From: Candidatus Omnitrophota bacterium
Lineage (GTDB): Bacteria; Omnitrophota; Gorgyraeia; Zapsychrales; Fredricksoniimonadaceae
Reading direction: 5' to 3'
DNA length: 64,000 nt
Assembly (NCBI GenBank): GCA_903901225.1
Contig: CAIUQE010000037.1
Coordinates: 106,580-170,579, forward strand
Positions within the stretch are counted from its first letter, which is position 1. Every line of letters starts with the position of its first letter. Shown piece after piece: positions 1-64,000 of the stretch. The notes under the pieces are model-generated. The model saw nothing but the letters and a program-made list of their open reading frames with translations. It did no database searches and was not told where the DNA came from. The position numbers were made by a program, and so were the translations under genes.

Positions 1-580
1 GATAAACGGCACCTTCATACTGCCCGGCATTGTAATCGCATTCGCCCAGCTTGAAGGCCGCGTCCTCCGCAAGATTATTGGATGGGAATTTTTCGATCAG
101 TTCCTGAAATGTTTTCTTGGCCGTGTCATAATCGCCTTTCTGGAAATAGCTCCAGGCGAGAGAATAATAAGCCTGCGAAGCGTAAAGTGATGAAGCGAAA
201 CCTTCGATCACCTGGCGGTACTGTTCCTGGGCCTTGACAACATCGCCGCCCTTAAGATAAGTCTCCCCCAGCCAGAACAAGGAAGCGTCCTTATATTCCC
301 CGCGGGCAACAAGGTCCTTGAACACCGCAAAAGCTTTCACGTACTCTTTCTTGAAAAAGTAACTCTGCCCCTCGAGAAGCCGGGCCTCGACGAGTTTTGT
401 CGTTGAGGGGAATTCGGTCAGGAGTTGCGTGACATACCGGAGGCACACGTCGTAAAAACCATCCTCAAACGCGCGCTGCGCCACCACAAAAAGTTCTTTT
501 TCATTCGATGCTGAAAAAGAAACCGATGGCAGGGAAAAGGAGACCAGGAAGATTAAAAATATCGGGAATATGATTTTCAT
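1..580 (-). CDS. TPR-repeat secreted protein (3' end truncated by window edge)
   Basis: ATG at 578-580 (minus); I translated an open frame to position 1: MKIIFPIFLIFLVSFSLPSVSFSAS... N-terminal signal-peptide-like segment followed by repeated TPR-like Ala/Tyr/Leu patterns (FKKEYVKAF, YLKGGDVVKAQEQY). Confidence 0.55.
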   Translation of the reverse strand, partial: MKIIFPIFLIFLVSFSLPSVSFSASNEKELFVVAQRAFEDGFYDVCLRYVTQLLTEFPSTTKLVEARLLEGQSYFFKKEYVKAFAVFKDLVARGEYKDASLFWLGETYLKGGDVVKAQEQYRQVIEGFASSLYASQAYYSLAWSYFQKGDYDTAKKTFQELIEKFPSNNLAEDAAFKLGECDYNAGQYEGAVY

Positions 581-631
581 GACGATAGCATTTTAACAAA
601 AAAAAACTTTAAATGAAGAAAGAAGCGGAAT

Positions 632-3418
632 TTATCGTTTCAGGAAATGGCTCAGGTATTGGCCGGTGTAAGACGCGGGCTGAAGGGAAAGTTGTTCCGG
701 TGTCCCGGCAAACATCAACCGCCCTCCCGCGCCGCCTCCTTCAGGGCCGAGGTCGATGACATGATCCGCGGATTTGACCACCTCAAGGTTGTGCTCGATA
801 ACAAGGACCGTATTGCCCTTGTCAACAAGCCGCTGGAGGACTGATAATAACTTTTCGACATCCGCGAAATGCAAGCCCGTCGTCGGCTCATCAAGGATGT
901 AAAAAGTGCGGCCTGTCGCCGGCTTGCAAAGCTCCGCCGCCAGCTTGACCCTCTGGGCCTCCCCACCGGAAAGAGTGGTCGCGGACTGGCCCAGTTTGAT
1001 GTAACCAAGTCCAACGTCATTCAATACCTCAAAAACACGCCGGGCACGGGGAATATTTCCAAAAAACTCAAGGGCATCGACAATGGACATGTCAAGGACA
1101 TCGCTGATATTACGGCCTTTATATTCAACCTGGAGGGTCTGCTCATTAAAACGACGTCCATGGCAGATCTCGCACTCCACATGGACATCCGGCAAAAAAT
1201 GCATTTCGATCTCCTTGATCCCGTCACCCTCGCACGCTTCACAGCGCCCCCCCTTAACATTAAAACTGAACCGCCCCGGCCCGTAACCGCGCAGCTTTGC
1301 CTCAGGCAACCTGGAAAAAAGCGTCCGTATGTCCGAAAAAACCCCCGTGTACGTGACCGGATTCGACCTGGGGGTCCGGCCGATAGGCGACTGGTCAACG
1401 ACAACCACCTTGTCAATGTGTTCGACCCCTTCGATCTTCTTGAAGGCCCCCGGCTTCTCGCGCGCGCCGTAGAGTTTTTGCGCCAGGACTTTGTGGAGCA
1501 CATCGTTGACCAGCGTTGATTTCCCGGATCCTGAGACCCCTGTGACACACGTGAACGTCCCGATCGGGAAATCCACGTCGATACCCTTCAAATTATGCTC
1601 GTTCACACCCTTCAAACTTATGAATTTTCCCTTAAAAGCCTTGCGGCGCTCCAGAGGCAAAGGGATCTTCAGGTCTCCGCTCAAATACCTGCCTGTCAAT
1701 GAGCCCTTGACCGACATGATCCCGGCCACAGGCCCCGCGTACATCACCTCACCGCCGAATTTCCCCGCGCCCGGGCCAAGATCGATCAGCCAGTCGGCAT
1801 TGCGGATCGTATCCTCATCATGCTCAACGACGATCAGCGTATTACCAAGGTCTCTCAAAGCATGCAAGCTCGCCAGAAGCCGTTCGTTATCTTTTTGATG
1901 CAGGCCAATGGATGGTTCATCAAGTACATACACCACGCCCACAAGGCCGGAACCCACCTGCGTGGCCAGGCGAATGCGCTCCGCTTCACCGCCGGAAAGG
2001 GTCGCGCTTCGGCGGTCAAGGGTCAAATAGTCCAGCCCGACATTAACGCAAAAATCCAGGCGCCGCGCGATCTCTTTCAGGACAGGTTCCGCAATGGCAA
2101 CCGCATCCCCCTGCAGTTGGAGCGTGGAAAAGAATTCTTTCGCCCCCTTGATGGAAAGTTTGACCACATCGGCAATATTTTTCCCGCCCACGAGGACCAT
2201 GAGCGAAGACTTTTTAAGCCGGTCTCCCCCGCAAAAAGGACATGGGGCTTCCGACATGAACCTGGATATCTCTTCTTTCAACCAGTCGCTGTCCGTCTCA
2301 CGAAAAAGCCTTTCCAGGTACCCTGTCACACCCTCAAACCGGCGGCCCCAGATAATGTCCTCCCCCCCGTACAAAATACGCCGTTTAAAATCTTTGGGGA
2401 GTTTGCTGTAGGGCAGGGTCACATCAATATCGTAAAGCCCTGCAAGTTCACGCATCACCGCGCGATAATACATCATGTACCCTCGCTGACCCTTGCGCCA
2501 GGGGACAATGGCGGCAACCCAGGGTTTTGAAGGATCCGCGACTAGAACGTCGATATCGATCTCCATCTTCGTCCCAATGCCGTTGCACTGCGGGCAGGCG
2601 CCATAAGGCGAATTGAACGAAAAAGTCCTCGGTTCAAGTTCCGGAAGGTCGATCCCCTCCTCCGGCACGGAATAACTTTCGCTCAAGACAATATCTTCAT
2701 CCCCGTCAGAAAAAGCGATCACAACGGATCCCTTGCCCACCTTGAGGGCTGTTTCTACTGAATCCGTCAAACGAAGCTTAATATCGGATTTGACGCTCAA
2801 ACGGTCAACCAAGATCTCTACAGAATGGACCTTGTAGCGGTCAAGCTTGATCTTTTCACTGGCATCGTATATTTTGCCATCAACGCGAAGGCGGGCAAAC
2901 CCGGCCTTGGCCACATCCTGGCCAATATGAGGGTAGGTCCCTTTCTTCCCTTTGACAAAAGGCGCGAGGACAAGCACTTTTGTGCCCACCGGCAAACGCA
3001 ATATCCGCTCGACCATTTCCTGGGCAGACTGCTTCTCCAGCTTCTGGCCTTTATAATAGGGAACCCCCACCCGGGCGAACAAAAGGCGCAGATAGTCATA
3101 GATCTCCGTCTGGGTCGCGACGGTGGATCGCGGGTTACGGCTGATGGTCTTCTGTTCGATGGAAATGGTGGGGCTCAAACCGTCGATGGATTCAACATCG
3201 GGCTTCTGCACTTGCCCCAGGAACTGGCGGGCGTAGGCCGAGAGGCTTTCAACGTAACGCCGCTGGCCTTCCGCGTAGATCGTATCGAACGCGAGCGATG
3301 ATTTTCCGGAACCGCTCAAGCCCGTCACAACGATGAAAGCATCCCGCGGCAGATCCAGCGAAATGTTCTTGAGATTATGCTCCCGCGCGTTCTTGATGAC
3401 AATATGGTTCAGCGACAT
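632..3418 (-). CDS. uvrA: Excinuclease ABC subunit A (UvrA)
   Basis: Supplied ORF 632..3508; two ABC ATPase modules with Walker [15 protein letters not shown] and [13 protein letters not shown], zinc-finger CxxC motifs, ~930 aa. Likely true start MSLNHIVIK (cat at 3416-3418); upstream 30 codons look like a spurious extension. Confidence 0.95.
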
Positions 3419-3597
3419 AAGATTTACGGCCCCATTACCCTTGTTCAAAGTGCGCGACAACCCGCGGGCGGGTAAAATACCAGATTCCGCAGGCCGCGAA
3501 CACCCCATCTATGGCCCAACGGCACAGCACGTTGATCCATGTGAACATTTCAAGGGATACCATTGACGTCAGCGTCCCGTGAAAAAAATGTTTCGCG

Positions 3598-3819
3598 CTA
3601 CAATAAAAAGATGAATATGAATGCCGCCCCTATCCCGCACGCAAGCCCGGTCATCCTTAACAAATACGATATGCCATAACGGATGAACAGCAAACTGTCG
3701 GGAACACCGGGATTGACCTCCTTGTAATTTGTAATATGTGGTATGTAATATATCTGCCCGACGGAAGTCAAGACAAGCGTGATCCCGAAAATTATGGCAC
3801 CCAAAGGACCCTTTCTCAC
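3598..3819 (-). CDS. small hydrophobic membrane protein, hypothetical
   Basis: 73 aa ORF with two predicted TM stretches (AIIFGITLVLTSVGQIYYI; LACGIGAAFIFIFLL); no recognisable family. Confidence 0.3.
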   Translation of the reverse strand: MRKGPLGAIIFGITLVLTSVGQIYYIPHITNYKEVNPGVPDSLLFIRYGISYLLRMTGLACGIGAAFIFIFLL

Positions 3820-3873
3820 CCGCGCCGCCTCCTGTTAATGGGCTTTCATGATCACCCTGCCCGGAATAGACAG

Positions 3874-3906
3874 CAACCCCTGCCGTCATACTGACGGCAG
3901 GGGTTG
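3874..3906 (-). terminator. perfect 15-bp GC-rich stem-loop downstream of the Lys-rich protein gene
   Basis: caacccctgccgtca-tac-tgacggcaggggttg; strong hairpin 24 nt past the stop of the 3930..4178 gene; lacks a clean U-tract, so intrinsic-terminator status is uncertain. Confidence 0.35.
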
Positions 3907-3929
3907 TGCCTTAGATCAAAAAAAGAAGA

Positions 3930-4178
3930 TCACTTCTTCTTTTTCTTTTTACCGCCCTTCACCATCGCGGCGCTGGAAATATCACCCTGCTTATCAATGA
4001 AGTAAAGGAAACCCTTTTCCTTCTTGATACCGACCTTGGCGACCTTCTTGGGCTTGCCGCCCTTCTTGTCACCACGGGCCATTGCCGCGCTTGAAACGTC
4101 GCCCTGTTTGTCAATGAAGTACAGGAAACCCTTTTCCTTCTTGACGCCCACCTTAGCAACCTTCTTGGCCATTCTCAT
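3930..4178 (-). CDS. Lysine-rich small protein composed of two tandem 39-aa repeats (KKVAKVG[VI]KKEKGFLYFIDKQGD[VI]SSAAM), poly-Lys C-terminus; candidate nucleic-acid-binding/nucleoid protein
   Basis: 82 aa; RBS gaaaggggg 8 nt upstream of ATG; protein = MRMAKKVAKVGVKKEKGFLYFIDKQGDVSSAAMARGDKKGGKPKKVAKVGIKKEKGFLYFIDKQGDISSAAMVKGGKKKKKK; basic, beta-rich unit reminiscent of small SH3-like DNA binders (inference only). Confidence 0.55.
   Translation of the reverse strand: MRMAKKVAKVGVKKEKGFLYFIDKQGDVSSAAMARGDKKGGKPKKVAKVGIKKEKGFLYFIDKQGDISSAAMVKGGKKKKKK
3960..4168. repeat. In-frame 117-nt tandem duplication (2 copies) inside the Lys-rich protein gene
   Basis: 3960-4051 vs 4077-4168 align with only a few substitutions (period 117 nt = 39 codons). 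Confidence 0.85.
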
Positions 4179-4311
4179 TCACCCCCTTTCACATGATATC
4201 CGGTTTAATGTACGTTTTCTTAATGGTCGACGGGATGCCCGCCATCCCCGATAACACTCACCAGGTCACTGCCCGGCGGAGCAATAAAGTTTCACCCGAC
4301 ATGAATACCCA

Positions 4312-5139
4312 CTAGGTCCCGATCTTGATATTTGTCGCCATGCTCTGAAGCGCGCGAATGCCTGACAAGACCGCAAGATAGCTGGTCTTGGGATTATCCG
4401 GACAAACAGTGTTTTCGGTCTTGGTCGTGATACGCCCGAATTCACCCTCGAGAACAACTTCATGGGTGTTGCGAATGACCTCCGGCGAAGCAATGATGCG
4501 CACGCGAAGTTTGACACCCGGACCAGCGGCCAGCGCGACGGTCGCCGCGACATTGATGTTTTGCGGAAAAAGGCGGACAGCATCCTTGACGTCACCCTCG
4601 AAAAGAACAACGTCACGGGCAATATCCTTAAGATGTATGCCTTTTTCCCTAATATAAGGGTTGTCACTGAATCCGGCGGGAGGCTTGCGGGTCGTCAATG
4701 TGATGGAGGTGATACCAAGAAGGGCCGCCGCCTTGATCGCGTCAAGCCCGGCCACGGCGCCCGAAGGAAGGATCAGCTGGCCTTTGGAACGGCGCGCCAG
4801 GTCAAAAAGGGTGCCGTCGCTCAGAAGTCTTCCGATGCTCATGGCCATGACACTTTTGCCCGCGTTAAGGGCCGCGCGGACAATATCGACAGTGGCTTGC
4901 GTGTTGACCGCCTCAATGACGATATCGGAACGGCGGATGAGGTCATCTATATCTTTGGCCGCGCCGCCACGGACATTGAGCCGCTCGGCAAGTGCCCCGA
5001 CCTTGGCCTGGTCGATATCGTAGAGGGCAACCACCTCAAACGCGCCTTTGAGCTCTTTCATCACACTGCGCGCGATCCTTGAGCCGATCGCCCCGCAACC
5101 GATGATCCCCAGTTTTAATTTCGTATTTCTAGATGTCAT
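4312..5139 (-). CDS. nadX: L-aspartate dehydrogenase (NadX family)
   Basis: 275 aa; N-terminal Rossmann GIIGCGAIGSRIA, aspartate dehydrogenase-like core; size typical of NadX. Confidence 0.75.
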   Translation of the reverse strand: MTSRNTKLKLGIIGCGAIGSRIARSVMKELKGAFEVVALYDIDQAKVGALAERLNVRGGAAKDIDDLIRRSDIVIEAVNTQATVDIVRAALNAGKSVMAMSIGRLLSDGTLFDLARRSKGQLILPSGAVAGLDAIKAAALLGITSITLTTRKPPAGFSDNPYIREKGIHLKDIARDVVLFEGDVKDAVRLFPQNINVAATVALAAGPGVKLRVRIIASPEVIRNTHEVVLEGEFGRITTKTENTVCPDNPKTSYLAVLSGIRALQSMATNIKIGT

Positions 5140-5984
5140 TACGTGGTGACTATAATGTTATCTATCAGCCTGGTGGTGCCGAACCTGGCCGCAACCGCTA
5201 TCAACACCCGCCCTTCTATCCGACGGGCAACACGAAGATCATGAAGCGTTACGCACGAAACATATTCAATGCTAGCACCGGCACCGACGGAAATCAACTT
5301 TTTTATTGCGGAATTTATTCTTGCCGTCCGACGCTCACCGGCGATGACCATTTTCCTGGCATGGCAAAGGGCCCTGTAGATCGACGGAGCCGCGGCCCTA
5401 TCACCGGCGGAAAGGTATGTGTTGCGGGAGCTCATGGCCAGGCCGTCTTTTTCGCGGACCGTCGGGCAGACTTTCAGCCCCGTCGCGAGGTCAAGGTCTT
5501 TCATCATGCGCCGGATGATCTCGACCTGCTGGGCATCTTTCTGCCCCAGGTACATCACATCCGGCTGGACGATATTCAATAATTTGGCCACCACGGTGGC
5601 AACCCCGCTGAAATGGCCGGGCCGCGACGCCCCGCAAAGGCCATCCCCGATCTTCTTCACGTCGATATGCGTCAGAAACCCCGCGGGGTACATTTCATCC
5701 ACGGACGGGACGAAAAATAGCTCGACCCCGGCCGCGGATGCCATCTTCCTGTCGCGGTCAATGTCACGCGGATACCTTCCAAGATCTTCTGCCGGACCGA
5801 ATTGGATAGGATTCACGAACAAACTGACCACAGTGGCATGATGGTCCTTCACGGAGCGCTCCATCAATGACACATGGCCCGCGTGAAAATACCCCATCGT
5901 CGGGACAAAACCGATCGTCCTGCCGCGCGCGCGCAACCGGACCAATTCATGCCTGAGAGCCTTGATCGTTCTCACCAGTTTCAT
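5139..5984 (-). CDS. panC: Pantoate--beta-alanine ligase (pantothenate synthetase)
   Basis: 281 aa; PTMGYFHAGHVSL HIGH-type motif, conserved MSSRNTYL and LNIVQPDVMYLGQKDAQQ segments. Confidence 0.93.
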   Translation of the reverse strand: MKLVRTIKALRHELVRLRARGRTIGFVPTMGYFHAGHVSLMERSVKDHHATVVSLFVNPIQFGPAEDLGRYPRDIDRDRKMASAAGVELFFVPSVDEMYPAGFLTHIDVKKIGDGLCGASRPGHFSGVATVVAKLLNIVQPDVMYLGQKDAQQVEIIRRMMKDLDLATGLKVCPTVREKDGLAMSSRNTYLSAGDRAAAPSIYRALCHARKMVIAGERRTARINSAIKKLISVGAGASIEYVSCVTLHDLRVARRIEGRVLIAVAARFGTTRLIDNIIVTT

Positions 5985-5994
5985 CGCGACTCCT

Positions 5995-6396
5995 TCAATA
6001 TCCTCTTACTTCACGCAACGGGGCCATAACGAACTCCCTCTCCTTCATCCTTGGATGAGGGATACAAAGTTCCGGGATTTCAAGCGAGACACCCTCATAA
6101 AGGAGGATATCGATATCAATGGTCCGCGGGCCATCCTTAACAGCGCGAACCCTGCCAAGATCTGACTCAACCTGTTGGATCACTTTCAAAAGCTCCTGCG
6201 GGCCAAGCAACGTTTCAGCTCGAAGCACGGCATTAAGAAAAAGCCCCTGGGGAGGTCCTCCGACAGGGGCAGTTTCAATGATCGTCGATAATTTAAGCTC
6301 GCTGATGCCGTATCCCGACAAAAAACGCACGGCATCATGGATGTTCTGTTCACGGTCACCAAGGTTCGATCCTAAACCAAGATAAATGACGGGCAA
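5995..6396 (-). CDS. folK: 6-hydroxymethyl-7,8-dihydropterin pyrophosphokinase (HPPK)
   Basis: 133 aa; IYLGLGSNLGDR ... GPRTIDIDILLY ... IPHPRM signature of FolK. Confidence 0.9.
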   Translation of the reverse strand: MPVIYLGLGSNLGDREQNIHDAVRFLSGYGISELKLSTIIETAPVGGPPQGLFLNAVLRAETLLGPQELLKVIQQVESDLGRVRAVKDGPRTIDIDILLYEGVSLEIPELCIPHPRMKEREFVMAPLREVRGY

Positions 6397-6411
6397 CAGC
6401 CCCCCCGGTTC

Positions 6412-7581
6412 TTAGGCCAATACTTTGCTCATCCGCTGGACCGCCTCATGGATGCGCTCGACGGGTACCGTGAGGGCCATGCGCACATACCCTTCACCGC
6501 ACTTGCCGAAACCGACTCCGGGCGTCACAACGATATCCGCCTGATCCAGGAAAGCTTTCGCGCAGGCCATCGAATCAGGAAATTTCGACGGTATTTTGGC
6601 CCAGACATAGTAGGCCCCTTTGGGCGGGTCGATCTTCCAGCCCAACGAACGGCAACCATTGATCAAGGCGTCCCGGCGCTCCTGGTAACAGGTCCTCATA
6701 TCCTCAATTTCAGCGGTATCCATCTGAAGCGCGGCAATGCCCGCGTGCTGGATGGCATTGAAAACCCCTGAATCCACATTGGACTTCACTTTCGCCAATG
6801 CCGCCACAAGCTGAGGATTACCGCAGGCCCAGCCCAACCGCCAGCCTGTCATGAAATACGTCTTGGAGAATGAATGGAATTCAATGGCGATATCTTTGGC
6901 CCCCGGGATCTCAAGGATGCTCGAAGGCTTGAGCCCGTCGAAATAAACTTCCGAATAGGCAAGATCTGAAACAATGATGATATTTTTTTGGGTGCACACC
7001 CGGACCAGTTCGGTATAAAACTCTTTGGTGGCCACGGCAGCCGTCGGATTGTTCGGGTAACAAACAATGATGGCCTTCGGGTCCTTGGATGCTTCGATAT
7101 CGGTTATCTTGGGAAGAAAATCATTCGACGCCTTGAGCGGCAAATACTGGATCTTCCCGCCGGCGAACGCAACCGCCGCCTGGTAAGCGGGATACGCGGG
7201 ATCACCCAGCAAAACCTTGTCGCCGGGATTGATCACCGCCAGAGGAAAGTGAGCGAGGCCTTCTTTGGAACCAATGAGCGGATAAACTTCACTCGCCGGA
7301 TCAAGCGGGACATTAAAACGCCGCAAAAACCATCGGGCGATCTCAACCCGTAATTGCGGCACGCCCGCGTCGAACGGATAATGATGGTTAGCCCCGTCAT
7401 CAACAGCCTTTTTCATCGCCTCAACGATCGGCTTATGCGTGACCTGGTCCGGATCACCGATCCCCAGGCTGATCACATCGCGGCCTTCCGCGATAGCCGC
7501 CCGTCGGGCTTTGTCAATTTCCACGAATAAATACGGAGGCAACTGTTTGAGACGCTCGGAAACCTCAAAATTTAAAGGCAT
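6412..7581 (-). CDS. dapL: LL-diaminopimelate aminotransferase (DapL-type class I aminotransferase)
   Basis: 389 aa; PLP-lysine motif SFSKTYFMTGWRLG; embedded at the end of the dapB-dapA-dapF-lysA run with no dapD/dapC/dapE present. Confidence 0.8.
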   Translation of the reverse strand: MPLNFEVSERLKQLPPYLFVEIDKARRAAIAEGRDVISLGIGDPDQVTHKPIVEAMKKAVDDGANHHYPFDAGVPQLRVEIARWFLRRFNVPLDPASEVYPLIGSKEGLAHFPLAVINPGDKVLLGDPAYPAYQAAVAFAGGKIQYLPLKASNDFLPKITDIEASKDPKAIIVCYPNNPTAAVATKEFYTELVRVCTQKNIIIVSDLAYSEVYFDGLKPSSILEIPGAKDIAIEFHSFSKTYFMTGWRLGWACGNPQLVAALAKVKSNVDSGVFNAIQHAGIAALQMDTAEIEDMRTCYQERRDALINGCRSLGWKIDPPKGAYYVWAKIPSKFPDSMACAKAFLDQADIVVTPGVGFGKCGEGYVRMALTVPVERIHEAVQRMSKVLA

Positions 7582-7588
7582 AAAACTC

Positions 7589-8305
7589 CTATATCAAACC
7601 CAGCACTTGCTGCATGTTGAATAATCCCTTATCCTTCTTTTTCAGGAATTTTGCGGCGACAAGGGCTCCCGCGACGAACATGTCACGGTCCTTGGCATTA
7701 TGGGAGATCTCGATGGTGTCGACCGGTCCTTCAAAAACCACCTTGTGGTACCCGACAACCTCCCCCTCCCGCAGGGACTCAATATCCGTTATCTTCTTCC
7801 CGGTCACACCTTCAACGACCTCGGCCATGGTCTTTGCCGTACCCGAAGGCGCGTCTTTTTTGTGCACATGATGGGTCTCGGTAATACCGACATCATACCC
7901 TTTAAGGACCGTCGCCATCTGTTTCAGGAGGCCAAAAACCAGGTTGACGCCCACCGACATATTGGTCGACTGGACGATCGCGATCTTCCGCGACGCCTTG
8001 GTGATCAATGAACGCTGTTCTTCAGAGAAACCCGTCGTTCCTATAACCGCCCGCACATTATGCTTCAAACAGGCCTTGAGCGCTTCGATAGACGGCCCCG
8101 GCAGTGTAAAATCGATCAGGACATCCGCGCCTTTGATGGCATTGATATCCCGCGACACCTTGACCCCTAACAATTGGGCCGGAACATCCGCGCGGTCGGG
8201 ACTTTCGATCAGCGCCGTGATCTTGAACGACTTGTCCCTTGAAGCAAGCAGGGCAATGCGCTGACCCATCCGTCCCTGGCAACCGGTGATCGCTAGTTTC
8301 ATCAT
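7589..8305 (-). CDS. dapB: 4-hydroxy-tetrahydrodipicolinate reductase
   Basis: 238 aa; N-terminal MMKLAITGCQGRMGQ Rossmann and conserved ETHHVHKKDAPSGTA segment typical of DapB. Confidence 0.92.
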   Translation of the reverse strand: MMKLAITGCQGRMGQRIALLASRDKSFKITALIESPDRADVPAQLLGVKVSRDINAIKGADVLIDFTLPGPSIEALKACLKHNVRAVIGTTGFSEEQRSLITKASRKIAIVQSTNMSVGVNLVFGLLKQMATVLKGYDVGITETHHVHKKDAPSGTAKTMAEVVEGVTGKKITDIESLREGEVVGYHKVVFEGPVDTIEISHNAKDRDMFVAGALVAAKFLKKKDKGLFNMQQVLGLI

Positions 8306-9189
8306 TCCGCCTTCTCGATAAGGTCAAATCCGACCAGAACTTTCTTCAGTTTTACAAGATTCTCAGGTTCAAGATCGCACAAGGGAAGCCTGACCTTCGG
8401 CGAACAAAGCCCCATCAGGCCACACGCTGTCTTGACAGGCGCGGGATTGGTCTCCAGGAACAGCGCCTTGATGATGGGCATAAGCTTGGCCTGTTTTTCT
8501 TCGGCCTCTTTCACTTTTCCCTTGAGCATCAGGTTCACGACTTCCGCCACCTCTTTGGGCATGATGTTAGCCAGGACAGAAATAACACCGGTCCCGCCGA
8601 GCTTCATGATCGGGATCGTCAAGGCATCATCACCGGAAAGGACATCAAAATCCTTGCCGCAAGCGGCTTTCACCGCCTTGGCCTGGTCGATATTACCCGA
8701 GGCTTCTTTCACGCCAACGATATTTTTGCAGTCCTTGGCCAGTTTCTTGACAGTTTCCGTTTCAATATTGCGGGCGCAACGGCCTTCAATGTTGTAAAGG
8801 ATAATGGGGATCTTGACGCTGTCAGCGACTGCCTTGAAATGAAGGTACAGTCCCTTCTGGGTCGGCTTGTTGTAATACGGCGTCACCACAAGCGCCGCGT
8901 CGACGCCGGATTCCTCCGCGTGCCTGATGAGGCGCACGGCTTCGGCCGTTGAATTCGACCCGGTCCCCGCGATGACCGGGACACGGTGGCGCACGGCATC
9001 CACGGTGATCTCAACGACCTTGTCGTGCTCTTCATGGGACAAAGTCGGCGACTCCCCCGTCGTACCGCACGGGACAATGCCTTTGGTGCCACTCTTGATC
9101 TGCCGCTCAACAAGCTCCGCGAGCTTCCATTCATCAACCCCGTGTTCCGTGAAAGGCGTTACCAGCGCGACAATGGATCCTTTGAACAT
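8302..9189 (-). CDS. dapA: 4-hydroxy-tetrahydrodipicolinate synthase
   Basis: 295 aa; GSIVALVTPF, GTTGESPTLS, active-site Lys region VGVKEASG. Confidence 0.93.
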   Translation of the reverse strand: MFKGSIVALVTPFTEHGVDEWKLAELVERQIKSGTKGIVPCGTTGESPTLSHEEHDKVVEITVDAVRHRVPVIAGTGSNSTAEAVRLIRHAEESGVDAALVVTPYYNKPTQKGLYLHFKAVADSVKIPIILYNIEGRCARNIETETVKKLAKDCKNIVGVKEASGNIDQAKAVKAACGKDFDVLSGDDALTIPIMKLGGTGVISVLANIMPKEVAEVVNLMLKGKVKEAEEKQAKLMPIIKALFLETNPAPVKTACGLMGLCSPKVRLPLCDLEPENLVKLKKVLVGFDLIEKAE

Positions 9190-9204
9190 TTTTTTCTCCT
9201 GTTG

Positions 9205-10041
9205 CTAAAGATAATACTCGCCTTTGCAAATGAGCTTCCCGCTCCCTTTCAACCAGACATTCGTCATCACCGGACGGTCCTTATCCACCACATCAAGGTC
9301 GAACGTCACATCCAGGACCTCTCCGCTTTTGGTCGCTACCCGCATCGCCGCGCCTTTTTGAGGCGTCAACTTTCCAGTGGAATGAAGATACCCGATAAGC
9401 GCTGAGGCGACACTGCCCGTGCCGCAGGCCAGCGTTTCAGCCTCGACACCGCGCTCATACGTGCGCACCGCGACAACACCCTCCCTGACCTTCTCTACAA
9501 AATTGACATTCGTCCCCTTGGGGGCGAACAGCGAATGCTGACGGATCAGACGGCCAAGTCCGTCCACATCCATCTCCTGAAGGCCCTGCACAAAAACGAC
9601 CACATGCGGCACGCCGGTATTGATAAAATGCCCCGTGAGCTTATGCCCGGCGGCCTTGATCTCAACTTCAGGACGATAATCCGCGGGATCGCTGAGCCTG
9701 ACAGCGGCAATATCCCCATGGACACTGGCCTGCAGGGTCCCCGCCTTGGTCTCGACCGTAAAAATTTCAGGAACAACCGCAAACTTGTTCGCCACGTAAA
9801 CAGCGAGGCAGCGGGCGCCGTTACCGCACATCTCCGCTTCAGACCCGTCAGCGTTAAATATACGCATGCGATGGTCGCACACGGTAGAGCTGCCAAGAAC
9901 GATCACGCCATCCGCGCCGATGCCCATATGCCGGTCACAGGCTTTCCGCGCAAGAACGGGATAATCAAGCTGGGGATCGTGGTCAATGACCACAAAATCA
10001 TTGCCCGCTCCCTGCATCTTTTGGAAAAGGATCTTCTTCAT
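9205..10041 (-). CDS. dapF: Diaminopimelate epimerase
   Basis: 278 aa; KMQGAGNDFVVID and two catalytic Cys motifs (MCGNGARC; ACGTGSVA). Confidence 0.92.
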   Translation of the reverse strand: MKKILFQKMQGAGNDFVVIDHDPQLDYPVLARKACDRHMGIGADGVIVLGSSTVCDHRMRIFNADGSEAEMCGNGARCLAVYVANKFAVVPEIFTVETKAGTLQASVHGDIAAVRLSDPADYRPEVEIKAAGHKLTGHFINTGVPHVVVFVQGLQEMDVDGLGRLIRQHSLFAPKGTNVNFVEKVREGVVAVRTYERGVEAETLACGTGSVASALIGYLHSTGKLTPQKGAAMRVATKSGEVLDVTFDLDVVDKDRPVMTNVWLKGSGKLICKGEYYL

Positions 10042-10123
10042 AAGAAGGAATTATACACAAATCCGACGAAAAAACCAATGGGTCAGAAAATAAAAGATGC
10101 CTGCCCGGAATGGCCGCAGCGCT

Positions 10124-11401
10124 TCATTTGAGGAAAGCCGGTATATGGGCACCCTTCACAAGGTCCCTGAATGTCTCTCTTGCCTGCACAACGGCCCACC
10201 GGTCGCCCTTGACCATCACTTCCGAAGCCCGGGGACGGACATTATAATTGCTGGCCATCGAATAGCCATAGGCGCCCGCGGACAGCAAGGCCAGGCATTT
10301 CCCGTCGGCAATATCAGGAAGTTTGCGGTCATGGGCAAAAACATCCCCGCTTTCACAAATAGGGCCGACCACATCACAAACGATCTTACGGGCCGCGGAA
10401 CGTTCAAGCGGGATGATCTCATGATGCGCCCCGTACATAGAGGGGCGCACAAGGTCATTCATCCCCCCGTCGACGATCATGAATTTCTTGACACCATTAT
10501 CTTTGGTGTAAAGTTTTCGCGTCACGAATATCCCGGCATTGCCAACGATAAAACGGCCCGGCTCCATGATAAGGCGCAACGCGCGGCCCTTGAGCAGCGG
10601 GAGCACCCTGTTCGCGAATTCCTTGGCCGTCTGGGGTTTTTCATCGCTGTAAATGATGCCCAGTCCGCCGCCGATATCAAAATACGTGACGCGCACGCCT
10701 TCACGGGCCAGGCCGTCAATGAAAGCCAGGGCCCTGCGTATCGCTTTCAAAAAAGGCGCCCCCTCGGTGATCTGGGACCCGATATGGATATGGACGCCAT
10801 TGATCAAAAGGTGCTTATATTTCTTCTGGCCAAGGAATATGCCCCTCGCCGTCGACAAGTCAATGCCGAATTTCTTCTTGAGGCTTCCCGTATTGATCTT
10901 GTCATGCGTGGGCGCTTGCACATCGGGATTGATCCGCAATGCCACCTGGACGGTCTTTTTCATACTGCCGGCGATGCGTTCGATGTTCTCTAGTTCCGGG
11001 CTTGATTCAACATTAAAAAGCAGTATCCCGGCTTTGATGGCATCCGCGATCTCAGCGTCGGTCTTGCCCACCGAAGCATAAACGATCTTCCTGACATCCG
11101 CCCCGACCAGCCGGGCCTTGCGCAATTCCCCGCCGGAAACAATATCGAAACCAGCCCCCGCGCTCACCAGGGCCTTGAGGACCGCCAGATTGCTGTTCGC
11201 CTTCATGGCAAAGCAAATGAGCGGATCGACCTCGTCGAAAGCGGCCTTGATCTTGTTAAAATGATCAACCAGTGTCTTATGGCTGTAGATATATGCCGGT
11301 GTGCCTGTGGTCTTGACGATGGAGGACACCTTCACGCCTTCGCAAAACAGTTCCCCGGCTTTGTAATGAAAATCATGGATCGGGTGGGGTGATCTTGTCA
11401 T
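10124..11401 (-). CDS. lysA: Diaminopimelate decarboxylase
   Basis: ORF 10124..11419; PLP-fold decarboxylase motifs (FAMKAN, EPGRFIVGNAG, CESGD); likely start MTRSPHP with ATG at 11399-11401 forming an ATGA overlap with the argH stop. Confidence 0.92.
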   Translation of the reverse strand: MTRSPHPIHDFHYKAGELFCEGVKVSSIVKTTGTPAYIYSHKTLVDHFNKIKAAFDEVDPLICFAMKANSNLAVLKALVSAGAGFDIVSGGELRKARLVGADVRKIVYASVGKTDAEIADAIKAGILLFNVESSPELENIERIAGSMKKTVQVALRINPDVQAPTHDKINTGSLKKKFGIDLSTARGIFLGQKKYKHLLINGVHIHIGSQITEGAPFLKAIRRALAFIDGLAREGVRVTYFDIGGGLGIIYSDEKPQTAKEFANRVLPLLKGRALRLIMEPGRFIVGNAGIFVTRKLYTKDNGVKKFMIVDGGMNDLVRPSMYGAHHEIIPLERSAARKIVCDVVGPICESGDVFAHDRKLPDIADGKCLALLSAGAYGYSMASNYNVRPRASEVMVKGDRWAVVQARETFRDLVKGAHIPAFLK

Positions 11402-12774
11402 TTCAGGCGCTTTTTCCACTTGTTGATCTGGGCTTTCACCATGTCGGGATTCGTGGAACCGAGGGATCGCTTGATCCTGACGGACATCTCGGGAGTCAGG
11501 AGGTTCTTCACGTCTTCTTCGAAATGCATGGAATAACGCTTCAACTGGGCGACATTCATGTCGGAGATCTTACGCCCGTGGTCCAGGCATTCCCTGACCA
11601 TGGCCCCGATCGTGTCATGGGCGTCACGGTAAGAAACGCCTTTCTTGACAAGATAGTCGAGGATGTCGACCGAAAAGAAATACTCCCCGGTGATCTTCCC
11701 CTTAATGACATCCTTCTTGACCTTGATGCCGTCAAAGACCTGGGCCATGATCTCCAGCATGTCTTCCATCGTCTCAAGGGCGTCAAAAAGAGCCGGCTTA
11801 TCCATCTGCATATCCCGGTTATAGCTGAGTGGCAACCCTTTCATGAGGACCAGAAGTTCCATAAGGCGGCCCGGGAATTTGGACGCGGTGCCGCGCACAA
11901 GCTCCAGCACGTCGGGATTCTTCTTGTGCGGCATGATGGACGAGCCCGTGCACACCGTATCCGCCAGTGCAATAAAATCAAATTCGCTGGTGACCCACAG
12001 GATAAGGTCTTCACAGACCCGCGTCAGATGCATCCCCGTGATCGCGATGGCCGCCATGATCTCAATGATGAAATCCCGGTCCGCGACCGCGTCGATGCTA
12101 TTGGCCGCGGTGGTCAAAAATCCAAGCTTCTTTGTCACATAATCGCGATCCGTCGGCAATGACGTCCCGGAAAACGCGCAGGCGCCGAGCGTGTTGACAC
12201 TCGTGCGCGCGCGGGCATCCTCAAACCGGCCCTTGTCGCGTTCCAGCATCTCGACATACGCCAGCATCTGATGGGACATCAGGACGACCTGCGCCGATTG
12301 CAGATGCGTGTAACCCGGTATGATAACGTCCTGGTTCTTGTCAGCGAACGTGACCAGCGCGATCTGCACCCCCTCGATGAGGGCCAGGATATTTTCCAGG
12401 TGATCCAGGCAATAAAGCCGGACATCGGTCACCACCTGGTCATTGCGCGAACGTGCGGTGTGAAGCTTGTCCGCGGGCTGGCCGATCAGCTTCTTCAATT
12501 TTATCTGGATATCGGTGTGGACGTCCTCGGAGGCAGGATCGAACACATAAGTCCCGCCCTCAATGCTCTTGGTCAGGGCCTTAAGGCCCGCCACAAGGGC
12601 GCTCGCGTCTTTCCTGGGAATGATCCCCTGTTCACCAAGCATCTGGGCATGCGCTGTCCCGGCGATACAATCATACAAAGCAAGCTTGTGGTCATAGGAA
12701 ATACTGTATGTGAACTTCTGGGAAGATTTACTTAAACTTCCCGCAAAGCGTGAACCCCATAATCGTGTGGCCAT
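11398..12774 (-). CDS. argH: Argininosuccinate lyase
   Basis: Fumarate-lyase signature GSSIMPHKKNPD; true start MATRLWGSRF (cat at 12772-12774); the supplied 542-aa ORF carries an 84-codon N-terminal extension overlapping argG. Confidence 0.93.
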   Translation of the reverse strand: MATRLWGSRFAGSLSKSSQKFTYSISYDHKLALYDCIAGTAHAQMLGEQGIIPRKDASALVAGLKALTKSIEGGTYVFDPASEDVHTDIQIKLKKLIGQPADKLHTARSRNDQVVTDVRLYCLDHLENILALIEGVQIALVTFADKNQDVIIPGYTHLQSAQVVLMSHQMLAYVEMLERDKGRFEDARARTSVNTLGACAFSGTSLPTDRDYVTKKLGFLTTAANSIDAVADRDFIIEIMAAIAITGMHLTRVCEDLILWVTSEFDFIALADTVCTGSSIMPHKKNPDVLELVRGTASKFPGRLMELLVLMKGLPLSYNRDMQMDKPALFDALETMEDMLEIMAQVFDGIKVKKDVIKGKITGEYFFSVDILDYLVKKGVSYRDAHDTIGAMVRECLDHGRKISDMNVAQLKRYSMHFEEDVKNLLTPEMSVRIKRSLGSTNPDMVKAQINKWKKRLK

Positions 12775-12829
12775 ATCCGCCCCCTTCAAAGCATTTGAAC
12801 TATTACAGCCCTGATAAGGCCGTGGCGCT

Positions 12830-14005
12830 TCATGAAAAACGCTGGAACGGAACAGTCCAAAGCTTGATGAAACCTTCCGCCTGAGACTGGTCGAACTTGT
12901 CGCCCTTGCCGTAGGTCGCCATTTTCTCACTGTAACGGGAATATGGTGATTTGCGTCCAACGACCATGGCATGCCCCTTGTAAAGCTTGATCCGGACCGT
13001 GCCGGTGGTGTTCTTGTGGTACTCATTGAAGAACGCGTCCATCTGCGCCTTCAACGGCGTCCACCACAAGCCATTATACGTCAGCTCGGCGTATTTCTGT
13101 GACAATATCTCTTTGAAGCGAAGGCTGTCGCGGTCAAGGACCAGGCTTTCGATCTCGCGGATGGCAAGATGCAGCGCCGCGCCCGCCGGATTCTCATAAA
13201 GCTCGCGTGACTTGATGCCGACGAGCCGGTTCTCGATCATATCCACGCGCCCGATCCCGTGCGCCCCGACGATCTCGTTCAATTTCAACACCAGCGGCAA
13301 CGGCTTCAGCTTGACCCCATTGACAGCGACAGGAACACCTTTTAAAAATTCGATCTCGACGTACCCCGGCTTGTTGGGCGCTTTGCGGGGATCGACCGTC
13401 ATGGAGAACACATCATCCGGCGGCTCGACCATCGGATCTTCAAGAAGGCCGCTCTCAATGGCCTTGCCGTAAACATTGGTATCAATGCTGTAGGGGCTCT
13501 TTTTGGTTGCCGCGACGGGAACGCCCTTGGACTTCGCGTAATCAATCTCTTCATCGCGCGATTTGAATTCCCATACACGGACCGGAGCGAGGATCTCCAT
13601 CTTCGGCTCCATCAAGCGGTAGGTCACTTCAAAGCGGACCTGGTCATTGCCCTTGCCCGTACAGCCATGAACAAGCCCGTCCGCCTTTTCCTTGCGGGCG
13701 ACCTGGACCTGATGGTACGCGATGAGCGGGCGCGAAAGCGCGCAGGCAAGATTGTATTTGCCTTCATACAGAGCGCCGGCCTTCAACGCCGGTATGGCAT
13801 AATCCTCGATCAACTCCTGTTTCACATCAAGGCAATAGACCTTGGAAGCGCCAGACGCGACGGCCTTGGCCTTGACCTTCTCGAAATCATCCCCCTGGCC
13901 AACATCCGCGATGACCGCGATGATCGAATAACCGCGATCCTTGAGCCACGGAATAATGCATGATGTGTCAAGCCCGCCCGAATAAGCCAATACAACTTTC
14001 TTCAT
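12830..14005 (-). CDS. argG: Argininosuccinate synthase
   Basis: 391 aa; AYSGGLDTS ATP-binding motif and conserved ArgG core. Confidence 0.95.
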   Translation of the reverse strand: MKKVVLAYSGGLDTSCIIPWLKDRGYSIIAVIADVGQGDDFEKVKAKAVASGASKVYCLDVKQELIEDYAIPALKAGALYEGKYNLACALSRPLIAYHQVQVARKEKADGLVHGCTGKGNDQVRFEVTYRLMEPKMEILAPVRVWEFKSRDEEIDYAKSKGVPVAATKKSPYSIDTNVYGKAIESGLLEDPMVEPPDDVFSMTVDPRKAPNKPGYVEIEFLKGVPVAVNGVKLKPLPLVLKLNEIVGAHGIGRVDMIENRLVGIKSRELYENPAGAALHLAIREIESLVLDRDSLRFKEILSQKYAELTYNGLWWTPLKAQMDAFFNEYHKNTTGTVRIKLYKGHAMVVGRKSPYSRYSEKMATYGKGDKFDQSQAEGFIKLWTVPFQRFS

Positions 14006-14020
14006 TGCTATTCTCCCTTT

Positions 14021-14941
14021 TTATGCTGAATATAAAAAAACCATGACCGCCTTCTGCACATGAAGACGATTCTCTGCCTCGTCAAAAACGACCGAACGCG
14101 GCCCGTCGATCACTTCGGCTGAAACCTCCTGCCCCCGGTGCGCCGGAAGGCAATGCATGAAAATGCGGTCCTTGCCCGCCCGGGCAAAAAGTTTCGCGTC
14201 GATCTGATAACCTTTAAAATCCTTCAAACGCCGGGCCGTCTCATTTTCCTGGCCCATGCTCACCCACGTGTCCGTATAAACGACATGCGCCCCCTCGACC
14301 GCTTTCACAGGGTCGCGCGTCAAAGATATCTTCGCCCCTGTCGCTTTGGCGCAGTCGACCGCCTGCCTAAAACAACCGGCATCGGGCTCATACCCTTTGG
14401 GCGTCGCCACCGTCATATCCATGCCGGTTTTAGCCGCCGCCAGCATCAGTGAGTTTGTCATGTTGTTCCCGTCACCGATATAAGCCAGTTTGATGCCTTT
14501 CAACGTCCCGAATTTCTCCTGGACCGTCATCACATCTGCCAAAGCCTGGCAGGGATGCGAATGGTCGGAAAGCGCGTTCACGACAGGGATACGCGCGTAC
14601 CTCGCCAGGTCCAGAAGGTCCTGGTGCGCGAAAACACGGGCCACGATCCCCTTCACGTAACGGGAAAGGGTCTGGGCGATATCCGCCGTGGGCTCTCTCT
14701 TGCCAAGGCTGATATCATCAGGCGCAAGGTAGATGGATTTCCCGCCAAGCTGGAATATGCCGGCTTCGAACGAAACGCGCGTGCGATTGGACGGCTTCTG
14801 AAAGATCAGCGCCACCGATTCGCCTTTCAGCAGCGTCGCGTGCGACGAAGGCTTCTTCTTCAGTTTATGCGCCAGGTCAAGTATCCGCGCGATATCGTCG
14901 GAAGAATGGTCGGCGATCGAAATAAAATCACGTTTCTTCAT
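14021..14941 (-). CDS. argF: Ornithine carbamoyltransferase
   Basis: 306 aa; carbamoyl-phosphate motif STRTR (KPSNRTRVSFE) and ornithine-binding HCLP. Confidence 0.9.
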   Translation of the reverse strand: MKKRDFISIADHSSDDIARILDLAHKLKKKPSSHATLLKGESVALIFQKPSNRTRVSFEAGIFQLGGKSIYLAPDDISLGKREPTADIAQTLSRYVKGIVARVFAHQDLLDLARYARIPVVNALSDHSHPCQALADVMTVQEKFGTLKGIKLAYIGDGNNMTNSLMLAAAKTGMDMTVATPKGYEPDAGCFRQAVDCAKATGAKISLTRDPVKAVEGAHVVYTDTWVSMGQENETARRLKDFKGYQIDAKLFARAGKDRIFMHCLPAHRGQEVSAEVIDGPRSVVFDEAENRLHVQKAVMVFLYSA

Positions 14942-14949
14942 AACTATCC

Positions 14950-16155
14950 TTACCTTTTAACGGCATGCGTCAACGCCGCTTCCAGTATTCCCAGTGCCTT
15001 ATCGATCTCTTTGCGCCTGACGTTGAGCGCCGGCATGATCCTCAAAACATTGCCCTGCGTGCAATTGATGATAAGCCCGTTCGCGAAACATTCGTCGAAG
15101 ATCCCCTTCCCTTCGATCGACAGCTCAACCCCGATCATGAGGCCAAGCCCGCGGACATCCTTGATAAGGGAAAAGCGCCCCTGCATTTGCCTGAGACGCT
15201 CAAGCATATAAGCCCCCATGAGCCGGCAATTCTTGAGCATTTTATCCCTGTAGATCGCTTCAAACGTTCCTAACGCTGCTTTGGCGACCAGTGGATTCCC
15301 TCCAAATGTCGTGCCGTGCATCCCGGGTTGCAGCAAATGCGCGAACTTCCGGCAGGCCAGCATGGCGCCAATGGGCAGCCCGCCGCCGAGCGCTTTGGCC
15401 AGCGTCATGACATCCGGCTGGATACCGAAATGCTGATACGCGAACATTTCACCGGTGCGCCCCATACCCGTCTGGACCTCATCAAGGATGAGCAACAGCT
15501 TGCGCTCATCGCATAACTTCCGTACCGCCTTCATATAGTCGTGCGTCGCGACATTGATCCCGCCTTCACCCTGGACAGGTTCAAACATGACCGCGACAGT
15601 CCTGGGCGTGATGGCCACCCGCAAAGCTTCGATATCATTGAAAGGGACATGGACAAACCCCGGTACCAGCGGCGTGAAACCTTTTTGGTGTTTTATTTGT
15701 CCCGTCGCGGAAATAGCACCCATGGTGCGCCCGTGGAATGAATTGAACGCGGTCACGATCTCGAACCTTGACCCCTCAGCGCCGGGATGGGCCGCGCCGA
15801 AAAGCCGGGAGAATTTGATCGCGGCTTCATTGGCCTCCGCCCCGCTGTTGCAGAAGAAAACTTTGCCGTCAAAGGACTGGCGCACGATCTCTTTGGCCAG
15901 CCGGGCCTGATTGGCACCGAAGAAATTGTTCGGGATATGGATGAGCTTCCCGACCTGGTCGCGCACCGCGGCCATGACCTTGGGATGGCAATGACCGACA
16001 TTGGAAATGCCCCAGCCGGGAAAAAAATCAAGATACTTCTTCCCGTCGATATCCGTCAGGACGCTCCCCTTGCCTTTTACAAAAATAACAGGCAGGCGCG
16101 TGTACGTCGGGAACACGAACTGGTCATAACTGTCGAAAATATCTTTTTTTGTCAT
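14950..16155 (-). CDS. argD: Acetylornithine aminotransferase
   Basis: 401 aa; class-III aminotransferase, PLP-Lys region ILDEVQTGMGRTG ... TLAKALGGG. Confidence 0.9.
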   Translation of the reverse strand: MTKKDIFDSYDQFVFPTYTRLPVIFVKGKGSVLTDIDGKKYLDFFPGWGISNVGHCHPKVMAAVRDQVGKLIHIPNNFFGANQARLAKEIVRQSFDGKVFFCNSGAEANEAAIKFSRLFGAAHPGAEGSRFEIVTAFNSFHGRTMGAISATGQIKHQKGFTPLVPGFVHVPFNDIEALRVAITPRTVAVMFEPVQGEGGINVATHDYMKAVRKLCDERKLLLILDEVQTGMGRTGEMFAYQHFGIQPDVMTLAKALGGGLPIGAMLACRKFAHLLQPGMHGTTFGGNPLVAKAALGTFEAIYRDKMLKNCRLMGAYMLERLRQMQGRFSLIKDVRGLGLMIGVELSIEGKGIFDECFANGLIINCTQGNVLRIMPALNVRRKEIDKALGILEAALTHAVKR

Positions 16156-16163
16156 AAGTCCGG

Positions 16164-17018
16164 CTATTTCTGGACGATCTGGGTGCCGACACCCGTGTCT
16201 GTGAAGATCTCAAGCAGGAGCGCGTGATCAAGGCGCGCGTCGATGATATGGGCCTTGGGGATACCTCCCAGGACCGCTTCAATGCAGGAATCAACCTTCG
16301 GGATCATACCGCCGGCAATGATCCCTTCACCCTTAAGCCGTTTGACCTCATCAAGGGTCAATGTGGAATAGAGCGTAGACTTATCTTTCGGATCCCGCAT
16401 CACGCCGGGAACATTCGTCAACAGGACAAATTTCTCGGCGCACATTGACGCCGCGACCGCGCTCGCCACCTCGTCGGCATTGACATTGTGCGTCTGCTTG
16501 TCAAGGCTCATCCCCATCGGCGCGATGACCGTTATATGCCCCTGACGCAAATGCTTTTCGATGATGCGCCGCTCGATATTCGTGATCGTGCCGACGAAGC
16601 CAAGATCCCGTTCCGCCTGTTTCTTCTCAACGTAAACGATATTCTCATCGCCTTTGAGGCCGGTCACATCACCTTTGAGAGAACGCAATTCGGTCACGAT
16701 CTGCTCATTGATATCATCAAGCTCCTCGATCACGATCTTGAGCGTCTTTTCATCGGTCACACGGATACCATTGTGGAATTCAGGCTCAACGCCGATGGCC
16801 TTGAGGCGGTTGGAAATATGCGGGCCGCCGCCATGGATCAGGATGATGCGGATACCGACAAAACTCAGAAAGACAATGTCTTCCAGGACGCTGCGGCGGA
16901 TGGCATCATCATGCAGGACGCTGCCGCCATACTTGATGACGAAGACTTTCTTGCGGAACTGGTGGATGTAAGGAACGGCTTCGACGAGAACGCCGGCCTT
17001 TTTAATTATATTTTCCAT
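16164..17018 (-). CDS. argB: Acetylglutamate kinase
   Basis: Amino-acid kinase fold, VIKYGGSVL and IILIHGGGP; probable start MENIIKK (supplied ORF extends to 17093). Confidence 0.9.
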   Translation of the reverse strand: MENIIKKAGVLVEAVPYIHQFRKKVFVIKYGGSVLHDDAIRRSVLEDIVFLSFVGIRIILIHGGGPHISNRLKAIGVEPEFHNGIRVTDEKTLKIVIEELDDINEQIVTELRSLKGDVTGLKGDENIVYVEKKQAERDLGFVGTITNIERRIIEKHLRQGHITVIAPMGMSLDKQTHNVNADEVASAVAASMCAEKFVLLTNVPGVMRDPKDKSTLYSTLTLDEVKRLKGEGIIAGGMIPKVDSCIEAVLGGIPKAHIIDARLDHALLLEIFTDTGVGTQIVQK

Positions 17019-18141
17019 TGATATCAATGTATTTGTGAGTGAGATCGCACGTATAAACAATAGCCTGGGCATCGCCCTGCCCGAGGTCGGCATTGATGTA
17101 GATCGTATTGCGCTTGACGGAAAAATCGATCTTCAGGGATGTTTCCGTGACAGCCTTGAAACCGCACGCCCCGATAGCCGCCGCGACCCTGCCCCAATTG
17201 GGATTGTCCGTATAGTCCGCTGTCTTCACAAGGTTGGAATTAGCCACTTTCATGGCGGCATCTCTCGCCTGTTTAAAATCCTTCGCGCCGGTCACCTTGA
17301 TCTCGAAGAACTTTGACGCGCCCTCACCGTCAACGACAATATCCCGCGCGAGCTTGACGCATGCCGCTTTCAACGCTTCGACAAAAAGTTGATAGTCCTG
17401 GCCCGCGGCGCTGATCGTCCTGTTGCCGGCTAACCCGCTGGCCATCAGGGACACCATGTCATTCGTGCTCATGCAGCCGTCGACCGTAATGGCATTGAAC
17501 GAAACGTCCACAGCATCCTTGAGGGCCTTCTGGAGCATTGGCGTCGTGATCGCGCAATCCGTGGTGACGCACGCCAGCATGGTGGCCATGTTCGGCTCGA
17601 TCATGCCCGAACCTTTGGCGCACGCGCCGACCGTCACTGTCTTGCCGCCGATCTGGGTGGTGACCGCGATTTGTTTATCGATCGTGTCCGTGGTCATGAT
17701 CGCTCGCGCGAAACTCACGCCCCTTTTGGCGCTCAAGCCCTTGAACAAGGAAGGGATGGCCACGCGGATCTTCTCGTAAGGGAATGTGCGGCCGATGATC
17801 CCGGTCGACATCACAAAGACATGCGCCGCGTCAATGCCCATCTTTTCAGCAACAAGCTCCGTCATCCGCCGGGCGTACATAAAACCATATTCCCCCGTGA
17901 AACAATTGGCATTGCCGCTGTTGGCAAGAAGCGCCTGGATCTTGCCGGTCTTGAGGTTCTTCTGGCAAACGACAACAGGGGCCGCCTTCACGGAATTGAT
18001 CGTGAACACCGCGGCGGCATTGCACATCACGTCGGCGCAAATAAGGCCAAGGTCAGGCTTGCCGGATTTCTTAATGCCGGCCCAGAAACCGTTCGCCTTG
18101 AATCCCCTGGGAGAAGTGACCCCGCCCTTGATAAGTTTCAT
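17002..18141 (-). CDS. argJ: Bifunctional glutamate N-acetyltransferase/amino-acid acetyltransferase
   Basis: 379 aa; ArgJ autoproteolysis site ATMLACVTTD (Thr nucleophile) and conserved core. Confidence 0.9.
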   Translation of the reverse strand: MKLIKGGVTSPRGFKANGFWAGIKKSGKPDLGLICADVMCNAAAVFTINSVKAAPVVVCQKNLKTGKIQALLANSGNANCFTGEYGFMYARRMTELVAEKMGIDAAHVFVMSTGIIGRTFPYEKIRVAIPSLFKGLSAKRGVSFARAIMTTDTIDKQIAVTTQIGGKTVTVGACAKGSGMIEPNMATMLACVTTDCAITTPMLQKALKDAVDVSFNAITVDGCMSTNDMVSLMASGLAGNRTISAAGQDYQLFVEALKAACVKLARDIVVDGEGASKFFEIKVTGAKDFKQARDAAMKVANSNLVKTADYTDNPNWGRVAAAIGACGFKAVTETSLKIDFSVKRNTIYINADLGQGDAQAIVYTCDLTHKYIDINGKYN

Positions 18142-19157
18142 AATAGCCCTTCCGACTCGTTGAACCCGCTCATGATGTTCATGTTCTGGACCGCCTGCCC
18201 GCTGGCACCTTTGACAAGATTGTCAATGGCGGAAGTTATGACAAGTGTCTTTTTATTCTCACTGACCGCGAGGCCGATGTCACAAAAATTCGTCCGGACA
18301 ACATGCGCCAGTTCCGGCTGCCGCCCTGGCTCCAGGAGCCGTACGAATGGTTCTGTTTTATAGAACTTCTTGTAAAGCGCGTGCAACTGATCCGCGGATA
18401 TCCTGGCGTTCAGATGGACGTAAATGGTCTCCTGAATGCCTGAATCGACAGGCAAAAGATGCGGGACGAACGTAACGTCGAGCGGCCGTCCCGCCACCTT
18501 CGACACATAATATGATATTTCGGGCGTATGCTGGTGATCAAGGACCCTGTACGCCTTGAAATTCTCGTTCACAAAACAGAACATGAAGCCTTCCGCGACC
18601 TTACGCCCCGCGCCGGAAACACCGGACTTGGCATCAATGGCAATGGAGGCGATCTTTCCGCCATGGACCGCGGCGAGCGGCGCCAGCGCCAGGACCGCGG
18701 CCGTCGGATAACACCCCGGATTCGCGATAAGGCTGGCTTTCTTGATCGCGGGACGATGCAACTCGGGAAGCCCATACACCGCCTTGAGCAGATTCTTTGG
18801 GTCCTTGTGCTCCGCGTGATACCACTTTTTATAAACAGAAATATTTTTCAGGCGATAATCAGCGCTGAGGTCAATGACCTTCTTGCCCGCCTTAAGGAGC
18901 TTGCCGGCGATGGCCATGGATTCGGTATGCGGCATGGCCAGGAAAACAATGTCGCATTGCGCGATCGCAACAACCGGATCATACGCCTCGCAGACAAGGT
19001 TGGTCCGCCCCCGGAACTGGGGCCATATCGCATCAACCCGACCCGTGGTCGAACGCGCCGCGACATAAGTGACACGGACTTCCCTGTGATTCAAAAGGAT
19101 ATCCAGCAGCACTTTGCCTGAAAAACCACTTATCCCGACGATGCCAACGCGTATCAT
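18138..19157 (-). CDS. argC: N-acetyl-gamma-glutamyl-phosphate reductase
   Basis: 339 aa; GISGFSGKVLLDIL NAD(P) fold, catalytic Cys in ANPGCYPTA. Confidence 0.92.
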   Translation of the reverse strand: MIRVGIVGISGFSGKVLLDILLNHREVRVTYVAARSTTGRVDAIWPQFRGRTNLVCEAYDPVVAIAQCDIVFLAMPHTESMAIAGKLLKAGKKVIDLSADYRLKNISVYKKWYHAEHKDPKNLLKAVYGLPELHRPAIKKASLIANPGCYPTAAVLALAPLAAVHGGKIASIAIDAKSGVSGAGRKVAEGFMFCFVNENFKAYRVLDHQHTPEISYYVSKVAGRPLDVTFVPHLLPVDSGIQETIYVHLNARISADQLHALYKKFYKTEPFVRLLEPGRQPELAHVVRTNFCDIGLAVSENKKTLVITSAIDNLVKGASGQAVQNMNIMSGFNESEGLL

Positions 19158-19204
19158 ATGCGGATCATTCCCGTTTTTCCGTCTAAGAAAACAGATTTAA
19201 ATAA

Positions 19205-19255
19205 TAAATGAAAAAGCCTGCGCCGTCAATAAAACTTTTTGAAGACGCAGGCTTT
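19205..19255 (-). terminator. Rho-independent terminator after rpsI
   Basis: aaagcctgcg ... cgcaggcttt 10-bp stem followed on the minus strand by a T-rich run (tttcatttattattt); 40 nt past the rpsI stop. Confidence 0.6.
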
Positions 19256-19297
19256 GTAAGTTCTTGAAAAACAAAAATTTGTGTTAAAAAACAACCC

Positions 19298-19693
19298 TTA
19301 ACGTTTGACCCACTGGAACTTCCTGCGCGCGCCCTTCTGCCCAGGCTTTTTACGTTCCTTCATGCGCGAATCACGCCTTAAACAAAGATTCTTTTTAAGG
19401 ATCGCGCGCGTATTCTGGTCAAACAATGTCAACGCCCTTGATACGGCCATCCGAAGAGCGCCAGCCTGCCCTGTGAGGCCGCCACCCGTGGCATTGACAT
19501 CCATGTCAAACTTGTTAAGAAAATTCGTCAACTTGAACGGCGACAGGATGATGATACGGTCTGTCTCTCTCGGGAAATAATGTTCGAACGCACGGCCATT
19601 GACCGTGATCCTGCCAGCACCCGGCGTAATGATGACACGCGCCACGGATGTTTTACGGCGACCGGTAGCTGCATATTTGACGACTTCGACCAT
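19298..19693 (-). CDS. rpsI: 30S ribosomal protein S9
   Basis: 131 aa; YAATGRRKTSVARV ... C-terminal basic tail ending KR, typical uS9. Confidence 0.95.
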   Translation of the reverse strand: MVEVVKYAATGRRKTSVARVIITPGAGRITVNGRAFEHYFPRETDRIIILSPFKLTNFLNKFDMDVNATGGGLTGQAGALRMAVSRALTLFDQNTRAILKKNLCLRRDSRMKERKKPGQKGARRKFQWVKR

Positions 19694-19712
19694 TGTTCGT
19701 ACTCCTCTGGAA

Positions 19713-20156
19713 TTAAATGTCTAACGGAACAGGTTTCTGAGCCTTGTGCGGATGATCCGGGCCGGCATAAACGTAAAGATGCGTCCTGACGCGCTCGCCG
19801 AGTTTTCCCTTGGGGATCATGCGCCCGATGGCCAGTTCAAGGACCTTGTGCGGATACTTGATGATCATATCCGAGAACCTGACGCTCTTCAGCCCGGAAT
19901 GGAAACCCGAATAGCGGTCATAGAACTTGTCATTGGCCTTCTTGCCGGTAACACGGATCTTCTCCGCGTTGATGATGATGACGTTGTCACCCGTATCCAT
20001 AAAGGGTGTGAACGTCGGCTTGTGTTTGCCGCGCAGGATGGACGCCACCTTGGTGGCCAAACGCCCCAACACTTTCCCGTCGGCATTGACAAGGAAATAC
20101 TTCTTTTCGATCTCGTTCACTTTAGGTAATGTGGTTTTCTGTGCGGCCATCTTCAA
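19713..20156 (-). CDS. rplM: 50S ribosomal protein L13
   Basis: 147 aa; KKYFLVNADGKVLGRLATKVASILRGKHKP is the uL13 N-terminal signature. Confidence 0.95.
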   Translation of the reverse strand: MKMAAQKTTLPKVNEIEKKYFLVNADGKVLGRLATKVASILRGKHKPTFTPFMDTGDNVIIINAEKIRVTGKKANDKFYDRYSGFHSGLKSVRFSDMIIKYPHKVLELAIGRMIPKGKLGERVRTHLYVYAGPDHPHKAQKPVPLDI

Positions 20157-20253
20157 CTCTCTTGATATTTAACTAGTTCCAAATTATGAGCCAAAAGTAT
20201 ATCACTGAATCCGGACAAGTCAATAGAAAATATCGTCGGATCATATACGCCGG

Positions 20254-20997
20254 CTAATACTTGACCTCTTCGAGGCAAAGCCCCTGCGCCACCGCGGCCA
20301 GGCCCGCGGCCCTGCGGTCGCGGTCGTTGAGCATCTTTTTGATGCTGCCGCGCGGGAACCGGCCTGAAGCCACCTCCAGCAGGGTCCCCACCATATTGCG
20401 GACCATCTTGTACAAAAAACCATCCGCCTCAACGACGATACGGATAATGTCGCCGGACTTCGTGACCTGGAAGCGTTTGATGGTCCTGACGGCGTCACAT
20501 GCGCGCGAACGGTCGACATTCGCGAACGAAGAAAAGTCCTTCTTCCCGACGTACGCCCGCGCTTCTTCACGCATCAGTCTGATATTGAGCTGGCGCGGAA
20601 AATAACAGCAACGGTTTCGCTCAAGCGCCGAGGCATACGGACGATTAAGGATGGTGTACGAATATACCTTTGACCGGGCGCTGTGCTGGGCGTGGAATTT
20701 CGCGGAGACCAGTTGGGCATCCACAACGACCACATCGCGGGGAATATTATGGTTCAGCGCCCGCATGAGCTCTTCGGGCGGCATCTCTGTATCAACACGA
20801 AAATGCGCCACCTGCCCCCTGGCGTGGACGCCGCTGTCCGTGCGGCCTGAACCGATGCAGGGGATCCTGTCTTTCTTGAAGATCTTTGAAAGAGCTTTTT
20901 CCAGTTCGCCCTGGACGGTGCGGCGGGCATTGGCCTGGAGTTGCCAGCCGTTAAAATCCGTCCCGTCGTATTCGAGGGTAAGCTTGAAGGTCTTCAA
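20254..20997 (-). CDS. truA: tRNA pseudouridine(38-40) synthase
   Basis: 247 aa; LEYDGTDFNGWQLQ and catalytic GSGRTDSGVHA motif. Confidence 0.9.
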   Translation of the reverse strand: MKTFKLTLEYDGTDFNGWQLQANARRTVQGELEKALSKIFKKDRIPCIGSGRTDSGVHARGQVAHFRVDTEMPPEELMRALNHNIPRDVVVVDAQLVSAKFHAQHSARSKVYSYTILNRPYASALERNRCCYFPRQLNIRLMREEARAYVGKKDFSSFANVDRSRACDAVRTIKRFQVTKSGDIIRIVVEADGFLYKMVRNMVGTLLEVASGRFPRGSIKKMLNDRDRRAAGLAAVAQGLCLEEVKY

Positions 20998-21008
20998 ACA
21001 ATGAACCC

Positions 21009-21992
21009 CTAAAGGAGCTTGTAGCCGATCAGCGTCTCCGCGATCTGCACAGCATTGAGCGCCGCGCCCTTGCGGAGATTGTCAGAGACAACCCACATGT
21101 TGATGCCGTTGGGGATGGATTCGTCCTCACGGATACGGCCCACAAAGGTCTCATCCTTACCGTCCGCGTCAATGGGCATGGGATATTTTTTCCGCGCGGG
21201 ATCATCAACAACCTTGACGCCGGGGGCCTTGGATAAGAGCCTGATGACATCCGCGCGCGTCAGCTTCTTTTGCGTTTCAATGTTGACGGATTCGGAGTGC
21301 GCGTTAAATACAGGCACGCGCACGCATGTTGCCGTGACGCGCATCTTCTCGTCGTGGAGGATCTTGCGCGTTTCGTTGACCATTTTCATCTCTTCCTTCG
21401 TGTAATGGTTCTCAACGAAAACATCGATCTGCGGGATCAGGCTGTGCAGGATCTGGTACGCCAGTTTTTTGGGGACCAGGTCGCCTTTCAGCTGATTCTT
21501 CATTTCCTCAATGGCCTCGGAACCCGCCCCCGAAATGGCCTGGTAGGTCGACACCACAATACGCTTGATCTTCGCATGGTCATGCAGGGGCTTGAGCGCG
21601 ACCACCATCTGTATCGTTGAACAGTTGGGATTCGCGATGATGCCCTTGTGCCACTTCACGTCTTCAGGATTCACCTCGGGAACAACGAGCGGGACATCCT
21701 TGTCCATGCGAAACTGGCTCGTGTTGTCAATGACAACCGCGCCGACCCTTGCCGCCACCGGCGACCAGACCTTGCTGATCTCGGCGCCAGGAGAACTGAG
21801 GACGATATCGACACCCTTGAAAACATTTTCATCGAGCGGCAGCAACGGGAGCCCGTGCATCTTCCCCTTGGCGCCGCTGGGCGAAATAAGCCGCAACTCC
21901 CTGACGGGGAATTTACGCTCCTTGACGATATCATACATGCATTGGCCGACCGCGGAACGGGCGCCCAGGATAGCGACAACATACTTTTTCAT
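21009..21992 (-). CDS. asd: Aspartate-semialdehyde dehydrogenase
   Basis: 327 aa; VAILGARSAVGQ NADP fold and active-site Cys in IIANPNCSTIQMV. Confidence 0.92.
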   Translation of the reverse strand: MKKYVVAILGARSAVGQCMYDIVKERKFPVRELRLISPSGAKGKMHGLPLLPLDENVFKGVDIVLSSPGAEISKVWSPVAARVGAVVIDNTSQFRMDKDVPLVVPEVNPEDVKWHKGIIANPNCSTIQMVVALKPLHDHAKIKRIVVSTYQAISGAGSEAIEEMKNQLKGDLVPKKLAYQILHSLIPQIDVFVENHYTKEEMKMVNETRKILHDEKMRVTATCVRVPVFNAHSESVNIETQKKLTRADVIRLLSKAPGVKVVDDPARKKYPMPIDADGKDETFVGRIREDESIPNGINMWVVSDNLRKGAALNAVQIAETLIGYKLL

Positions 21993-22004
21993 GACAACAA
22001 CTCC

Positions 22005-23060
22005 TTACAGGTGCTTGACAACAAGATCGCCGACTTCCGTCGTGGAATAACCCATCTTCCCCGCGGCCAGGTCCTTGATCTTCGTGGTAACGACCAGGCG
22101 GATGGACGCCTCGATGGCATCGGCCGCTTTGGCTTCACCCAGCTGGCGCAACAACATGGCCCCGGCGCCGATGGCCGCCAACGGGTTGATCACGTTTTTG
22201 CCGGTGTACTTGGGAGCCGAACCGCCGATAGGCTCGAACATCGAAACCCCCTGAGGGTTGATGTTGCCGCCCGCCGCGATCCCCATCCCGCCCTGGATCA
22301 TGGCGGCGAGATCGGTGATGATATCGCCGAACATGTTGTCCGTCACGATAACGTCGAACCACTCGGGGTTCTTCACAAACCACATCGTGATGGCGTCGAC
22401 GTGCGCGTAGTCGGTCTTGATATCGGGATATTCCTTCCCGACCTCCTGAAAAGTCCGCAGCCACAGGTCAAAGGCAAAGGTCAGCACATTGGTCTTGCCG
22501 CATAAAGTCAATTGTTTCTTCTTGCCGTATTTGCGGGTGAACTCATAGGCGTAACGCACGCAGCGCTCGATACCAAACCGGGTGTTGATGCTTTCCTGGA
22601 TGGCAACTTCCTGGGGCGTCCCTTTGAAAAGACTGCCGCCCGCGCCCGCGTAAAGGCCTTCGGAATTCTCACGCACGACGGTAAAATCAATATCCGCGGG
22701 TTTCTTGCCTTTCAAGGGGCAAAAACGGTCGTCAAACAACTGCACGGGGCGCAGGTTGATATACTGGTTAAGGTCAAAACGGAGCTTCAGCAGTATCCCC
22801 TTCTCAAGGATACCCGGCTTGACATCCGGATGGCCGATGGCGCCGAGGAACATGGCGTCAAATTTCTTGAAATCCGCCACGGCTGACTCCGGCAGGACTT
22901 CACCGGTGCGCAGGTAGCGCTCACCGCCAAAATCAAAATTAACGGCCTCATACTTGAAAGAAAATTTTGAACCGGCAGCCTCCAGGACTTTCATCCCTTC
23001 CCGGACCACCTCAGGCCCTGTGCCGTCCCCCGGAATGACCGCGATCTTGTAATTCTTCAT
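22005..23060 (-). CDS. leuB: Isopropylmalate/isocitrate/tartrate dehydrogenase family enzyme (probably 3-isopropylmalate dehydrogenase)
   Basis: 351 aa; [15 protein letters not shown]-terminus and [13 protein letters not shown] ... GSAPKYTGK motifs of the beta-decarboxylating dehydrogenase family; exact substrate not resolvable by eye. Confidence 0.65.
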
Positions 23061-23079
23061 GGTGTGTCGCTTTCTTTAA

Positions 23080-24324
23080 TTAACCCTGGAACCGTTTCAC
23101 GAGAATGGTCGCGTTATGGCCGCCAAACCCGAGGGAATTGGAAATGGCCACATCGACCTTAGCCCGGCGCGCCTCGTTGGGCACATAATCAAGGGTGCAG
23201 TCAGGGTCCGGTGTTGTATAGTTGATCGTCGGCGGGATTATCCCGTCGCGGATGGCCAAAGCGCAGGCCGCGAACTCGACCGCGCCGGCCGCCCCGAGCA
23301 AATGCCCCGTCATGGATTTGGTGGAACTGACCGCCAGCTTGCTGGCGTGCGCCCCAAAAGCCTTGTTGATCGCCAGCGATTCGATTTTGTCGTTCAGATA
23401 GGTCGAGGTGCCGTGCGCGTTGATGTAATCAACATCCTCAAGCTTGAGCCCGGCGTATTTGACGGCATCACGCATCGCGCGCGCCGCGCCTTCGCCGGAA
23501 TCTTCAGGTGCTGTTGAATGGAAGGCGTCGGACGTCTGCCCGAAACCGGCCACTTCAGCGATGATCGTAGCTCCGCGTTTCTGGGCATAGCCCAATTCCT
23601 CAAGCACCACAACGCACGCGCCTTCGCCCATGATGAACCCGTCACGGTCCTTATCAAAAGGCCGGCTGGCTTTTTCAGGCGCGTCGTTACGGGTCGAGAG
23701 GGCTTTTAACGCGCAAAAACCGCCCACGCCAAGGATGGAAATAGCCGCTTCAGTACCGCCGGCAAAAGCCGCGTCGATCTCGCCGTACTGGATCATCCGG
23801 AACGCGTCGCCGATGCAGGTCGTCCCTGTCGCGCAAGCCGTGACCGAACACGTGGCCGGACCTTTGGCGCCGGTCTCAATGGAAACCTGCCCCGCCGCCT
23901 CATTAATGATCATTTTAGGGATAAAGAACGGTGAGATGCGCCCAGGCCCTTTGTCCAGGAACTTCTGGTACTCTTCCTCGGCGGACCTGATACAGCCGAT
24001 GCCGGAACCGACCACAACGCCCACGCGATGAGGATCGACCTCCGCCATCTTGAAACGCGCGTTGATGACAGCCTCGCGCGCGGCCACAACCGCGTACTGG
24101 ATGAAAGGAGATATCTTGCGGGCATCCTTGGAATTGAAGTGCTTGTCCACCTCATACCCCTTCAGTTCTGCCGCGATCTTCGTGTCAAACGTGGACGCAT
24201 CGAACTTCGTGATGGGAGCGACACCGCTCTTTCCGGCGACAAGGGCCTTCCAGAAATCATCAAGCCCGTTCCCGACAGGTGAAAGCACGCCGATCCCTGT
24301 AACAACGACTCGCCTTTTTTCCAT
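23080..24324 (-). CDS. fabF: 3-oxoacyl-ACP synthase II
   Basis: 414 aa; catalytic Cys in [11 protein letters not shown], His-His in YINAHGTST / [12 protein letters not shown]. Confidence 0.93.
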
Positions 24325-24348
24325 AATAACGGCCCCTTAAAAATTTTT

Positions 24349-24371
24349 GCCCCGACAGATGATGTCGGGGC
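24349..24371 (-). terminator. Stem-loop between acpP and fabF (partial terminator/attenuator)
   Basis: gccccgaca-gatgat-gtcggggc followed on the minus strand by aaaaauuuuu; sits 39 nt after the acpP stop. Confidence 0.45.
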
Positions 24372-24409
24372 AATTATTCAACTCAAACGTTCAAGTAGAA
24401 CCGCTCCCG

Positions 24410-24649
24410 TTACGCCTTGGCAGCCTTTTCCTCGATATACTTGATCGCATCGCCGACCTTGGTCATCTTTTCAGCGTCCTCGTCAGGAATTTCAACGCTG
24501 AATTCCTCTTCAAGGGCCATGATGAGCTCAACGGTATCAAGAGAATCGGCACCCAGGTCATCAATGAATGACGCCTCGGGCTTGACTTCCTCGATCTTGA
24601 CGCCCAACTGTTCCGCGATGATGGATTTCACTTTTTCTGCAACAGCCAT
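24410..24649 (-). CDS. acpP: Acyl carrier protein
   Basis: 79 aa; phosphopantetheine attachment motif [12 protein letters not shown]. Confidence 0.95.
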
Positions 24650-24693
24650 GCAAGCCTCCTTTTTACCTTCTTTACTTTTTCTTTAAGACCTTT

Positions 24694-25443
24694 TCAATAC
24701 ATGACCATGCCGCCGTCGACGAGGATCGTCTGGCCGGTGACATAATCAGCTTCTTTTGACGCCAGGAACAAACACACGTTCGCCACATCCGCGGGAAGTC
24801 CCATGCGGCCCAGCGGAACATTCTCAAGTATCTTGTTCTTCACCTCATCGCTCAGTTTGTCGGTCATGGCGGTCTTGATATACCCGGGGGCCACGGCATT
24901 GACCGTGATGCTGCGCGAGGCGAATTCACGCGCCAAAGACTTGGCCAGCGCGATAACACCGGCTTTGCTCGCGGCATAATTTGCCTGACCCGCGTTGCCC
25001 ATCACGCCGATCACGGAACCGATATTGATGATCTTGCCTTTGTGCGCCTTCAACATGGGCCTGGAAACCGCCTTGCAGGCGTTGAACGTGCCTTTAAGGT
25101 TGACACTGATGACCGCGTCCCATTCCTCTTCCTTCATGCGCAGGAAAAGGCCGTCACGGGTAATGCCGGCATTGTTCACTAATATATCGATACGGCCGTG
25201 CTTTTCAATGATCTTGGCCACACACTGGTCCACATCGGCAGAATTTGTCACATTGCAGGCAAACGCGTCAGCTTTATAACCCTTGGCCACAAGTTCAGCG
25301 GCCGTAGCCTGGCAATCTTCGATCTTGATATCGGAAATGATGACCAAAGCCCCTTCGCGGGCATAGGTTTCAGCGATCTCACGGCCAATGCCGCGCGCGG
25401 ATCCTGTGATCAAGGCGATCTCGTTGTTCAATCTCATGGTCAT
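24694..25443 (-). CDS. fabG: 3-oxoacyl-ACP reductase
   Basis: 249 aa SDR; TGSARGIGREIA, NAG, YAASKAG catalytic tetrad region. Confidence 0.9.
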   Translation of the reverse strand: MTMRLNNEIALITGSARGIGREIAETYAREGALVIISDIKIEDCQATAAELVAKGYKADAFACNVTNSADVDQCVAKIIEKHGRIDILVNNAGITRDGLFLRMKEEEWDAVISVNLKGTFNACKAVSRPMLKAHKGKIINIGSVIGVMGNAGQANYAASKAGVIALAKSLAREFASRSITVNAVAPGYIKTAMTDKLSDEVKNKILENVPLGRMGLPADVANVCLFLASKEADYVTGQTILVDGGMVMY

Positions 25444-25454
25444 GAACCTTCCTT

Positions 25455-25495
25455 TTTGAAAATCAGGGTATATAGTAGCAACAAAAAGCCTATTG
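25455..25495 (-). promoter_or_regulatory. Putative sigma70-type promoter of fabG-acpP-fabF
   Basis: Minus-strand reading: TTGCCAataggctttttgttgctacTATATA then RBS aaaggaagg 7 nt before fabG ATG. Confidence 0.35.
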
Positions 25496-25508
25496 GCAAG
25501 AGAAATTT

Positions 25509-25988
25509 CTATCTTTCTTCGATCACTTCAGCGTCAACGGCCCCGCCTTTATTGATCGAAGGCCCGGGTGCCCCTGCGGGTGAAGTAGCCCCCACGGCCT
25601 GGTTCCCGGAAGAAAGGATATGCGCCTGGAATCCCCTGAGAACGAACCACCGGACCAGAACGCGGGTCAACGGGAAAACAAGGATCAGGCCCAGGATATC
25701 ACTGATAAACCCGGGCAGGACAAAAAGGACGCCCCCCAGGAAAACAAGCAAACCGTCGACCATTTCAACCGTAGGCGGCCGCCTTTCCGCCAGGGACGCC
25801 TGTATCCTCTGAAGGATCACCATCCCCTGGTGTTTGGCCAGCGAAGACCCCAGGACCGCGGAAGAGAACAATAGGAGAATCGTCTGAAGGACCCCTATCC
25901 TGGCGGCAACCTTGCCCATCACCACGAATTCCGCGTAAGGAAAGAACACAAGGAAGAACAAAAGGAGCAGGCAACCCATCAGCAGCAC
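25509..25988 (-). CDS. fxsA: FxsA-family cytoplasmic membrane protein
   Basis: 159 aa; hydrophobic N-terminus and the FxsA core LPGFISDILGLILVFPLTRV. Confidence 0.7.
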   Translation of the reverse strand: MLLMGCLLLLFFLVFFPYAEFVVMGKVAARIGVLQTILLLFSSAVLGSSLAKHQGMVILQRIQASLAERRPPTVEMVDGLLVFLGGVLFVLPGFISDILGLILVFPLTRVLVRWFVLRGFQAHILSSGNQAVGATSPAGAPGPSINKGGAVDAEVIEER

Positions 25989-26380
25989 CGTGTCGTGGTC
26001 ATCACCCTGGCACCCGATCTTTGGGCCGTCATCACAAGGGCGACGGCCCTGGCATCAGCCAAAACCCCGGCTTTCGAGATCGACACGGTGGCCGTAACGA
26101 TCCGAGGCTCTTCCATAATAAGATCTAGGATAAAAGCGGCAAGGCGCTCCAGCAGAAAGAACTTTGTCCCCGCGACCTTTTTCACAATAGCCGCATGAAT
26201 GGCCGCGTAATCGACCGCGTGCCCCAAAGCATCGGTGGTTGCGGCCAGGGACGCGTCATAATCAAAGGAAATATTGAGCACCAGCTCCTGCGGGGTCTCC
26301 CTTTCATGAGGCAAAGTCCCTATAATGACTTTGACCCTGGCATCTTTGATCGTGACCGTCGCGTTGGAAAAATGGCTCAT
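25979..26380 (-). CDS. folB: Dihydroneopterin aldolase
   Basis: Supplied ORF 25979..26494; FolB-like core [27 protein letters not shown]; probable start MSHFSNATV (about 26380), overlapping the folE stop. Confidence 0.78.
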
Positions 26381-26916
26381 CGGATAAGGCTGAGGAATTC
26401 GCTGCGGGTGGAACTGTTGGAACGGAACGTCCCCAGCATGCAGGAGGTCTTCATCACGGAGTTCTGTTTTTCGACACCCCGCATCATCATGCACAAATGC
26501 TGGGCGTCAATGACGACGCCGACGCCGCGGGCGTCCGTGTGTTCCATGATCGTGTCCGCCACCTGCTTGGTGAGGTTTTCCTGGATCTGGAAACGGCGGG
26601 CAAACACATCCACGATCCGCGCGATCTTGGAAAGGCCGAGGACCTTGCCGCGCGGGATATACCCGACGTGGCACTTGCCGAAGAACGGCAGGAGGTGATG
26701 CTCGCACATCGAGTACATCTCGATGTCCTTGACGATGATCATTTCGTCGTTGTCCGAATCAAAAATGGCGCCGTTGATGACCTTCTTGATATCCTGGTTA
26801 TAACCCGTGGTCAGGAATTCATACGCTTTCGCCGCGCGCCGCGGGGTCCCCTTGAGGCCGCCCCGGTTGAGGTCTTCGCCGACAGTCTTTAACAATTTGC
26901 GGAACACATCTTCCAT
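26377..26916 (-). CDS. folE: GTP cyclohydrolase I
   Basis: 179 aa; [18 protein letters not shown] zinc/active-site signature of FolE. Confidence 0.93.
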
Positions 26917-26990
26917 ACATATCCTTTGGAAATAATTTTCATCGATATTAGCACATGCGCCAGGTTTTCAATAGAAAAATCCCTTCCCCC

Positions 26991-27018
26991 TTGTTCTCGG
27001 ATGATCCCGTGTTATAAT
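26991..27018 (+). promoter_or_regulatory. Putative promoter of the histidinol-phosphatase gene (TTGTTC-16-TATAAT), possibly leaderless transcript
   Basis: -10 TATAAT at 27013-27018 lies only 6 nt before the ATG at 27025. Confidence 0.3.
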
Positions 27019-27024
27019 CGCAGC

Positions 27025-27828
27025 ATGTTACCGATATCTGATTACCATATGCACACACCCCTGTGCGGTCACGCGACAGGCGAACCCCAGGCCTACGCGA
27101 GGCGCGCGATCGAGGTCGGATTGAAGAAGATCGGGTTTTCCGACCACGCCCCCCTTGTGTCACACAATGACCGTTCCATCACGATGGACCATTCGCAACT
27201 GCCCATTTACCACCACATGATCGAAAGCGTGCGCTCCGAATTTGAGGACGATCTGGAGGTCATTGTCGGGATCGAGGCGGATTTCATCCCCGGCTATGAG
27301 GAACTCACGCGCTCCATGCTCAGCGCCTATCCCTACGACTATGTGATCGGCTCCGTCCATTTCATCGAAAAATGGGGTTTTGACGACCCGATCCAGATGA
27401 AGGAATGGAACGCCCGGGATGTGAACGACGTTTACCGCGAGTACCACCGCCTGCTGCGCAAGAGTGCTTTGTCACGGTTGTTCGACGTGCTCGGGCATGT
27501 GGACCTTGTGAAAAAATTTGATTTCCACCCCACGGTGGACATCACGGCGGAGATCGAGGAGAACGCCCGCGTGTTCAAGAAGACCGGCGTCATTGTGGAA
27601 GTGAACAGCTCGGGCCTGCGCAAGCCCGCGAAAGAAATTTATCCTGCCCTGCACGACCTGAAGATCTACTGCGCCAAAGGGGTCCCGATCACGTTCGGCT
27701 CCGACGCCCATGACCCGCACGACGTCGGGCGAGATTTCGACAAGGCGCGCGACCTGGCCCTGGCCGCGGGGTACACCGAGTACGTCCTGCTCAAAGGCCG
27801 CAAGGTTTCACATACCGTTTTACTGTGA
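27025..27828 (+). CDS. hisJ: Histidinol-phosphatase, PHP family (HisJ/HisK type)
   Basis: Supplied ORF 26926..27828; PHP metal-binding motifs DYHMHT, GFSDHAP, EVNSSG; likely start MLPISDYHMHT at 27025. Confidence 0.8.
   Translation: MLPISDYHMHTPLCGHATGEPQAYARRAIEVGLKKIGFSDHAPLVSHNDRSITMDHSQLPIYHHMIESVRSEFEDDLEVIVGIEADFIPGYEELTRSMLSAYPYDYVIGSVHFIEKWGFDDPIQMKEWNARDVNDVYREYHRLLRKSALSRLFDVLGHVDLVKKFDFHPTVDITAEIEENARVFKKTGVIVEVNSSGLRKPAKEIYPALHDLKIYCAKGVPITFGSDAHDPHDVGRDFDKARDLALAAGYTEYVLLKGRKVSHTVLL
27590..27828 (+). repeat. Direct repeat copy A (3' end of hisJ), ~95% identical to 29096..29334
   Basis: By my manual alignment the two copies differ at about 12 positions over ~235 nt; 11 changes are synonymous and one is T->K. 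Confidence 0.85.
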
Positions 27829-27919
27829 TTTATCCCAGTCACTTTCCCTGATCTTTCCTGACCTTTGTGTGTACCCTCTAGTAAACACATGTCTATTTAA
27901 GTAAACGACAACGTCATCA

Positions 27920-28327
27920 CTACTCCGGCAGTTTGGCCATTCCCCACTGATAAAATCGCTCAACTTGTTTTAAAATATCAAGCGCATCCGCCTGACGGAA
28001 ATCCCGTTCTTCATACTCAATGGCTGTTTTCTTCGCAAGGATCCTGGAATAATTCTTCGCCTGAGCCTCTACGCCATCGATGTTCACCCTGTAAAGAAGC
28101 TCCGCGGCCGTGGCATGATCCTCCCCAGCGGAACGTTGACCCAGATGACACACAGTGATCGCATCGTTAAGCGCGATCGCGCAATGAACCGCGTTGACAC
28201 CTAAAGCTGCCCAATATTCTTTTTGTTGCGCAACTTGCATCATTTCATACAACTGACTGGCTCGATCCAAAAAGATCGTATAACTGCTTTTTGCAACGAT
28301 CTTTACTTTCATCGACCTGGCATTCAT
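27920..28327 (-). CDS. hepT: HEPN-domain toxin (HepT-like, Rx4-6H RNase motif)
   Basis: 135 aa; HEPN motif RSAGEDH (R-x5-H) in CHLGQRSAGEDHATAAELL; 4-nt overlap with upstream MNT gene. Confidence 0.78.
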   Translation of the reverse strand: MNARSMKVKIVAKSSYTIFLDRASQLYEMMQVAQQKEYWAALGVNAVHCAIALNDAITVCHLGQRSAGEDHATAAELLYRVNIDGVEAQAKNYSRILAKKTAIEYEERDFRQADALDILKQVERFYQWGMAKLPE

Positions 28328-28950
28328 AGAAATGCCTCCAATTTTTTACCCCAAATTATTTTATTCGAATCCAAAGCCGCTTTAATAAACGACAGCCCCT
28401 CGGAGGATTTTTTACGAAATTCAGCAACTGAATAAATGTGTGCGTCTATACTTAACCCGACTTCCTGCAAGACAGAAACGTTGATATCCAGAAATAAGTC
28501 TTCCACAAGAGATCTTACTTTCTCACTGTTGATAAGCACAAGCAGATCAACATCACTCGTCGGACGCTCCTTTTTTTTATGAACGCTTCCAAACAAAGCT
28601 ACTGACACAATATCTTCTTTGATCCCAGAACCTTCTATTTTTTTATGAAATTCCGTCCAAAGATCCGACGGATAATCTCCTTCCGTCTTGAACATGGGTT
28701 TTAACACTTTTGCCACGACCCAATTCTTCGGGTTTAAGCCGTACGCGTGCACTGTACCAAAACCTTTCCTCTCCAGCACTCCTTCTTCATAAAGGTCCCG
28801 AAGAGCCACCCTGACAGTCGTTGTCGAAGCCTGCAGTAATTGCGCGACCTGTCTCCCGCTGGTCTCGCCCCCAACAGAACAAAACAATCGCAAGATCTTT
28901 ACTTTAGTCTCACTATTCAAAATTTTATTCAATGGTTTATTCAACCGCAT
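28324..28950 (-). CDS. mntA: Minimal nucleotidyltransferase antitoxin (MntA-like) fused to an N-terminal winged-HTH
   Basis: 208 aa; NTase signature ALFGSVHKKKERPTSDVDLLVL (GS...D.D); N-terminal wHTH KILRLFCSVGGETSGRQVAQLLQASTTTVRVALRDLYEEGVLER. Confidence 0.78.
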   Translation of the reverse strand: MRLNKPLNKILNSETKVKILRLFCSVGGETSGRQVAQLLQASTTTVRVALRDLYEEGVLERKGFGTVHAYGLNPKNWVVAKVLKPMFKTEGDYPSDLWTEFHKKIEGSGIKEDIVSVALFGSVHKKKERPTSDVDLLVLINSEKVRSLVEDLFLDINVSVLQEVGLSIDAHIYSVAEFRKKSSEGLSFIKAALDSNKIIWGKKLEAFL

Positions 28951-28954
28951 ATTA

Positions 28955-29065
28955 ACTGCTTCCCATTTCTATGTTCCGCTTTCAGTTCATGTGTGCCATT
29001 TTCAGTCTACATGAACTGTTTTCGGTTCATAGGATATAATAAAAAATTACACTTGTCAAGCCGGT
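28955..29065 (-). promoter_or_regulatory. Promoter/operator of the mntA-hepT operon
   Basis: Minus-strand TTGACA (complement of 29055-29060) then a TATAT -10 about 15-17 nt downstream. Between promoter and ATG lie three imperfect direct repeats (ttccgctttcagttcatg / ccattttcagtctacatg / ctgttttcggttcatag). GTCACTG/GTGACTG repeats sit upstream. Confidence 0.45.
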
Positions 29066-29095
29066 CACTGTGACTGTCACTGCGCCTCCACGGCC

Positions 29096-29334
29096 TCATT
29101 GTGGAAGTGAACAGCTCGGGACTGCGCAAGCCCGCGAAAGAAATTTATCCTGCTCTGCACGACCTGAAGATCTACTGCGCCAAAGGGGTCCCGATCACGT
29201 TCGGCTCCGACGCCCATGACCCGCACGACGTCGGGCGCGATTTCGACAAGGCGCGCGACCTGGCCCTGGCCGCGGGTTATAAAGAATACGTCCTGCTCAA
29301 GGGGCGCAAGGTCTCACATACTGTTTTGCTGTAA
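29096..29334 (+). repeat. Direct repeat copy B (displaced 3' end of hisJ)
   Basis: See copy A; copy B begins right after the HEPN/MNT promoter region and ends with its own stop codon (TAA). Confidence 0.85.
29101..29334 (+). pseudogene. Orphan C-terminal fragment of histidinol-phosphatase (77 codons, no N-terminal PHP motifs)
   Basis: Translation EVNSSGLRKPAKEIYPALHDLKIYCAKGVPITFGSDAHDPHDVGRDFDKARDLALAAGYKEYVLLKGRKVSHTVLL is identical to the hisJ C-terminus except T->K. Confidence 0.7.
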
Positions 29335-29339
29335 TTCCA

Positions 29340-29735
29340 TCAAAAATCCTGCAGAGCAACCACGATATTAGGAAAAGCCTTCAGAAGATATTTATCAGCT
29401 GTCGCAAGCTTGACCCCCAACATCTGCGCCAGGGCAACATATTCCGCGTCATACGCCGAGCACCCCCCATGGCAAGCGGTCTCCATGACCTGGGTGGATG
29501 GGACACTTTTTGTCCGCGGACTAAAAACAAGCTCCACCCTGACCGCAAGCTCGATGGCATCCTGACGAGCTAATTGTTTCGCGCGCACAAAACCCAGCAG
29601 GATATTCCTGAATTCCGACACCATGATCGGCGGGACGATCCAGACAGTATCCTTCCGGATCACCGCTTGCGCCAACGGCTGAAAAGGCCCCGGCAAATAA
29701 TAATACGCGACAAGATTCGCATCCGCGACGATCAT
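29340..29735 (-). CDS. vapC: PIN-domain ribonuclease toxin VapC
   Basis: 131 aa; MIVADANLV N-terminus with acidic PIN residues (D5, E42, D... pattern); 4-nt overlap with upstream antitoxin. Confidence 0.78.
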   Translation of the reverse strand: MIVADANLVAYYYLPGPFQPLAQAVIRKDTVWIVPPIMVSEFRNILLGFVRAKQLARQDAIELAVRVELVFSPRTKSVPSTQVMETACHGGCSAYDAEYVALAQMLGVKLATADKYLLKAFPNIVVALQDF

Positions 29736-29971
29736 GCCTGGCCTTCTTTCTTGAAACGATCGATATCCTCGGGCAATGCCTCGCCCTTGAACGCATGGCG
29801 CATCAACGCCGCATCAAACGCCATCTGCTGGGCATCCAGCGGCACGAACCCTGTTGCCGTTTCAAGGCTGGAAATGATCTCATTGTTCAAACTGCGATGT
29901 CCCATAACGGCCCTGCGCTTTAAAACCTCATGCAACCGGCGCGGTATGTTCTTGACAGTAATATTGGCCAT
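29732..29971 (-). CDS. vapB: VapB-type antitoxin (ribbon-helix-helix, FitA/StbC-like)
   Basis: MANITVKNIPRRLHEVLKRRA matches the RHH antitoxin N-terminus; supplied ORF extends 12 codons further upstream. Confidence 0.7.
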   Translation of the reverse strand: MANITVKNIPRRLHEVLKRRAVMGHRSLNNEIISSLETATGFVPLDAQQMAFDAALMRHAFKGEALPEDIDRFKKEGQA

Positions 29972-30006
29972 GGCAAGCCCTCCTTGATAGAACCATAACA
30001 CAACCA

Positions 30007-30477
30007 TTATGGTTCGTCAATGATCGCTGAATACATAAACCCGGATTTTTCATTAGAAAAATCTGCCCCGCAGGGGTCGCGTGGCAAATCCAACACCCGC
30101 TCCATCTCTCGTCGATCCTTCTTGGTCGGTCGCCCTTCGCCTTTCGCGCGACGCGGCGCCCATCCGCCCTTGATGAGGGCAAGCTTATTTCTTTCTTCTG
30201 GTGGGGTTATATCCTCACAGCACTCTTTTACAAGCTGAGCACCAACCCGTTTATCGATGCATTTCAAAACCCGATACTGCCAGCTGACACCTTCTTTTCG
30301 AACAACGATCACCTGCCCTATCTTTACATCCCGCGACGGCTTAACCGCCTGCCCGTCGATACTTACCTTATGCCTTTTACACAGATCAGTTGCTATCAAC
30401 CGCGTCTTGCAAATGCGCACCGACCACAACCATTTGTCGATCCGCACGCTGATTGAAACAGGATCAGGACCCGTCAC
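30007..30477 (-). CDS. S4-domain RNA-binding protein (Hsp15/YbcJ-like)
   Basis: VRIDKWLWSVRICKTRLIATDLCKRHKVSIDGQAVKPSRDVKIGQVIVV is a classic S4 fold signature; basic C-terminal tail. Confidence 0.65.
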   Translation of the reverse strand: MTGPDPVSISVRIDKWLWSVRICKTRLIATDLCKRHKVSIDGQAVKPSRDVKIGQVIVVRKEGVSWQYRVLKCIDKRVGAQLVKECCEDITPPEERNKLALIKGGWAPRRAKGEGRPTKKDRREMERVLDLPRDPCGADFSNEKSGFMYSAIIDEP

Positions 30478-30758
30478 GCATCCCCAAACTTATAATGCTT
30501 ACGCACGGGCTTCTTGACATGCCAGGTACAGCTTAAGCCCTGCGGGAATGTCACAAGATCCCCTTTTCCAAATGAAACAGATTCAAAAGGTGTCTTGAGC
30601 GTCACTTCACCCTCCAGGAACAAACAAACCTCTTTTTCATCATATTGCCAATCAAACGATGAGACCTCTTTGGTCCATATCGGCCAGGATCGCACGCCCA
30701 GATCGACAAGCCGTTGTTCGTACGGCTTTTCGACTATTACCTTAAATGTATGTGGCAT
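30474..30758 (-). CDS. Small cupin-domain protein
   Basis: 94 aa; beta-rich, two cupin-like motifs (G.LVTFPQG...W.V). Confidence 0.45.
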   Translation of the reverse strand: MPHTFKVIVEKPYEQRLVDLGVRSWPIWTKEVSSFDWQYDEKEVCLFLEGEVTLKTPFESVSFGKGDLVTFPQGLSCTWHVKKPVRKHYKFGDA

Positions 30759-30819
30759 TGGCTCTCCTCCTGATGGCTATGATCTCCAACTCCCACACTT
30801 CACGGGGAGGGGAAAATAA

Positions 30820-32037
30820 TTACTTTGTGAACCGTTGTGCGATATAATTTTCAAGGATCTGGATAAACTCTTCCTTGATATGGAGGCCTTTGAGGATTGC
30901 GGTCTTCTTCCCGTCCACATAGACCGGCGCGGCGGGATCTTCCATGGAACCGGGCAGGCTGATGCCGATATCCGCGTGGGCGCTTTCGCCGGGGCCGTTG
31001 ACCACACAGCCCATCACAGCGATCTTCAATGTTGCAACATCCGGGTATTTCTTTTTCCATTCCGTCATCCTGGCGGCAACATGCTCACGCACATCCCTGG
31101 CGAGCTCCTGAAAATAAACGCTCCGGGTACGTCCGCACCCCGGGCAACTGGTGATCCCCGGATAAAAATAACGGAAGCCCATGGACTGCAGGATATCCTG
31201 GCAAACCTCGACCTCGCGCGTGCGTGATATTCCCGGCTCCGGCGTCAACGACACGCGGATCGTATCGCCAATCCCCTGCTGAAGCAAAACCGCCAGTGCC
31301 GCGGCACTCGCCGCCACACCCTTGACCCCGCCGCCGGCCTCCGTCAGGCCAAGATGCAGGACATGGTCACACTCCGCCGCGATACGTTCATTGACATCGA
31401 TCGTGTCCTGCAGGACAGATAATTTCGCGCTGACCACCAGTTTCTCCCTGGGAAGACCTAACGCAAGGGCCGCCTGGCAGCTGGCCAAAGCGCTCTCGAC
31501 CATGGCATCAGCCATGATCTGCTTGACTGTGCGGGGCTGGGTTCGTTTGGCATTCTGGTTCATGAGCGCCGCCAAAAGGTCCTTGTCCAGCGACCCCCAG
31601 TTAACGCCGATGCGCACCGCCTTGTCATACCTGACCGCGAAGCCGATAATGGATGAAAAATTGCTGTCTTTCCGGACTCCCTGCCCAACATTCCCGGGAT
31701 TGACGCGGTATTTGTCCAGCGCCTTCGCCAGTTCCTCATGCCGGGCAAGGATCTCGTGGCCGTTGAAATGGAAATCCCCCACAACAGGCGTACGGACACC
31801 TGAAGCGCGCAGGGACCGGAGTGCTTCAAGCGCGCCGATGGCCGCCGCGTCATCATTGATGGTCCAGCGGACAAGCTCGGAACCGGCCTCGATCAGGTCA
31901 ATGGTCTGCCGCAGGGTCGCGGGGACATCAGCGGTCGGTGTGTCTGTCATGGACTGGACCACAACGGGATCATCCCCACCCATGCGGACATCCCCGATAA
32001 TAACAACCGGTGTTTTGCGACGGACTAATTTGGACAT
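30820..32037 (-). CDS. ispG: 4-hydroxy-3-methylbut-2-en-1-yl diphosphate synthase (flavodoxin)
   Basis: Supplied ORF to 32160; GcpE core with 4Fe-4S Cys ligands (GITSCPGCGRT ... MGCVVNGPGE); likely start MSKLVRRKT (cat 32035-32037). Confidence 0.93.
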   Translation of the reverse strand: MSKLVRRKTPVVIIGDVRMGGDDPVVVQSMTDTPTADVPATLRQTIDLIEAGSELVRWTINDDAAAIGALEALRSLRASGVRTPVVGDFHFNGHEILARHEELAKALDKYRVNPGNVGQGVRKDSNFSSIIGFAVRYDKAVRIGVNWGSLDKDLLAALMNQNAKRTQPRTVKQIMADAMVESALASCQAALALGLPREKLVVSAKLSVLQDTIDVNERIAAECDHVLHLGLTEAGGGVKGVAASAAALAVLLQQGIGDTIRVSLTPEPGISRTREVEVCQDILQSMGFRYFYPGITSCPGCGRTRSVYFQELARDVREHVAARMTEWKKKYPDVATLKIAVMGCVVNGPGESAHADIGISLPGSMEDPAAPVYVDGKKTAILKGLHIKEEFIQILENYIAQRFTK

Positions 32038-32104
32038 TATGGATTTACTCGGTTTAAGGTAATGATATAATGACCAATTGTAATGAAAGGAAGGGACATC
32101 AGCA

Positions 32105-33034
32105 ATGCAAATTTTCCTCGCGCGCACACAGGGTTTTTGCGCGGGTGTCGCCCGTGCCATCGAGGTCGTTGAACGGACCCTGGCCGCCCACGGTACGCCG
32201 CTGTATATCTTTCACGAGATCGTGCACAACACCTCCGTCGTCAACAGTTTCAAGGCCAGGGGCGTCGTGTTCGTGGATGACATCGCCGCGATACCTGACG
32301 GTCAGCGCGTGATCTTCAGCGCGCACGGCATTTCTCCCTGGGTCCTGGAAAACGCAAAGAAAAAGAACCTCGTCACCATCAACGCCACCTGCCCGCTGGT
32401 CACAAAAATACACAGGGAATCCGAAGGTTTTTCGCGGCAAAACATTCCGGTCGTCCTGATCGGGCACAAAGGCCACGAGGAAATGGTGGGCACCTCAGGC
32501 CACGTGCGCCCCGACCTGCTTCATATCATCTCCACGCGCGCGGATATTGAAAAACTCGACATTGACCCGCGCCAGAAAGTCGCCTACGTGACACAGACCA
32601 CCCTATCGGTCGACGACACCCGCACGCTCATCGCGCAGTTGCGGGAAAAATTCCCGCTGCTGACAGGCCCCGCGCGCGAGGACATCTGCTACGCGACCCA
32701 AAGCCGCCAGGATGCCATCAAAGAACTTGCAAGCCTTTGCGGCCAGAAGGGCCTCATCATAATCTGCGGGTCATCCAACAGCTCAAATTCAAACCGCTTG
32801 AGGGAAAAAGGCCAGCAACTCGGTGTCACCAGCATCATTGTGGACAATGCCAGTGACCTAGATCCTACGATCATTGACGGGGAAAAAAATATCGGGATAA
32901 GTTCGGGTGCTTCCGTGCCCCGCTACCTCGTGGACGAGATCGTGCTCAAGATCAGGGCTGTCTGCCCGCACGCTGAACTGATCAATTTCGACAACCCGGA
33001 AAAAGATGTTGTTTTTCCATTGCCCAGGATCTGA
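32105..33034 (+). CDS. ispH: 4-hydroxy-3-methylbut-2-enyl diphosphate reductase
   Basis: 309 aa; LytB signature GFCAGVARAI, HEIVHN, ATCPLVTKIH with the three Fe-S Cys. Confidence 0.93.
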   Translation: MQIFLARTQGFCAGVARAIEVVERTLAAHGTPLYIFHEIVHNTSVVNSFKARGVVFVDDIAAIPDGQRVIFSAHGISPWVLENAKKKNLVTINATCPLVTKIHRESEGFSRQNIPVVLIGHKGHEEMVGTSGHVRPDLLHIISTRADIEKLDIDPRQKVAYVTQTTLSVDDTRTLIAQLREKFPLLTGPAREDICYATQSRQDAIKELASLCGQKGLIIICGSSNSSNSNRLREKGQQLGVTSIIVDNASDLDPTIIDGEKNIGISSGASVPRYLVDEIVLKIRAVCPHAELINFDNPEKDVVFPLPRI

Positions 33035-33035
33035 C

Positions 33036-33995
33036 ATGGACTTGTCTTGCCTCAATGATCTCGACGTAAAGATCGAAAGGGATACGCCCCTCAGCCGTCA
33101 CACGACTTTCAAGCTGGGTGGAAAGTGCCCTGCTGTCATCGAATGCCGCGACGCCAAGATCCTTCAGGCAACCGTCACGCGCCTGCGGGACCACCGCATT
33201 GACTTTTTGCTGATGGGGTTTGGCTCCAATATCCTCGCTTCTGATAATGGTTGTGACAAAGTCATTGTCCGCTACACATCTGCCTTGCCCCTCATTCAAC
33301 GGGAAGAAAATATCATCACCACCGATGCCGCCACCCCGCTCGACAGCCTCGCGGCGTATGCCGCTGACGCGGGGCTCGACGGCCTTACAGCCATGTTCGG
33401 GATCCCCGGCACTGCCGGCGGCGCGATCGCGGGCAACGCGGGCGCTTACGGCGAGCAGATATCCGACCATCTTCAAAGCGTCAACGTCCTTAGAAAAGAC
33501 TCCTCCATCGCGACGTTGCCCACGGCGTCCATCCCGTTCTCCTACCGCGATTCACCGTTCAAACATAATGGAGACATCCTGCTGACAGCATCGTTCGCCC
33601 TGACACCGCTGACCAAAGACGCGCTTCACGCCAAACGGGACAAGGTGCTCAAGGAGAGGAAATTCAAGCTGGATTTTTGGCAGCATTATCCCTGCGCCGG
33701 ATCGTTCTTCCGCAACGTGGCCCCGACTTCCAATGCTGGACAGCGCCGGGCCGCGGGATGGTTCCTGGAACAGGCCGGCGCCAAAGACCTTTGCCTCAAC
33801 GGCGCCCGGACCTACGCCGAACACGCCAATATCATCACCCATGCGGATGGCGCGACGGCCCAGGACGTTTACGAACTTTCCCTGAAAATGGCCGCGCTTG
33901 TCAAAGCCAAATTTGATATTGATCTGGTGCGTGAAGTACGGCTTCTGGGGAAATTCAAAGGAATGGCTGCCAGCGATCCCAAAGGATACTGGTAA
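33036..33995 (+). CDS. murB: UDP-N-acetylenolpyruvoylglucosamine reductase
   Basis: FAD-binding TTFKLGG ... GFGSNIL and C-terminal MurB domain; ATG at 33036 is 2 nt after the ispH stop (supplied ORF starts at 33006). Confidence 0.88.
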   Translation: MDLSCLNDLDVKIERDTPLSRHTTFKLGGKCPAVIECRDAKILQATVTRLRDHRIDFLLMGFGSNILASDNGCDKVIVRYTSALPLIQREENIITTDAATPLDSLAAYAADAGLDGLTAMFGIPGTAGGAIAGNAGAYGEQISDHLQSVNVLRKDSSIATLPTASIPFSYRDSPFKHNGDILLTASFALTPLTKDALHAKRDKVLKERKFKLDFWQHYPCAGSFFRNVAPTSNAGQRRAAGWFLEQAGAKDLCLNGARTYAEHANIITHADGATAQDVYELSLKMAALVKAKFDIDLVREVRLLGKFKGMAASDPKGYW

Positions 33996-34004
33996 AGCAG
34001 GTCG

Positions 34005-34460
34005 CTACTCTGTTGAAACGGTCTTCTTCTGATCCAAAGCGCCGTTCATGGTATGCCAGGCGAGGATCGCGCATTTGACACGACTGGGGTATTTCCATAT
34101 CCCGGAAAAGACTGTGAGCTTCCCCAGGTGCTGCTCCGGCGATGCCGGATCAAGTTCTTTGGTCACAAGCTTCCTGAATTCCTCAAACAGAGCCTTGGCT
34201 TCAGCGACAGTTTTTCCCTTCAACGCGACCGTCATCATGGACCCGGATGCTTTTGAAATAGCGCACCCGTCGCCATGGAACGCCGCCTCCTCGATCACAC
34301 CGCTGTCGCTGACCCTCAAATAAACATGCAGATGATCGCCGCAGAGCGGATTGTAACCTTCCGCTTCATGCGAACAGGGTGAAAGCTCGACGAAATTGCG
34401 CGGGCGCTTGTTGTGCTCAAGGATAACCTGCTGATAAAGATCTTCGCTATGTGTTGTCAT
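34005..34460 (-). CDS. sufU: SufU/IscU-like Fe-S cluster assembly sulfur-acceptor protein
   Basis: Conserved Cys ligands NPLCGDHL ... HGDGCAISKAS; likely start MTTHSEDLYQQ; supplied ORF has a 42-codon extension into the hairpin-rich intergenic region. Confidence 0.8.
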   Translation of the reverse strand: MTTHSEDLYQQVILEHNKRPRNFVELSPCSHEAEGYNPLCGDHLHVYLRVSDSGVIEEAAFHGDGCAISKASGSMMTVALKGKTVAEAKALFEEFRKLVTKELDPASPEQHLGKLTVFSGIWKYPSRVKCAILAWHTMNGALDQKKTVSTE

Positions 34461-34527
34461 AATACACGTCCAATTTAGATAGTACGTTTCGTCAATAACG
34501 ATATTTGAGCAGGAATTGTGTGTAGGG

Positions 34528-34626
34528 GCGGACCTTGCCTGCCTGTCGGCAGACAGGTGTCCGCCCGATGAAGCGGGCCGAGACAAGCTCGGCCCCTACG
34601 CTCAATCTGGACAACAAAATGTTGTC
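34528..34626 (-). promoter_or_regulatory. Three closely spaced stem-loops in the sufS-sufU intergenic region (REP-like or processing/attenuation element)
   Basis: Nested ggcggac ... cctgtc-ggca-gacagg ... gtccgcc (34528-34565); gggccgag-acaag-ctcggccc (34575-34595); gacaaca-aaa-tgttgtc (34610-34626). Confidence 0.4.
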
Positions 34627-34637
34627 ATAAACTCCTG

Positions 34638-35867
34638 TTATTCATGAAAGATCTTGATGCTTTTTTTCAGCGCCGCCGCAAAAATGTCCAGCTCTTCTTT
34701 CGTGTTATAGAAAGCGAGCGACGCGCGCGCCGTGCCGGGAATGCCGAAATGTTTCATGACCGGTTGGGTGCAGTGATGGCCGGTGCGAATGGCGACGCCT
34801 TCCCTGTCAACCAGGGTCCCTATGTCATGGGCATGGATGCCGTCGATCACGAATGAGAATATGGGCGCCTTCTCTTTGGCCATGCCGATCATCCTGAGGC
34901 CAGGCACCTGTGAAAGGACCTTGTGGCCATGAGCTAGAAGGTCCTTCTTATAAGCGATCAATGCGCCCGCGTCAAGGCTGTTAACGTAGGAGATCGCCTC
35001 GCCGAGCGCGATGACACCCGCAATATTGGGCGTGCCAGCCTCGAACTTGTAGGGCAAACGGTTAAAAATGGTCTTTTCAAACGTGACGCTCAGGATCATG
35101 TCGCCGCCACTCTGGTACGGGGGCATGCTTTCCAGAAGTTTCTCCTTCGCGTAAAGGACGCCAACGCCCGTCGGGCCGTAAAGTTTATGGCCGGAGAATA
35201 CGAGGAAATCACAGTCCAGGTCCCCGACATCAATGGGCGCGTGTGACACGCTCTGCGCCGCGTCAACCAGCGCCAACGCTCCGGCAGCATGGGCCAGGCG
35301 GATGATCTCCTTCACGGGATTGACCGTCCCCAGAGAATTCGACACATGGACGACCGACACCAGCTTTGTCCGCGGCGAGAGGAGCTTGCGATATTCCTCC
35401 AGGATCAACTCCCCGTTATCATCGAAGGGGATCACCTTGAGCACACAGCCGGTCTCTTCGCGAAGAAGCTGCCACGGCACGATATTCGAATGGTGCTCCA
35501 TCTCGGAGATAATGATCTCGTCTCCCGACTTGATGAACTTGCGGCCGTAACTCGCGGCCACAAGATTGATGGATTCCGTCGAACCTTTCGTAAAGATGAT
35601 CTCGAACGTGTTACGGGCGCCCAGGAACGCCCTGACCTTCTCGCGCGAAGATTCATATTCAGCCGTGGCTTCTTCGCTCAGATAATGCACCCCGCGATGG
35701 ATGTTGGCCGTACGATGGCAATAGTGGGAATGGGTCGACGAAATGACCTGGCATGGCTTGAACGTCGTGGCGGCGTTATCAAAATAAATGATCGGTTTAT
35801 CATCCCTTCCGCGCGTGGCCAGGTTCGGAAAATCACCGCGTATCTTGTCAATGTCGAGAACAGGCAT
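34638..35867 (-). CDS. sufS: Cysteine desulfurase SufS (class V aminotransferase)
   Basis: 409 aa; PLP-Lys FSGHKLYGPTGVGVL and catalytic Cys RTGHHCTQP. Confidence 0.93.
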   Translation of the reverse strand: MPVLDIDKIRGDFPNLATRGRDDKPIIYFDNAATTFKPCQVISSTHSHYCHRTANIHRGVHYLSEEATAEYESSREKVRAFLGARNTFEIIFTKGSTESINLVAASYGRKFIKSGDEIIISEMEHHSNIVPWQLLREETGCVLKVIPFDDNGELILEEYRKLLSPRTKLVSVVHVSNSLGTVNPVKEIIRLAHAAGALALVDAAQSVSHAPIDVGDLDCDFLVFSGHKLYGPTGVGVLYAKEKLLESMPPYQSGGDMILSVTFEKTIFNRLPYKFEAGTPNIAGVIALGEAISYVNSLDAGALIAYKKDLLAHGHKVLSQVPGLRMIGMAKEKAPIFSFVIDGIHAHDIGTLVDREGVAIRTGHHCTQPVMKHFGIPGTARASLAFYNTKEELDIFAAALKKSIKIFHE

Positions 35868-35870
35868 GTA

Positions 35871-36689
35871 TTACCTCAGGCTCCTTTGAACTTCATTTTT
35901 TAACCGGGGATCACTGATCCGGTCGACCACATCCTCGACAAAGCCGTTGGTGAGCATCTCACCGGCCGCGGCCTTGTCGATGCCGCGCGTCTGCAGATAA
36001 AACAGCTGGTCATGGTCCATGTGCCCGATCGTGGCCCCATGGGAACATTTGACATCATCCGCGAATATCTCAAGCTCTGGCCTTGTATCCGCGCGCGCCT
36101 GGGTGCTCAACAACATGTTCTTGTTCAACTGGTACGCGTTGGTCAATTGCGCTTCACGGCGGACAAGGATCCTGCCATTGAACAAAGAATATGACGTGTC
36201 ACGCAGCAGGCATTTATAAAGCTGATCGCTGGTCGTTGAAGGCGCGGCGTGTTCAATGTTCGTGGTGCTTTCCGCCTTGGCCTCACCGGCAAGCAGGTGC
36301 AGCCCGTTCAAAAAAACCCCGGCACCGGCCCCTTCGAGAACCACATTGATATCATCGCTGACGCCGGACTCTCCTCTGGTAAAGAAAAACGACCTCAAAC
36401 AACTGCCCGCGGCCAGGCGCGCCTTAAAATGCGACACGCAAGGACTGATGCCGTCCGCCCGCGCGACACGCAATATCTCAAGATGAGCGCCTTCTTCAAG
36501 GACCGCTTCGACCTCGGAAGGACCAAAATTACCCGCGACAGCAACACGGGCACCTTCCTCCACATGAAGGACGATATGCCGAGCACCCGCGGGAATGCGC
36601 ATAATATCCGTTGCCTCTGAACGGCGGCGGAAGCGAAAGATCTGAGGGACAGCGGTCAAATGATCCATATCAGGCGATGAGCCAATCAT
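35871..36689 (-). CDS. sufD: Fe-S cluster assembly protein SufD (short form)
   Basis: 272 aa; beta-helix SufBD C-terminal core (LLSTQARADTRPELEIFADDVKCSHGAT). Confidence 0.75.
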   Translation of the reverse strand: MIGSSPDMDHLTAVPQIFRFRRRSEATDIMRIPAGARHIVLHVEEGARVAVAGNFGPSEVEAVLEEGAHLEILRVARADGISPCVSHFKARLAAGSCLRSFFFTRGESGVSDDINVVLEGAGAGVFLNGLHLLAGEAKAESTTNIEHAAPSTTSDQLYKCLLRDTSYSLFNGRILVRREAQLTNAYQLNKNMLLSTQARADTRPELEIFADDVKCSHGATIGHMDHDQLFYLQTRGIDKAAAGEMLTNGFVEDVVDRISDPRLKNEVQRSLR

Positions 36690-37422
36690 ACCCTTTCTCT
36701 TCGATCTGCAGGGCTAGTTCAGGCCCCGCCGTCTTGATGATGCGCCCCTGGTAAAGGACATGGACGATATCCGGCTTGATATAATTCAGCAAGCGCTGGT
36801 AATGCGTGATGACCACCATGGCATTGCGCTTGGTCCGCAGGACATTGACCCCGTGGGCCACGATCTTCATCGAATCCACGTCAAGACCGGAGTCCGTCTC
36901 GTCCAGGACGGCAAGCCTGGGATTGAGGACCGCCATTTGAAGGATCTCGTTGCGCTTCTTCTCACCACCGGAAAAATCGACGTTGACGGCCCGGTCGATA
37001 TATTTCTCGTCCATCTCCAGGACTTTCATCTTTTCACGAATAAAAGGGTCGAAATCAAGGGGATCCATTTCCGCCAACCCGTGATGGCGGGCCAGCGCGT
37101 TATAAGAAGAACGGAGGAATTCAGACGTCGGCACGCCGGGGATCTCGACAGGATACTGGAACGCCAGGAAAATGCCTTCACGGGCGCGCAGGTCAGGCTC
37201 CATGGCCGCGATATTTGTCATCGCGCCGTTGATCTCGAATTCAATGCTCCCTCTGTCAACCGTATACTGGGGATGCCCGGCCACGATCTTGGAAAGGGTG
37301 CTTTTGCCGGAACCATTGGGGCCCATGATGGCATGCACCTCCCCGGCTTTAACGGAAAGGTCCAGCCCCTTCAATATCTGATGCCCGTCGACGCTAGCGT
37401 AAAGGTCTTTGATGTTCAGCAT
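36670..37422 (-). CDS. sufC: Fe-S cluster assembly ATPase SufC
   Basis: 250 aa; Walker A GPNGSGKST, ABC signature FSGGEKKR, Walker B AVLDETDSGLD. Confidence 0.95.
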   Translation of the reverse strand: MLNIKDLYASVDGHQILKGLDLSVKAGEVHAIMGPNGSGKSTLSKIVAGHPQYTVDRGSIEFEINGAMTNIAAMEPDLRAREGIFLAFQYPVEIPGVPTSEFLRSSYNALARHHGLAEMDPLDFDPFIREKMKVLEMDEKYIDRAVNVDFSGGEKKRNEILQMAVLNPRLAVLDETDSGLDVDSMKIVAHGVNVLRTKRNAMVVITHYQRLLNYIKPDIVHVLYQGRIIKTAGPELALQIEEKGYDWLIA

Positions 37423-37430
37423 GATGTCTC

Positions 37431-38888
37431 CTAACCGACACTGTTCTCCAGTTTCATCTCCAGCAGCCTTACCGCCTCGACAGCAAACTCAAGGGGCAGG
37501 GTCTTGAATACGTCCTTGCAAAAACCATTGATGACCAGCGCGATAGCTTCTTCCTTGTTAAGACCGCGCGACTGCAAGTAAAAAACCTGCTCGGCGCTGA
37601 TCTTTGAGGTGGTCGCTTCGTGCTCCAGGGTCGCCGAGTTGTTCTTGACCTCGATGCGGGGAAAAGTGTTCGCGCTGCAATTGTTGCCCACCAGCATGGA
37701 GTCGCACTGTGAAAAATTACGGGCATTTTCCGCCGAGGGCATGATCTTGACGAGCCCGCGGTAACTGTTATGTGAAAAATCGGAAGAAATCCCCTTGGAA
37801 ATGATCGTGCTGCGCGTGTTGCGCCCCATATGGATCATTTTTGTGCCCGTATCCGCGTTCATGCGGTTGCTGGTCAGGGCCACCGAATAAAATTCGCCCA
37901 CCGCATTGTCGCCCTTGAGGATCACACTGGGATATTTCCAGGTAATGGCGCTGCCCGCCTCGACCTGGGTCCACGATATCTTGGAATTCACGCCGGCGCA
38001 CATGCCGCGCTTGGTCACGAAATTATAGATCCCGCCGCGGCCTTCCTTGTCGCCGGCATACCAGTTCTGGACCGTTGAATATTTGATCTGGGCATCATCA
38101 AGGGCGATCAGCTCAACCACGGCGGCGTGTAGCTGGTTCTCGTCGCGCACCGGCGCGGTACATCCTTCAAGATAACTGACATACGCGCCTTTTTCCGCGA
38201 TGATCAGCGTGCGCTCGAACTGCCCCGTATCCTTGGCGTTGATACGGAAATATGTCGAAAGGTCAACCGGGCAACGCACGCCCTCGGGTATGTAGCAAAA
38301 TGACCCGTCGGTAAAAACGGCGGCATTAAGCGCGGCAAAGAAATTGTCGGTGTGCGGGACAACACTGCCCATGTATTTTTTGACAAGTTCCGGGCATTTG
38401 CGCAACGCTTCGGAAATAGGGCAAAAAATGATGCCTAATTTCTCAAGGTCCTTCTGGTGCGTCGTACCGACGGAGACACTGTCGAATACCGCGTCAACCG
38501 CGACCCCGGCCAGGCGCTTTTGCTCCGTCAGGGGTATCCCCAGCTTTTCAAAAGCTTTCACAACCTCGGCATCCACCTCATCGAGACTGCTGGGCCCTGT
38601 CCCCTTCTTTTTGGGTGCGGAATAATATCGGATATCCTGGTAATCGATCGGCGCGTACTTGAAATTCGCCCAGTGCGGCTCTTTCATCCCCAACCAGTGG
38701 CGATACGCTTTCAACCTCCACTCCAGCATAAAGGCAGGCTCATCCTTCTTGCGTGAAATGAAGGCAATGATCTGCTCATTCAGGCCCTTGGGCGCGGCAT
38801 CAGCCTCGACATCCGTGATAAAGCCGTACTTGTATCCGCCAGGCTCGACGGGATATGAATTCTGGAGAACTTCACTCTTGTCTGACAT
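37431..38888 (-). CDS. sufB: Fe-S cluster assembly protein SufB
   Basis: 485 aa; conserved SufB core incl. C-terminal [21 protein letters not shown]. Confidence 0.95.
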
Positions 38889-38894
38889 AAATTC

Positions 38895-39293
38895 CTAGAT
38901 CATTTCCAGTACAGGGACATCCTTGAAAGTCCTGACCACCTTCGCGTTCAGCTTGACCATGGCCCCCTTGAGGACACAATGCTCAAGGCGCTCGCATGAA
39001 GCTTTCGCCGCGGCACAGTCCGTAACGGAGAACTCTCCGACAACAGTGCGGCTCAATTCATACACCGTTAATTTTCCAAGATCGCCCGCCAGCCGGTAGC
39101 CGCCGTAAGCGCCCTGCTCGGCTTTCAGTATCCCCTGCTGGGACATCAACTGAAGGACCCGCGAGGTAGGATCAAACGGAATATCGTATTTGGAACATAT
39201 CTCCTTGGCCGTGACCAGGCGGTCTTCGCCGGAACGGGCCATGTGCTTCAACGCGATAAGCGCGTATTTAAGCTTTTTATGGATCTTGAACAT
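38895..39293 (-). CDS. Rrf2-family transcriptional regulator (IscR/SufR-like)
   Basis: 132 aa; N-terminal wHTH KLKYALIALKHMA and C-terminal Cys cluster (TDCAAAKASCERLEHC) suggesting Fe-S sensing. Confidence 0.85.
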   Translation of the reverse strand: MFKIHKKLKYALIALKHMARSGEDRLVTAKEICSKYDIPFDPTSRVLQLMSQQGILKAEQGAYGGYRLAGDLGKLTVYELSRTVVGEFSVTDCAAAKASCERLEHCVLKGAMVKLNAKVVRTFKDVPVLEMI

Positions 39294-39296
39294 CCC

Positions 39297-39899
39297 TTAT
39301 CCTAACTGCACCACGATGTCAGGCCTGTACTGGTCCTGAAGGATATTCTGGATGGCGAAGAGCGTCCCCATCCCCCCATGCGGACAACAGCCACAGGCGC
39401 CCTGGTAGCTGATCGTCAGGACATTTCCCTCCAGGGATACCACCTGGAGATCCCCGCCGTCGCGCTGCAACGCCGGGCGTATGGTGGAATCCAGGATGGC
39501 GCTGATCCTGGCCAGTTCACCGGAAAGAGCTTCACCGCCACCCGCCTTGTTGGCGGCAATTTCGAACGAAGGGTTATGCCCCGCGATGTTCTGTAAAATA
39601 GCATCCTTGATCGATCCCTCAAGAACATCCCAGTTGCCATCACCGTTCTGGGTCACGGTAATGAACTTGCCGGAAAAATATACCTCGGTCACATGGTCCA
39701 GCTTGACCAGCGCCGCGGCCAGCGGGACCGTCAACGCATCCGCCGACGAGCGGAAGATCGCGCTGTCCGTGGTTTTGACCGGAACATTCAGCACAAATTT
39801 TAAAGCATTCGGGTTGGGTGTGGGTTGGGTCGTTACTGTGTAGTCCATGGTTTTCTCCTTGTTGTGAGCTATCATATCGCCCGGGTTTAAATCCGTCAA
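39297..39899 (-). CDS. Nfu/NifU-family Fe-S scaffold/carrier protein
   Basis: Nfu_N-like N-terminal half plus C-terminal NifU domain with CxxC (GACGCCP). Confidence 0.72.
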   Translation of the reverse strand: MTDLNPGDMIAHNKEKTMDYTVTTQPTPNPNALKFVLNVPVKTTDSAIFRSSADALTVPLAAALVKLDHVTEVYFSGKFITVTQNGDGNWDVLEGSIKDAILQNIAGHNPSFEIAANKAGGGEALSGELARISAILDSTIRPALQRDGGDLQVVSLEGNVLTISYQGACGCCPHGGMGTLFAIQNILQDQYRPDIVVQLG

Positions 39900-39962
39900 A
39901 TAATTACTTATTTAAATCCACCTAACGTTAACACGGGAAAAGAGCTCTCTCCGCTGCGAACC

Positions 39963-41168
39963 TCAATCTCGATCGAGGATGAATTCCTGGCAGACAAAAT
40001 CAGCGAAGGGAAAAGCGCACGTGAAGGCGGGAGAAACAGCGTTGAGGACATGGACCGAAGAACGGTCGGCCTCAACCACAAAATCCTGGACCAGCGCCGA
40101 CCTGGACCTGTCAAGGAGCTGCGCGCGAATGCCGGGACGCGTGAAATCCCCGAACCCCTGTGGATCAATGCCCGGGATCATCTTGACAGCAAGCCCGATA
40201 AAATGCTTCCTGTCATACTTTCTCATCTCATCGAAAGCCAGGTCTCTGAAACCAAACGCGTTGGTCATGAACAGCTTCGCTTCGGCGCACGCGATCTGGC
40301 ACAATTCACCGGGATGGAAACCGTGGCTCCACGCGTAATTCTCACGCCAGAAAGCCGGGATCGCCGTCGGCCCGATCTTGATGGTCCCGTCGATCGTCTT
40401 GGTGAAATGCACCCCCAGGAACGGGTTCTTCAGGTTAGGGACAGGGTAGATGTTCATCCGCACATCCGTCTTGTTCTTGGCGTATTTCAGATAGATCCCC
40501 TTGAACGGGATCATGGTGTATTTTTTCCCGAACCCGTAATCATGCGCCACCTGATCAGCATAAAGCCCGGCGCAATTGATGACCTTCTTCCCCTCGAACG
40601 TGCCGGCGGTCGTCTGGACAACACGTCCCTTGTGTCCGATGAACTTCGCTGAAAAGACGAACTCCACGCCGGAAGCCAAAAGATCCTCCTTAAGGGCCTC
40701 AAGGACCGTCAAAGGATCAAGGCTCGCGGTATCCGGCGAATAAAGGGCCATCTTGTGCGTGAAGACCCCGGGTTCGTACTGGCGGGCTTCGGCGGCATCG
40801 ATCAGGCGGACATTGGACCCGTTGCGTTTCCCCCGGCGCTCAAGCTCGTGGAGCAATTCCAGCTCATTCTCATCCATGGCCACAACAAGCTTGCCGCAGG
40901 CGTTGAACCGGATGCCTTTTTCCAGGCAGTATTCCTTCAATGCCCTCGCCCCCTGGACCGTGAACCTGGCCTTGAGCGTGTCCGCGGTATAGTAAAAACC
41001 GGCATGCAGCACGCCGCTGTTGCGCCCGGAAGAATGCCCGCCGATGTCGTTCTCCTTGTCAAGGATGAGTACCGAAGCCCCCGGCCGGACCTTGAGCAAG
41101 GCGCGCGCGATGGCCATACCGATCACGCCGGCGCCGATAATGATATTATCGTAAACTTTCTTGGGCAT
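39963..41168 (-). CDS. lhgO: FAD-dependent L-2-hydroxyglutarate oxidase/dehydrogenase
   Basis: 401 aa; dinucleotide fold IIIGAGVIGMAIA and LhgO-like core. Confidence 0.75.
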   Translation of the reverse strand: MPKKVYDNIIIGAGVIGMAIARALLKVRPGASVLILDKENDIGGHSSGRNSGVLHAGFYYTADTLKARFTVQGARALKEYCLEKGIRFNACGKLVVAMDENELELLHELERRGKRNGSNVRLIDAAEARQYEPGVFTHKMALYSPDTASLDPLTVLEALKEDLLASGVEFVFSAKFIGHKGRVVQTTAGTFEGKKVINCAGLYADQVAHDYGFGKKYTMIPFKGIYLKYAKNKTDVRMNIYPVPNLKNPFLGVHFTKTIDGTIKIGPTAIPAFWRENYAWSHGFHPGELCQIACAEAKLFMTNAFGFRDLAFDEMRKYDRKHFIGLAVKMIPGIDPQGFGDFTRPGIRAQLLDRSRSALVQDFVVEADRSSVHVLNAVSPAFTCAFPFADFVCQEFILDRD

Positions 41169-41226
41169 ATATTGCTTTCGCTGAATGACGTTCTATAATA
41201 TGTGAACGACCAACAGGAGATCCCCT

Positions 41227-41586
41227 ATGACAAAAAAAACATGCTGCCGACTCATTACGATCATCCTGGCCCTGATGCCCTTCGGCATCCTGCCGCGGCC
41301 ATCATGGGCTGACGCAACGCCTGATTTCGAAAAGATCATACCCTTTACCACCGCCACCGGACGGCTTGGCTTCTTTGACAAAAGTAACGGCAATATTTTT
41401 GTCTACGATGAGAACTGGAAGAATTGTGTTTTCAAAGGGCAGCTTAAAACCCTGGGCGCACCGCTGGAAACAATTGCCGGCACTGAGGCGTCATCCCTTC
41501 CCGGCGAGAAGCCAACATCCGGAAAGAACATCTCGATCGATGAAAAAGGGAGCAAAACGATCACGCTTTCCGGCGAACAGAATTAA
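41227..41586 (+). CDS. Small secreted hypothetical protein (only plus-strand gene in its neighbourhood)
   Basis: 119 aa; signal peptide CCRLITIILALMPFGILPRPSWA; no recognisable domain. Confidence 0.4.
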   Translation: MTKKTCCRLITIILALMPFGILPRPSWADATPDFEKIIPFTTATGRLGFFDKSNGNIFVYDENWKNCVFKGQLKTLGAPLETIAGTEASSLPGEKPTSGKNISIDEKGSKTITLSGEQN

Positions 41587-42167
41587 TTCCGCCTCAGGAC
41601 AAAGATCCCCGAATCCGCGAGCAGATTGGTGAAGTAACGGACCTGCCTGCCATTGCAAAGGCAGGGATTCTTCTCGACCACGATCCGTTTCTCAACACAA
41701 AAATCACGAAAATCCTTGAGGCTCAGGAACCTGAGGTTTGGCGTATTGTACCACTTATAAGGCAGGCTTTCCGTCACAGGGACCTGGCCCATGAAAAATA
41801 TCTGCGCTCTCGCCCTTATATTACAGAAATTCGGGATGCCGACAATGACCTTCTTGCCCACGCGCAACGCGTCCGTCAGGACCTTCTCGATGTTCATGAT
41901 CTGCTGCAAACTTTCATTGAGGATCACATAATCGAAACGCTTGTCCTCATAAACATCCATGTCGGAATCAATGTTCCCCTGGGCGACCGAAACGCCGCGT
42001 TCCATGCACCTGTATATCTGCTGGGGTGATATCTCGATGCCGGTGGCATGGCAGTTCTTTTTCTGTTTCAGGAGGGACAGCAGTTCCCCGTCACCGCACC
42101 CCAGGTCGAGGACCCTGGCGCCAGGTTCAATGATGCCCGCGATGATCTCATAGTCCAGCCTGATCAT
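41583..42167 (-). CDS. metW: Methionine biosynthesis protein MetW
   Basis: 194 aa; SAM-MTase-like [15 protein letters not shown]; 4-nt overlap with metX. Confidence 0.9.
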
Positions 42168-43297
42168 GGCAATGACCTTTCCCGTCCGACTTTCGCCAGG
42201 TAACTTGAAATCGCCCGCGTCTGGTCCTCAAACTCGACCAGGAACGCGTCATGGCCGTAATCAGACTCCATCTCGACATACGTGACATCAACGTCATTCG
42301 CCTTCAAAGCCCGGACCATTTCCTGGGACTGGGATGAAGGATACAGCCAGTCGGATGTAAAGCTGATGACCAGAAGATCCGCCTTGATCCCCTTGAACGC
42401 CTCGCTGAGCTTCCTGCCTCCGGCAAGGTCAAAATAATCCATGGCCTTGGTGAGATAAAGGTAACTGTTCGCGTCAAAGCGTTCGACAAAGCTCTGCCCC
42501 CGGTACTCCAGGTAATTCTGGACCTCGAAATCCTTGGAAAAGTCATACCCCAGCTTTTCCTTGTCCAGGAGCTTGCGCCCGAACTTCTGCTCCATCGAAA
42601 CCCAGCTCATGTAGGTGATATGCCCCAGCATGCGGGCAACGGCCAGGCCGCGCGCCGGCACAGGCTGGCCGTAATAATTACCGTCCTTCCAGTCCGGGTC
42701 AGCCACGACCGCCTGGCGGCCGACCTCGTGGAACGCGATCTGTTGCGCCGTATGACGATGACAGGCCGCGATAACGATCGCGGAATGGACGCATTCCGGA
42801 TATCTCACGGCCCACGTCATGGCTTGCATCCCGCCCATGGAACCGCCCGCGCAGCTCAAAAGCTTTTTGATGCCCAAATGGTCAAGGAGGGCCTTTTGAA
42901 CATCGACCATATCCTCAATGGTGATCACCGGGAACGTCAAGCCATAGGGCTTGCCGGTCGCGGGGTTGATCGAACCGGAACCAGTGGTCCCCTTGCAGCT
43001 TCCCAGGACATTGGAACAGATCACGCAATATTTATCCGTGTCGAACGCCTTGCCCGGACCGATCATATCCGCCCACCAGCCGGGCTTTGCGTCGCCTTCA
43101 TGATAAGAAGCGGCATGCGCGTCACCGGTGAACGCGTGAAAGATCAATATGGCATTGGACCGCGCCGCGTTGAGCTCACCATAAAGCTCGTAAGCCACCG
43201 TCACCGGCCCCAGCGACACGCCGCTCTTGAGAACAAGCGGACGCGGCGGCTCGGCAAAAGTGAAATACAAAGTTTGTACAAAGTTCGGGTCACTCAC
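42164..43297 (-). CDS. metX: Homoserine O-acetyltransferase
   Basis: 377 aa; alpha/beta hydrolase nucleophile motif GGSMGGMQ. Confidence 0.93.
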
Positions 43298-44348
43298 AGG
43301 CGGCTTTCCGGGATAACACAGGTTCCGCGTACTTGAACATCTCTTCCAGGCATTTCAAGGCCCTGACGCGCACGGCCTCGTCGATCTGAACGCGCTCACG
43401 GGGATGCGGGGCCTTCAGGACCCTGAGGATGCTCTCCAGAGTATTGGACTTCATATATTTGCACATCGTGCAGCTGCCAACAAGTTCCTTGTCCGGAAAT
43501 TCCGACTGCAGCCGTGCCGAAAGCCCGCATTCGGTCAGCATCAAAAAACGCTTCGACGTTGCCTTGCGCATATAATCAAGCATCTGTTCCGTCCCGCCGA
43601 CAAAATCCGCGTTCGCCACCACCTCGGCATTGCATTCGGGATGGCAAACGATCTTCACGTCGGGATATTCGCCGCGGACCTTGAATATCTGCTCCCCGCT
43701 GTATTCCTCGTGGACATAGCAGGTGCCCGAGAAATAGCGGATGTCCTTGGTGACACCGCGCCGCTGCATCTCGTTCTTGAGGTTCATCCCCATGAACTTG
43801 TCCGGCAGGAAATATATCTTGTCGCAGGGGTATTTTTCAACGATCTGGTACACATTGGCTGACGTGACGCAAACATCACACTCCGCCTTAACCTCAGCCG
43901 TCGTGTTGACATAACAGACAAACGCATAACCAGGGAACTCTTGCCTGAGGCGGCGCACATCCTCGGCGGTAATGGCATCCGCGAGCGTGCACCCGGGATC
44001 ATCGGCGGTCACCAGGACTTCCTTACCGGGATTCAGTATCTTGGCCGTCTCACCCATAAAACGGACCGCCACAAAAACAATGGTCCCCGCGGATGTCTTG
44101 ATCGCGTCACGGCTCAACTTGTAGGAATCACCCACAAAATCCGCGACCCCGTACACCATTTCAGGGCTGACATAGGAATGAACAAGGATAACGGCACCTT
44201 TTTCCTTCTTCAGAGCGTTGATCTCATTGATCAAGGGAGCCAGTTCTTCACACTTTTTGAAGGAATACTGGCAGACCGAACTTCCGGCACGAACATTCTT
44301 CAATCTTTCATAAAGCTGCATAGGTGTTATTGATAATGGGGCGGGCAT
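43290..44348 (-). CDS. nadA: Quinolinate synthase A
   Basis: 352 aa; three Cys ligands in the conserved NadA triple-repeat fold (PGCTLAD, VCYVNT, CHPEC ... SCTMC). Confidence 0.93.
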
Positions 44349-44401
44349 GGAGTCCTTCTATTTAACGTAAATATTTTGATACTATATATGAATTCAAGGA
44401 T

Positions 44402-46105
44402 TTATTCAAGATTGCCGGCTGACAACGACCGCCTGGAACGCAAATAAAATGCCAGCCCGGCCAGAAAAAGCAACGATACCCAGGATAAAACACCCGCCAT
44501 CAGCCGCAACGGTGTTTGTCCCAGGAATATCTTCACGTCATGCTCCCCTGGTGGCACCTGAAAGAGGATCAAGCCCCAAGGGTTGTCATATACGATGGCG
44601 GTTTCTTTCTTGTCGACCGTGACCTTCCATCCCAAGAAATAAAACTGATGGAAGCAAAGGATAGACTGGGTTGCGGCATTCACATGAAACTCATGCCGCG
44701 ATGAGGACACTTGACGGGCACTCGTAATGACAGCCACCCCGCGGGCAACCTCATACCTTTGGTCCGGCGGCTTCAAAGGAACAGCCTTGACCCATACCGG
44801 CAAGAATCCCTTGCTGTCCATCGGACGGGTATTGTAAAGAAATTGCTGCGGGTCTTTAATATCGTACGATCTCATCGGATTGATAGGCGCTTCAAAGGGA
44901 ACGCTGACCACGATCAGGAACAATGACGCCGCCACGGCCAGCAACCATCTCAACCTGCCGTCGACCCATAAAACAAAACCTCCGGCGAGAAAAGATATGC
45001 AGAACGAAATGGCAACGAAGATGCGCCAGGGGAACTGGACATATTTCAATACCGGGATCGCGTCCCAGACAGGCAGTGCGCGATCGAGGGTCATGAACCC
45101 TAAAACTGCCGCGGCAAGCAACCAAAAGATCTGGATCCATGTCCGATTAATATCCACACGCCAGATCTTAAAGAACGCCAGGAAAGACGAGCCCACAAGA
45201 ATCAAATGAACCCATCCAAGCTGAAATGACGGCCCCATGCCCTGTCCCAGCGGCCCTGACTTCCACGGCGCGAAGATAAGATGGTACAGGGACATAAAAT
45301 GTTGATGATAATCCCCAAGCCCGCCATAAATGTTGCTGTTGGTAACATACTTCATCTCAAGATTGGCCGGAAGCCAGTAATAAGTGGTGATCCCCAAAGC
45401 ACAAGCCACCGCCAGCAAGACCCAGGCTAGCCCGGAACGTTGCGTTGGCCCAACGATAAAAAACAGGAAGAACGCGTACGCGATGGCCACGGGAAAGAAC
45501 AGGATCATCGTGATATTATGCGAAAGGATCAATCCCGTGACCGACAGCGCAAGGCCAATGAAAGCCGCGGCATTCAAGCGCGCGAAGACCCTGTTAATGT
45601 AAAAGATCACGAACGGCAGGAAAATATAGGCGAACATCTGCGCGAAAGCCGTGCGCCGGTAAATATCGCACAAATGGAACGGCGCGAAAATGAAGGCTAC
45701 CGCTGACAACAGCGCCCCGGGACGTCCGAAAAAATCGCGGGCGAGATAATACATCCCCACCCCGGAAAGAAAGAACGAAAGAACAATCGTCAAATTCGCC
45801 GCGAGAAGGAAGTCCCGGACAATGAAGAACAAGCCGGCGGCGACATAATAAAAAAGCGGCGGATAAAAATTGAACAGGGAATAACCGTAACCAAAGTTGA
45901 TGTCCGGCAGCCAGCGGGCGGCGAATTGGCCATCCTGCCAGACATGAACAAGCCCAATAAGCCTGAGCAGCCCCGCGTAAACATCTTCCGACCCGATCAC
46001 CTGCGAACCCAGAAAAGACTTCGCTGCCAGCAATGACAAGGCAAACAGCGTTGTCACGCAAACCAGGTCCTGGAACCATGCTTTTTTCAGCAAACCGGAA
46101 TTCAC
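44402..46105 (-). CDS. Polytopic membrane protein, GT-C-like (ArnT/PMT/YfhO-type glycosyltransferase superfamily) - tentative
   Basis: 567 aa; >10 TM segments with large loops, Trp/Tyr-rich; family assignment by architecture only. Confidence 0.35.
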   Translation of the reverse strand: MNSGLLKKAWFQDLVCVTTLFALSLLAAKSFLGSQVIGSEDVYAGLLRLIGLVHVWQDGQFAARWLPDINFGYGYSLFNFYPPLFYYVAAGLFFIVRDFLLAANLTIVLSFFLSGVGMYYLARDFFGRPGALLSAVAFIFAPFHLCDIYRRTAFAQMFAYIFLPFVIFYINRVFARLNAAAFIGLALSVTGLILSHNITMILFFPVAIAYAFFLFFIVGPTQRSGLAWVLLAVACALGITTYYWLPANLEMKYVTNSNIYGGLGDYHQHFMSLYHLIFAPWKSGPLGQGMGPSFQLGWVHLILVGSSFLAFFKIWRVDINRTWIQIFWLLAAAVLGFMTLDRALPVWDAIPVLKYVQFPWRIFVAISFCISFLAGGFVLWVDGRLRWLLAVAASLFLIVVSVPFEAPINPMRSYDIKDPQQFLYNTRPMDSKGFLPVWVKAVPLKPPDQRYEVARGVAVITSARQVSSSRHEFHVNAATQSILCFHQFYFLGWKVTVDKKETAIVYDNPWGLILFQVPPGEHDVKIFLGQTPLRLMAGVLSWVSLLFLAGLAFYLRSRRSLSAGNLE

Positions 46106-46180
46106 GCCATATCCCTTCGATAAAGTTCTCTGTCAAATATGCATCAATTTTATACGCGTCGCGCGAGGAGCGCAATGGAA

Positions 46181-47485
46181 TTAAGAACTAAGAAGTTCAC
46201 CTTTTAACTGGTGCGGCGTGGCACGGGTAATGCGGACATTCACCATATTCCCTGCCTTGAACGCGCCCTGAGCGAGGGCCACGATCTTGTTGGCATCGTT
46301 GCGCCCATACGCGCCGCCATCGTTGATCTTCCCGGAGGATTCAACAAGGACTGCCTGGACCTTCCCCACCAGTTCCTTGTTCTTTTGCAAAGAAATGTCC
46401 GTCTGTAATTTGTTCAACCGGACGATCCGAGCTGTCTTTTTGGCTTCCGAAACGTCATCCTTCCACTTGAGCGCGGCTTCAGTCCGCGGACGCGGAGAAT
46501 ACTTGAAAATGAACGCCGAATCAAAACGCGCCTCTCGTGTCAGCTCAAATGTCTCCTCGAATTCGGCGTCTGTCTCCGTAGGAAACCCGACAATAATGTC
46601 CGTCGAAAGGGCCAACGACGGGCATGCCGCGCGCAGTTCTCCAACAAGCGACATGAACTCCCTCCCTGTATAATGACGCCGCATGAGTTCAAGGACACGA
46701 TCATTGCCGGCCTGCAAGGGCAAGTGGACCTGCTTGCAGACCTTCGGGTTAGTGGCCAGGACCTGAATAAGGTCTGCCGGGAAATCTTTGGGATGGGGCG
46801 AGGTAAAACGGATGCGTTCGATGCCTTTGACCGTTGAGACCTGGTCAAGAAGGCTGGCGAAGTCCACACCGTCCTGCCGGTAAGAATTGACATTCTGACC
46901 CAGGAGCGTCACCTGCTTGAATCCTTCATCCGCCAGTCGTCGGACCTCATCGATGATATTGCCCGCGGGCCGGCTGCGTTCCCTTCCCCGGGCGTGAGGG
47001 ACGATGCAAAAAGAACAGAAATTGTTGCACCCGCGCATCACCGCCACCCAGGCATTCACGCCTTCCGCGCGCGCCGGAGAGACATCCGCGTACGTCTCGC
47101 ATTCGGAAAGGGTCACGTCATAACCTGGACCATCCACGGCAGCCGCCAGTATCTCCGGCAAACGCTTGTAACTGTCGGGGCCGACGACAAAATCCAGCGC
47201 CAGATGTTTGTTCTCGATCAACTCCTGGCGCAGCCCCGTGGCCATGCAGCCCAGGATGCCGATCAAGGCCGGCTTGCCATTGCGGCGATGACGGAGATCA
47301 TGGATATGGCCGTAAACCTTGCGGTGGGCATTCTCGCGGACGGAGCACGTGTTGAGCATGATGATATCCGCATCGAGATCATCCTGGGTGAACACATATC
47401 CCGCCGCAGAAAGGATGGAACGAACGATCTCGGTGTCGTATTCGTTCATCTGACAGCCGAAACTGAGAAGGTAAATTTTTTGCAA
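46181..47485 (-). CDS. miaB: tRNA-2-methylthio-N6-dimethylallyladenosine synthase
   Basis: 434 aa; N-terminal Cys triad plus radical-SAM CNNFCSFC and TRAM domain. Confidence 0.93.
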   Translation of the reverse strand: MQKIYLLSFGCQMNEYDTEIVRSILSAAGYVFTQDDLDADIIMLNTCSVRENAHRKVYGHIHDLRHRRNGKPALIGILGCMATGLRQELIENKHLALDFVVGPDSYKRLPEILAAAVDGPGYDVTLSECETYADVSPARAEGVNAWVAVMRGCNNFCSFCIVPHARGRERSRPAGNIIDEVRRLADEGFKQVTLLGQNVNSYRQDGVDFASLLDQVSTVKGIERIRFTSPHPKDFPADLIQVLATNPKVCKQVHLPLQAGNDRVLELMRRHYTGREFMSLVGELRAACPSLALSTDIIVGFPTETDAEFEETFELTREARFDSAFIFKYSPRPRTEAALKWKDDVSEAKKTARIVRLNKLQTDISLQKNKELVGKVQAVLVESSGKINDGGAYGRNDANKIVALAQGAFKAGNMVNVRITRATPHQLKGELLSS

Positions 47486-47532
47486 ATTGCTAACCTCTAT
47501 AGCGTTACAATTAAATACTACGGGATGAACAA

Positions 47533-48039
47533 TTATGACTTAAAGGCAGGAAAAACAAACACGTCAGGATCAGTATATTCATAAACTTTCTTTACGCGTC
47601 TTGAAGGATTCTCCGCATGCCCCTCCCCCTGCCGAACATCCATATCAATATAAGCCCTTCCATTCTTCAAGGACATCCTATTGATCTCGATTGCTCCCTC
47701 TAAACGACGGGATGCCTTGTGCACAAGCCTCTCTCCATCATTGATCAAGAAGTTAAGCACATAACAATAACCACTACCTCCGGAATTCTGTTCTGTTATA
47801 ACCGCAGCATCCTTCAATCCGTCGTCATTGAGATCGCCATAAATATACTTATTATAGTAAAAAACATTCAGAGGCAATGAGCGATAAGAAGAGTTGACAA
47901 GTGTTACGGACTCAACAGAACGCTCATCACCTATATAATAAGTCATATTCCCGAACAAGCGCGCTGCATTACGATTCTCTACCCCACAGCCGGCCAAAAA
48001 AACTATCAGAACCAAGAATAAGGTCGAGACTAATCGCAT
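47533..48039 (-). CDS. Lipoprotein, hypothetical (island gene)
   Basis: 168 aa; signal peptide + lipobox LAGC; AT-richer codon usage than flanking genes; 10-nt overlap with upstream SLT gene. Confidence 0.5.
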   Translation of the reverse strand: MRLVSTLFLVLIVFLAGCGVENRNAARLFGNMTYYIGDERSVESVTLVNSSYRSLPLNVFYYNKYIYGDLNDDGLKDAAVITEQNSGGSGYCYVLNFLINDGERLVHKASRRLEGAIEINRMSLKNGRAYIDMDVRQGEGHAENPSRRVKKVYEYTDPDVFVFPAFKS

Positions 48040-48737
48040 ATGAATACCGGGTGTTCATCAATCGTAACCCAATGCCCCTTTGAACAACGACCTTTGGGCT
48101 TGTTGATTTTCTTATTCTTTGCTCCCTTATCCACCAAAGATTTATCAGAAAATTCAGCTTCATTCTTAAAAACATCTTTAACATATTTACGTACTTGATC
48201 TGGATTATCCGCTTTAGCTTGCTCCAAAAACGCCTGAACATCATTCCAGCTTTTGGGATTCTTTTTAGCTTTTTGAGCCAATGCCTGCGCCTTCGCTATA
48301 GTTCCTTCGCCACCATTATAGGCCGCAAGGATAAACTTCTTTCGCTCTAATACATCCTTGACAGGTATTGTTTTTATTTTCGCTGATAAAATAGTTTCTT
48401 TAGAAAATGATCTGTCGAGATCGTCTATATACCGAGCTGCTGCAATGGATGCATAATCAATATCAAAACGCTGGTCATTCTTCTTAGAAACAATTAAATG
48501 ATAGCGTTCCGCCGTATCTCGTTGTAAATGAAAGTGTCCTGCGGCACCGTCCATGCCTCTATCTCTTTTTAATACCCCGAAACTGCTCTCCTGTCCATAG
48601 ATTGCTTCCAGCGTATTTACAGACAACGCATCATTCTTATCAAAATAACTCGATGCATTCTCAAGAGCCTTGCGTATATGTGAAGTTTCCCGTGCAAGCC
48701 AACCATCAACATCTGTTCTTCTTGGTTTTTTTGCCAT
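48030..48737 (-). CDS. Lytic transglycosylase (SLT domain) lacking a signal peptide
   Basis: 235 aa; SLT motifs EAIYGQESSFG, GHFHLQ, AAYNGGEG; N-terminus MAKKPRRTDVDGW is hydrophilic. Confidence 0.7.
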   Translation of the reverse strand: MAKKPRRTDVDGWLARETSHIRKALENASSYFDKNDALSVNTLEAIYGQESSFGVLKRDRGMDGAAGHFHLQRDTAERYHLIVSKKNDQRFDIDYASIAAARYIDDLDRSFSKETILSAKIKTIPVKDVLERKKFILAAYNGGEGTIAKAQALAQKAKKNPKSWNDVQAFLEQAKADNPDQVRKYVKDVFKNEAEFSDKSLVDKGAKNKKINKPKGRCSKGHWVTIDEHPVFICD

Positions 48738-48794
48738 AATCTTCTACCTCCTATCTGATCATTATCGCTTTTATGAATTGCGCAACCTGATCAA

Positions 48795-50120
48795 TCAAAG
48801 AACAACCCCATCATTTAACAAAAGCCATTTCCAGAGAGCAGTATAAATTATCTTTCTACCCTTGTGCTCTTCAATTGCTTCATAGTCATCAGTCAATATT
48901 ACCGCATCATCAATCTTCAGCTCATCCATAGCCTTAAGAAGGCTTTTCGTTTCCCGATTTCTAGTCTTTTCATCTGTCAGATTCCAACAAACTTGTATAA
49001 GCCCATTTGTTTTTGTACCATCTTTCAACACAAAATCAACTTCCCTATGCTGTTCATCTTTCCAGTAGTAGAGCTCAAGCTCGGGGTTAAGCACCTGTCT
49101 TTTCTTTAGAGCCAGAAAAACAATATTCTCAGCAAGCCTCCCTACATTTTCAGAAAAGCGAAATCCTACGGAGTTACATAACCCCGGGTCTATTGCGTAT
49201 ACTTTTCTTGGACTCTTTTCCTGCTCTTTTACTTTGAACGAGAAGCGTTTGACGAAGAATACAAGGTAGACATCCTCAAAATATCCGGCGAATTTCTCGA
49301 TAGTATCAGCCGATGCATGAAGGAACCGTTCCGTCGACATAAACGTAGTGAGATTCCCGACATTGCTCAAATAGTATTTTATGAGCGACTTCATGACCTG
49401 CGGTTTTCTCACACTGAATCGCTTAAAAAGGTCTTTTACAAGAAGGTCTTCAAAGTATTTCAGCAGTATTTCTCTCTTTTGCTCCGACAGGACAACTTCA
49501 GGAAAAGAGCCGAACTCCATATATCTGCGAAAAAGGCCTCGTATTTCGGCTTCCTTCCCGGCTATATCGAGATTGTCTGTAATCGTGATCTTGTTAAACG
49601 CCAAGAATTCAGTAAATGATAAAGGAAACACTGTAAGATCAAGATGTCTGCCCGTAAGAAGCGTGCCCAGTTCGCGGCTTAACAGTTTTGCATTTGAGCC
49701 GGAGACAACTATTTTTGCCTTCTTCAGCTCGTGCATCATGCGAACCCATTTCTCCCATCCTTCCACTTCCTGGACTTCATCAAAGAATATGTAAGGTATA
49801 CCTGTAGGTGAGAGAAATTCCTTATAGACATCAAATATCTGTGTCATGAGTTTTGCATCAAGCGTAGAAAATCTGGGATCTTCAAAATTAACGAGAAGAA
49901 TATTTTCTTTCTTTACGCCTTTCTCGGTAAGCTTCTTTGCCATCTGCCGCATAAGATATGACTTACCAGCACGTCTGGGGCCAGTTATCGTTATGACCTG
50001 ATTTGACGTTAAAAGGGCTTCCAGCCTGCCAAGATAGGCATCCCTGACGACACCGGTAGCCTGCTCCGTCCGCCAACTATTCCAGTCATTCAATACCGCT
50101 AAAATCTCATTTTTGTCCAT
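48795..50120 (-). CDS. AAA+ ATPase with C-terminal DUF4143-like domain (COG1373-type)
   Basis: 441 aa; Walker A GPRRAGKS, Walker B IFFDEVQ. Confidence 0.72.
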   Translation of the reverse strand: MDKNEILAVLNDWNSWRTEQATGVVRDAYLGRLEALLTSNQVITITGPRRAGKSYLMRQMAKKLTEKGVKKENILLVNFEDPRFSTLDAKLMTQIFDVYKEFLSPTGIPYIFFDEVQEVEGWEKWVRMMHELKKAKIVVSGSNAKLLSRELGTLLTGRHLDLTVFPLSFTEFLAFNKITITDNLDIAGKEAEIRGLFRRYMEFGSFPEVVLSEQKREILLKYFEDLLVKDLFKRFSVRKPQVMKSLIKYYLSNVGNLTTFMSTERFLHASADTIEKFAGYFEDVYLVFFVKRFSFKVKEQEKSPRKVYAIDPGLCNSVGFRFSENVGRLAENIVFLALKKRQVLNPELELYYWKDEQHREVDFVLKDGTKTNGLIQVCWNLTDEKTRNRETKSLLKAMDELKIDDAVILTDDYEAIEEHKGRKIIYTALWKWLLLNDGVVL

Positions 50121-50172
50121 ATAAATAGTCTGTATTAGTCAGGATTTATAAATCTTACCTATTACAACGTAA

Positions 50173-50201
50173 AATATACGTTAAAAACCTGATTTTGTCA
50201 A
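50173..50201 (-). promoter_or_regulatory. Near-consensus sigma70 promoter for the AAA-ATPase/SLT/lipoprotein operon
   Basis: Minus strand TTGACA (complement of 50196-50201) - 17 nt - TATATT (complement of 50173-50178); ~45-nt leader to ATG at 50120. Confidence 0.45.
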
Positions 50202-50279
50202 ACAAGAAGGCAATAATAACAAGCTCATTATTTCTTTGCCAGCCCCTAAAGTTTTACTTAAAAACCACTTCAGAATTTT

Positions 50280-50345
50280 CTCAACCTCTGTCCTTTTTCG
50301 CATCCATCCGACATCCGAAGGTCAACAGGGCGACTTTTTTTGAAT
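50280..50345. repeat. Island repeat element, copy 1 (31-nt core identical to 52763-52793 followed by degenerate second half)
   Basis: ctcaacctctgtcctttttcgcatccatccg is 31/31 identical to copy 2. Confidence 0.75.
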
Positions 50346-50388
50346 TACTTGTCATTTCAGCCACTTACAGCTCCGTCCTTTACGAGAT

Positions 50389-51759
50389 TCATCTGACCTG
50401 AGATGAATGATTATGACTTTTTCCAATCTGTTTCGATCGATTCGCCAAATCAATACAGGAATACTGAGTCAACGGATCACTCTCTTGTATAGCTAAAATG
50501 GCCCAAGCGCCACCAACAGCACTCAAACTCCCGGTTGAAGGAGTTTTATTTTCATGTCCGATTTCAGCGTCAGACAAAGTTGCATACGGGAAAGCCAAAC
50601 CACTTGAATCCTCAGAAGCAGCCGCTAGCAATTGTTCCAATAATTGTTCTCTCTTGCTTCGATATATTTCAGCCTTTTTATTCTCACCCAACTGTTTATA
50701 ATCATGCGCCAGTCGGCCATAAGCATTGATCAATTGAAAGGTCCATTCAAAAGAAACCATCTGTAGACGTTTTAGTTCCCCTACTCGTTTTTTGTCAGTA
50801 AAATCAACCCCACGAATAATCATCGTCTTCCCTGCAAGAACAAAAGAACTTTCCGAGAGACAATTTTCTTCAACAAACGCAATCATTCTTTCTGCCGCAC
50901 CAGGTTCAATAAAATTTAATCCATCCACCCCCAGGGCAGAAATCCCCCAACTCTGTACGTCAGTAGCAACCATCTGATCCTTATAGCCACGATTAAACCG
51001 ATGCTCAGACTTGTTCCAGGCATTATTCTTAAGCCACTGCAAACAATTGGCAGCGGCAAGCTGATATGTGTTTTTCTTTGTTACCTGAAACAGTCTCTGA
51101 AATAACGCATAGCCATCAATGGAAACTTCTGTTGCATACACTCGATAAAATTCAGGCATTCCAAGATCGCACCCAATATATTGATCTTTCGAATAGGCAG
51201 GGTCTCCCTTTGGGCCTAACGCGATGCCTCCATAATTAGCATCTTTATTGTCTGAATTCTGCAGGGAAGCGGTGAAGTTCGCGATTTTCTCAGCCAGCTC
51301 TAAATATTTTTGTTCCTTTGTGCTCAGGTAAAGGTTTATAGCGGCAATTCCTATCCAAATATTAGCGCCACCACGAACTGACCAATCTTTTCCTAAGAAA
51401 GTTTTTCCGGCAACATAACACTCAATAATTCCTCCCAAACGCCAGATTTGAGGTGTATCAATATAATAATCCAATATTTTCTTGGCATCGGAATATTTAC
51501 CAACAGCTGAATACGCCAAGGCCACAACCGCCGCATCATACGTTATAGTCCAATGTTGGAATCGAGCATCCCCAACATGACTAAACGGAAGCCCGGTATC
51601 TTGGTCGCTGTTAGTTCTTAACCAATTAGAGAATTTATCGGCATAATTTTGGCTAATATCATTCGAATCTGGGACGGCACATACTGCGGAAGCGCTTAAA
51701 ACAACAAAAAGAAAACTGACGAAGAGAGTACGTGTAATAACGAAACAGTTCGTGTTCAT
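50389..51759 (-). CDS. Secreted protein with probable alpha/alpha-barrel glycoside-hydrolase-like fold
   Basis: 456 aa; signal peptide; recurring aromatic/Ala-rich helical hairpin pattern; family not resolvable. Confidence 0.35.
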   Translation of the reverse strand: MNTNCFVITRTLFVSFLFVVLSASAVCAVPDSNDISQNYADKFSNWLRTNSDQDTGLPFSHVGDARFQHWTITYDAAVVALAYSAVGKYSDAKKILDYYIDTPQIWRLGGIIECYVAGKTFLGKDWSVRGGANIWIGIAAINLYLSTKEQKYLELAEKIANFTASLQNSDNKDANYGGIALGPKGDPAYSKDQYIGCDLGMPEFYRVYATEVSIDGYALFQRLFQVTKKNTYQLAAANCLQWLKNNAWNKSEHRFNRGYKDQMVATDVQSWGISALGVDGLNFIEPGAAERMIAFVEENCLSESSFVLAGKTMIIRGVDFTDKKRVGELKRLQMVSFEWTFQLINAYGRLAHDYKQLGENKKAEIYRSKREQLLEQLLAAASEDSSGLAFPYATLSDAEIGHENKTPSTGSLSAVGGAWAILAIQESDPLTQYSCIDLANRSKQIGKSHNHSSQVR

Positions 51760-52640
51760 GCCCGGATCGCCCGTCCCTTGGCCGACTTGTCATTTTTCTC
51801 CAGCTTCTTTTTCTTCTCCGGCTCTAGAACGTAGTTTTCTTTTGTCGAGACCGGACGACCCAACTCACGCTCCGTCTCTTTCCTGGCATTGCCGGCCACT
51901 CGCCCGCCGCGCTTAGCCGCACCCTCAACTTGCTGATACCCCTGAGCATCTTCCTGCCGTGTAATCTCGGTTGAAACTCGTTCTCCCAGCATAGAAAAGA
52001 TCAGTTCCAAGTCATTCATGTGGTCGCGGAGATTTTCCTTATCCAGCCCTTTGAAATTCTTGTATTCGCTTGGCGTCATACCGAAAGTGGCTTTTGAAAT
52101 TTCTGCGGTCAAGATCGCATATTCCCGTTCCTCAGACACTCCCCGCTTCTTCCACTCATCCGTTAACTCATCCGTTAACTCATCCCTAACCGCAATACCG
52201 CGAACTCGCTTCTCAATCCAGCCCTCGGAATACCCCTTGGCCCGGTAAATATCCTTCATCCTCTTTTGAGCCAATTCAGGGTTGGCTATTTCCTGAACCC
52301 TATCATATCCAACCTCGGCCAACCACTGCTTGAAAGGCTCCGCTTTCTTTGATGGGATCGACTGAATAACTCGAAAGGCATTCTTGGTTGTAACGCAATC
52401 CGTCGCATAAGCCTTTCCGTCAGCAGCCAAAACTTTCAGTTGTCCGATTTTTTCGGACAACTGAAATCCTTCATCAATCAGCCGCTTCTTCAAGTCGGCC
52501 CAATACTTGCGCGCCCGTCCGGTTTCAGTCAATGCCTCAACAATATCAACGACAGAAAACCACCACTCGTCATTGGACCAAACCCGTCTTATCTTCTTGT
52601 TTTGAAACACCACAAGCGACTTGTCTTTGTCCATAAACAA
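51756..52640 (-). CDS. dinD: DinD-like (Bro-N domain) DNA-damage-inducible-type protein
   Basis: 294 aa; N-terminal KSLVVFQNKKIRRVWSNDEWWFSVVDIVEALT matches the Bro-N/DinD signature; contains in-frame 12-nt tandem repeat (ELTDELTDE). Confidence 0.68.
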   Translation of the reverse strand: MFMDKDKSLVVFQNKKIRRVWSNDEWWFSVVDIVEALTETGRARKYWADLKKRLIDEGFQLSEKIGQLKVLAADGKAYATDCVTTKNAFRVIQSIPSKKAEPFKQWLAEVGYDRVQEIANPELAQKRMKDIYRAKGYSEGWIEKRVRGIAVRDELTDELTDEWKKRGVSEEREYAILTAEISKATFGMTPSEYKNFKGLDKENLRDHMNDLELIFSMLGERVSTEITRQEDAQGYQQVEGAAKRGGRVAGNARKETERELGRPVSTKENYVLEPEKKKKLEKNDKSAKGRAIRA

Positions 52641-52750
52641 CCTGTATTTAATAAAGAGTTAATAAATTTATCTGGCAACTCACGCCAAGAGATTAATACC
52701 TCATATATTACCCTGTTTCAAACTTTATTGCCCTGCTTCCTAACAAACGC

Positions 52751-52830
52751 CTTCAAAATCCGCTCAACCTCTGTCCTTTTTCGCATCCATCCGTCAGCCA
52801 AAAGTTTGCAGATATACGTGTTTCATCCAG
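52751..52830. repeat. Island repeat element, copy 2 (full ~80 nt)
   Basis: cttcaaaatccgctcaacctctgtcctttttcgcatccatccg + tcagccaaaagtttgcagatatacgtgtttcatccag. Confidence 0.75.
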
Positions 52831-52903
52831 TACACCTTCCTGCAAAACTTTTAGCGCATCCCAAAGGTTGTGCCGAGCGCGAAGCGCGAGAAGCCACCGT
52901 GGG

Positions 52904-52936
52904 ACAGCCGAAAGTTTGAAGGTAAACTTTGTTCAT
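52904..52936. repeat. Island repeat element, partial copy (second half only) abutting the fic stop codon
   Basis: acagccgaaagtttgaaggtaaactttgttcat, containing the hairpin aaagttt-gaaggt-aaacttt. Confidence 0.6.
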
Positions 52937-52938
52937 AA

Positions 52939-53934
52939 TTAATTCAATTTATTGATCAAATTTGTCACCAATGCCGAAATGACGGCCTTCTCCTTTGGCT
53001 GGCTTTCAGCGATCAGAAGCGTGATGGCGACCAGCGCATTATCCGCAAGGCGTTTGCTGCCGTCAGGCCGATAAAGAATTTTATTCCGGTCCAGGAACCA
53101 AACAAACAGCGCCGCGGCGATACGCTTGTTACCATCTGAAAAAGCATGGTTTTTTACAACCAGATAAAGAAGGTTAGCCGCCTTCTCCTCAACGCTAGGA
53201 TACAAGTCTTTTCCGCCAAACGTCTGATAAATTGCCCCCAAAGCACTCTTGAAAGAGGCATCTTTTTCATTTCCAAACAACCCACTGGCTCCAAACTTCT
53301 TACGCATCTGCTCGATAACATTTATACCTTGCTCATAGGTCAACTGGTAGGACTCTTTAGCAGTCGCCGACTTGATCTTGGTTCGTCCATGGTCATAATC
53401 GTCCAGGATATCCAACCCGTACCTATAATCCCGGATGACCTCGAACAAGCCTTTAGCCTCATCACTCGTTAATGCTTTACGCTCACTCAAATCAGCCAAC
53501 ATCTTCACAGCCTGTTGCAATGTCTTTAAACTGGCCGTATGTTCCTTGAGCCGCTTTTCATTAATGGTATAACCCTGGATCAGATGTTGTTTCAAAACAT
53601 TCGTGGCCCAGATGCGGAATTGCGTCCCCCGCTTGGAATTAACACGATATCCAACGGAAATGATCATATCTAAATTATAAAAAGCTGTCTGATATGTCTT
53701 CCCATCTGCGGCAGTATGTGCAAAAAATGCACATACTGAATCCTCTTTAAGTTCTTTAGAATTCAGTATGTTACGAATATGCTTAGTCACAACGCTACGC
53801 TCAGTTAAAAATAAGTCTGCCATTTGGGCCTGCGTTAACCAAACAGTCTCATCCTTCAACTTAACCTCTAGAGATACTTTTGCCCCTTGAGGATGAAAAA
53901 CGATCAGATCAGTCTTTTTTACTTTATCTTCCAT
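52939..53934 (-). CDS. RhuM-family N-terminal domain fused to a Doc/Fic-family domain (Doc-like motif HAFSDGNKR)
   Basis: 331 aa; N-terminal LTQAQMADLFLTERSVVTKHIRNI (RhuM-like), C-terminal Fic/Doc motif HAFSDGNKRIAAALF. Confidence 0.72.
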   Translation of the reverse strand: MEDKVKKTDLIVFHPQGAKVSLEVKLKDETVWLTQAQMADLFLTERSVVTKHIRNILNSKELKEDSVCAFFAHTAADGKTYQTAFYNLDMIISVGYRVNSKRGTQFRIWATNVLKQHLIQGYTINEKRLKEHTASLKTLQQAVKMLADLSERKALTSDEAKGLFEVIRDYRYGLDILDDYDHGRTKIKSATAKESYQLTYEQGINVIEQMRKKFGASGLFGNEKDASFKSALGAIYQTFGGKDLYPSVEEKAANLLYLVVKNHAFSDGNKRIAAALFVWFLDRNKILYRPDGSKRLADNALVAITLLIAESQPKEKAVISALVTNLINKLN

Positions 53935-53940
53935 AAATCC

Positions 53941-54020
53941 TCTCCAAAATCCTCAATATCATCGTGCGTATCTTCTCCATACGGTCAGCAGAAAGTTTGC
54001 AGATAAACGCGTTTCATCCG
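53941..54020. repeat. Island repeat element, copy 3 (full ~80 nt) just upstream of the fic start
   Basis: Second half tcagcagaaagtttgcagataaacgcgtttcatccg nearly identical to copy 2; contains palindrome aaacgcgttt. Confidence 0.75.
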
Positions 54021-54137
54021 GCGTCCCTCTTTGCCATCACGAGAATTGTGTCGCATATCAGATATTCCCATTATCTCAAAAAAATCTGAACCATTCTTTT
54101 CCTTCGGCACTTAATTTCTAAAATGGAATTCTCTAAA

Positions 54138-54722
54138 TTATGATAAAAGCCGGTGCCGCCAGCATGTCGTCAGGTGATCGTTGACCAGGCCGGTCGCCTG
54201 CATGTGGGCATAAATGATCGTGGAACCGACGAACGACATGCCGCGTTTCTTCAGGTCCTTTGACAACGCATCGCTTTGCAGGCTGGTTACGGGGATGTCT
54301 TTAAACGTCCGGCAACGGTTGACGATCGGCTTTCCACCTACAAAAGACCAGACATACGCGTCAAAACTCCCAAACTCCTGCTGTATCGCCAGGAACACAA
54401 GGGCGTTGCGGCGCGCCGCGAAGATCTTGAGTCTGTTGCGGATAATCCCGGGATCAAGCATCAACTTTTCAAGCTCTCCATCCGTCATGCACGCCACCTT
54501 CAGAGGATCAAAACCATGGAATGCTTTACGATAACCATCCCTTCGGCACAAAATCGTGTACCAACTCAAGCCAGCCTGCGCGCCCTCAAGGATCAGGAAC
54601 TCAAAATGAATCCGGTCATCACGGACAGGCACGCCCCATTCAGTATCGTGATAACGCTGGTAAACCGGCTTGTCCATCCCCGCCCAGGGGCAACGGATCC
54701 TGTCTTTTAATTTCTTAACCAT
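54138..54722 (-). CDS. tag: DNA-3-methyladenine glycosylase I
   Basis: 194 aa; RCPWAGMD ... YQRYHDTEWG zinc-binding Tag signature. Confidence 0.92.
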   Translation of the reverse strand: MVKKLKDRIRCPWAGMDKPVYQRYHDTEWGVPVRDDRIHFEFLILEGAQAGLSWYTILCRRDGYRKAFHGFDPLKVACMTDGELEKLMLDPGIIRNRLKIFAARRNALVFLAIQQEFGSFDAYVWSFVGGKPIVNRCRTFKDIPVTSLQSDALSKDLKKRGMSFVGSTIIYAHMQATGLVNDHLTTCWRHRLLS

Positions 54723-54743
54723 GCGCCATCTCGATTCGCGAGA

Positions 54744-55724
54744 CTATTCCAATAGTTTATACAATCCCGAAGAAGCCCGAAGATATTTATCCCGCAGGAT
54801 CTCCTCCATCCACCGCTTCTTCACGATCTCATTAACCTCGACCCGTGAATCTCCCCAATGCCACCCTTTGCACAAAGGGATCTCATCCCAATAAAGGTTG
54901 TTATAACAGACAACGCGCACTTTTTCATCGGAAATGAACTTGAAGAACGGCCCGAACCATAGTTTCCATGACCCTTCCCCATACCGCGTGCCCGATCCTC
55001 CCGGGGCTGCCGCCGCGACCATGAACCCTTTATGGTGCTCTTTGGCCATTTCAGCGAACTTCTTCATGTAAATATTGGGCTGCCCAAAGACAGACACACC
55101 AAACCAGTCAACGTAATCGTCACCGGGATACCAGTCCGCCCACGGATGCTGCGGCAGGTTTGAAAAAGAATGCCATACAAAGGCGACATTCCTGACCTGC
55201 GCGGCCCTTAACCTTTCAACAATATGACGGAACGCCAGACGGTAGGCCTGCGGCTCATACTTGTTCAACGGAAGATCAAACTCATACCCGATGCGCAAGA
55301 ACACGGGACGCTGCGCTTTTTTGATCCAGGCGCCTATCTTGTCAATATTGCGGTCATAATCACCTTTCACAACGCCGTCAAGCGCCCCCACCATCCAGAG
55401 CCCCATCTGGACAACGCTCTGGGGATATTGGTCGAGCAAATACTGCCCGTGCTGGATCCCGCCGCCATGATCGGCCGCGGACCCCATGGAATCAGCGAGC
55501 TGTATGGAAGTATAGAACATCGTGCCGGCGGGAACGACGCCCGTGGCGCGCGCATAACCATCGATCGAGGGTTTGTCTTCGCCGACGAGAAGAAGGACTT
55601 TCCCTTCGGGCGGCATGAACGGCACCGGCCGCTCCCCGGCCTCGGAACGGGATGGCGCCGAAAGAATGAACGCTACCGCAAAATAAAATATTAGAAATAG
55701 TCTTATATATCTATTTAATGGCAT
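54744..55724 (-). CDS. Secreted glycoside hydrolase, GH26-like (beta-mannanase-type TIM barrel) - tentative
   Basis: 326 aa; signal peptide; clan GH-A-like motifs (RIGYEFDL candidate acid/base, WHSF, WDEIP). Confidence 0.4.
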   Translation of the reverse strand: MPLNRYIRLFLIFYFAVAFILSAPSRSEAGERPVPFMPPEGKVLLLVGEDKPSIDGYARATGVVPAGTMFYTSIQLADSMGSAADHGGGIQHGQYLLDQYPQSVVQMGLWMVGALDGVVKGDYDRNIDKIGAWIKKAQRPVFLRIGYEFDLPLNKYEPQAYRLAFRHIVERLRAAQVRNVAFVWHSFSNLPQHPWADWYPGDDYVDWFGVSVFGQPNIYMKKFAEMAKEHHKGFMVAAAAPGGSGTRYGEGSWKLWFGPFFKFISDEKVRVVCYNNLYWDEIPLCKGWHWGDSRVEVNEIVKKRWMEEILRDKYLRASSGLYKLLE

Positions 55725-55794
55725 TGGTATTCATGCTAAAACAAACTCTTCATCATGTCTACTCTTTCGGGAAAAGATACTGTGGAAGGTTTTT

Positions 55795-56793
55795 TTAGAA
55801 AGACCACAACCAGGACACGGCCACTTCGCGGGGCTTGCCATTAGGGACCACGAGGTTCAATTCCTCCGGTGCGTACCCTTCATCGTACCTTGCGACAGAA
55901 ATATCCAGAGGGTATTTATCGTCGATGACCTCAGGCCGGGGGAAAACTTTTTTAGGGCCTAAGACATGCATGCGGCTGTGACGATCCTCCCGCCCGACAA
56001 CGGGCTGACCGTGTTCGCCTTTGGCCTTGTCCATGAAAAACACGAACATGATCGCCTGTTTACGCCGGTGATTAGATATCCTGGTAAGCTGGAACGGCTT
56101 TTCCCGGATCGCGTCCTCTGAAGAAACCCCTGACACAAAACCCTTTCGGGGATGACCCATGTACTGATACGGGTCGGATAAACTCTTATAGACCGCAACG
56201 ATCAGATTGTCACTGCGCCCGGGACGCTCACTCGCGAACCATGTCTCATCCTCGATCTTCCATGCCCCATCCGCCTTGACCATATGGATCTTTCCTTGCA
56301 TAAGCCCAAGGGTGGAATACCCGCTGACCGCGAATTCACCCCGCCCGTCTTCAACCCTGGAATCAATGATGCGGATATTGCGCGGACGCGTGACCTGAAG
56401 CATGGCAAGGACAACATGCCCGGAAACCCCTGCCTTGACCCTGGCCTTGAGGAATTCAATGTTCTTGTCGACGAGGAACGGCTTCAGGTCATCGATCCGC
56501 GCGGCATTGGAAATGGCGTTGCATATTTTTTCGAAAGCCCTGATATCCGCCTGGTCCGGCGGCACAGCCGCTTCGGCCGTGCTGATCATGGATAACGAAA
56601 GTGCTGTTTTTATCCTGGAGGCGTGATCGATCTGGATGCGGGGGACCGGAGGGATGACTAGTTTGAGATCGGAAAAAACGTATGATACGCGGGAAAGATC
56701 AGGGTCAAGCTCCGCCTCGGCCTTGAAGGCCGGAACAAGAGAGAATGAACAAACAATGAGGGCCCCGATCAACATATTCATCCCGACCACCAC
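55795..56793 (-). CDS. Secreted hypothetical protein
   Basis: 332 aa; N-terminal signal peptide MLIGALIVCSFSLVPAFKAEA; no recognisable family. Confidence 0.35.
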   Translation of the reverse strand: MVVGMNMLIGALIVCSFSLVPAFKAEAELDPDLSRVSYVFSDLKLVIPPVPRIQIDHASRIKTALSLSMISTAEAAVPPDQADIRAFEKICNAISNAARIDDLKPFLVDKNIEFLKARVKAGVSGHVVLAMLQVTRPRNIRIIDSRVEDGRGEFAVSGYSTLGLMQGKIHMVKADGAWKIEDETWFASERPGRSDNLIVAVYKSLSDPYQYMGHPRKGFVSGVSSEDAIREKPFQLTRISNHRRKQAIMFVFFMDKAKGEHGQPVVGREDRHSRMHVLGPKKVFPRPEVIDDKYPLDISVARYDEGYAPEELNLVVPNGKPREVAVSWLWSF

Positions 56794-56979
56794 CTTTCAA
56801 AAACATATCGCATACATCCGCGATCTTTTTTGAAAACTGCGCGCGATGAACCCCGTATTACAAAGATCACGAAGCCTGACCTGCCCTCCCCTGGCCAGCC
56901 TTCCCGTTTAAAGTATAGCACACAAACGAGGCACTAATCTTGATGCCATTTCATGGAAAAACATCAAAAAAAGGAAGGG

Positions 56980-58176
56980 TCAAACGACTTGCTTGAACTT
57001 TTTGGTAAGAAGGGGGACGACTTCAAAGATGTCACCGACGATGCCGTAATTGGCGACACTGAAGATCGGTGCTGAAGGATCGCGGTTGATCGCGATGATG
57101 ATGTCGGAAGATTGCATGCCCACGAGATGCTGGATCTGCCCGGATATGCCGCACGCTATATAAACCTTCGGACAAACGGTCTTGCCGGTCTGGCCCACCT
57201 GATGGGCGTAAGGCATCCACCCCTCATCAATGGCCGCGCGTGAGGCACCGACAGCGCCGTTGAGCACCCCGGCAAGGTCTTCGAGCATCTTGAAATTCGC
57301 GGCGCCAGCCATAGCACGGCCGCCGGATACGATCACGTTCGCCTCGGTAATATTGACCGTGGCGGTGACCGCATCGACCACTTCCAGGACTTTGGTCCGG
57401 GATGTGAAAAATGACCTGTCGAACGCCAATGACTCGATATGGCCTTTCCTGGAGATGTCAGGCGCCAATTCTTTCATGACCTTGTGGCGAACGGTCGCCA
57501 GCTGGGGCCGGTGGTGCCGGGACAAAATCGTGGCCATGATATTGCCGCCAAACGCCGGGCGCGTCTGCAGTAAAAAGCGTTCCTCAAGATTCACGTCCAA
57601 TGCCGTGCAATCAGCGGTCAGCCCGACACGCAACTGGACAGCGACCCTGGATACAACAGAACGTCCAATGGATGTCGCCGGCGACAGGAGTATCTCGGGG
57701 CGATGCTTCCTGATAAGGTTCGCCAGGATACGGGCATAAGGTTCATCCAGGAAATGCTCGAGCTTTGGGTCATCGGTCACATACACCGTATCCGCCCCGC
57801 GCTGGATCAACTCCTGGGCCTTATCCTTGACGCCATGACCCAATAAGACCGCGGCCACGCCAACACCAAGCTTATCGGCCAATTCCCTGGCCTTCCCCAG
57901 CAACTCGAACGCCACAGGCTGGACAACACCCTTTTTCTGTTCAACAAAAACCCAAACACCTTTGTATTTCTCAATATCAGGCGTACGGGTGGTCTCACGG
58001 ATGATCTCGATGGCATTGGTCTTGCGGCACGCTTCAACGCAAGAACTGCACAGGGTGCACTTGTCGAGATCGATAACAGCCTTCTTGTCGACGACCGTGA
58101 TCGCCTCGAAAGGGCATGCCTTCACGCAGAGCGAACAACCGATGCATTTATCTTTGTAAACCGTGATCCCGCTCAT
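56980..58176 (-). CDS. etfA: Electron transfer flavoprotein alpha subunit with N-terminal 2x[4Fe-4S] ferredoxin domain (FixB-like)
   Basis: 398 aa; CIGCSLCVKACP and CTLCSSCVEACR ferredoxin motifs then ETF-alpha FAD-binding domain. Confidence 0.88.
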   Translation of the reverse strand: MSGITVYKDKCIGCSLCVKACPFEAITVVDKKAVIDLDKCTLCSSCVEACRKTNAIEIIRETTRTPDIEKYKGVWVFVEQKKGVVQPVAFELLGKARELADKLGVGVAAVLLGHGVKDKAQELIQRGADTVYVTDDPKLEHFLDEPYARILANLIRKHRPEILLSPATSIGRSVVSRVAVQLRVGLTADCTALDVNLEERFLLQTRPAFGGNIMATILSRHHRPQLATVRHKVMKELAPDISRKGHIESLAFDRSFFTSRTKVLEVVDAVTATVNITEANVIVSGGRAMAGAANFKMLEDLAGVLNGAVGASRAAIDEGWMPYAHQVGQTGKTVCPKVYIACGISGQIQHLVGMQSSDIIIAINRDPSAPIFSVANYGIVGDIFEVVPLLTKKFKQVV

Positions 58177-58219
58177 AGTGATCCCTGATCCTGTTTTAGA
58201 ACTATTTCCCGAAGGACGC

Positions 58220-59002
58220 TCAATAAAGAAGGCCCTTTAAAGAATCCACAAGCTGATCGACCGATCCCTGCGCCTCGCCTTGCAATATCATACCCTGGGC
58301 CCTGGCCGGGGGCGTGAATATCTTCCAGACCTCGGTCGGCGATCCTTTGAGCCCGATGCGGTCAGCCTCAGCCTCAATATCAACGGCTTTCCATGCCTGG
58401 ATCACCGCGCTTTTGGCTTTCATCTTCCCTTTCAAGGAAGGCAAACGCGGCGTATTGATCTCTTTCACGACCGTGATCAGGCACGGCAACTTGGTCTGGA
58501 CGACCTCATACCCTTCCTCGGTCGAACGCTCGGCCGTGATCTCGCCGTCCTTGACGTCGCTGATCTTGCGGACATACGTGATCTGGGGGATGTCCAGCAT
58601 GGCGGCGATCCCCGGCCCGACCTGGGCGGTGTCACCGTCAATGGCCTGCTTCCCGCAAATGATCACATCGTAATCTTTGATCTTGGCAATAGCCTTGGAA
58701 AGCGTATACCCTGTGGCCAGCGTATCCGACCCGGCGAAAGCACGGTCACTGACAAGAATAGCATCATCGCAACCAAGGGAAATAGCCTCCCGAAGCACTC
58801 CCTCCGCCTGCGGAGGCCCCATGGTAATAGCCGTGACCTTGCCACCGAATTTTTCTTTCAGGCGGACGCCTTCTTCAATGGCATAAGCGTCAAAAGGATT
58901 GATGATCGACTTGACGCCTTCCCTGACAAGGTTCTTGGTGACCGGATCGATCCTGACCTCTGTGGTGTCGGGGACCTGTTTGATGCAGACAATGACGTTC
59001 AT
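58220..59002 (-). CDS. etfB: Electron transfer flavoprotein beta subunit
   Basis: 260 aa; MNVIVCIKQVPD ... conserved ETF-beta core. Confidence 0.9.
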   Translation of the reverse strand: MNVIVCIKQVPDTTEVRIDPVTKNLVREGVKSIINPFDAYAIEEGVRLKEKFGGKVTAITMGPPQAEGVLREAISLGCDDAILVSDRAFAGSDTLATGYTLSKAIAKIKDYDVIICGKQAIDGDTAQVGPGIAAMLDIPQITYVRKISDVKDGEITAERSTEEGYEVVQTKLPCLITVVKEINTPRLPSLKGKMKAKSAVIQAWKAVDIEAEADRIGLKGSPTEVWKIFTPPARAQGMILQGEAQGSVDQLVDSLKGLLY

Positions 59003-60153
59003 CGGGCGGATTCTTTGATCAGGCCCAGGCCAATGATATTGCGCTGGATCTGATTCGTCCCTTCATAAATTTGGGTGATCTTCGCGTCACGCATGAATTT
59101 CTCGACGGGATACTCTTTCATATAACCGTAACCGCCGAATATCTGGACCGCGTCCGTCGTGACCTTCATCGCTATATCGGAAGCAAACAGCTTGGCCATG
59201 GCGGAATGCACGCCGACATGCTTTTTCCCGGCGTCGACTTCCCTGGCCGAGGCATAAACCAGGGCGCGGGAGGCTTCCACTTCCGTGGCCATGTCGGCCA
59301 GCATCCACTGGATGCCCTGGAACGTCGAAATAGACTTGTCGAACTGCTTTCTCTGCTTGGAATACTTGACCGCCTCATCGAGCGCCCCCTGGGCAATGCC
59401 CACGGCCTGCGCGCCGATACCGGGACGGGACATATCGAATGTCTTCATGGCCGCGATAAAGCCCATCCCCTCTTTGCCAAGGAGATTTTCTTTCGGGACC
59501 TTGCAATTGTCAAAAATAAGTTCGCGTGTTGAGGACGCGCGGATACCCAGTTTGTCTTCTTTCTTGCCGAAGCTGAAACCAGGCGTGCCTTTTTCAACGA
59601 CAAAAAGGCTGGCACCCCTCGGGCCCTTGGTCTTGTCGGTCATGGCAATGATCGTATAGATCTCCGCGTCACCGCCGTTGGTGATGAAATGCTTGACCCC
59701 GTTAAGGACATAATGGTCGCCCTGCTTGACAGCCGTGGTCTGAAGCGCGCTGGCGTCCGACCCCGCGGCAGGTTCCGTCAGGCCGAACGCGGCCAGTTTT
59801 TCACCTTTGGCGATCGCGGGAAGATATTTCTGTTTCTGCTCCTCGGTACCGAAAAGGATGATCGGATATGCCCCCAGCGCTGACGCCGAATAACAAATGG
59901 CGATACCCGCGCAACCCTTGGAAAACTCTTCGGTCGCGAGGCAAAGCTCAAATACACCGCCGCCCAAGCCACCGTACTTTTGTTCGATATAAACACCGAA
60001 CAGGTCCGACTGGGCCATGACCTTCATGATCTCCCACGGGAATTTCTCGCTTTTATCATGTTCCGCCGCCACAGGGCGGATCTTTTCGTCGGTTATCTGG
60101 CGGGCCAGATCGCGGATCATCTGCTGTTCTTCGGTAAGTAAATAATCTATCAT
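58999..60153 (-). CDS. Acyl-CoA dehydrogenase (short-chain/butyryl-CoA type)
   Basis: ACAD motifs (GSDAS, catalytic Glu near YEGTNQIQRN); start MIDYLLTEEQ preceded by RBS GGAGGA (supplied ORF begins 11 codons upstream). Confidence 0.9.
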   Translation of the reverse strand: MIDYLLTEEQQMIRDLARQITDEKIRPVAAEHDKSEKFPWEIMKVMAQSDLFGVYIEQKYGGLGGGVFELCLATEEFSKGCAGIAICYSASALGAYPIILFGTEEQKQKYLPAIAKGEKLAAFGLTEPAAGSDASALQTTAVKQGDHYVLNGVKHFITNGGDAEIYTIIAMTDKTKGPRGASLFVVEKGTPGFSFGKKEDKLGIRASSTRELIFDNCKVPKENLLGKEGMGFIAAMKTFDMSRPGIGAQAVGIAQGALDEAVKYSKQRKQFDKSISTFQGIQWMLADMATEVEASRALVYASAREVDAGKKHVGVHSAMAKLFASDIAMKVTTDAVQIFGGYGYMKEYPVEKFMRDAKITQIYEGTNQIQRNIIGLGLIKESAR

Positions 60154-60235
60154 TGATCCTCCACTCGATTGACTATTCCCGGGCAACTAAATTCCACCAA
60201 TAATATCACATGTTCTTGAAATGAAAAATATTTTT

Positions 60236-61843
60236 TTAGGTTTTACTCCGGTGCTTCTCGGTGACCCTGAACTGAAGGTCCCTGCCCAGCATGAGGCGCG
60301 TTTGGGCGTCGAGCGCGGGGACCGAACTGAGCAGCAGCACCACAAAAGGGATCGCCAGCCAGTCAAAGACATGGAGGATCATATGCGAACGGCGCTGACG
60401 GATCGTGCTGGTCGATAAAAGCGCGAAGCTGATGGCAATGCAAATGACAAGGCCTATAAGGGAAAGCCCGAAGATCACATCCTTGATCCTGGGCGCCATG
60501 TAATACATGGTCGTTGAGGAGAACTCACGTCCCGCGAAAAGCATGGGCAGCCACGTGATGACGGTCAAAAGATATGACCACGTCGCCCAGGACACGAACA
60601 AGTCGAAGAGCCTGCTGGCGAACATCCACTTCTTATAAACAGAGATCTTCTTCGACCTCAGGAACGCCCGCAGGACGACCGGCAGATTCTCGACCCCCCA
60701 GGCCCAGCGGCGTTTTTGTTTGTAAATATTGACGAACGTGCTGCCAAAGCTCCTGCCTGAGGCGATATCCATGGACACGGTCGTGTAAATAGGGACAACC
60801 GTGTAATCACCATCGTAATGGATAAAAGATTTCCAGAAGATCGCGGAATCATCCGAGATCATGTCAACCGGCCAGTACCCCACCTCCACAAGGGCCTTGA
60901 AACTCATGCTGTGGCTCGAGAAAGTCACAAGTTTCTCGGTATTGGTGGCCTCGACAAGCTGAAAAAAAGAAGCGCCGATATCGAGGATCCTGGCAAAACT
61001 TGGCACATCCCAGAGGTTATTGTAATAGACCGGTATCGGCTGGTAACTCACGCGCAACCTTGCCGGCGTGATCATAAAGTAGTACGTAAGGCACGCGAGA
61101 TACTCCTTGTGCGCCACCGTATCCGCGTCAAAGCAGGAAACGATCACGTTCTCTTCCGCGATGCCCTTCTCCCGCAGGTACCGCGCCGCGTGTTTTGCCG
61201 CCCATGTGGCATTCGCCCCCTTGACCATCGCTTCGCCGGGGATATCCGCGGGATGCTCAACGACGAGAAAATCAAGGAAGGAAGCCGCGTGGAGCTTTTG
61301 GATCGCCTGGACATCCTGTTTCACGGCGTCCGAAGCCCTGGCCTCAAGCGCGATAACAACCAGGACCCGGCGCGAGGGATAATCCCCGCCCGCCAGGCTT
61401 TGGACCCCGGGTTCAAGGATGTTGCGCCCTTCTCTCACGACGGGCAGGATAACAAGGTGATAAAGCTCTTCCGGGGCCGGAGGCCGATGGTCAGGTGCCG
61501 ATACTGACGCGATCTGCCGGCGCCGGAACGGGTCAAGCGCTTTAAGGGCCTCCGGAGGAAGCCCAACCTTCGCGATAAGCCCCATCCAGTCAGTCCCTTT
61601 TTCAAGATGGAGCCGCATATACGAGATCACAAGAAAAATGTTCATGTAAAGCAGGCGAAAGACCCAGAACAGGACAAAGGCGACCATGATCGCGGACGCC
61701 AGAAGGTGATGCGTGATGGAAAGGACCGTCATCCCGACAATGATCGACCAGGACAAAGCGCCGGGAAGCATTTCGAACATCCGCTCGAGACGCCGCTCTT
61801 TGGGGTCAAGTTGATGGCGCGAATATACGAACTGCACGTTCAA
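60236..61843 (-). CDS. Membrane-embedded processive family-2 glycosyltransferase (cellulose/hyaluronan-synthase-like)
   Basis: 535 aa; D,D,D and QKRRWAWG (QxxRW) motifs, flanking TM helices. Confidence 0.75.
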   Translation of the reverse strand: MNVQFVYSRHQLDPKERRLERMFEMLPGALSWSIIVGMTVLSITHHLLASAIMVAFVLFWVFRLLYMNIFLVISYMRLHLEKGTDWMGLIAKVGLPPEALKALDPFRRRQIASVSAPDHRPPAPEELYHLVILPVVREGRNILEPGVQSLAGGDYPSRRVLVVIALEARASDAVKQDVQAIQKLHAASFLDFLVVEHPADIPGEAMVKGANATWAAKHAARYLREKGIAEENVIVSCFDADTVAHKEYLACLTYYFMITPARLRVSYQPIPVYYNNLWDVPSFARILDIGASFFQLVEATNTEKLVTFSSHSMSFKALVEVGYWPVDMISDDSAIFWKSFIHYDGDYTVVPIYTTVSMDIASGRSFGSTFVNIYKQKRRWAWGVENLPVVLRAFLRSKKISVYKKWMFASRLFDLFVSWATWSYLLTVITWLPMLFAGREFSSTTMYYMAPRIKDVIFGLSLIGLVICIAISFALLSTSTIRQRRSHMILHVFDWLAIPFVVLLLSSVPALDAQTRLMLGRDLQFRVTEKHRSKT

Positions 61844-63258
61844 TCCCCCTCATTAAGGAATTTCTGGACAAGATTCTCCGGCGGGACCAGTTGTATCCTC
61901 TGGAAACGGCCTCCTTCGTCAAGAAAATACACACAGCCCGTGGCGTTGCTGTAAAAAATAGATGTGCCTTTCTTGATGTTCGCGATGAATTCACTGTGTT
62001 CCTCACCCTGGAGCTCGACCTCGATCAGAAGGATTCGGTCATTATCGTTGCAGACAATATGGGACGCGTCCAGCGCCCAGAAACATTGACGGATATCCTG
62101 CCCTGTCCTGAACACCGTCTTCACGCCGGCCCCGCCTTTGCTCCCCTTCTTCTCATCGCCCGCGTCAAATATGGCAACCGTAGACGCCGTCCAGCTCATA
62201 AATGTCCTGCCATGGTCATAAAATTTTACCCCCAGCACTCCCTTGTCAGTGATGGTGTACGGCGGATGATTGGACAGCAGGCTCCCGTTCTCACCCAGGA
62301 GAAAGACCCTGTTTTCTTCAGGCGCGAGAATACGATAAAAAACTTTTCTTGAAAGGACCCGCGGGTCAAAACGTTCCGGCAGGAGAAAAGGCTCGGCCCT
62401 GGCCTTGTCGCGGGCATACTTGATGAAACGGTCATCTCCGGTCATCAGGTAAACACGGTTATTCTGGAAGCCGCAGCCTTTAACGTCCTCAATGTCCCTG
62501 GGATAAATGGCGGCCATCGCGGTGTTGATCCGGTCGATGGCATCCGGATAGATCGCGAATATCTGGTCAGGCTCAAGCGGGTCCCATTCAATGAGCAGAG
62601 GGTCGCGGGCCAGCAACTTCGTGATATCCGTGATCACTGGCACATCCGCTTTCACATTGACCAACAGATATTTTCTTTCCCATAGCCCCCCGCCGTAAAC
62701 GATGAACGACTTGCTTTCATCCTCGTGGTAGATCGATATGACGGAAAAAGACCGCCACAAAGAACCCGCCCCGACCAGCGGCAAGGCCTTGTCCTCCTTG
62801 ATATTGTACAACTGGAAATTATCGAGCTCTGAAGATCCGGCGACAAGGAGAAGGTCGGTCCCCGGCAGCGGGTAGATCTGTTTATACCCCCCCTCAAGAA
62901 CGGTCTTCGACGACAAATTTCCGGGAAGCAGCAGGACTTTGTCAAACGCCGTCGCCTTGCCGGGCTTGACGGAAACTTTTTGCGACCATGTCCTGTATCC
63001 GGGAAGATCAATGGTGACCCTGTAATCACCCGGATAAAGTTTCTCCAACGTCGCGGGGGTCTTCTGGATAAAACGGCTGCGTTCCAGGTACACTGCCGCG
63101 CCGGGCGGGATAGATGCCAGGTGGATCAATCCCGTGCGCGCCACTTCCCGCGTCAAAGGGTCAAAGATATACCCTGACGCATAGAGCAACAGCCCCGGGC
63201 AAAGGACCAGGTACATCAGTAAAAACGTATAGAAAACGACCCTGCGGAGTATCAGCAT
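61840..63258 (-). CDS. Membrane-anchored protein with PEGA-like domain, probable partner of the GT2 synthase
   Basis: 472 aa; N-terminal TM, PEGA-like beta motif PGDYRVTIDLPGYRTWSQKVSVKPGKAT; 4-nt overlap with GT2 gene. Confidence 0.45.
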   Translation of the reverse strand: MLILRRVVFYTFLLMYLVLCPGLLLYASGYIFDPLTREVARTGLIHLASIPPGAAVYLERSRFIQKTPATLEKLYPGDYRVTIDLPGYRTWSQKVSVKPGKATAFDKVLLLPGNLSSKTVLEGGYKQIYPLPGTDLLLVAGSSELDNFQLYNIKEDKALPLVGAGSLWRSFSVISIYHEDESKSFIVYGGGLWERKYLLVNVKADVPVITDITKLLARDPLLIEWDPLEPDQIFAIYPDAIDRINTAMAAIYPRDIEDVKGCGFQNNRVYLMTGDDRFIKYARDKARAEPFLLPERFDPRVLSRKVFYRILAPEENRVFLLGENGSLLSNHPPYTITDKGVLGVKFYDHGRTFMSWTASTVAIFDAGDEKKGSKGGAGVKTVFRTGQDIRQCFWALDASHIVCNDNDRILLIEVELQGEEHSEFIANIKKGTSIFYSNATGCVYFLDEGGRFQRIQLVPPENLVQKFLNEGD

Positions 63259-63572
63259 TGTTTGATCAATTTTTCTTTTGCCTTGCGCGTGAGCGTCTTG
63301 ATGCGCGCCTCTTCCCTGATAGCGAACTTATAATACCGGTAAGGCCTGGAATAGACAAGCGAAGCGGGCCTCCGCGCCCGGACATATTTTGAACCACGCC
63401 CGGCATTGTGAAGCTTGAGGCGCGCTTTCAGGTCTTTGGTATAGCCGGTATAGAACGTCCCGTCAGCACAGCAAAGGATATAAACGACAAATCCCGCCCG
63501 ACGGACGATCTTTTTCCTGCGCCGGACGGCCGCCTTGGAACGTACCTTAACGCGCCGCGACCTTGACGACAT
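63252..63572 (-). CDS. GIY-YIG nuclease-family small protein (UPF0213-like)
   Basis: GIY-YIG core FVVYILCCADGTFYTGYTKDLKARLKLHNAG ... KYVR; start codon uncertain (M16/M18 of the supplied ORF overlap the upstream gene end). Confidence 0.62.
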   Translation of the reverse strand: MSSRSRRVKVRSKAAVRRRKKIVRRAGFVVYILCCADGTFYTGYTKDLKARLKLHNAGRGSKYVRARRPASLVYSRPYRYYKFAIREEARIKTLTRKAKEKLIKQC

Positions 63573-63990
63573 ACGCATCACCGACCACGTTGAGCTGCTG
63601 GGCAAAAAATCCGTTGCGCTCACAGATGCCCTTGAGTTGTTTCCAGGAATCTTTCTTCAGGATACCGAATGTTTCAGGCTGGCTTTTCAGGAGCTCCAGC
63701 ACCTTGGCCTCCGTGTTCAGGTCCGGGACCGGATGGGGGCTGAAAAAATTCGAGCTGTTGACATTCATCAGCACCACATCTTTTCCCGTATAAAAAAGCA
63801 CCGCCCTGGCAAAGAATTTGGAAGAAAGCACCTTGCCGTTGACCGTCCGTCCGTTCATCAACCAGGCGGCAGCCTCCTTGGTTGAGACATACGGTTCGAT
63901 ATTCTGATGGACCGCGAACAACAGGAAAATAAGCAGCGGCATCTGCAGGCTGAATATTCCCGTCGCCAGACGGGCATTCTTGCGCAGCAC
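63547..63990 (-). CDS. Membrane-anchored hypothetical protein
   Basis: 147 aa with one N-terminal TM (MPLLIFLLFAV); starts 10 nt from the window end, so 5' boundary uncertain. Confidence 0.35.
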   Translation of the reverse strand: MLRKNARLATGIFSLQMPLLIFLLFAVHQNIEPYVSTKEAAAWLMNGRTVNGKVLSSKFFARAVLFYTGKDVVLMNVNSSNFFSPHPVPDLNTEAKVLELLKSQPETFGILKKDSWKQLKGICERNGFFAQQLNVVGDAYVVKVAAR

Positions 63991-64000
63991 AAAGATACCC

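What the first reader, a model, noticed from the sequence alone, without database searches (positions are those of the whole stretch)
3930..4178. Lysine-rich 82-aa protein built from an exact 39-aa tandem duplication, a candidate novel nucleoid/nucleic-acid-binding protein
The gene contains two 117-nt units (3960-4051 and 4077-4168) that are nearly identical, so the duplication is recent or homogenised. Each unit encodes KKVAKVG(V/I)KKEKGFLYFIDKQGD(V/I)SSAAM, a short beta-strand-like module flanked by Lys tracts, and the protein ends in KKKKKK. It has a good RBS and a strong downstream hairpin. The composition and size resemble small basic chromatin proteins (the resemblance to SH3-like 7-kDa DNA binders is only a guess).
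Basis: partly seen in the sequence, partly recalled or inferred. Interest (0 to 1): 0.6.

Follow-up and report, generated by a model that had tools for sequence, protein, structure and literature searches.

The report
Uncharacterised tandem-repeat small basic protein family
This is a real, strongly conserved gene for an 80-residue, very lysine-rich all-beta protein from a large unnamed family found in Omnitrophota, Elusimicrobiota and DPANN archaea; it most likely binds DNA or RNA non-specifically, but nobody has tested that.

Summary
The ORF, its two 39-residue units, lysine tail, Shine-Dalgarno site and downstream hairpin are all real. The duplication is not exact or recent. The DNA units are 84% identical, synonymous sites are saturated (dS about 1.8, dN 0.03), and unit 1 is closer to unit 1 of other species than to its own unit 2 in 119 of 119 proteins. 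The true start is the second ATG (CDS 3930-4172, 80 aa, pI 10.3, net charge +18). No Pfam, NCBIfam, PHROG, PADLOC or PDB sequence match exists. The family is large: 2365 close hits and 952 representatives at 50% clustering. It spans Omnitrophota, Elusimicrobiota/Endomicrobia, Woesearchaeota/Nanoarchaeota and other phyla, with 74-83% identity between bacteria and archaea. Single-unit orthologues of 42-49 aa occupy the same locus in some Omnitrophota. AlphaFold with a diverse alignment gives a confident six-strand model (pLDDT 89) with no Foldseek neighbour in PDB, so the SH3/Sso7d guess is not supported. Charge, histone-H1-like tails, HNH, HTH and zinc-ribbon fusions, and DNA-repair neighbours point to non-specific nucleic-acid binding. 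That function is inferred, not shown.

The parts
3930..4172 (-). Coding sequence of the 80-aa protein, including the stop codon at 3930-3932. This is the start supported by homologues (Met3 of the 82-codon ORF).
   Evidence: ORF. Homologues start MAKK/MAEK. A conserved SD site sits 5-8 nt before this ATG in 11 orthologous loci, and the upstream ATG is absent in L001.
4176..4178 (-). Upstream in-frame ATG used by the mechanical ORF call. It is probably not the start.
   Evidence: It lies immediately after the SD site with no spacer, and it is not conserved (ATC in L001).
4179..4186 (-). Shine-Dalgarno site GGGGGTGA, ending 6 nt before the ATG at 4172.
   Evidence: Sequence. The same GGAGGTG/GGGGGTGA element is present in bacterial and archaeal orthologous loci.
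4071..4169 (-). Unit 1 (AKKVAKVGVKKEKGFLYFIDKQGDVSSAAMARG). Predicted strands are residues 3-6, 16-20 and 26-30 of the 80-aa protein.
4053..4070 (-). Basic Gly/Lys linker (DKKGGK) between the two units.
   Evidence: The KKGG core of the linker is invariant or nearly invariant in close homologues.
3954..4052 (-). Unit 2 (PKKVAKVGIKKEKGFLYFIDKQGDISSAAMVKG). Predicted strands are residues 42-45, 55-59 and 65-69.
3933..3953 (-). C-terminal Gly-Lys tail (GKKKKKK). The model has low confidence here, so it is presumably disordered.
   Evidence: pLDDT is 61 for the last block of residues. In other members the tail extends to long K/A-rich tracts of up to about 70 residues.
3874..3906 (-). Hairpin with a perfect 15-bp stem (10 G-C pairs) and a 3-nt loop, 24 nt after the stop codon. 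It is a likely terminator, although its T-tail is weak (CTGTCTATTC).
   Evidence: MFE -41.1 kcal/mol for the 86-nt stretch folded, z = -5.85, 0 of 200 shuffles as stable.

Best explanation
The gene encodes an 80-residue, highly basic, all-beta cytoplasmic protein from a large uncharacterised family.

Shown:
- It is a real, expressed-looking gene under strong purifying selection.
- It consists of two ancient 39-residue units. Each unit has a short strand (KVAKV), a basic loop (G-I/V-K-K-E-x-G) and a beta-hairpin (YLYF-IDKxGD-VSxA).
- AlphaFold predicts that the two units pack into one compact six-stranded domain.
- Some lineages have single-unit versions of 42-49 aa at the same locus.

Inferred:
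- The single-unit forms act as homodimers, and the tandem form is their fused pseudo-dimer.
- The structured core displays conserved Lys/Arg residues.
- With the flexible Lys-rich N-terminus, linker and tail, it binds the phosphate backbone of nucleic acids without sequence specificity.
- Double-stranded DNA is the most likely target, making this an abundant architectural (nucleoid-associated) protein.
- In fusion proteins the same module would serve as the DNA-anchoring domain for HNH nucleases, HTH proteins and membrane proteins.
For: Real gene under selection:
- dN/dS between the units is about 0.016.
- There are 2365 close homologues at 76-96% identity among the best 120, and 952 representatives at 50% clustering.
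- The position aspartate dehydrogenase -> gene -> uvrA is conserved in L001, L003 and L005 and in about 25 species-level genomes.

Structure:
- pLDDT is 89.2 and pTM 0.72, with six strands, three per unit.

Polyanion binding:
- The window protein has pI 10.3 and net charge +18.
- 84% of small representatives have pI above 9.5, with a median net charge of +12.
- Basic residues are conserved inside the unit: K/R at unit columns 3, 6, 11, 12, 22, 28, 30 and 33.
- Many members carry long histone-H1-like K/A/P tails: L010, L023, L026, L036, L039, L045, L060, L062, L071, L075 and L078.

Fusions to nucleic-acid enzymes and binders:
- HNH endonuclease in P0151 and P0244 (E = 1e-13 and 3e-14).
- The candidate defence family PDC-S18 in P0182.
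- A weak HTH-type (Terminase_5) match in P0141, and zinc ribbons in P0185, P0168, P0170, P0192 and others.
- In membrane-anchored forms the units lie on the side predicted to be cytoplasmic (P0191 with OmpA, P0214 with DoxX, P0160, P0246).

Neighbourhood:
- uvrA lies immediately downstream in Omnitrophota.
- herA, an Mre11-type phosphoesterase and the origin-associated oapABC genes flank the gene in 8 of about 22 archaeal loci.
- A small HTH_17 gene lies just upstream in 6 loci, mostly Endomicrobia.

Expression:
- A near-consensus SD site is conserved across lineages.
- Codon bias goes beyond that of the window's ribosomal genes: AAG in 21 of 24 Lys codons against 60% in bulk genes (p = 0.0035), and GGG in 0 of 11 Gly codons against 33% (p = 0.012).

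Cross-domain spread:
- Identity between bacteria and archaea is 74-83%.
- From general knowledge, this is easier for a non-specific DNA binder (as with HU in Thermoplasma or histones in bacteria) than for a protein that must co-evolve with specific partners.
Against: - There is no experimental datum and no homology to any protein of known function. Every functional argument is indirect.
- The Omnitrophota synteny may only reflect shared ancestry.
- The archaeal oapABC neighbours are now tied to RNA-loaded vesicle formation rather than replication (PMC10927574).
- 7 of 106 small representatives are acidic or neutral, so the fold is not always a polycation.
- Fusion partners also include OmpA, HIT, DoxX and GAF, which are not nucleic-acid domains.
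- No sigma-70-like promoter was found in the 133 nt upstream, so the gene may be co-transcribed with the aspartate dehydrogenase gene.
- The model coordinates could not be inspected, so the claimed basic surface is inferred from sequence alone.
- The codon-bias sample is small (80 codons).
Confidence: 0.5

Rival explanations
1. The protein binds RNA rather than DNA. It could be a ribosome-associated or RNA-chaperone protein, or in archaea a factor linked to the arvABC (oapABC) system that makes RNA-loaded extracellular vesicles.
For: The same charge, conservation, strong SD site and codon bias would suit an RNA binder. In L022, L026, L067 and L068 the gene lies directly upstream of oapA-oapB-oapC on the same strand. 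OapA (ArvA) is required for RNA-associated vesicle formation in Haloferax (PMC10927574). One fusion partner is a HIT nucleotide hydrolase.
Against: No Pfam or NCBIfam ribosomal or RNA-binding family matches. Identity of 74-83% across bacteria and archaea is hard to reconcile with a partner as lineage-specific as rRNA; this is an inference. HNH fusions and the uvrA, herA and Mre11-type neighbours point to DNA. The oapABC adjacency is seen in only 6 of about 22 archaeal loci.
Confidence: 0.2
2. The two units form a beta-hairpin-repeat adaptor that binds a protein, peptide, small molecule or anionic membrane surface, in the manner of choline-binding repeats or YWTD propeller blades. On this view the lysine tracts are only solubilising or localising tails.
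For: The only weak similarities are to such repeats. They include choline-binding protein 3hia (E = 0.011), LRP6 YWTD blades (E = 0.016), glucansucrase glucan-binding repeats (E = 1.4) and sub-threshold Pfam hits to DUF5050, SGL and strictosidine synthase. The G-x-[LW]-Y-[FY]-[IVL]-D-x-x-G-x-[VIM] pattern is shared. Fusions with membrane proteins, OmpA, DoxX and GAF exist, and a minority of members are acidic.
Against: None of these matches reaches significance or a Pfam threshold. The period is 39 residues with 2 copies, not about 20 residues in long arrays. There is no signal peptide, so the protein is cytoplasmic, whereas choline and glucan binding are extracellular. Forms that already carry transmembrane segments would not need a separate membrane-binding module. 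Basic residues are conserved inside the folded unit as well as in the tails.
Confidence: 0.2
3. It is a member of a known small DNA-binding family (Sso7d/Sac7d, Cren7, HU, Alba) or a known ribosomal protein that sequence searches missed.
Against: No Pfam, NCBIfam or PDB hit appears even at E = 10, with single sequences or with profiles. The confident model has six strands and no helix. Foldseek against PDB gives nothing better than E = 0.55 and TM 0.25, and none of these families appears in its list. The distribution is Omnitrophota, Elusimicrobiota and DPANN, not Crenarchaeota.
Confidence: 0.04
4. It is not a functional gene: a chance ORF, or a repeat created by assembly error.
For: Nothing beyond its small size and the overlapping ORFs on other frames.
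Against: There are thousands of homologues with the same architecture. dN/dS is about 0.016. The SD site and start codon are conserved, and so is the synteny.
Confidence: 0.01

Closest known systems
Sso7d/Sac7d (Sul7d, PF02294) and Cren7 (PF11520), the 7-kDa chromatin proteins of Crenarchaeota
   Same: Both are small (7-9 kDa), lysine-rich, beta-rich, cytoplasmic and highly conserved stand-alone genes. The presumed mode of action, non-specific binding to the DNA backbone, would be analogous.
   Different: There is no sequence or profile match. The predicted fold has six strands built from two repeated three-strand units and no C-terminal helix, rather than a five-strand SH3-like barrel. Foldseek finds no hit. 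The taxonomic range is completely different. DNA binding by the present protein is untested.
Choline-binding / cell-wall-binding repeats (CW_binding_1, PF01473) and related glucan-binding repeats
   Same: Both share a beta-hairpin motif pattern, G-x-(W/L)-Y-(Y/F)-hydrophobic-(D/N)-x-x-G-x-(M/V/I). This family gives the best, though insignificant, PDB profile hit (3hia, E = 0.011; glucansucrase E = 1.4).
   Different: The match is below every significance and Pfam threshold. The period is 39 residues in 2 copies, against about 20 residues in long solenoid arrays. The present protein is cytoplasmic, polycationic and has no signal peptide, whereas those repeats sit in secreted surface proteins that bind choline or glucan.
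Histone-H1-like lysine/alanine-rich bacterial proteins and tails (Chlamydia Hc1, the C-terminal tail of mycobacterial HupB, AlgP); comparison from general knowledge
   Same: Many family members end in long KKAxKK-type tails. In the known proteins such tails bind and condense DNA electrostatically.
   Different: In the known proteins the low-complexity tract is the main functional element, or it is attached to an HU fold. Here it is attached to a conserved folded beta domain with no known relative. The window protein has only a 6-Lys tail.
AbrB/MazE/SpoVT swapped-hairpin DNA-binding domains (comparison from general knowledge)
   Same: Both are small all-beta or mostly-beta DNA-binding modules built from two equivalent halves. 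The halves can come from a homodimer or from a duplication, which parallels the single-unit versus tandem forms here.
   Different: There is no sequence match, and no AbrB or MazE structure appears among the Foldseek hits.

Membership tests
Sul7d (Sso7d/Sac7d, PF02294) / Cren7 (PF11520) | Sequence match to the family profile | tested here: not met
   No Pfam hit at E up to 10 for the window protein, and none at E up to 1 for 5 divergent two-unit members. No PDB sequence or profile hit to Sso7d, Sac7d or Cren7.
Sul7d (Sso7d/Sac7d, PF02294) / Cren7 (PF11520) | SH3-like five-stranded beta-barrel (with a C-terminal helix in Sul7d) | tested here: not met
Sul7d (Sso7d/Sac7d, PF02294) / Cren7 (PF11520) | Non-specific dsDNA binding with kinking | not testable with these tools
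   This needs EMSA or a structure of a DNA complex.
Choline-binding / cell-wall-binding repeat (PF01473) | Profile match above the Pfam gathering score | tested here: not met
   PF01473 is absent from all hmmscan outputs. There is only a marginal PDB profile hit, 3hia (whole-sequence E = 0.011, best-stretch E = 1.9).
Choline-binding / cell-wall-binding repeat (PF01473) | Arrays of repeats about 20 residues long in secreted or surface proteins | tested here: not met
   The period is 39 residues in 233 of 264 two-unit proteins, with two copies. The N-terminus MAKKVAKVG has no hydrophobic signal sequence (read directly from the sequence).
Bacterial/archaeal ribosomal proteins | Match to any ribosomal protein model | tested here: not met
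   Neither Pfam nor NCBIfam gives a ribosomal family for the window protein, and Pfam gives only one far sub-threshold match (Ribosomal_S27, E = 0.32) for one relative. There are no ribosomal chains among the PDB sequence hits. The gene is not in a ribosomal operon.
HU/IHF (PF00216), Alba, archaeal histones | Sequence match or alpha-containing fold | tested here: not met
   No hits. The model is all-beta.
Nucleoid-associated protein (a functional class, not a homology family) | Small and strongly basic | tested here: met
   8.7 kDa, pI 10.3, net charge +18. The family median pI is 10.1.
Nucleoid-associated protein (a functional class, not a homology family) | High cellular abundance | tested here: inconclusive
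   Only proxies are available: a near-consensus conserved SD site and codon bias stronger than in the uS9 and uL13 genes. No proteomic data were found.
Nucleoid-associated protein (a functional class, not a homology family) | Binds DNA with little sequence specificity and shapes the chromosome | not testable with these tools
   This needs biochemistry, ChIP or microscopy.

The most novel reading that the evidence does not exclude
This is a previously unrecognised chromatin (nucleoid) protein family with a new all-beta fold made of two three-strand units. On this reading it is a major DNA-organising protein in Omnitrophota, Elusimicrobiota and DPANN archaea. It would have spread between the bacterial and archaeal domains recently enough to keep 74-83% identity. 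Both the homodimeric single-unit stage and the fused tandem stage of its evolution would still be found in living lineages.
Probability: 0.3. Interest if true: 0.8.

Novelty: new variant of a known kind. Interest (0 to 1): 0.62.

Why it matters
Omnitrophota, Elusimicrobiota and DPANN archaea are abundant and mostly uncultured, often as ultra-small or host-dependent cells, and almost nothing is known about how they organise their genomes.

- **Conservation.** A protein this conserved (about 80% identity across a phylum and 74-83% across the two prokaryotic domains), this basic and apparently well expressed is likely to have a central role.
- **If it binds DNA.** It would add a new structural class to the short list of prokaryotic chromatin proteins. 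It would also be a clear case of a chromatin component exchanged between domains.
- **Evolution of repeats.** The co-existence of 42-49 aa single-unit genes and 80 aa tandem genes at the same chromosomal position gives a direct look at how a symmetric domain arises from a homodimer.
- **Practical use.** A compact 4-9 kDa beta module that binds nucleic acids could be useful as a fusion tag, as Sso7d has been.

Tried and rejected
- **Tandem Repeats Finder.** It found nothing at 3800-4300 because there are only two copies. The repeat finder and a codon-by-codon comparison were used instead.
- **First AlphaFold run.** With a shallow Omnitrophota-only alignment it gave pLDDT 48.7 and was discarded. 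The diversified alignment gave pLDDT 89.2.
- **Model coordinates.** They could not be accessed, so strand topology and surface charge could not be examined.
- **Family libraries.** Pfam, NCBIfam, PHROGs and PADLOC gave only sub-threshold noise for the unit: DotY, BaiB, DUF5050, phrog_9154 and Cmr7.
- **Phage records.** tblastn gave no match. IMG/VR gave only 7 loci, so a mainly viral origin was rejected.
- **First locus scan.** The search for related loci with the very diverse alignment A3 failed for lack of a conserved stretch. The unit alignment A4 worked.
- **Rfam.** The scan of 3400-4700 gave no credible RNA family.
- **Promoter scan.** No sigma-70-like promoter was found in the 133 nt upstream of the gene.
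- **Literature searches.** Searches for the motif, for Omnitrophota or DPANN nucleoid proteins and for Omnitrophota proteomics found nothing relevant.
- **First neighbour analysis.** The greedy longest-ORF gene caller lost the small gene to overlapping spurious ORFs. It was redone with the family gene fixed in place.
- **HNH reading of P0222.** An HNH-like C-terminus seen by eye was not supported by Pfam and is not claimed.

Full report
**Observation**

It holds two direct repeats 117 nt apart, at 3962-4051 and 4079-4168.

- The DNA copies are 84% identical over 90 nt, not 'nearly identical'.
- In the 29-codon core, 14 codons differ. Twelve differences are synonymous and two are Val/Ile.
- Nei-Gojobori counting gives pS = 0.69, dS about 1.84 and dN = 0.029.
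- The duplication is therefore old, and both copies are held by strong purifying selection.
- Among 119 close homologues, unit 1 of every protein is closer to unit 1 of another species than to its own unit 2. Mean identity is 81% for unit 1 against unit 1, and 75% within a protein. This rules out recent duplication and strong homogenisation.
- The downstream hairpin is real: a perfect 15-bp stem at 3874-3906 with z = -5.85. Its T-tail is weak.
- The Shine-Dalgarno site GGGGGTGA (4179-4186) is real. It serves the second ATG.
- Homologues begin MAKK/MAEK, and the first ATG is not conserved. The CDS is therefore 3930-4172, giving 80 aa, 8.7 kDa, pI 10.3, 24 Lys and net charge +18.

**Family**

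The protein and divergent relatives match nothing in Pfam, NCBIfam, PHROGs, PADLOC or PDB sequences. The family is nevertheless large.

- There are 2365 hits in the 5.8-billion-protein collection. The best 120 are 73-105 aa long and 76-96% identical. The only source names are 'hypothetical protein' from Candidatus Omnitrophota.
- A single-unit profile finds 952 cluster representatives at 50% identity with E of 1e-3 or better.
- Most have two units with a 39-residue period (233 of 264). Some have 4, 6 or 7 units.
- The best 80 loci come from Omnitrophota, including contigs labelled 'Planctomycetales' that share Omnitrophota synteny.
- They also come from Elusimicrobiota/Endomicrobia, Woesearchaeota/Nanoarchaeota, Myxococcota, Nitrospirota, Auribacterota and others.
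- The archaeal contigs are truly archaeal. They carry OapC, HerA, Ssb-like OB, diphthamide synthase, SBDS and aIF-1A genes.
- Identity across the two domains is very high. An Endomicrobia query finds Woesearchaeota and Thermoplasmatota proteins at 74-77% identity.
- The single-unit protein of archaeal L044 is 35/42 identical to that of Omnitrophota L041.
- Viruses carry the family only rarely: 7 loci among 2.9 million IMG/VR contigs, and none in GenBank phages.

**Single-unit forms**

They do.

- ORFs of 42-49 aa with one unit and an Arg/Lys tail occupy the same slot between the aspartate dehydrogenase gene and uvrA in Omnitrophota L040, L041, L047 and L077.
- Stand-alone single units also occur in archaea (L038, L044, L066) and in another bacterium (L064).
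- Among deep representatives, the two units of one protein are slightly more alike (0.50) than same-position units of different proteins (0.44-0.47).
- That pattern suggests repeated duplications or co-evolution of the two halves. It is unresolved.

**Structure**

- AlphaFold with a shallow alignment failed (pLDDT 49).
- With 68 diverse sequences it gave pLDDT 89.2 and pTM 0.72. The model has six strands, at residues 3-6, 16-20, 26-30, 42-45, 55-59 and 65-69. The tail is disordered.
- The two units therefore form one compact all-beta domain.
- Foldseek finds no neighbour in PDB (best E = 0.55, TM about 0.25) or in BFVD.
- The SH3-like Sso7d/Cren7 idea is not supported.
- The only faint sequence resemblance is to beta-hairpin repeats such as choline-binding repeats and YWTD blades (E of 0.01 or worse). 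This reflects a shared motif pattern, not membership.

**Functional inference**

No result here shows function directly. Several lines converge on non-specific nucleic-acid binding, probably to DNA.

- Basic charge is family-wide. 84% of small representatives have pI above 9.5.
- Lys/Arg residues are conserved inside the folded unit, not only in the tails.
- Many members carry long histone-H1-like K/A tails.
- The module is fused to HNH endonucleases, a candidate defence protein, a weakly matched HTH-type segment and zinc ribbons. It is also fused to membrane proteins, on the side predicted to be cytoplasmic.
- uvrA lies downstream in about 25 Omnitrophota genomes.
- herA, an Mre11-type gene and oapABC lie next to it in 8 of about 22 archaeal loci.
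- A small HTH_17 gene lies just upstream in 6 loci, mostly Endomicrobia.
- A near-consensus SD site is conserved across lineages.
- Codon bias exceeds that of the window's uS9 and uL13 genes, which suggests high expression.

Caveats:

- Synteny may be inherited rather than functional.
- OapA (ArvA) is now linked to RNA-loaded vesicles (PMC10927574), which keeps an RNA role open.
- 7 of 106 representatives are not basic.
- Some fusion partners (OmpA, HIT, DoxX, GAF) are unrelated to nucleic acids.

**Verdict**

This is a real gene in a large, unnamed, cross-domain family whose predicted fold has no known neighbour. The inference of a recent or homogenised duplication is wrong. The SH3-like analogy is unsupported. 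The nucleic-acid-binding idea is the best available hypothesis (about 0.5 for DNA binding specifically, about 0.7 for any nucleic acid) but remains untested.

Noticed in passing
L022 3824-5637; L026 370-2347; L067 686-5949; L068 1332-5657; also L010, L050, L065, L080: In Woesearchaeota-type archaeal contigs the family gene lies directly upstream of, and co-directional with, oapA(arvA)-oapB-oapC. This is the GTPase operon required for RNA-loaded extracellular vesicle formation in Haloferax (PMC10927574). In several of these loci herA and an Mre11-type gene lie within 4 kb.
   Followed up: partly
L040 3995-4135; L041 944-1072; L047 3995-4138; L077 3998-4147; L044 3998-4135; L064 3995-4138: Single-unit versions of 42-49 aa exist. 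In four Omnitrophota genomes they occupy exactly the orthologous slot between the aspartate dehydrogenase gene and uvrA. The archaeal L044 protein is 35/42 identical to the bacterial L041 protein.
   Followed up: partly
L010 3878-4294; L062 3872-4315; L026 370-804; L023 3944-4492; L071 843-1202 and others: Many family members carry long C-terminal tails of up to about 70 residues made of KKAVKK/KKPKKK-type repeats, reminiscent of histone H1 tails. The window protein has only six lysines.
   Followed up: partly
P0121 (886 aa), P0152 (354 aa), P0185 (468 aa), P0151 and P0244 (HNH), P0191 (OmpA), P0247 (HIT), P0214 (DoxX): The unit also occurs in 4-7 copies and as a module in larger proteins. P0121 appears (by eye) to have an N-terminal region, one membrane segment and then seven units. 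Other partners are HNH nucleases, zinc ribbons with GAF and RING domains, OmpA, HIT and DoxX.
   Followed up: partly
window 4086-4088 and 3969-3971 (Ser28 and Ser67 of the 80-aa protein): Most close Omnitrophota homologues have Cys at this position in both units (GDVSCA / GDISCA), and the wider family has Arg (GDVSRA). The window protein and a few relatives have Ser in both units. The two units tend to change together at this site.
   Followed up: no
L036, L039, L043, L049, L058, L071 (gene one or two positions upstream of the family gene): In these six loci, mostly Endomicrobia/Elusimicrobiota, a small HTH_17 (excisionase-type helix-turn-helix, E = 4.5e-16) gene recurs just upstream of the family gene on the same strand.
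   Followed up: partly
window 3598-3819 (-): A 73-aa ORF with two hydrophobic segments lies between the family gene's terminator and uvrA. Two sigma-70-like promoter matches fall inside it, one at its 5' end. It has no Pfam match, and whether it is a real gene is unknown.
   Followed up: partly
window 3959-4159 (-), 4024-4254 (+), 3848-4000 (+): Several ORFs of 50-76 aa overlap the lysine-rich gene in other frames and on the other strand. They are by-products of its repetitive AAG-rich sequence, and they displaced the true gene in a naive longest-ORF gene call.
   Followed up: yes
window 632-3508 (-): The mechanical uvrA ORF starts about 30 codons upstream of the conserved N-terminus ([18 protein letters not shown]...). 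The real start is probably the internal Met near 3418.
   Followed up: no
window 4312-11419 (-) compared with L001 and L003: The gene order aspartate dehydrogenase, panC, folK, an aminotransferase, dapB, dapA (with dapF beyond it in the window and L003), followed by the family gene, uvrA, a TPR protein and MotA/ExbB, is conserved among Omnitrophota genomes. Several contigs labelled 'uncultured Planctomycetales/Planctomycetia' share it and are probably Omnitrophota.
   Followed up: partly

Follow-up and report, generated by a model that had tools for sequence, protein, structure and literature searches.

How does the 3′ end of an intact biosynthetic gene come to stand on both sides of an unrelated toxin-antitoxin (TA) operon? 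This question is raised by a window of 64 kb (the whole stretch of DNA analysed here) from an uncultured Omnitrophota bacterium, in which the histidinol-phosphatase gene hisJ is followed by a two-gene TA cassette and then by a second, orphan hisJ end (Table 1). Our answer is that the TA pair behind hisJ marks the scar of a recombination event, clear but unexceptional. More specifically, we favour, with moderate confidence, an autoregulated TA operon of the PDC-M05 kind, which would have been placed by one-sided homologous recombination together with an illegitimate join, using no integrase of its own.

Table 1. Features of the hisJ-ispG region, in coordinates of the 64-kb window.
Feature	Coordinates	Strand	Description	Basis
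hisJ	27025-27828	+	functional PHP-family histidinol-phosphatase gene; alternative starts 27001 and 27049	profile searches
Repeat copy 1	27585-27830	+	last ~80 hisJ codons, stop codon and 2 nt more; Thr allele	
Accessory islet	27829-30819	.	3 kb, between convergent hisJ and ispG	absent from relatives
Spacer	27829-27919	.	91 nt, hisJ stop codon to HEPN stop codon	blastn, fold z-score
HEPN gene	27920-28327	-	HEPN-type putative RNase toxin, 135 aa, R65-x5-H71	transitive homology, fold, motif
wHTH-MNT gene	28324-28950	-	208 aa	Pfam, PADLOC, AF2 model
Operator-like units	28971-29030	-	three tandem 20-nt units	inverted-repeat search, comparison with other cassettes
O3	28990-28971	-	ATGAACTGAAAGCGGAACAT	
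O2	29010-28991	-	degenerate	
O1	29030-29011	-	ATGAACCGAAAACAGTTCAT	perfect 6-N8-6 palindromic half-sites
Cassette promoter	29031-29059	-	sigma-70-like, TTGACA-17-TATCCT	10/12 consensus positions
Repeat copy 2	29091-29336	+	orphan hisJ 3′ end; Lys allele	
PIN/VapC-like toxin gene	29340-29735	-		Pfam PIN 2.6e-5
FitA-like RHH antitoxin gene	29732-29971 (30007 with upstream start)	-		Pfam FitA-like_RHH 7.4e-9
S4/Hsp15-like gene	30007-30477		within islet	
Cupin gene	30474-30758		within islet	

The hisJ product matches the NCBIfam models PRK07328 (1.7e-96) and TIGR01856 (8e-54) and the Pfam PHP model (5e-28) in profile searches, and the protein is 92% identical to its orthologue in the closest relative, L034. 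The gene directly adjoins ispG in L034 and in about 20 further Omnitrophota loci, with the hisJ stop codon within about 10-65 nt of it, and the DNA between the two genes in our window is therefore an accessory islet. It holds both TA pairs (the cassette and, directly after the orphan hisJ end, the PIN-RHH pair), the orphan end itself, the S4/Hsp15-like gene and the cupin gene; the cassette is foreign in composition, with a GC content of 38-47%, as against about 55% in the flanks. The first-pass annotation had proposed a search of related genomes for an empty site, in which hisJ would have one 3′ end only, and such a site was found; that the cassette is only a part of a 3-kb hisJ-ispG islet had been missed. 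A possible within-species empty site, judged from a protein and its gene spacing, is offered by one hisJ protein with a Lys-type end: the next gene on its contig starts 6 nt past the stop codon, at the distance seen for the PIN gene, whereas the cassette contigs show a 92-nt gap instead. This arrangement may, however, reflect recombinational reversion or a chimeric assembly.

The 1.27-kb interval between the repeat copies contains only the two-gene TA operon. The protein encoded by its upstream gene combines an ArsR/SmtB-type winged helix (~residues 9-75), a long linker helix and a minimal nucleotidyltransferase (MNT). Its Pfam matches above cut-off are Polbeta (1.1e-8) and NTP_transf_2 (8e-8), and PADLOC PDC-M05A is matched along the full length of the protein (2.4e-19). 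The NTase motif (G[SG]-x9-13-D-x-[DE]) is present as GSVHKKKERPTSDVD, with G121, S122, D133 and D135 invariant in 24 sequences, and the N-terminal fold of the AF2 model (pLDDT 87.2) matches CadC, HlyU, CzrA and SqrR. Homologues make up 271 representative clusters (E<=1e-10), nearly all of them collinear and 200-220 aa long. Judged by these sequences, the wHTH-MNT fusion, which had been thought an unusual architecture, is a common one, catalogued in PADLOC as PDC-M05.

The stop codon of the wHTH-MNT gene overlaps the start codon of the HEPN gene by 4 nt (ATGA), and the pairing of MNT with HEPN is kept in every homologous locus examined. The HEPN product has no direct match in Pfam (E<=10), NCBIfam or PADLOC (E<=1), the curated HEPN models PF05168, PF01934 and PADLOC M05B included; its family assignment by profile is transitive only, via L011:2610-3020, to which it is 37% identical (E 1e-25) and which matches PF05168 HEPN at 1.1e-8. 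Across 17 homologues, residues R65, D70 and H71 do not vary; the nearest HEPN homologue, in L062, is 93% identical at the amino-acid level. The AF2 model (pLDDT 87.8) finds its best PDB fold matches in the HEPN proteins 2hsb, 1ufb, 1wol, sacsin and HepT, with a TM of 0.70-0.75 to 2hsb and weak Foldseek E-values of 0.017 or more. By homology, fold and motif it is a divergent HEPN protein, of the PF05168 type by the transitive link. The spacer that separates it from hisJ shows no homology to other cassette copies, the blastn match to L062, L065 and L013 stopping at 27927, and no significant RNA fold (z-score -1.1).

[quoted passage not shown] The same layout of a promoter followed by palindromes, with co-varying half-sites, also recurs in five cassettes, viz., L065, L013, L004, L011a and L011b, and autoregulation by the wHTH at these candidate operators is supported because this layout is conserved across cassettes. 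We infer toxicity, neutralisation and repression from these features: the HEPN protein would be an RNase toxin, the translationally coupled upstream wHTH-MNT would act as its antidote, and the latter, through its ArsR-type winged helix, would likely repress the operon at the palindromes just downstream of the -10 box. The first description of a wHTH-MNT and a HEPN (R-x5-H) gene with a promoter of their own has been borne out in domains, motif and promoter, and the autoregulation that it suggested at a repeat-rich operator is strengthened by the five other cassettes.

The PADLOC candidate system PDC-M05 consists of an NTase and a HEPN protein and is described as TA-like, no antiviral function having so far been demonstrated for it (PMC12988326); it corresponds to the classical MNT-HEPN dyads of the HEPN-T/PF05168 type. 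Our cassette resembles it in the position of the MNT gene upstream of the HEPN gene with overlapping stop and start codons, in its intact NTase G-S...D-x-D and HEPN R-x5-H motifs, and in the match of the paralogous pair in L011 to PF05168. It differs in the HEPN partner, which is too divergent for a direct Pfam, NCBIfam or PADLOC match, and in its host, an uncultured Omnitrophota bacterium, whereas PDC-M05 is reported to be 59% archaeal.

With the type VII HepT/MntA systems (Shewanella SO_3166/SO_3165; Aphanizomenon HEPN/MNT) the cassette shares the combination of a HEPN RNase-type toxin and a minimal nucleotidyltransferase, and the fold matches of its HEPN model include the HepT structures 5yep and 6m6u. 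However, the toxin lacks a DUF86 match, the MNT protein scores 26.1 bits on the NF047752 MntA equivalog model against a cut-off of 60, and MntA is without the N-terminal wHTH that the cassette MNT possesses. The cassette HEPN also lacks a tyrosine at H+2 of the Rx4-6H motif (H71-A-T), which, as reported by Yao et al. 2020 and by Songailiene et al. 2020, is the AMPylated residue in HepT. Neutralisation of the cassette toxin by AMPylation is possible, but not implied. A strict HepT/MntA identity was rejected on these grounds (a PF05168-type HEPN, the missing tyrosine and the MntA score below cut-off), and the earlier label of a HepT/MntA-like pair fails in that strict sense.

The claimed recurrence of the hisJ end around the cassette is real: bases 27585-27830 return at 29091-29336 as a direct repeat of 246 nt, with 93.9% identity and a spacing of 1506 nt, and no third copy occurs elsewhere within the 64-kb window. 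Strict homology runs from 27590/29096 to the hisJ stop codon plus 2 nt, with CGGC (27585-27588) as a possible 4-nt extension past a single G/C mismatch at 27589. The copies differ in frame at 14 nt in all, instead of the roughly 12 first counted, although the count of 11 single synonymous changes and one Thr to Lys replacement was right; the latter, the sole amino-acid change, involves two positions of one codon (ACC to AAA), and the stop codons differ as well (TGA to TAA). A Nei-Gojobori comparison gives Sd 11.5, Nd 1.5, dS 0.23 and dN 0.009, a ratio of 0.04. Under neutrality, 13 random substitutions would be expected to include ~9 non-synonymous ones, as against the two at most that are seen (P about 5e-5). 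The orphan retains an intact 77-codon ORF at 29101-29334, and its peptide was called on 30 contigs. Because the differences are almost all synonymous, the two ends are two alleles, each of which evolved within a working gene, and not an in-situ duplication. This agrees with the earlier proposal of functional alleles as the source, as opposed to a fresh target-site duplication.

We accordingly give next to no credence to a repeat that arose in place, by a long target-site or replication-slippage duplication with later divergence, or to an assembly artefact. The near-identity of the repeat body, with 3 differences in 181 nt, would suit such an origin, as would the existence of short contigs that break near the repeat; but the orphan shows no neutral decay, and the tail of the repeat is 19% diverged, and the copies as wholes 6% apart, against a population diversity of 0.01-0.09% among the cassette-bearing contigs. 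Further, the locus is 99.91-100% identical in contigs from other samples, up to 201 kb long, which were built by two assembler types (scaffold-type and k141, i.e., MEGAHIT-type). The same arrangement across samples and two assemblers is therefore not an assembly artefact, the possibility that the first-pass annotation had named as one that would refute it.

The differences between the copies are distributed as a mosaic, which had been overlooked: 3 fall in the first 181 nt (27590-27770, 98.3% identical) and 11 in the last 58 nt (27771-27828, 81% identical; Fisher p 1.5e-5). The body is the most nucleotide-conserved portion of hisJ among lineages, and its uninterrupted identical runs include one of 83 nt and one of 38 nt; distances to L034 are 16-17 over the 181-nt segment and 11-13 over the 58-nt segment. 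Both tails share KGRKVSHTVLL, where L034 has KNRKVTHNVLLS and L015 has KNRKISRSVLLS, and a sister lineage was hence the source of the partner allele. At the left edge of copy 2 (29090/29091) homology ends abruptly in a novel joint, which is probably illegitimate.

In the account that we favour, recombination between related lineages would have brought the cassette behind hisJ. One crossover would have been anchored on the well-conserved 3′ part of hisJ, while the opposite end, devoid of homology, would have been closed by an illegitimate join at 29090/29091, possibly on the 4-nt CGGC microhomology. Because this join would have fallen upstream of the hisJ end, the incoming DNA would have been set beside the resident end without replacing it, which would leave the last ~240 nt present as two alleles. 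The mosaic suggests that the short, more foreign hisJ tail may have travelled with one flanking block; alternatively, later gene conversion may have homogenised the repeat body. The cassette and the Thr-type tail might have arrived on the upstream side of a resident hisJ(Lys)-PIN, or else the orphan and the PIN-RHH-S4-cupin block might have arrived behind a resident hisJ(Thr)-cassette. The two directions fit the data equally well, and the identification of the orphan as the displaced resident end in the first-pass annotation is thus matched by its mirror image.

[quoted passage not shown] As in the Rhs, CDI and T6SS cases, the homology anchor here lies in a conserved upstream part of the gene, the former 3′ end would have been pushed downstream and orphaned, and no mobile-element genes are involved (PMC5361080). 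Those loci, however, are polymorphic-toxin genes, in which the displaced end is a different toxin tip with its immunity gene, whereas hisJ encodes a biosynthetic enzyme, its two ends specify almost identical peptides, and what has been carried along is an unrelated TA operon. [quoted passage not shown]

Several points tell against the favoured account. It concerns a single event; a microhomology of at most 4 nt is weak evidence for an illegitimate joint; the mosaic calls for something more to be assumed, be it a previous, nested event or gene conversion afterwards; a join upstream of the homologous crossover requires that this crossover lay to the left of 27590, or that the intermediate was inter-chromatid or circular; and an integrase could have been deleted since. 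A donor arrangement, with hisJ followed by the cassette and no duplication, was not found.

In a rival reading, a Campbell-type single crossover within the 240-nt homology could have integrated a circularised sister-strain fragment that carried a hisJ end and the cassette. Geometrically, the single crossover of a circle automatically duplicates exactly the shared segment, the 83-nt and 38-nt runs would be suitable substrates for it, and the clustered differences could mark a conversion tract around it. A plain reciprocal crossover, however, leaves the differences between the copies undiminished, and the mosaic would need a further step, in which heteroduplex repair or gene conversion evened out the first 180 nt and made chimeras of both copies. 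The circle would also need an unexplained circularisation joint at the very same place, 29090/29091. Although indistinguishable from one-sided recombination with the present data, this route seems to us decidedly improbable.

The first-pass annotation had preferred site-specific integration, which may be likened to that of e14 and phage 21 at icd of E. coli. An element with its own hisJ end in attP would have supplied copy 1 and displaced the resident copy 2, and its integrase and remainder would later have been deleted, leaving the addictive TA pair; in a variant, the cassette would be a non-autonomous, cis-mobilisable remnant. This is one of two comparable readings and the main rival to ours, but nothing speaks for it specifically, and it is rather unlikely by our estimate. 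The geometry is that of icd, where an intact, chimeric housekeeping gene is followed by the inserted element and an orphan C-terminal fragment (the icdC pseudogene), the gene ends differ mostly by synonymous changes, and a chimeric gene would be restored if the copies recombined (PMC13626634). A tail that has diverged strongly while its peptide hardly changed would also be expected of an element-borne end under selection in other hosts, the nearest cassette homologue (in L062) adjoins a tyrosine recombinase, and TA modules typically outlast the decay of their elements (PMC13617665).

On the other side, e14 is a prophage of 15 kb that encodes an integrase of its own and excises on SOS induction, whereas the hisJ interval holds the TA operon alone, and no recurrent use of hisJ as an att site was seen. 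Neither an integrase nor an excisionase nor any other element gene was detected between the repeats or, by gene calls and tblastn, in the window, and no att-like core was found. The absence of an integrase, already remarked upon at first, extends to all recombinase genes (Phage_integrase, transposase), of which none was called within 10 kb on either side, and tblastn searches of the window, for which a single tyrosine recombinase and a single Tn3 transposase served as queries, returned nothing significant. None of the relative Omnitrophota hisJ loci examined has a second hisJ end, those hisJ spacers of relatives that were inspected contain no integrase, and the viral contigs carry neither a hisJ fragment nor an MNT relative. 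Moreover, the orphan does not lie beside ispG, where a first integration into the ancestral hisJ/ispG site would have left it.

The surroundings of the other cassette copies, which adjoin dnaJ, ATP synthase, a plasmid-type replication gene or TA islands, likewise speak against such an integration: the copies are neither linked to hisJ nor flanked by gene ends, and long flanking repeats are absent around the homologues in six other contexts. Homology between copies breaks off in the operator region and at the stop codon of the HEPN gene: the cassette is a module of two genes that has no fixed ends. TA pairs are common beside Tn3 resolution modules (PMC7157771), and the copy in L062, which adjoins a Tn3-family transposase in addition to the tyrosine recombinase, is likely a Tn3 passenger; its recombinase belongs to this Tn3-type transposon, a kind that makes no 240-bp duplications. 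A Tn3 passenger at hisJ was itself considered and rejected, as the window shows no terminal inverted repeats, 5-bp target duplication or transposase/resolvase, and the cassette borders have no res-like palindrome.

A more far-reaching suggestion, which we consider a long shot, is that the conserved hisJ 3′ end serves in Omnitrophota as an attachment site for a family of miniature, integrase-less TA elements, with a recombinase encoded elsewhere acting in trans. Were this so, each element would bring along its own gene end, and the 58-nt tail, strongly diverged at synonymous sites but identical in peptide, would be the element's long-maintained copy.

In the arrangement described here, found in a Candidatus Omnitrophota bacterium, the 3′ end of the histidinol-phosphatase gene hisJ is followed by a minus-strand operon of a wHTH-MNT and a predicted HEPN gene and then by a second, orphaned hisJ end. 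The two ends constitute the single long direct repeat recovered by a repeat search of the region; their starts lie 1506 nt apart, and there is no third copy within the 64-kb window. An ungapped base-by-base comparison places the left limit of homology at 27590/29096, with a possible 4-nt extension, CGGC, past one G/C mismatch, and the right limit 2 nt beyond the stop codon. Within the hisJ frame, the copies differ at 14 nucleotides: 11 are single synonymous changes, alongside a codon that differs at two positions (ACC to AAA, Thr to Lys) and a differing stop codon (TGA to TAA). The first-pass annotation had counted about 12 differences, 11 of them synonymous; its observation is thus real and its description largely accurate. 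The locus recurs at 99.91-100% identity in contigs of up to 201 kb from other samples, built by both scaffold-type and k141-type assemblers, which makes an assembly artefact very unlikely, and we reject that explanation.

Features of the hisJ locus and the adjoining accessory DNA (window positions)
Feature	Position	Strand	Evidence or remarks
Degenerate copy of the palindrome GATTTTTCATTAGAAAAATC	26962-26983		In folE/hisJ divergent spacer
hisJ, PHP-family histidinol-phosphatase	27025-27828	+	PRK07328 1.7e-96; PHP domain 5e-28
Direct repeat, copy 1	27585-27830		246 nt, 93.9% identity to copy 2; end of hisJ, Thr-type tail
Islet (accessory DNA between hisJ and ispG)	27829-30819		HEPN/MNT cassette, orphan hisJ end, PIN/VapC-like and FitA-like RHH genes, S4/Hsp15-like gene, cupin gene
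Predicted HEPN protein, 135 aa	27920-28327	-	ATGA overlap with MNT stop codon
wHTH-MNT, 208 aa	28324-28950	-	Polbeta and NTP_transf_2, both over Pfam cut-offs
Three 20-nt operator-like units	29030-28971	-	Directly after cassette promoter
Cassette promoter	29059-29031	-	TTGACA-17-TATCCT, 5′ of MNT gene
Direct repeat, copy 2	29091-29336		246 nt; orphan hisJ end, Lys-type tail
PIN/VapC-like toxin (131 aa) and FitA-like RHH antitoxin	29340-30007	-	PF01850 2.6e-5 and PF22513 7.4e-9; right after orphan hisJ end
Promoter-like site at RHH/PIN pair	30020-29992
Perfect 20-nt palindrome GATTTTTCATTAGAAAAATC	30044-30063		Near RHH/PIN promoter region

The gene assignments of the first-pass annotation (hisJ, wHTH-MNT and HEPN) are borne out by profile matches, structural models and catalytic motifs. 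In the wHTH-MNT protein, residues 9-76 yield several helix-turn-helix matches, all sub-threshold; its AlphaFold model (pLDDT 87.2) has a canonical winged helix, a long helix and an NTase fold in succession, and the N-terminal domain superposes on the ArsR/SmtB repressors CadC, HlyU, CzrA and SqrR (target TM 0.64-0.78). The catalytic G121-S122...D133-x-D135 signature is invariant across 24 homologues. Its partner matches no curated model (Pfam to E 10, NCBIfam, PADLOC), and searches of PDB sequences with the single sequence and a profile returned nothing meaningful. Its prediction as a HEPN protein comes from a paralogue and from its modelled fold: the paralogue, a protein encoded in L011 (a locus with related pairs), shares 37% identity with it (E 1e-25) and in turn matches PF05168 HEPN end to end (1.1e-8), and the best PDB neighbours of its model (pLDDT 87.8) are the HEPN structures 2hsb, 1ufb, 1wol, sacsin and HepT. 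R65, D70 and H71, embodying the R-x5-H motif, are invariant in 17 homologues; Tyr105, likewise invariant, would be a candidate AMPylation site. The cassette has a GC content of 38-47% versus ~55% in its flanks.

Over its full length, the wHTH-MNT protein matches the PADLOC model PDC-M05A (2.4e-19). PDC-M05 comprises a nucleotidyltransferase and a HEPN protein, and is toxin-antitoxin (TA)-like, enriched in archaea and without a demonstrated antiviral role (PMC12988326). Membership of the strict type VII HepT/MntA class was considered and rejected: unlike that class, the cassette toxin has neither a DUF86 match nor a Tyr at H+2 of its motif, and the MNT protein scores 26 bits on the MntA equivalog against a cut-off of 60. 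The operon is best described as a putative MNT/HEPN TA system of the PDC-M05 type. An exhaustive HMMER search recovered 271 representative clusters of wHTH-MNT relatives at E<=1e-10, nearly all collinear and 200-220 aa long; such fusions are thus widespread, not the unusual architecture they had been taken for.

The idea that the cassette is autoregulated, also put forward initially, gains comparative support. The first of the operator-like units is a perfect palindrome, ATGAAC-N8-GTTCAT, and five other cassettes (in the database loci L065, L013 and L004, and two in L011) share a common layout of TTGACA-17-TATxCT followed by two 6-N8-6 palindromes. The half-sites differ from cassette to cassette (ATGAAC/GTTCAT, TGACC/GGTCA, TGTAAC/GTTACA). 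From their co-variation we infer, with good comparative support, that each operon is repressed by its own product through the fused ArsR-type domain.

The two hisJ ends differ from each other with a dN/dS of 0.04 (Sd 11.5, Nd 1.5): 13 random substitutions would be expected to include ~9 non-synonymous changes, and two or fewer has P ~5e-5. Moreover, the orphan reading frame is intact, and the 6% divergence of the copies far exceeds the 0.01-0.09% seen among cassette-bearing contigs. Thus, the two ends diverged in separate lineages while each belonged to a functional gene, as the first-pass annotation had proposed in deriving them from functional alleles, and duplication in situ is rejected. 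The peptide KGRKVSHTVLL is common to both ends, where L034, the hisJ locus of the closest relative found (HisJ 92% aa, 87% nt), has KNRKVTHNVLLS and L015, a further hisJ locus, has KNRKISRSVLLS; this points to sister lineages as the two sources. The differences are also clustered, with 3 in the first 181 nt (the body) and 11 in the last 58 nt (the tail; Fisher p 1.5e-5). Against L034, either copy shows 16-17 differences in the body and 11-13 in the tail. Hence, the bodies are nearly identical, but the two tails have diverged from each other about as much as tails taken from separate species. When L034 and L015 were used to polarise the 14 differences, the outcome was mixed: neither copy was consistently ancestral, which gives no indication of which end is the resident one.

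The setting of these ends is clarified by the relatives. In L034 and ~20 further Omnitrophota loci, the gene order is folE(-), hisJ(+), ispG/gcpE(-), and the convergent hisJ and ispG stop codons lie ~10-65 nt apart; the empty site that the first-pass annotation had proposed to look for is accordingly found. In the window the corresponding gap spans 3 kb, and by this comparison the whole hisJ-ispG interval is accessory. The cassette does lie beside a duplicated hisJ end, as originally noted, but the locus extends further, being part of this larger islet. More distant relatives carry single other genes in the spacer, namely one for an SNase-like protein (recognised from sequence motifs) or a response regulator, which marks the spot as a variable site. 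A second hisJ end is absent from all the relative hisJ loci examined, and no integrase was seen at those whose spacer was inspected.

Elsewhere, homologous pairs with 65-72% nucleotide identity occur in several unrelated contexts: 3′ of dnaJ and a Zn-ribbon gene, 5′ of the ATP synthase operon, beside a plasmid-type replication gene and within TA islands. Their nucleotide similarity to the window runs out at the operator region on one side and the HEPN stop codon on the other, and no long flanking repeats were found around them, the exception being a 25-nt exact repeat in L011. These contexts indicate that the linkage to hisJ belongs to this single insertion and not to the cassette family. The nearest HEPN homologue (L062:1-3991; 93% aa, 88% nt) adjoins a 146-aa, possibly truncated tyrosine recombinase and a Tn3-family transposase, in keeping with the recognised tendency of TA pairs to be carried by Tn3-family transposons (PMC7157771). 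L062 comes from another Omnitrophota MAG; the hisJ locus of that genome (L041) is empty. In L069:1435-5297, a related cassette, whose MNT protein is 55% identical to that of the window, sits between a PF10134 RPA plasmid-type replication initiator and a GIY-YIG gene, suggesting a plasmid or other mobile context. L011:1944-5656 has two paralogous wHTH-MNT/HEPN pairs in tandem, one HEPN protein matching PF05168; its 25-nt direct repeat (3120-3144 and 5622-5646) encloses the second pair and an AAA_14/DUF4143 gene, has its second copy within the opening codons of an MFS gene, and may be a second insertion footprint. A plasmid tblastn search gave one weak Sinorhizobium match, and thus nothing to connect the cassette with plasmids of cultured bacteria.

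For the origin of the scar, we favour recombination between related lineages. The conserved 3′ portion of hisJ would have served as the anchor for one crossover, and the other junction, at 29090/29091, would have been illegitimate, setting the incoming DNA beside the resident hisJ end without replacing it. The same logic has been put forward for Rhs and T6SS loci that carry orphaned 3′ ends (PMC5361080), and TA islets free of mobile elements are viewed as spreading via recombination at flanking core genes (PMC13617665). Duplications driven by transformation via inter-chromatid pairing (PMC3784515) make junctions 'behind' the anchor feasible. Site-specific integration of the e14/icd type, with the integrase since lost, also fits and would explain the diverged but peptide-conserved tail rather naturally. 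However, that reading, preferred in the first-pass annotation, found no specific support: no recombinase gene is called within 10 kb on either side, hisJ is not recurrently used as an att site among relatives, the cassette lacks fixed ends, and a scan of viral contigs found neither a hisJ end nor an MNT relative, leaving no phage or element that carries the gene end. These same points lead us to prefer recombination. At the cassette borders there are no inverted repeats, dif/res-like sites or Tn3 ends, and the predicted RNA fold of the 91-nt spacer is not significant (z = -1.1). The event may have run in either direction: a hisJ(Lys)-PIN chromosome may have acquired the cassette together with the Thr tail, or a hisJ(Thr)-cassette chromosome may have acquired the orphan together with the PIN-RHH-S4-cupin block.

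A possible empty site within the species comes from P0019, a full-length database HisJ protein identical to that of the window except for its Lys-type end. On its 1510-bp contig (ENA ERZ1426541), the next gene, on the opposite strand, starts 6 nt past the hisJ stop, which is the orphan-to-PIN spacing of the window (29334 to 29340); the hisJ-to-HEPN gap on cassette-bearing contigs is 92 nt. The partial PIN and FolE peptides expected there had no exact match; this is uninformative, since even the FolE fragment, which is necessarily on this contig, was missed. The contig may represent the uninterrupted ancestral arrangement of a cassette-free strain, a revertant arising by recombination between the repeats, in the way that icd is joined to icdC when e14 excises (PMC13626634), or an assembly chimera.

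Taken together, the locus combines known kinds of elements, a PDC-M05-type TA system and a 3′-end displacement scar, in a neat evolutionary footprint; it does not overturn current understanding, and its value is that of a worked example. It adds a housekeeping gene to the 3′-end displacements of Rhs/T6SS loci and e14/icd. As the empty site is known from ~20 relatives, the nearest relative of the passenger is on a Tn3-type transposon and both allelic ends are kept, it offers an unusually legible record of TA islet assembly in the chromosome of an uncultured phylum. More generally, the co-varying operators argue, on comparative grounds, for autoregulation of the wHTH-MNT/HEPN (PDC-M05) family by way of the fused ArsR-type domain, and make the locus a source of testable predicted operator/repressor pairs.

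Follow-up and report, generated by a model that had tools for sequence, protein, structure and literature searches.

A probable tandem array of small integrase-less cassettes at the start of miaB in a Candidatus Omnitrophota genome

The segment described here lies between tag and miaB, at positions 47486-54137 of the window, as we call the whole 64,000-nucleotide stretch of DNA analysed (Candidatus Omnitrophota bacterium, GCA_903901225.1, CAIUQE010000037.1:106580-170579). It carries six genes, listed here with the two flanking genes and a promoter-like site; cassette numbers refer to the units defined below.

54138..54722, minus strand: tag (3-methyladenine glycosylase; PF03352, E = 8e-77), conserved left flank of the proposed insertion site
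52939..53934, minus strand: RhuM N-terminal domain with Fic/Doc toxin domain, cassette 1 (PADLOC candidate PDC-S23)
51756..52640, minus strand: Bro-N/DinD-like protein, cassette 3 (PADLOC candidate PDC-S13; phrog_15286)
50389..51759, minus strand: secreted 456-aa protein, cassette 3 (weak GH76 matches only; one homologue named 'AGE family epimerase' by NCBI)
50173..50201, minus strand: promoter-like TTGACA-17-TATATT 5′ of the ATPase gene (11/12 match)
48795..50120, minus strand: ATPase with AAA_14 and DUF4143 (Pfam domains), cassette 4 (PADLOC candidate PDC-S01)
48030..48737, minus strand: SLT lytic transglycosylase, cassette 4 (PF01464, E = 5.7e-10; phrog_669 endolysin; no signal peptide visible)
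47533..48039, minus strand: lipoprotein with lipobox LAGC, cassette 4 (weak XAC2610-family match, NF047539, E = 0.005, below cut-off)
46181..47485, minus strand: live miaB, TTG start, translation MQKIYLLSFGCQMN... (Pfam UPF0004, Radical_SAM and TRAM)

The gene calls of the original prediction hold for the lipoprotein, the SLT protein, the DUF4143 ATPase, the DinD/Bro-N protein and the RhuM-Doc/Fic protein. The sixth product, called a secreted alpha/alpha-barrel protein, is indeed secreted and may adopt an (alpha/alpha)6-barrel fold, the GH76 matches being weak; Omnitrophota and Desulfuromonadales commonly have members of its family, and its homologues elsewhere do not adjoin miaB. The lipoprotein and SLT genes overlap by 10 nt. 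A protein of another Omnitrophota assembly is 98% identical to the ATPase, and solo copies at 86% identity occur elsewhere. The promoter-like site moves with the ATPase gene, the homology of two other sequences (L187 and L188) beginning at 50208. In live miaB the three Cys motifs of the N-terminal domain are all intact, and an SD-like GAGG lies 8 nt 5′ of the TTG.

The segment has a GC content of 0.4253, against a mean of 0.5436 (sd 0.0079, minimum 0.52) in 88 other 6.65-kb intervals of the window. In 500-nt steps the profile falls at 47.3-47.7 kb, where it goes from about 0.56 down to about 0.40, and is back up by about 54.1 kb. GC3 is 0.33-0.57 in the six island genes and 0.62-0.68 in miaB, tag, GH26, nadA and the etfA-like gene; the tetranucleotide L1 distance between the island and the remaining window is 0.444, compared with 0.10-0.13 for control intervals. 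The AT-richer island of about 6.6 kb and the shift in codon usage claimed for it are thus confirmed, the sliding-window GC and tetranucleotide check both setting the segment apart. Also as predicted, all six genes are on the minus strand and no integrase accompanies them: profile searches of the six proteins gave no match to recombinase families, and no recombinase was found among window ORFs of at least 180 aa, in the island or in its flanks. The island contains no tRNA gene and no match to Rfam families. The tag-miaB segment is a horizontally acquired, compositionally foreign island without an integrase. The window has a second islet, at 27.8-29.3 kb, which lies between two copies of a gene 3′ end (246 nt, 94% identical).

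The cargo had been described as typical of defence or abortive-infection islands or of decayed prophages. Three proteins match PADLOC families (PDC-S01, E = 5e-120; PDC-S13, 2e-114; PDC-S23, 7e-136), which are 'phage defence candidates' proposed through guilt-by-embedding; no validated PADLOC system model was matched. The matches being limited to these candidate families, 'defence island' is therefore to be taken as a hypothesis. Support for the prophage reading is limited to cargo-type families: the PHROG matches in the island are Bro-N (phrog_15286), a Doc-like toxin, a generic ATPase and an endolysin-like SLT domain, and the search found no phage structural, replication, lysis-cassette or integration genes. 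By gene content, the cargo would be of addiction or defence type (Fic/Doc, Bro-N, DUF4143 ATPase, SLT plus lipoprotein; toxin-antitoxin in relatives), its function putative.

The repeat elements reported to separate the genes are real and non-random; what had been missed is their nature, that of pseudo-copies of the miaB start (its first ~11 codons) on the miaB strand, standing at cassette boundaries. Copies of the M-K-x-V-Y-L-Q-T-F-G-C type occur at 54017-53984, 52936-52903 and 52826-52793, and the miaB-5′ pattern, found three times in the island, is absent from 100 shuffles. These scars (J0-J3), with the present miaB 5′ end (J4), divide the island into four cassettes of 1.08, 0.11, 2.48 and 2.86 kb:

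53984..54017, minus strand: scar J0, MKRVYLQTFC*, adjoining the tag-miaB intergenic region
52903..52936, minus strand: scar J1, MNKVYLQTFGC, beginning 5 nt past the RhuM-Fic stop codon
52827..52902, minus strand: cassette 2, a cargo-less 76-nt spacer between J1 and J2, holding a further decayed junction-like GGGATGCGCTAAAAG
52793..52826, minus strand: scar J2, MKHVYLQTFG*, its Cys codon now TGA
52737..52792, minus strand: left arm (P′) of cassette 3, sharing a 30-mer with that of cassette 4
50388..50419, minus strand: motif M of cassette 3 (50402-50419) and palindrome TTCATCT-CAGGTC-AGATGAA (50388-50407)
50310..50355, minus strand: scar J3, MTSNSKKVALLTFGC (..KKVALLTFGC), a displaced miaB-type start with core GGATGTC at 50316-50310
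50254..50309, minus strand: left arm (P′) of cassette 4, its first 30 nt (GGATGGATGCGAAAAAGGACAGAGGTTGAG) identical to the cassette 3 left arm
47486..47557, minus strand: arm of cassette 4 from cargo to new miaB start, with motif M at 47524-47541 (AAGTCATAATTGTTCATC)
47452..47485, minus strand: J4, the present miaB 5′ end, apparently cassette-supplied, reaching core GGCTGTC (47458-47452)

J0 is probably the ancestral miaB start; a relative (L094) has MKYVFLQTFGC as its live N-terminus. The J3 type is live in three others (P0003, P0019, P0024). Of 12 scars, 9 have TGG or TGA in place of the Cys codon TGY, and in 6 CNG-ATG-G(A/G)(T/G)-GC comes next. An origin of the stubs by local duplication would call for greater similarity to the live start in place than among the stubs themselves, which is not what is seen.

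Cassettes 3 and 4 have the same start (the identical 30-mer) and the same end (the 18-mer M). The 25-mer GGATGGATGCGAAAAAGGACAGAGG occurs twice where none is expected, and AAGTCATAATYRTTCATC twice against 0.12 expected; a 24-mer of the left arm is absent from JGI metagenomes and IMG/VR. Motif M is an inverted mimic of miaB codons 12-17, and the right half of the palindrome at 50388-50407 is the miaB core GTCAGATGAA. When the cassette junctions are reconstructed, neither strand folds better than shuffled sequence (z -0.55 to +0.58).

The closest relative, L092, whose MiaB is 86% identical, retains GH26-tag and miaB-nadA-... with 4 kb of different low-GC cargo between them, so that the island, far from being present in all related genomes, is replaced by other cargo at the same site. 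Homology to L092 extends to window position 54148, close to the stop codon of tag; on the other side it begins again within the core, at 47459 and exactly at GGCTGYCAGATGAAC, and 5′ of 47459 all sequence differs. The live miaB of L092 begins differently (MKQDKRICLITYGC), and the 5′-end type that is live in the window (VQKKIYLLSFGW) is a dead scar there (6446-6490). A perfect 18/18 inverted repeat surrounds the 90 nt that carry the L092 miaB start.

Scarred miaB starts recur in seven lineages. Six further Omnitrophota-like lineages have the same scars on the same strand, mostly with toxin-antitoxin cargo; in L010, L095, L096, L098 and L175/L176 they lie 5′ of live miaB. Cargo genes are co-oriented with miaB in every array seen, and L098 and L175 also have empty units of 80-110 nt resembling cassette 2. 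The similarity between cassettes of L010 and L098 could reflect vertical inheritance. No scars were found at more than 150 more distant miaB loci. No integrase was detected in the window array or in L092, L098, L010, L095, L096 or L175, no recombinase in the annotated flanks of related arrays, and no autonomous element sharing the att site at ~15 Omnitrophota-like loci.

A contig of another Omnitrophota assembly (L187, GCA_043798045.1) carries the cassette-4 cargo at 92.9% identity. Its homology to cassette 4 ends at 47524; motif M is followed by a J3-type arm, and the core by a J0-type left arm and the RhuM-Fic start, the J0 P′ half standing behind a different 5′ half. The breakpoints coincide exactly with the core and the 18-nt motif M. 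This re-assortment of junction halves suggests recent site-specific exchange, in a short contig that lacks miaB and is possibly chimeric at repeats. Contigs from two other samples (L005 and L006) share the 72 nt at 47486-47557 and then diverge, and assembly contigs of the population studied here end at junction repeats. These contig ends, the L005/L006 divergence and the re-assortment in L187 would be indirect signs of excision or circularisation. No circular or empty-site form was seen; the full-length contigs of this population all carry the same array.

The segment probably consists of small mobile cassettes, at least four in tandem, accumulated by successive site-specific insertions into the first ~11 codons of miaB. 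The island of the original prediction would stand, though as a row of cassettes at an insertion site used across the lineage and not as a single unit. Crossover would occur in or just past the conserved ..TTY-GGC-TG.., which encodes F/Y-G-C with the first iron-sulfur cysteine. The left arm of a cassette would resemble miaB after the crossover (consensus TG(G/A)-CNG-ATG-GAT-GCR), the middle would hold cargo co-oriented with miaB, and the right arm would provide motif M, a ribosome-binding site, a start codon and ~10 codons mimicking the MiaB N-terminus. Insertion would leave miaB intact with a new 5′ end, the old 5′ end and start codon staying upstream as a dead stub and the cargo separating the old start from the gene; repeated insertion would yield scar-cargo-scar-cargo...-miaB. 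Having no recombinase, the cassettes would depend on one acting in trans, supplied from another locus or by an autonomous relative since lost. The sequences themselves show the scars in their order, the junction signature that these conserve, another occupant of the site in the sister lineage, the recurrence in seven lineages and junction halves re-assorted between genomes; a circular intermediate, the kind of recombinase at work, co-transcription of the cargo with miaB and any defence role of the array are inferred. Some observations speak against the cassette model: the consensus left arm is missing at J0 and J1, the switch in one scar (L098 A) lies 20 nt further downstream, and motif M occurs in both orientations (direct in L095, L096 and L177, inverted in the window and L092), which is not predicted by a simple att model. 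The failure to find a recombinase, an autonomous partner or a circular or empty-site form in the sequences examined, and the absence of the left-arm 24-mer from JGI metagenomes and IMG/VR, likewise count against it.

The scars look exactly like the attL/attR remnants of tandem integrations, and the array could be a fixed, immobile residue of integrase-bearing elements or prophages that entered the miaB 5′ end and have since lost integrase and core genes. Fixed tandem islands are known from Dehalococcoides (PMC3146451); Bro-N, Doc-like and endolysin-like families are frequent phage cargo, J0, J1 and the 76-nt unit appear decayed, and the population's contigs are all identical. Yet seven lineages with ~14 cassettes have no integrase or phage/ICE core gene, units of only 0.08-2.9 kb nevertheless retain both arms, the 30-nt left arms of cassettes 3 and 4 are still identical, and junction halves are re-assorted precisely at the core and M in L187. 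We regard this history as unlikely.

Exchange of tag-miaB DNA through flanking homology after transformation, with the stubs as by-products of Campbell-type insertion of circles that had captured a miaB fragment, would fit the different content between conserved flanks in L092, and the 246-nt duplication at the 27.8-29.3 kb islet is long enough for RecA-dependent integration. The stubs, however, share only ~8 nt of exact identity 5′ of the switch point, too short for RecA recombination, and are 60-70% similar over ~35 nt, which is insufficient homology; distant lineages repeat both the switch point and the TGG/ATGGATGC signature, and more distant relatives without the conserved upstream flank still have scars. 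Such a hotspot is very doubtful. The stubs and inverted M repeats might instead be regulatory, as leader ORFs or an invertible 5′ switch for miaB: the 18/18 repeat surrounds the L092 start, in L092 and, twice, in the window M is inverted 60-100 nt 5′ of the start, and the stop codons of some stubs overlap the next start codon. Against this, the stubs are highly divergent, often with a stop at the Cys position, kilobases of foreign genes separate them from miaB, M is direct in L095, L096 and L177, the reconstructed junctions show no excess folding (z -1.3 to +0.6), and no contig was seen in an inverted state. A regulatory role is hardly credible.

The cassette reading has its closest precedents in elements that target gene ends. 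The dusA-specific islands and prophages insert into the 5′ end of a tRNA-modification gene, supplying a new 5′ end and leaving the old 5′ remnant at the far border, and an element targeting the MiaB-like rimO is also mentioned (Farrugia et al. 2015, PMC4482086). The element-supplied 5′ end is shared, the live start here differing between sister lineages up to the core. Those islands, however, are large, with a dedicated tyrosine integrase adjoining the att site, whereas here the target is miaB, the host is Omnitrophota-like, and the units are of 0.1-2.9 kb, in tandem and integrase-less. At Dehalococcoides ssrA, many tandem islands occupy one end of a single-copy housekeeping gene, bounded by direct repeats of the gene end in a low-GC region that breaks synteny; 15 of them, which have no integration module, were put forward as cis-mobilizable (PMC3146451). 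As in cis-mobilizable elements, target-derived repeats (J0-J4) bound the units here and integration and transfer genes are absent. Dehalococcoides differs in using the 3′ end of an RNA gene and a 20-bp repeat, with the serine recombinase DsiB on many islands; the repeat at miaB mimics a protein-coding 5′ end, selected for a working N-terminus, and integrase-bearing members are unseen.

With integron arrays the locus shares rows of small, co-oriented, recombinase-less, toxin-antitoxin-rich cassettes (here four units of 0.11-2.86 kb), a recombination site ending each cassette and insertion downstream of a resident promoter. Unlike integrons, it has tag as left neighbour and no intI or attI adjoining the array, no GTTRRRY core at the junctions and no attC-like hairpin (folding z ~0); its recombination site mimics a gene start, and a promoter of its own is predicted for at least one cassette. 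Integrase-less defence hotspots in E. coli, Pseudomonas and Vibrio hold variable AT-rich defence/toxin cargo between conserved genes, exchange being ascribed to flanking homology. Variable AT-rich cargo of toxin or defence type, two conserved flanking genes and the lack of a recombinase are common to both; to our knowledge, no such hotspot is split by repeated copies of the flanking gene's start. By analogy, the miaB array may be viewed as dusA-type 5′-end replacement combined with tandem integrase-less islands of the Dehalococcoides type.

The segment at window positions 47486-54137, between tag and miaB, is compositionally foreign. Its GC content is 0.425, against 0.544 ± 0.008 (minimum 0.52) for 88 other windows of 6.65 kb; the GC3 of its six genes is 0.33-0.57, against 0.62-0.68 in the flanking miaB, tag, GH26, nadA and ETF genes; and in tetranucleotide composition it lies 0.44 from the remainder of the window, compared with 0.10-0.13 for controls. 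All three measures bear out the AT-richer island of the original prediction, and the six genes do lie on a single strand, the minus, as do the flanking tag and miaB. The annotations proposed for them hold at the family level (a lipoprotein, an SLT enzyme without signal peptide, an AAA_14 plus DUF4143 ATPase, a Bro-N protein and a RhuM plus Fic/Doc protein). The 456-aa protein is indeed secreted, but the only basis for calling it an alpha/alpha-barrel is a set of weak GH76 hits and one homologue named "AGE family epimerase"; its homologues, considered as evidence for a cassette, were set aside as they are located in polysaccharide-type contexts away from miaB. The expected absence of an integrase was borne out, none of the six proteins matching any recombinase family. 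Assignment to the defence type is a hypothesis: PADLOC matches the ATPase (PDC-S01), the Bro-N protein (PDC-S13) and the RhuM-Fic protein (PDC-S23), but all three are candidate families only. Overall, the observation itself is confirmed and its interpretation in part supported.

No tRNA gene or Rfam family match was found in the island, two sub-threshold Rfam matches being due to chance, and a tRNA or ncRNA was discarded as insertion target. A terminator-like element on the minus strand (perfect 14-bp stem, 5-nt loop, then a T-rich run) lies at 52434-52466, inside the Bro-N coding sequence. The lipoprotein gene overlaps the gene for the signal-peptide-less SLT enzyme by 10 nt (pair at 47533-48737) and its product gives a sub-threshold NCBIfam match (E = 0.005, below cut-off) to the XAC2610 family. 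The XAC2610 protein confers immunity to an effector that is a peptidoglycan hydrolase; the two genes may constitute an effector/immunity pair rather than specify a housekeeping cell-wall enzyme.

When read in the direction of miaB, the intergenic "repeat elements" are all copies of miaB's own beginning. They comprise dead stubs (J0 to J3) and the live start (J4):

54017-53984, minus strand: stub J0, MKRVYLQTFC*
52936-52903, minus strand: stub J1, MNKVYLQTFGC
52826-52793, minus strand: stub J2, MKHVYLQTFG*
50355-50310, minus strand: stub J3, MTSNSKKVALLTFGC
47485-47452, minus strand: live start J4, TTG-CAA-AAA-ATT-TAC-CTT-CTC-AGT-TTC-GGC-TGT-C (MQKIYLLSFGC)

A degenerate J0-J2 pattern yielded three matches, against none in 100 shuffles. 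An identical 30-mer, GGATGGATGCGAAAAAGGACAGAGGTTGAG, directly follows both J2 and J3, and the cargo preceding J3 and J4 has a common end, the 18-mer M (AAGTCATAATYRTTCATC), which mimics codons 12-17 of miaB (GATGAACGAATACGAC) in inverted form. Stubs and shared flanking repeats thus split the island into four units:

53983-52903, minus strand: cassette 1, RhuM-Fic
52902-52793, minus strand: cassette 2, cargo-less
52792-50310, minus strand: cassette 3, Bro-N and secreted protein
50309-47452, minus strand: cassette 4, ATPase, SLT and lipoprotein

Every unit is closed by a miaB-type start, the final one being the start in current use, and translation of the live gene shows all three N-terminal cysteine motifs to be present. 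The stop codon of a stub overlaps the next start codon in several cases (J1/J2; also in L098, one of the further loci with stubs), and cassette 4 carries its own strong promoter-like site (11/12 match). The island is thus an array of cassettes bounded by scars, and the insertion site that it occupies, the 5′ end of miaB, is lineage-wide.

Alignment of 12 stubs with nine live starts places the switch between them at a fixed point. The Cys codon TGY is altered in nine of the 12 stubs (to TGG in seven, to TGA in two), and half of them (6/12) continue with CNG-ATG-G(A/G)(T/G)-GC, against CAR-ATG-AAY-GAR in the live gene. The partners have no more than about 8 nt (TAYGGCTG) in common 5′ of the switch. 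With this short overlap and an attP mimicking attB, the junctions look like the attL of conservative site-specific recombination. Exceptions to the signature are J0 and J1, which carry other sequence after the core (the GGCTGTC-type crossover sequence at the first Cys codon), and stub A of L098, which switches about 20 nt further downstream; a second left-arm class, CCA...TAAGGAA-N-TGGCACT, is common to L098 C and L175. Motif M is found 60-110 nt upstream of the live start in five of about 13 Omnitrophota-like loci, the background being 1.6% per 210-nt window. It is inverted in the window and in L092, the closest relative (perfect 18/18 in L092), and direct in L095, L096 and L177. The palindrome TTCATC-N-GATGAA was rejected as a general site, as it occurs a single time in the window and is not systematic, and a sigma-54 reading of TGGCAC in the "empty" units was ruled out by spacing on inspection.

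The uncultured population behind the window is represented in several assemblies from ENA and Logan; relatives whose MiaB is about 72% identical bear the names Candidatus Omnitrophica or Omnitrophota. The island is 100% identical across all long contigs of this population. Contig ends cluster at the junction repeats (one stops at window 52764, another begins at 50309), and variant contigs from two samples have in common only 72 nt upstream of miaB, diverging beyond. In L092 (MiaB 86% identical) the site has the same frame, formed by GH26-tag and by miaB-nadA-...-suf, and 4 kb of different low-GC DNA lie between tag and miaB (an ISL3 transposase fragment, a GDSL lipase, a decayed OXA-like gene and a 377-aa protein). 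Nucleotide homology ends at window 54148, about 10 nt short of the tag stop codon, and picks up again at window 47459, within ..CGGCTGYCAGATGAAC... The live MiaB N-terminus of L092, MKQDKRICLITYGC, is unrelated to that of the window, whose live start type, VQKKIYLLSFGW, is held by L092 as a dead stub 1.4 kb upstream. The site is therefore occupied independently in both lineages, and a change of occupant goes with a change of the miaB stretch that precedes the first Cys codon.

L092 also contains a perfect 18-nt inverted repeat (7808-7825 and 7916-7933; GTGTCGTATTCGTTCATC / GATGAACGAATACGACAC) enclosing 90 nt with the ribosome-binding site, the start codon and the first 12 miaB codons, a geometry that would allow inversion of the gene start. 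On the other side of miaB, the lineage of the window alone has a gene for a 567-aa membrane protein (PF10131, PTPS_related; window 44402-46105) before nadA, with host-like GC3 (0.64) and extreme AT skew (up to 0.45); nadA directly follows miaB in L092, L094, L175, L177 and L178.

Same-strand stubs upstream of a live miaB are also present in an Omnitrophota assembly from GTDB (L010), in JGI contigs L095, L096 and L098, and in L175/L176; the stretches of these loci that were available showed no recombinase, either among the stubs or next to them. Relatives L094, L178, L009 and L011, at 50-73% MiaB identity, are stub-free, and L177 has an M-like motif only. No stubs at miaB were found in other phyla among more than 150 control loci, which, like L010, L095, L096 and L098, come from MiaB scans of GTDB genomes and JGI metagenomes, among the matches listed; the common FGCQMNEY pattern dominated these scans and the listed matches are mostly from distant phyla. 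Across the family, synteny downstream of miaB is kept, whereas the upstream side differs every time. Cargo in the other arrays includes a Gp49-type killer with its antidote, a DUF4160/DUF2442 pair, an HTH_37 protein, a DUF4172-Fic protein and small secreted or membrane proteins. A homologous killer/antidote cassette directly follows a stub in both L010 and L098, the antidote being 81% identical, over just 53 residues, against 61% for MiaB. Units of 80-110 nt without cargo occur in the window, L098 and L175. Exact searches with the left-arm 24-mer and 21-mer gave no matches in JGI metagenomes and IMG/VR; in IMG/VR the only matches to the miaB core were unrelated, namely host miaB genes of proteobacteria at the edges of proviruses.

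A few kb upstream of its miaB, locus L177 (MiaB 71% identical) carries a diversity-generating-retroelement-like pair (bAvd and reverse transcriptase, 4770-6654) together with an ISL3 transposase. In about one in five close relatives (P0001, P0020, P0023, P0025, P0030, P0034, P0035 and P0040) MiaB is annotated from an internal MNEYD/MNESD, with loss of the first cluster cysteine. The internal start call in the window arises because the real start is TTG; elsewhere, replaced, non-ATG 5′ ends may be the cause.

Another Omnitrophota assembly, GCA_043798045.1, encodes a 98%-identical homologue of the cassette 4 ATPase, on a contig (L187) that matches the window in three segments:

L187 2-2686, window 50208-47524, 92.9% identity: promoter, ATPase, SLT and lipoprotein, stopping at the last base of M
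L187 2672-2786, window 50416-50303, 88.7% identity: J3-type arm replacing the J4-type arm
L187 2766-2961, window 53996-53801, 79.6% identity: past the core, J0-type left arm and first ~45 RhuM-Fic codons

Thus, the same modules are joined in a different order in another genome, with breakpoints relative to the window at M and within TTCGG|CTGAC; L187 is a 9.9-kb assembly contig without miaB and with RhuM-Fic truncated, and chimeric assembly at repeats is possible. In a further genome, an 86%-identical ATPase with the same 88-nt promoter region stands alone between rrf2 and etfB; the ATPase-promoter unit therefore also moves by other routes. Gene-end repeats are absent around this solo copy (contig L188), which was set aside.

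The same logic underlies a second small low-GC islet (window 27585-30010). Here the final 246 nt of a PHP-domain gene (27585-27830) recur with 94% identity at 29091-29336; the repeats enclose a HEPN-like and MNT nucleotidyltransferase pair (27920-28950, minus strand), and a PIN/VapC-like and antitoxin-like pair comes next (29340-30007). No recombinase is present in this islet. A 58-nt match at 98% identity (L092 49-106, window 30034-30091) ties the ORF adjoining it to the far-left gene of L092 and indicates a rearrangement between the two lineages.

We propose that small cassettes, probably circles, recombine through a site that would mimic miaB from the ribosome-binding site to about codon 17. 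The insertion product would leave miaB whole, and the cargo would come to lie after the former start, itself left behind as a stub quickly meeting a stop codon. The uniform co-orientation of cargo and miaB can be accounted for by directional insertion or by selection for read-through into miaB. No recombinase was found in the island or among window ORFs of 180 aa or more, every one of them a housekeeping gene (uvrA, panC, dap, arg, fab, isp, suf genes, etc.); the model therefore needs action in trans or past action by elements since lost. We regard this site-specific cassette model as probable. Decayed ordinary integrative elements are an unlikely source of the island; decay had been suggested from the outset, in the form of prophage cargo, and a PHROG-type family search of the island found phage hallmark genes to be absent. 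Homologous exchange, or a regulatory role, deserves little weight; the roughly 8 nt of identity at the junctions is insufficient for RecA-dependent exchange.

More doubtful than the cassette model itself is its extension to an integron-like gene-capture platform of the Omnitrophota, in which the first codons of miaB would serve as dock, the sites would mimic a gene start and an off-island recombinase would act at core and M. As docking would fall within the first codons, at start-mimicking sites, each capture would restore the host gene, set the cargo downstream of that gene's promoter and start signals, and deposit a stub.

The scars explain the assembly of an integrase-less "defence island", for they show in what order, and at exactly which site, each acquisition took place, and the miaB 5′ end emerges as a lineage-wide target for insertion in a phylum that is uncultured and little known. 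These data point to a putative recombinase with a defined target, ..TTYGGCTG|YCAGATGAA.., a sequence that miaB genes share across bacteria. In other Omnitrophota assemblies, stubs can serve to locate the borders of cassettes; they also account for assembly breaks upstream of miaB and the frequent gene-caller starts at internal MNEYD.

In its architecture the miaB array is like an integron, but it fails the defining features of one; the idea of attC sites was rejected on a folding test, in which the reconstructed junctions form no attC-like hairpins. Replacement of the gene's 5′ end works at miaB as it does in dusA islands, but those islands carry an integrase (PMC4482086) and the miaB array does not. 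In layout, the ssrA islands of Dehalococcoides match the miaB array: they stand in tandem, are bordered by gene-end repeats and include members that lack an integrase, and 15 of them, devoid of integration modules, have been proposed to be cis-mobilizable (PMC3146451). Unlike the miaB array, the Dehalococcoides system hits the 3′ end of an RNA gene and has a recombinase, DsiB (PMC3146451).
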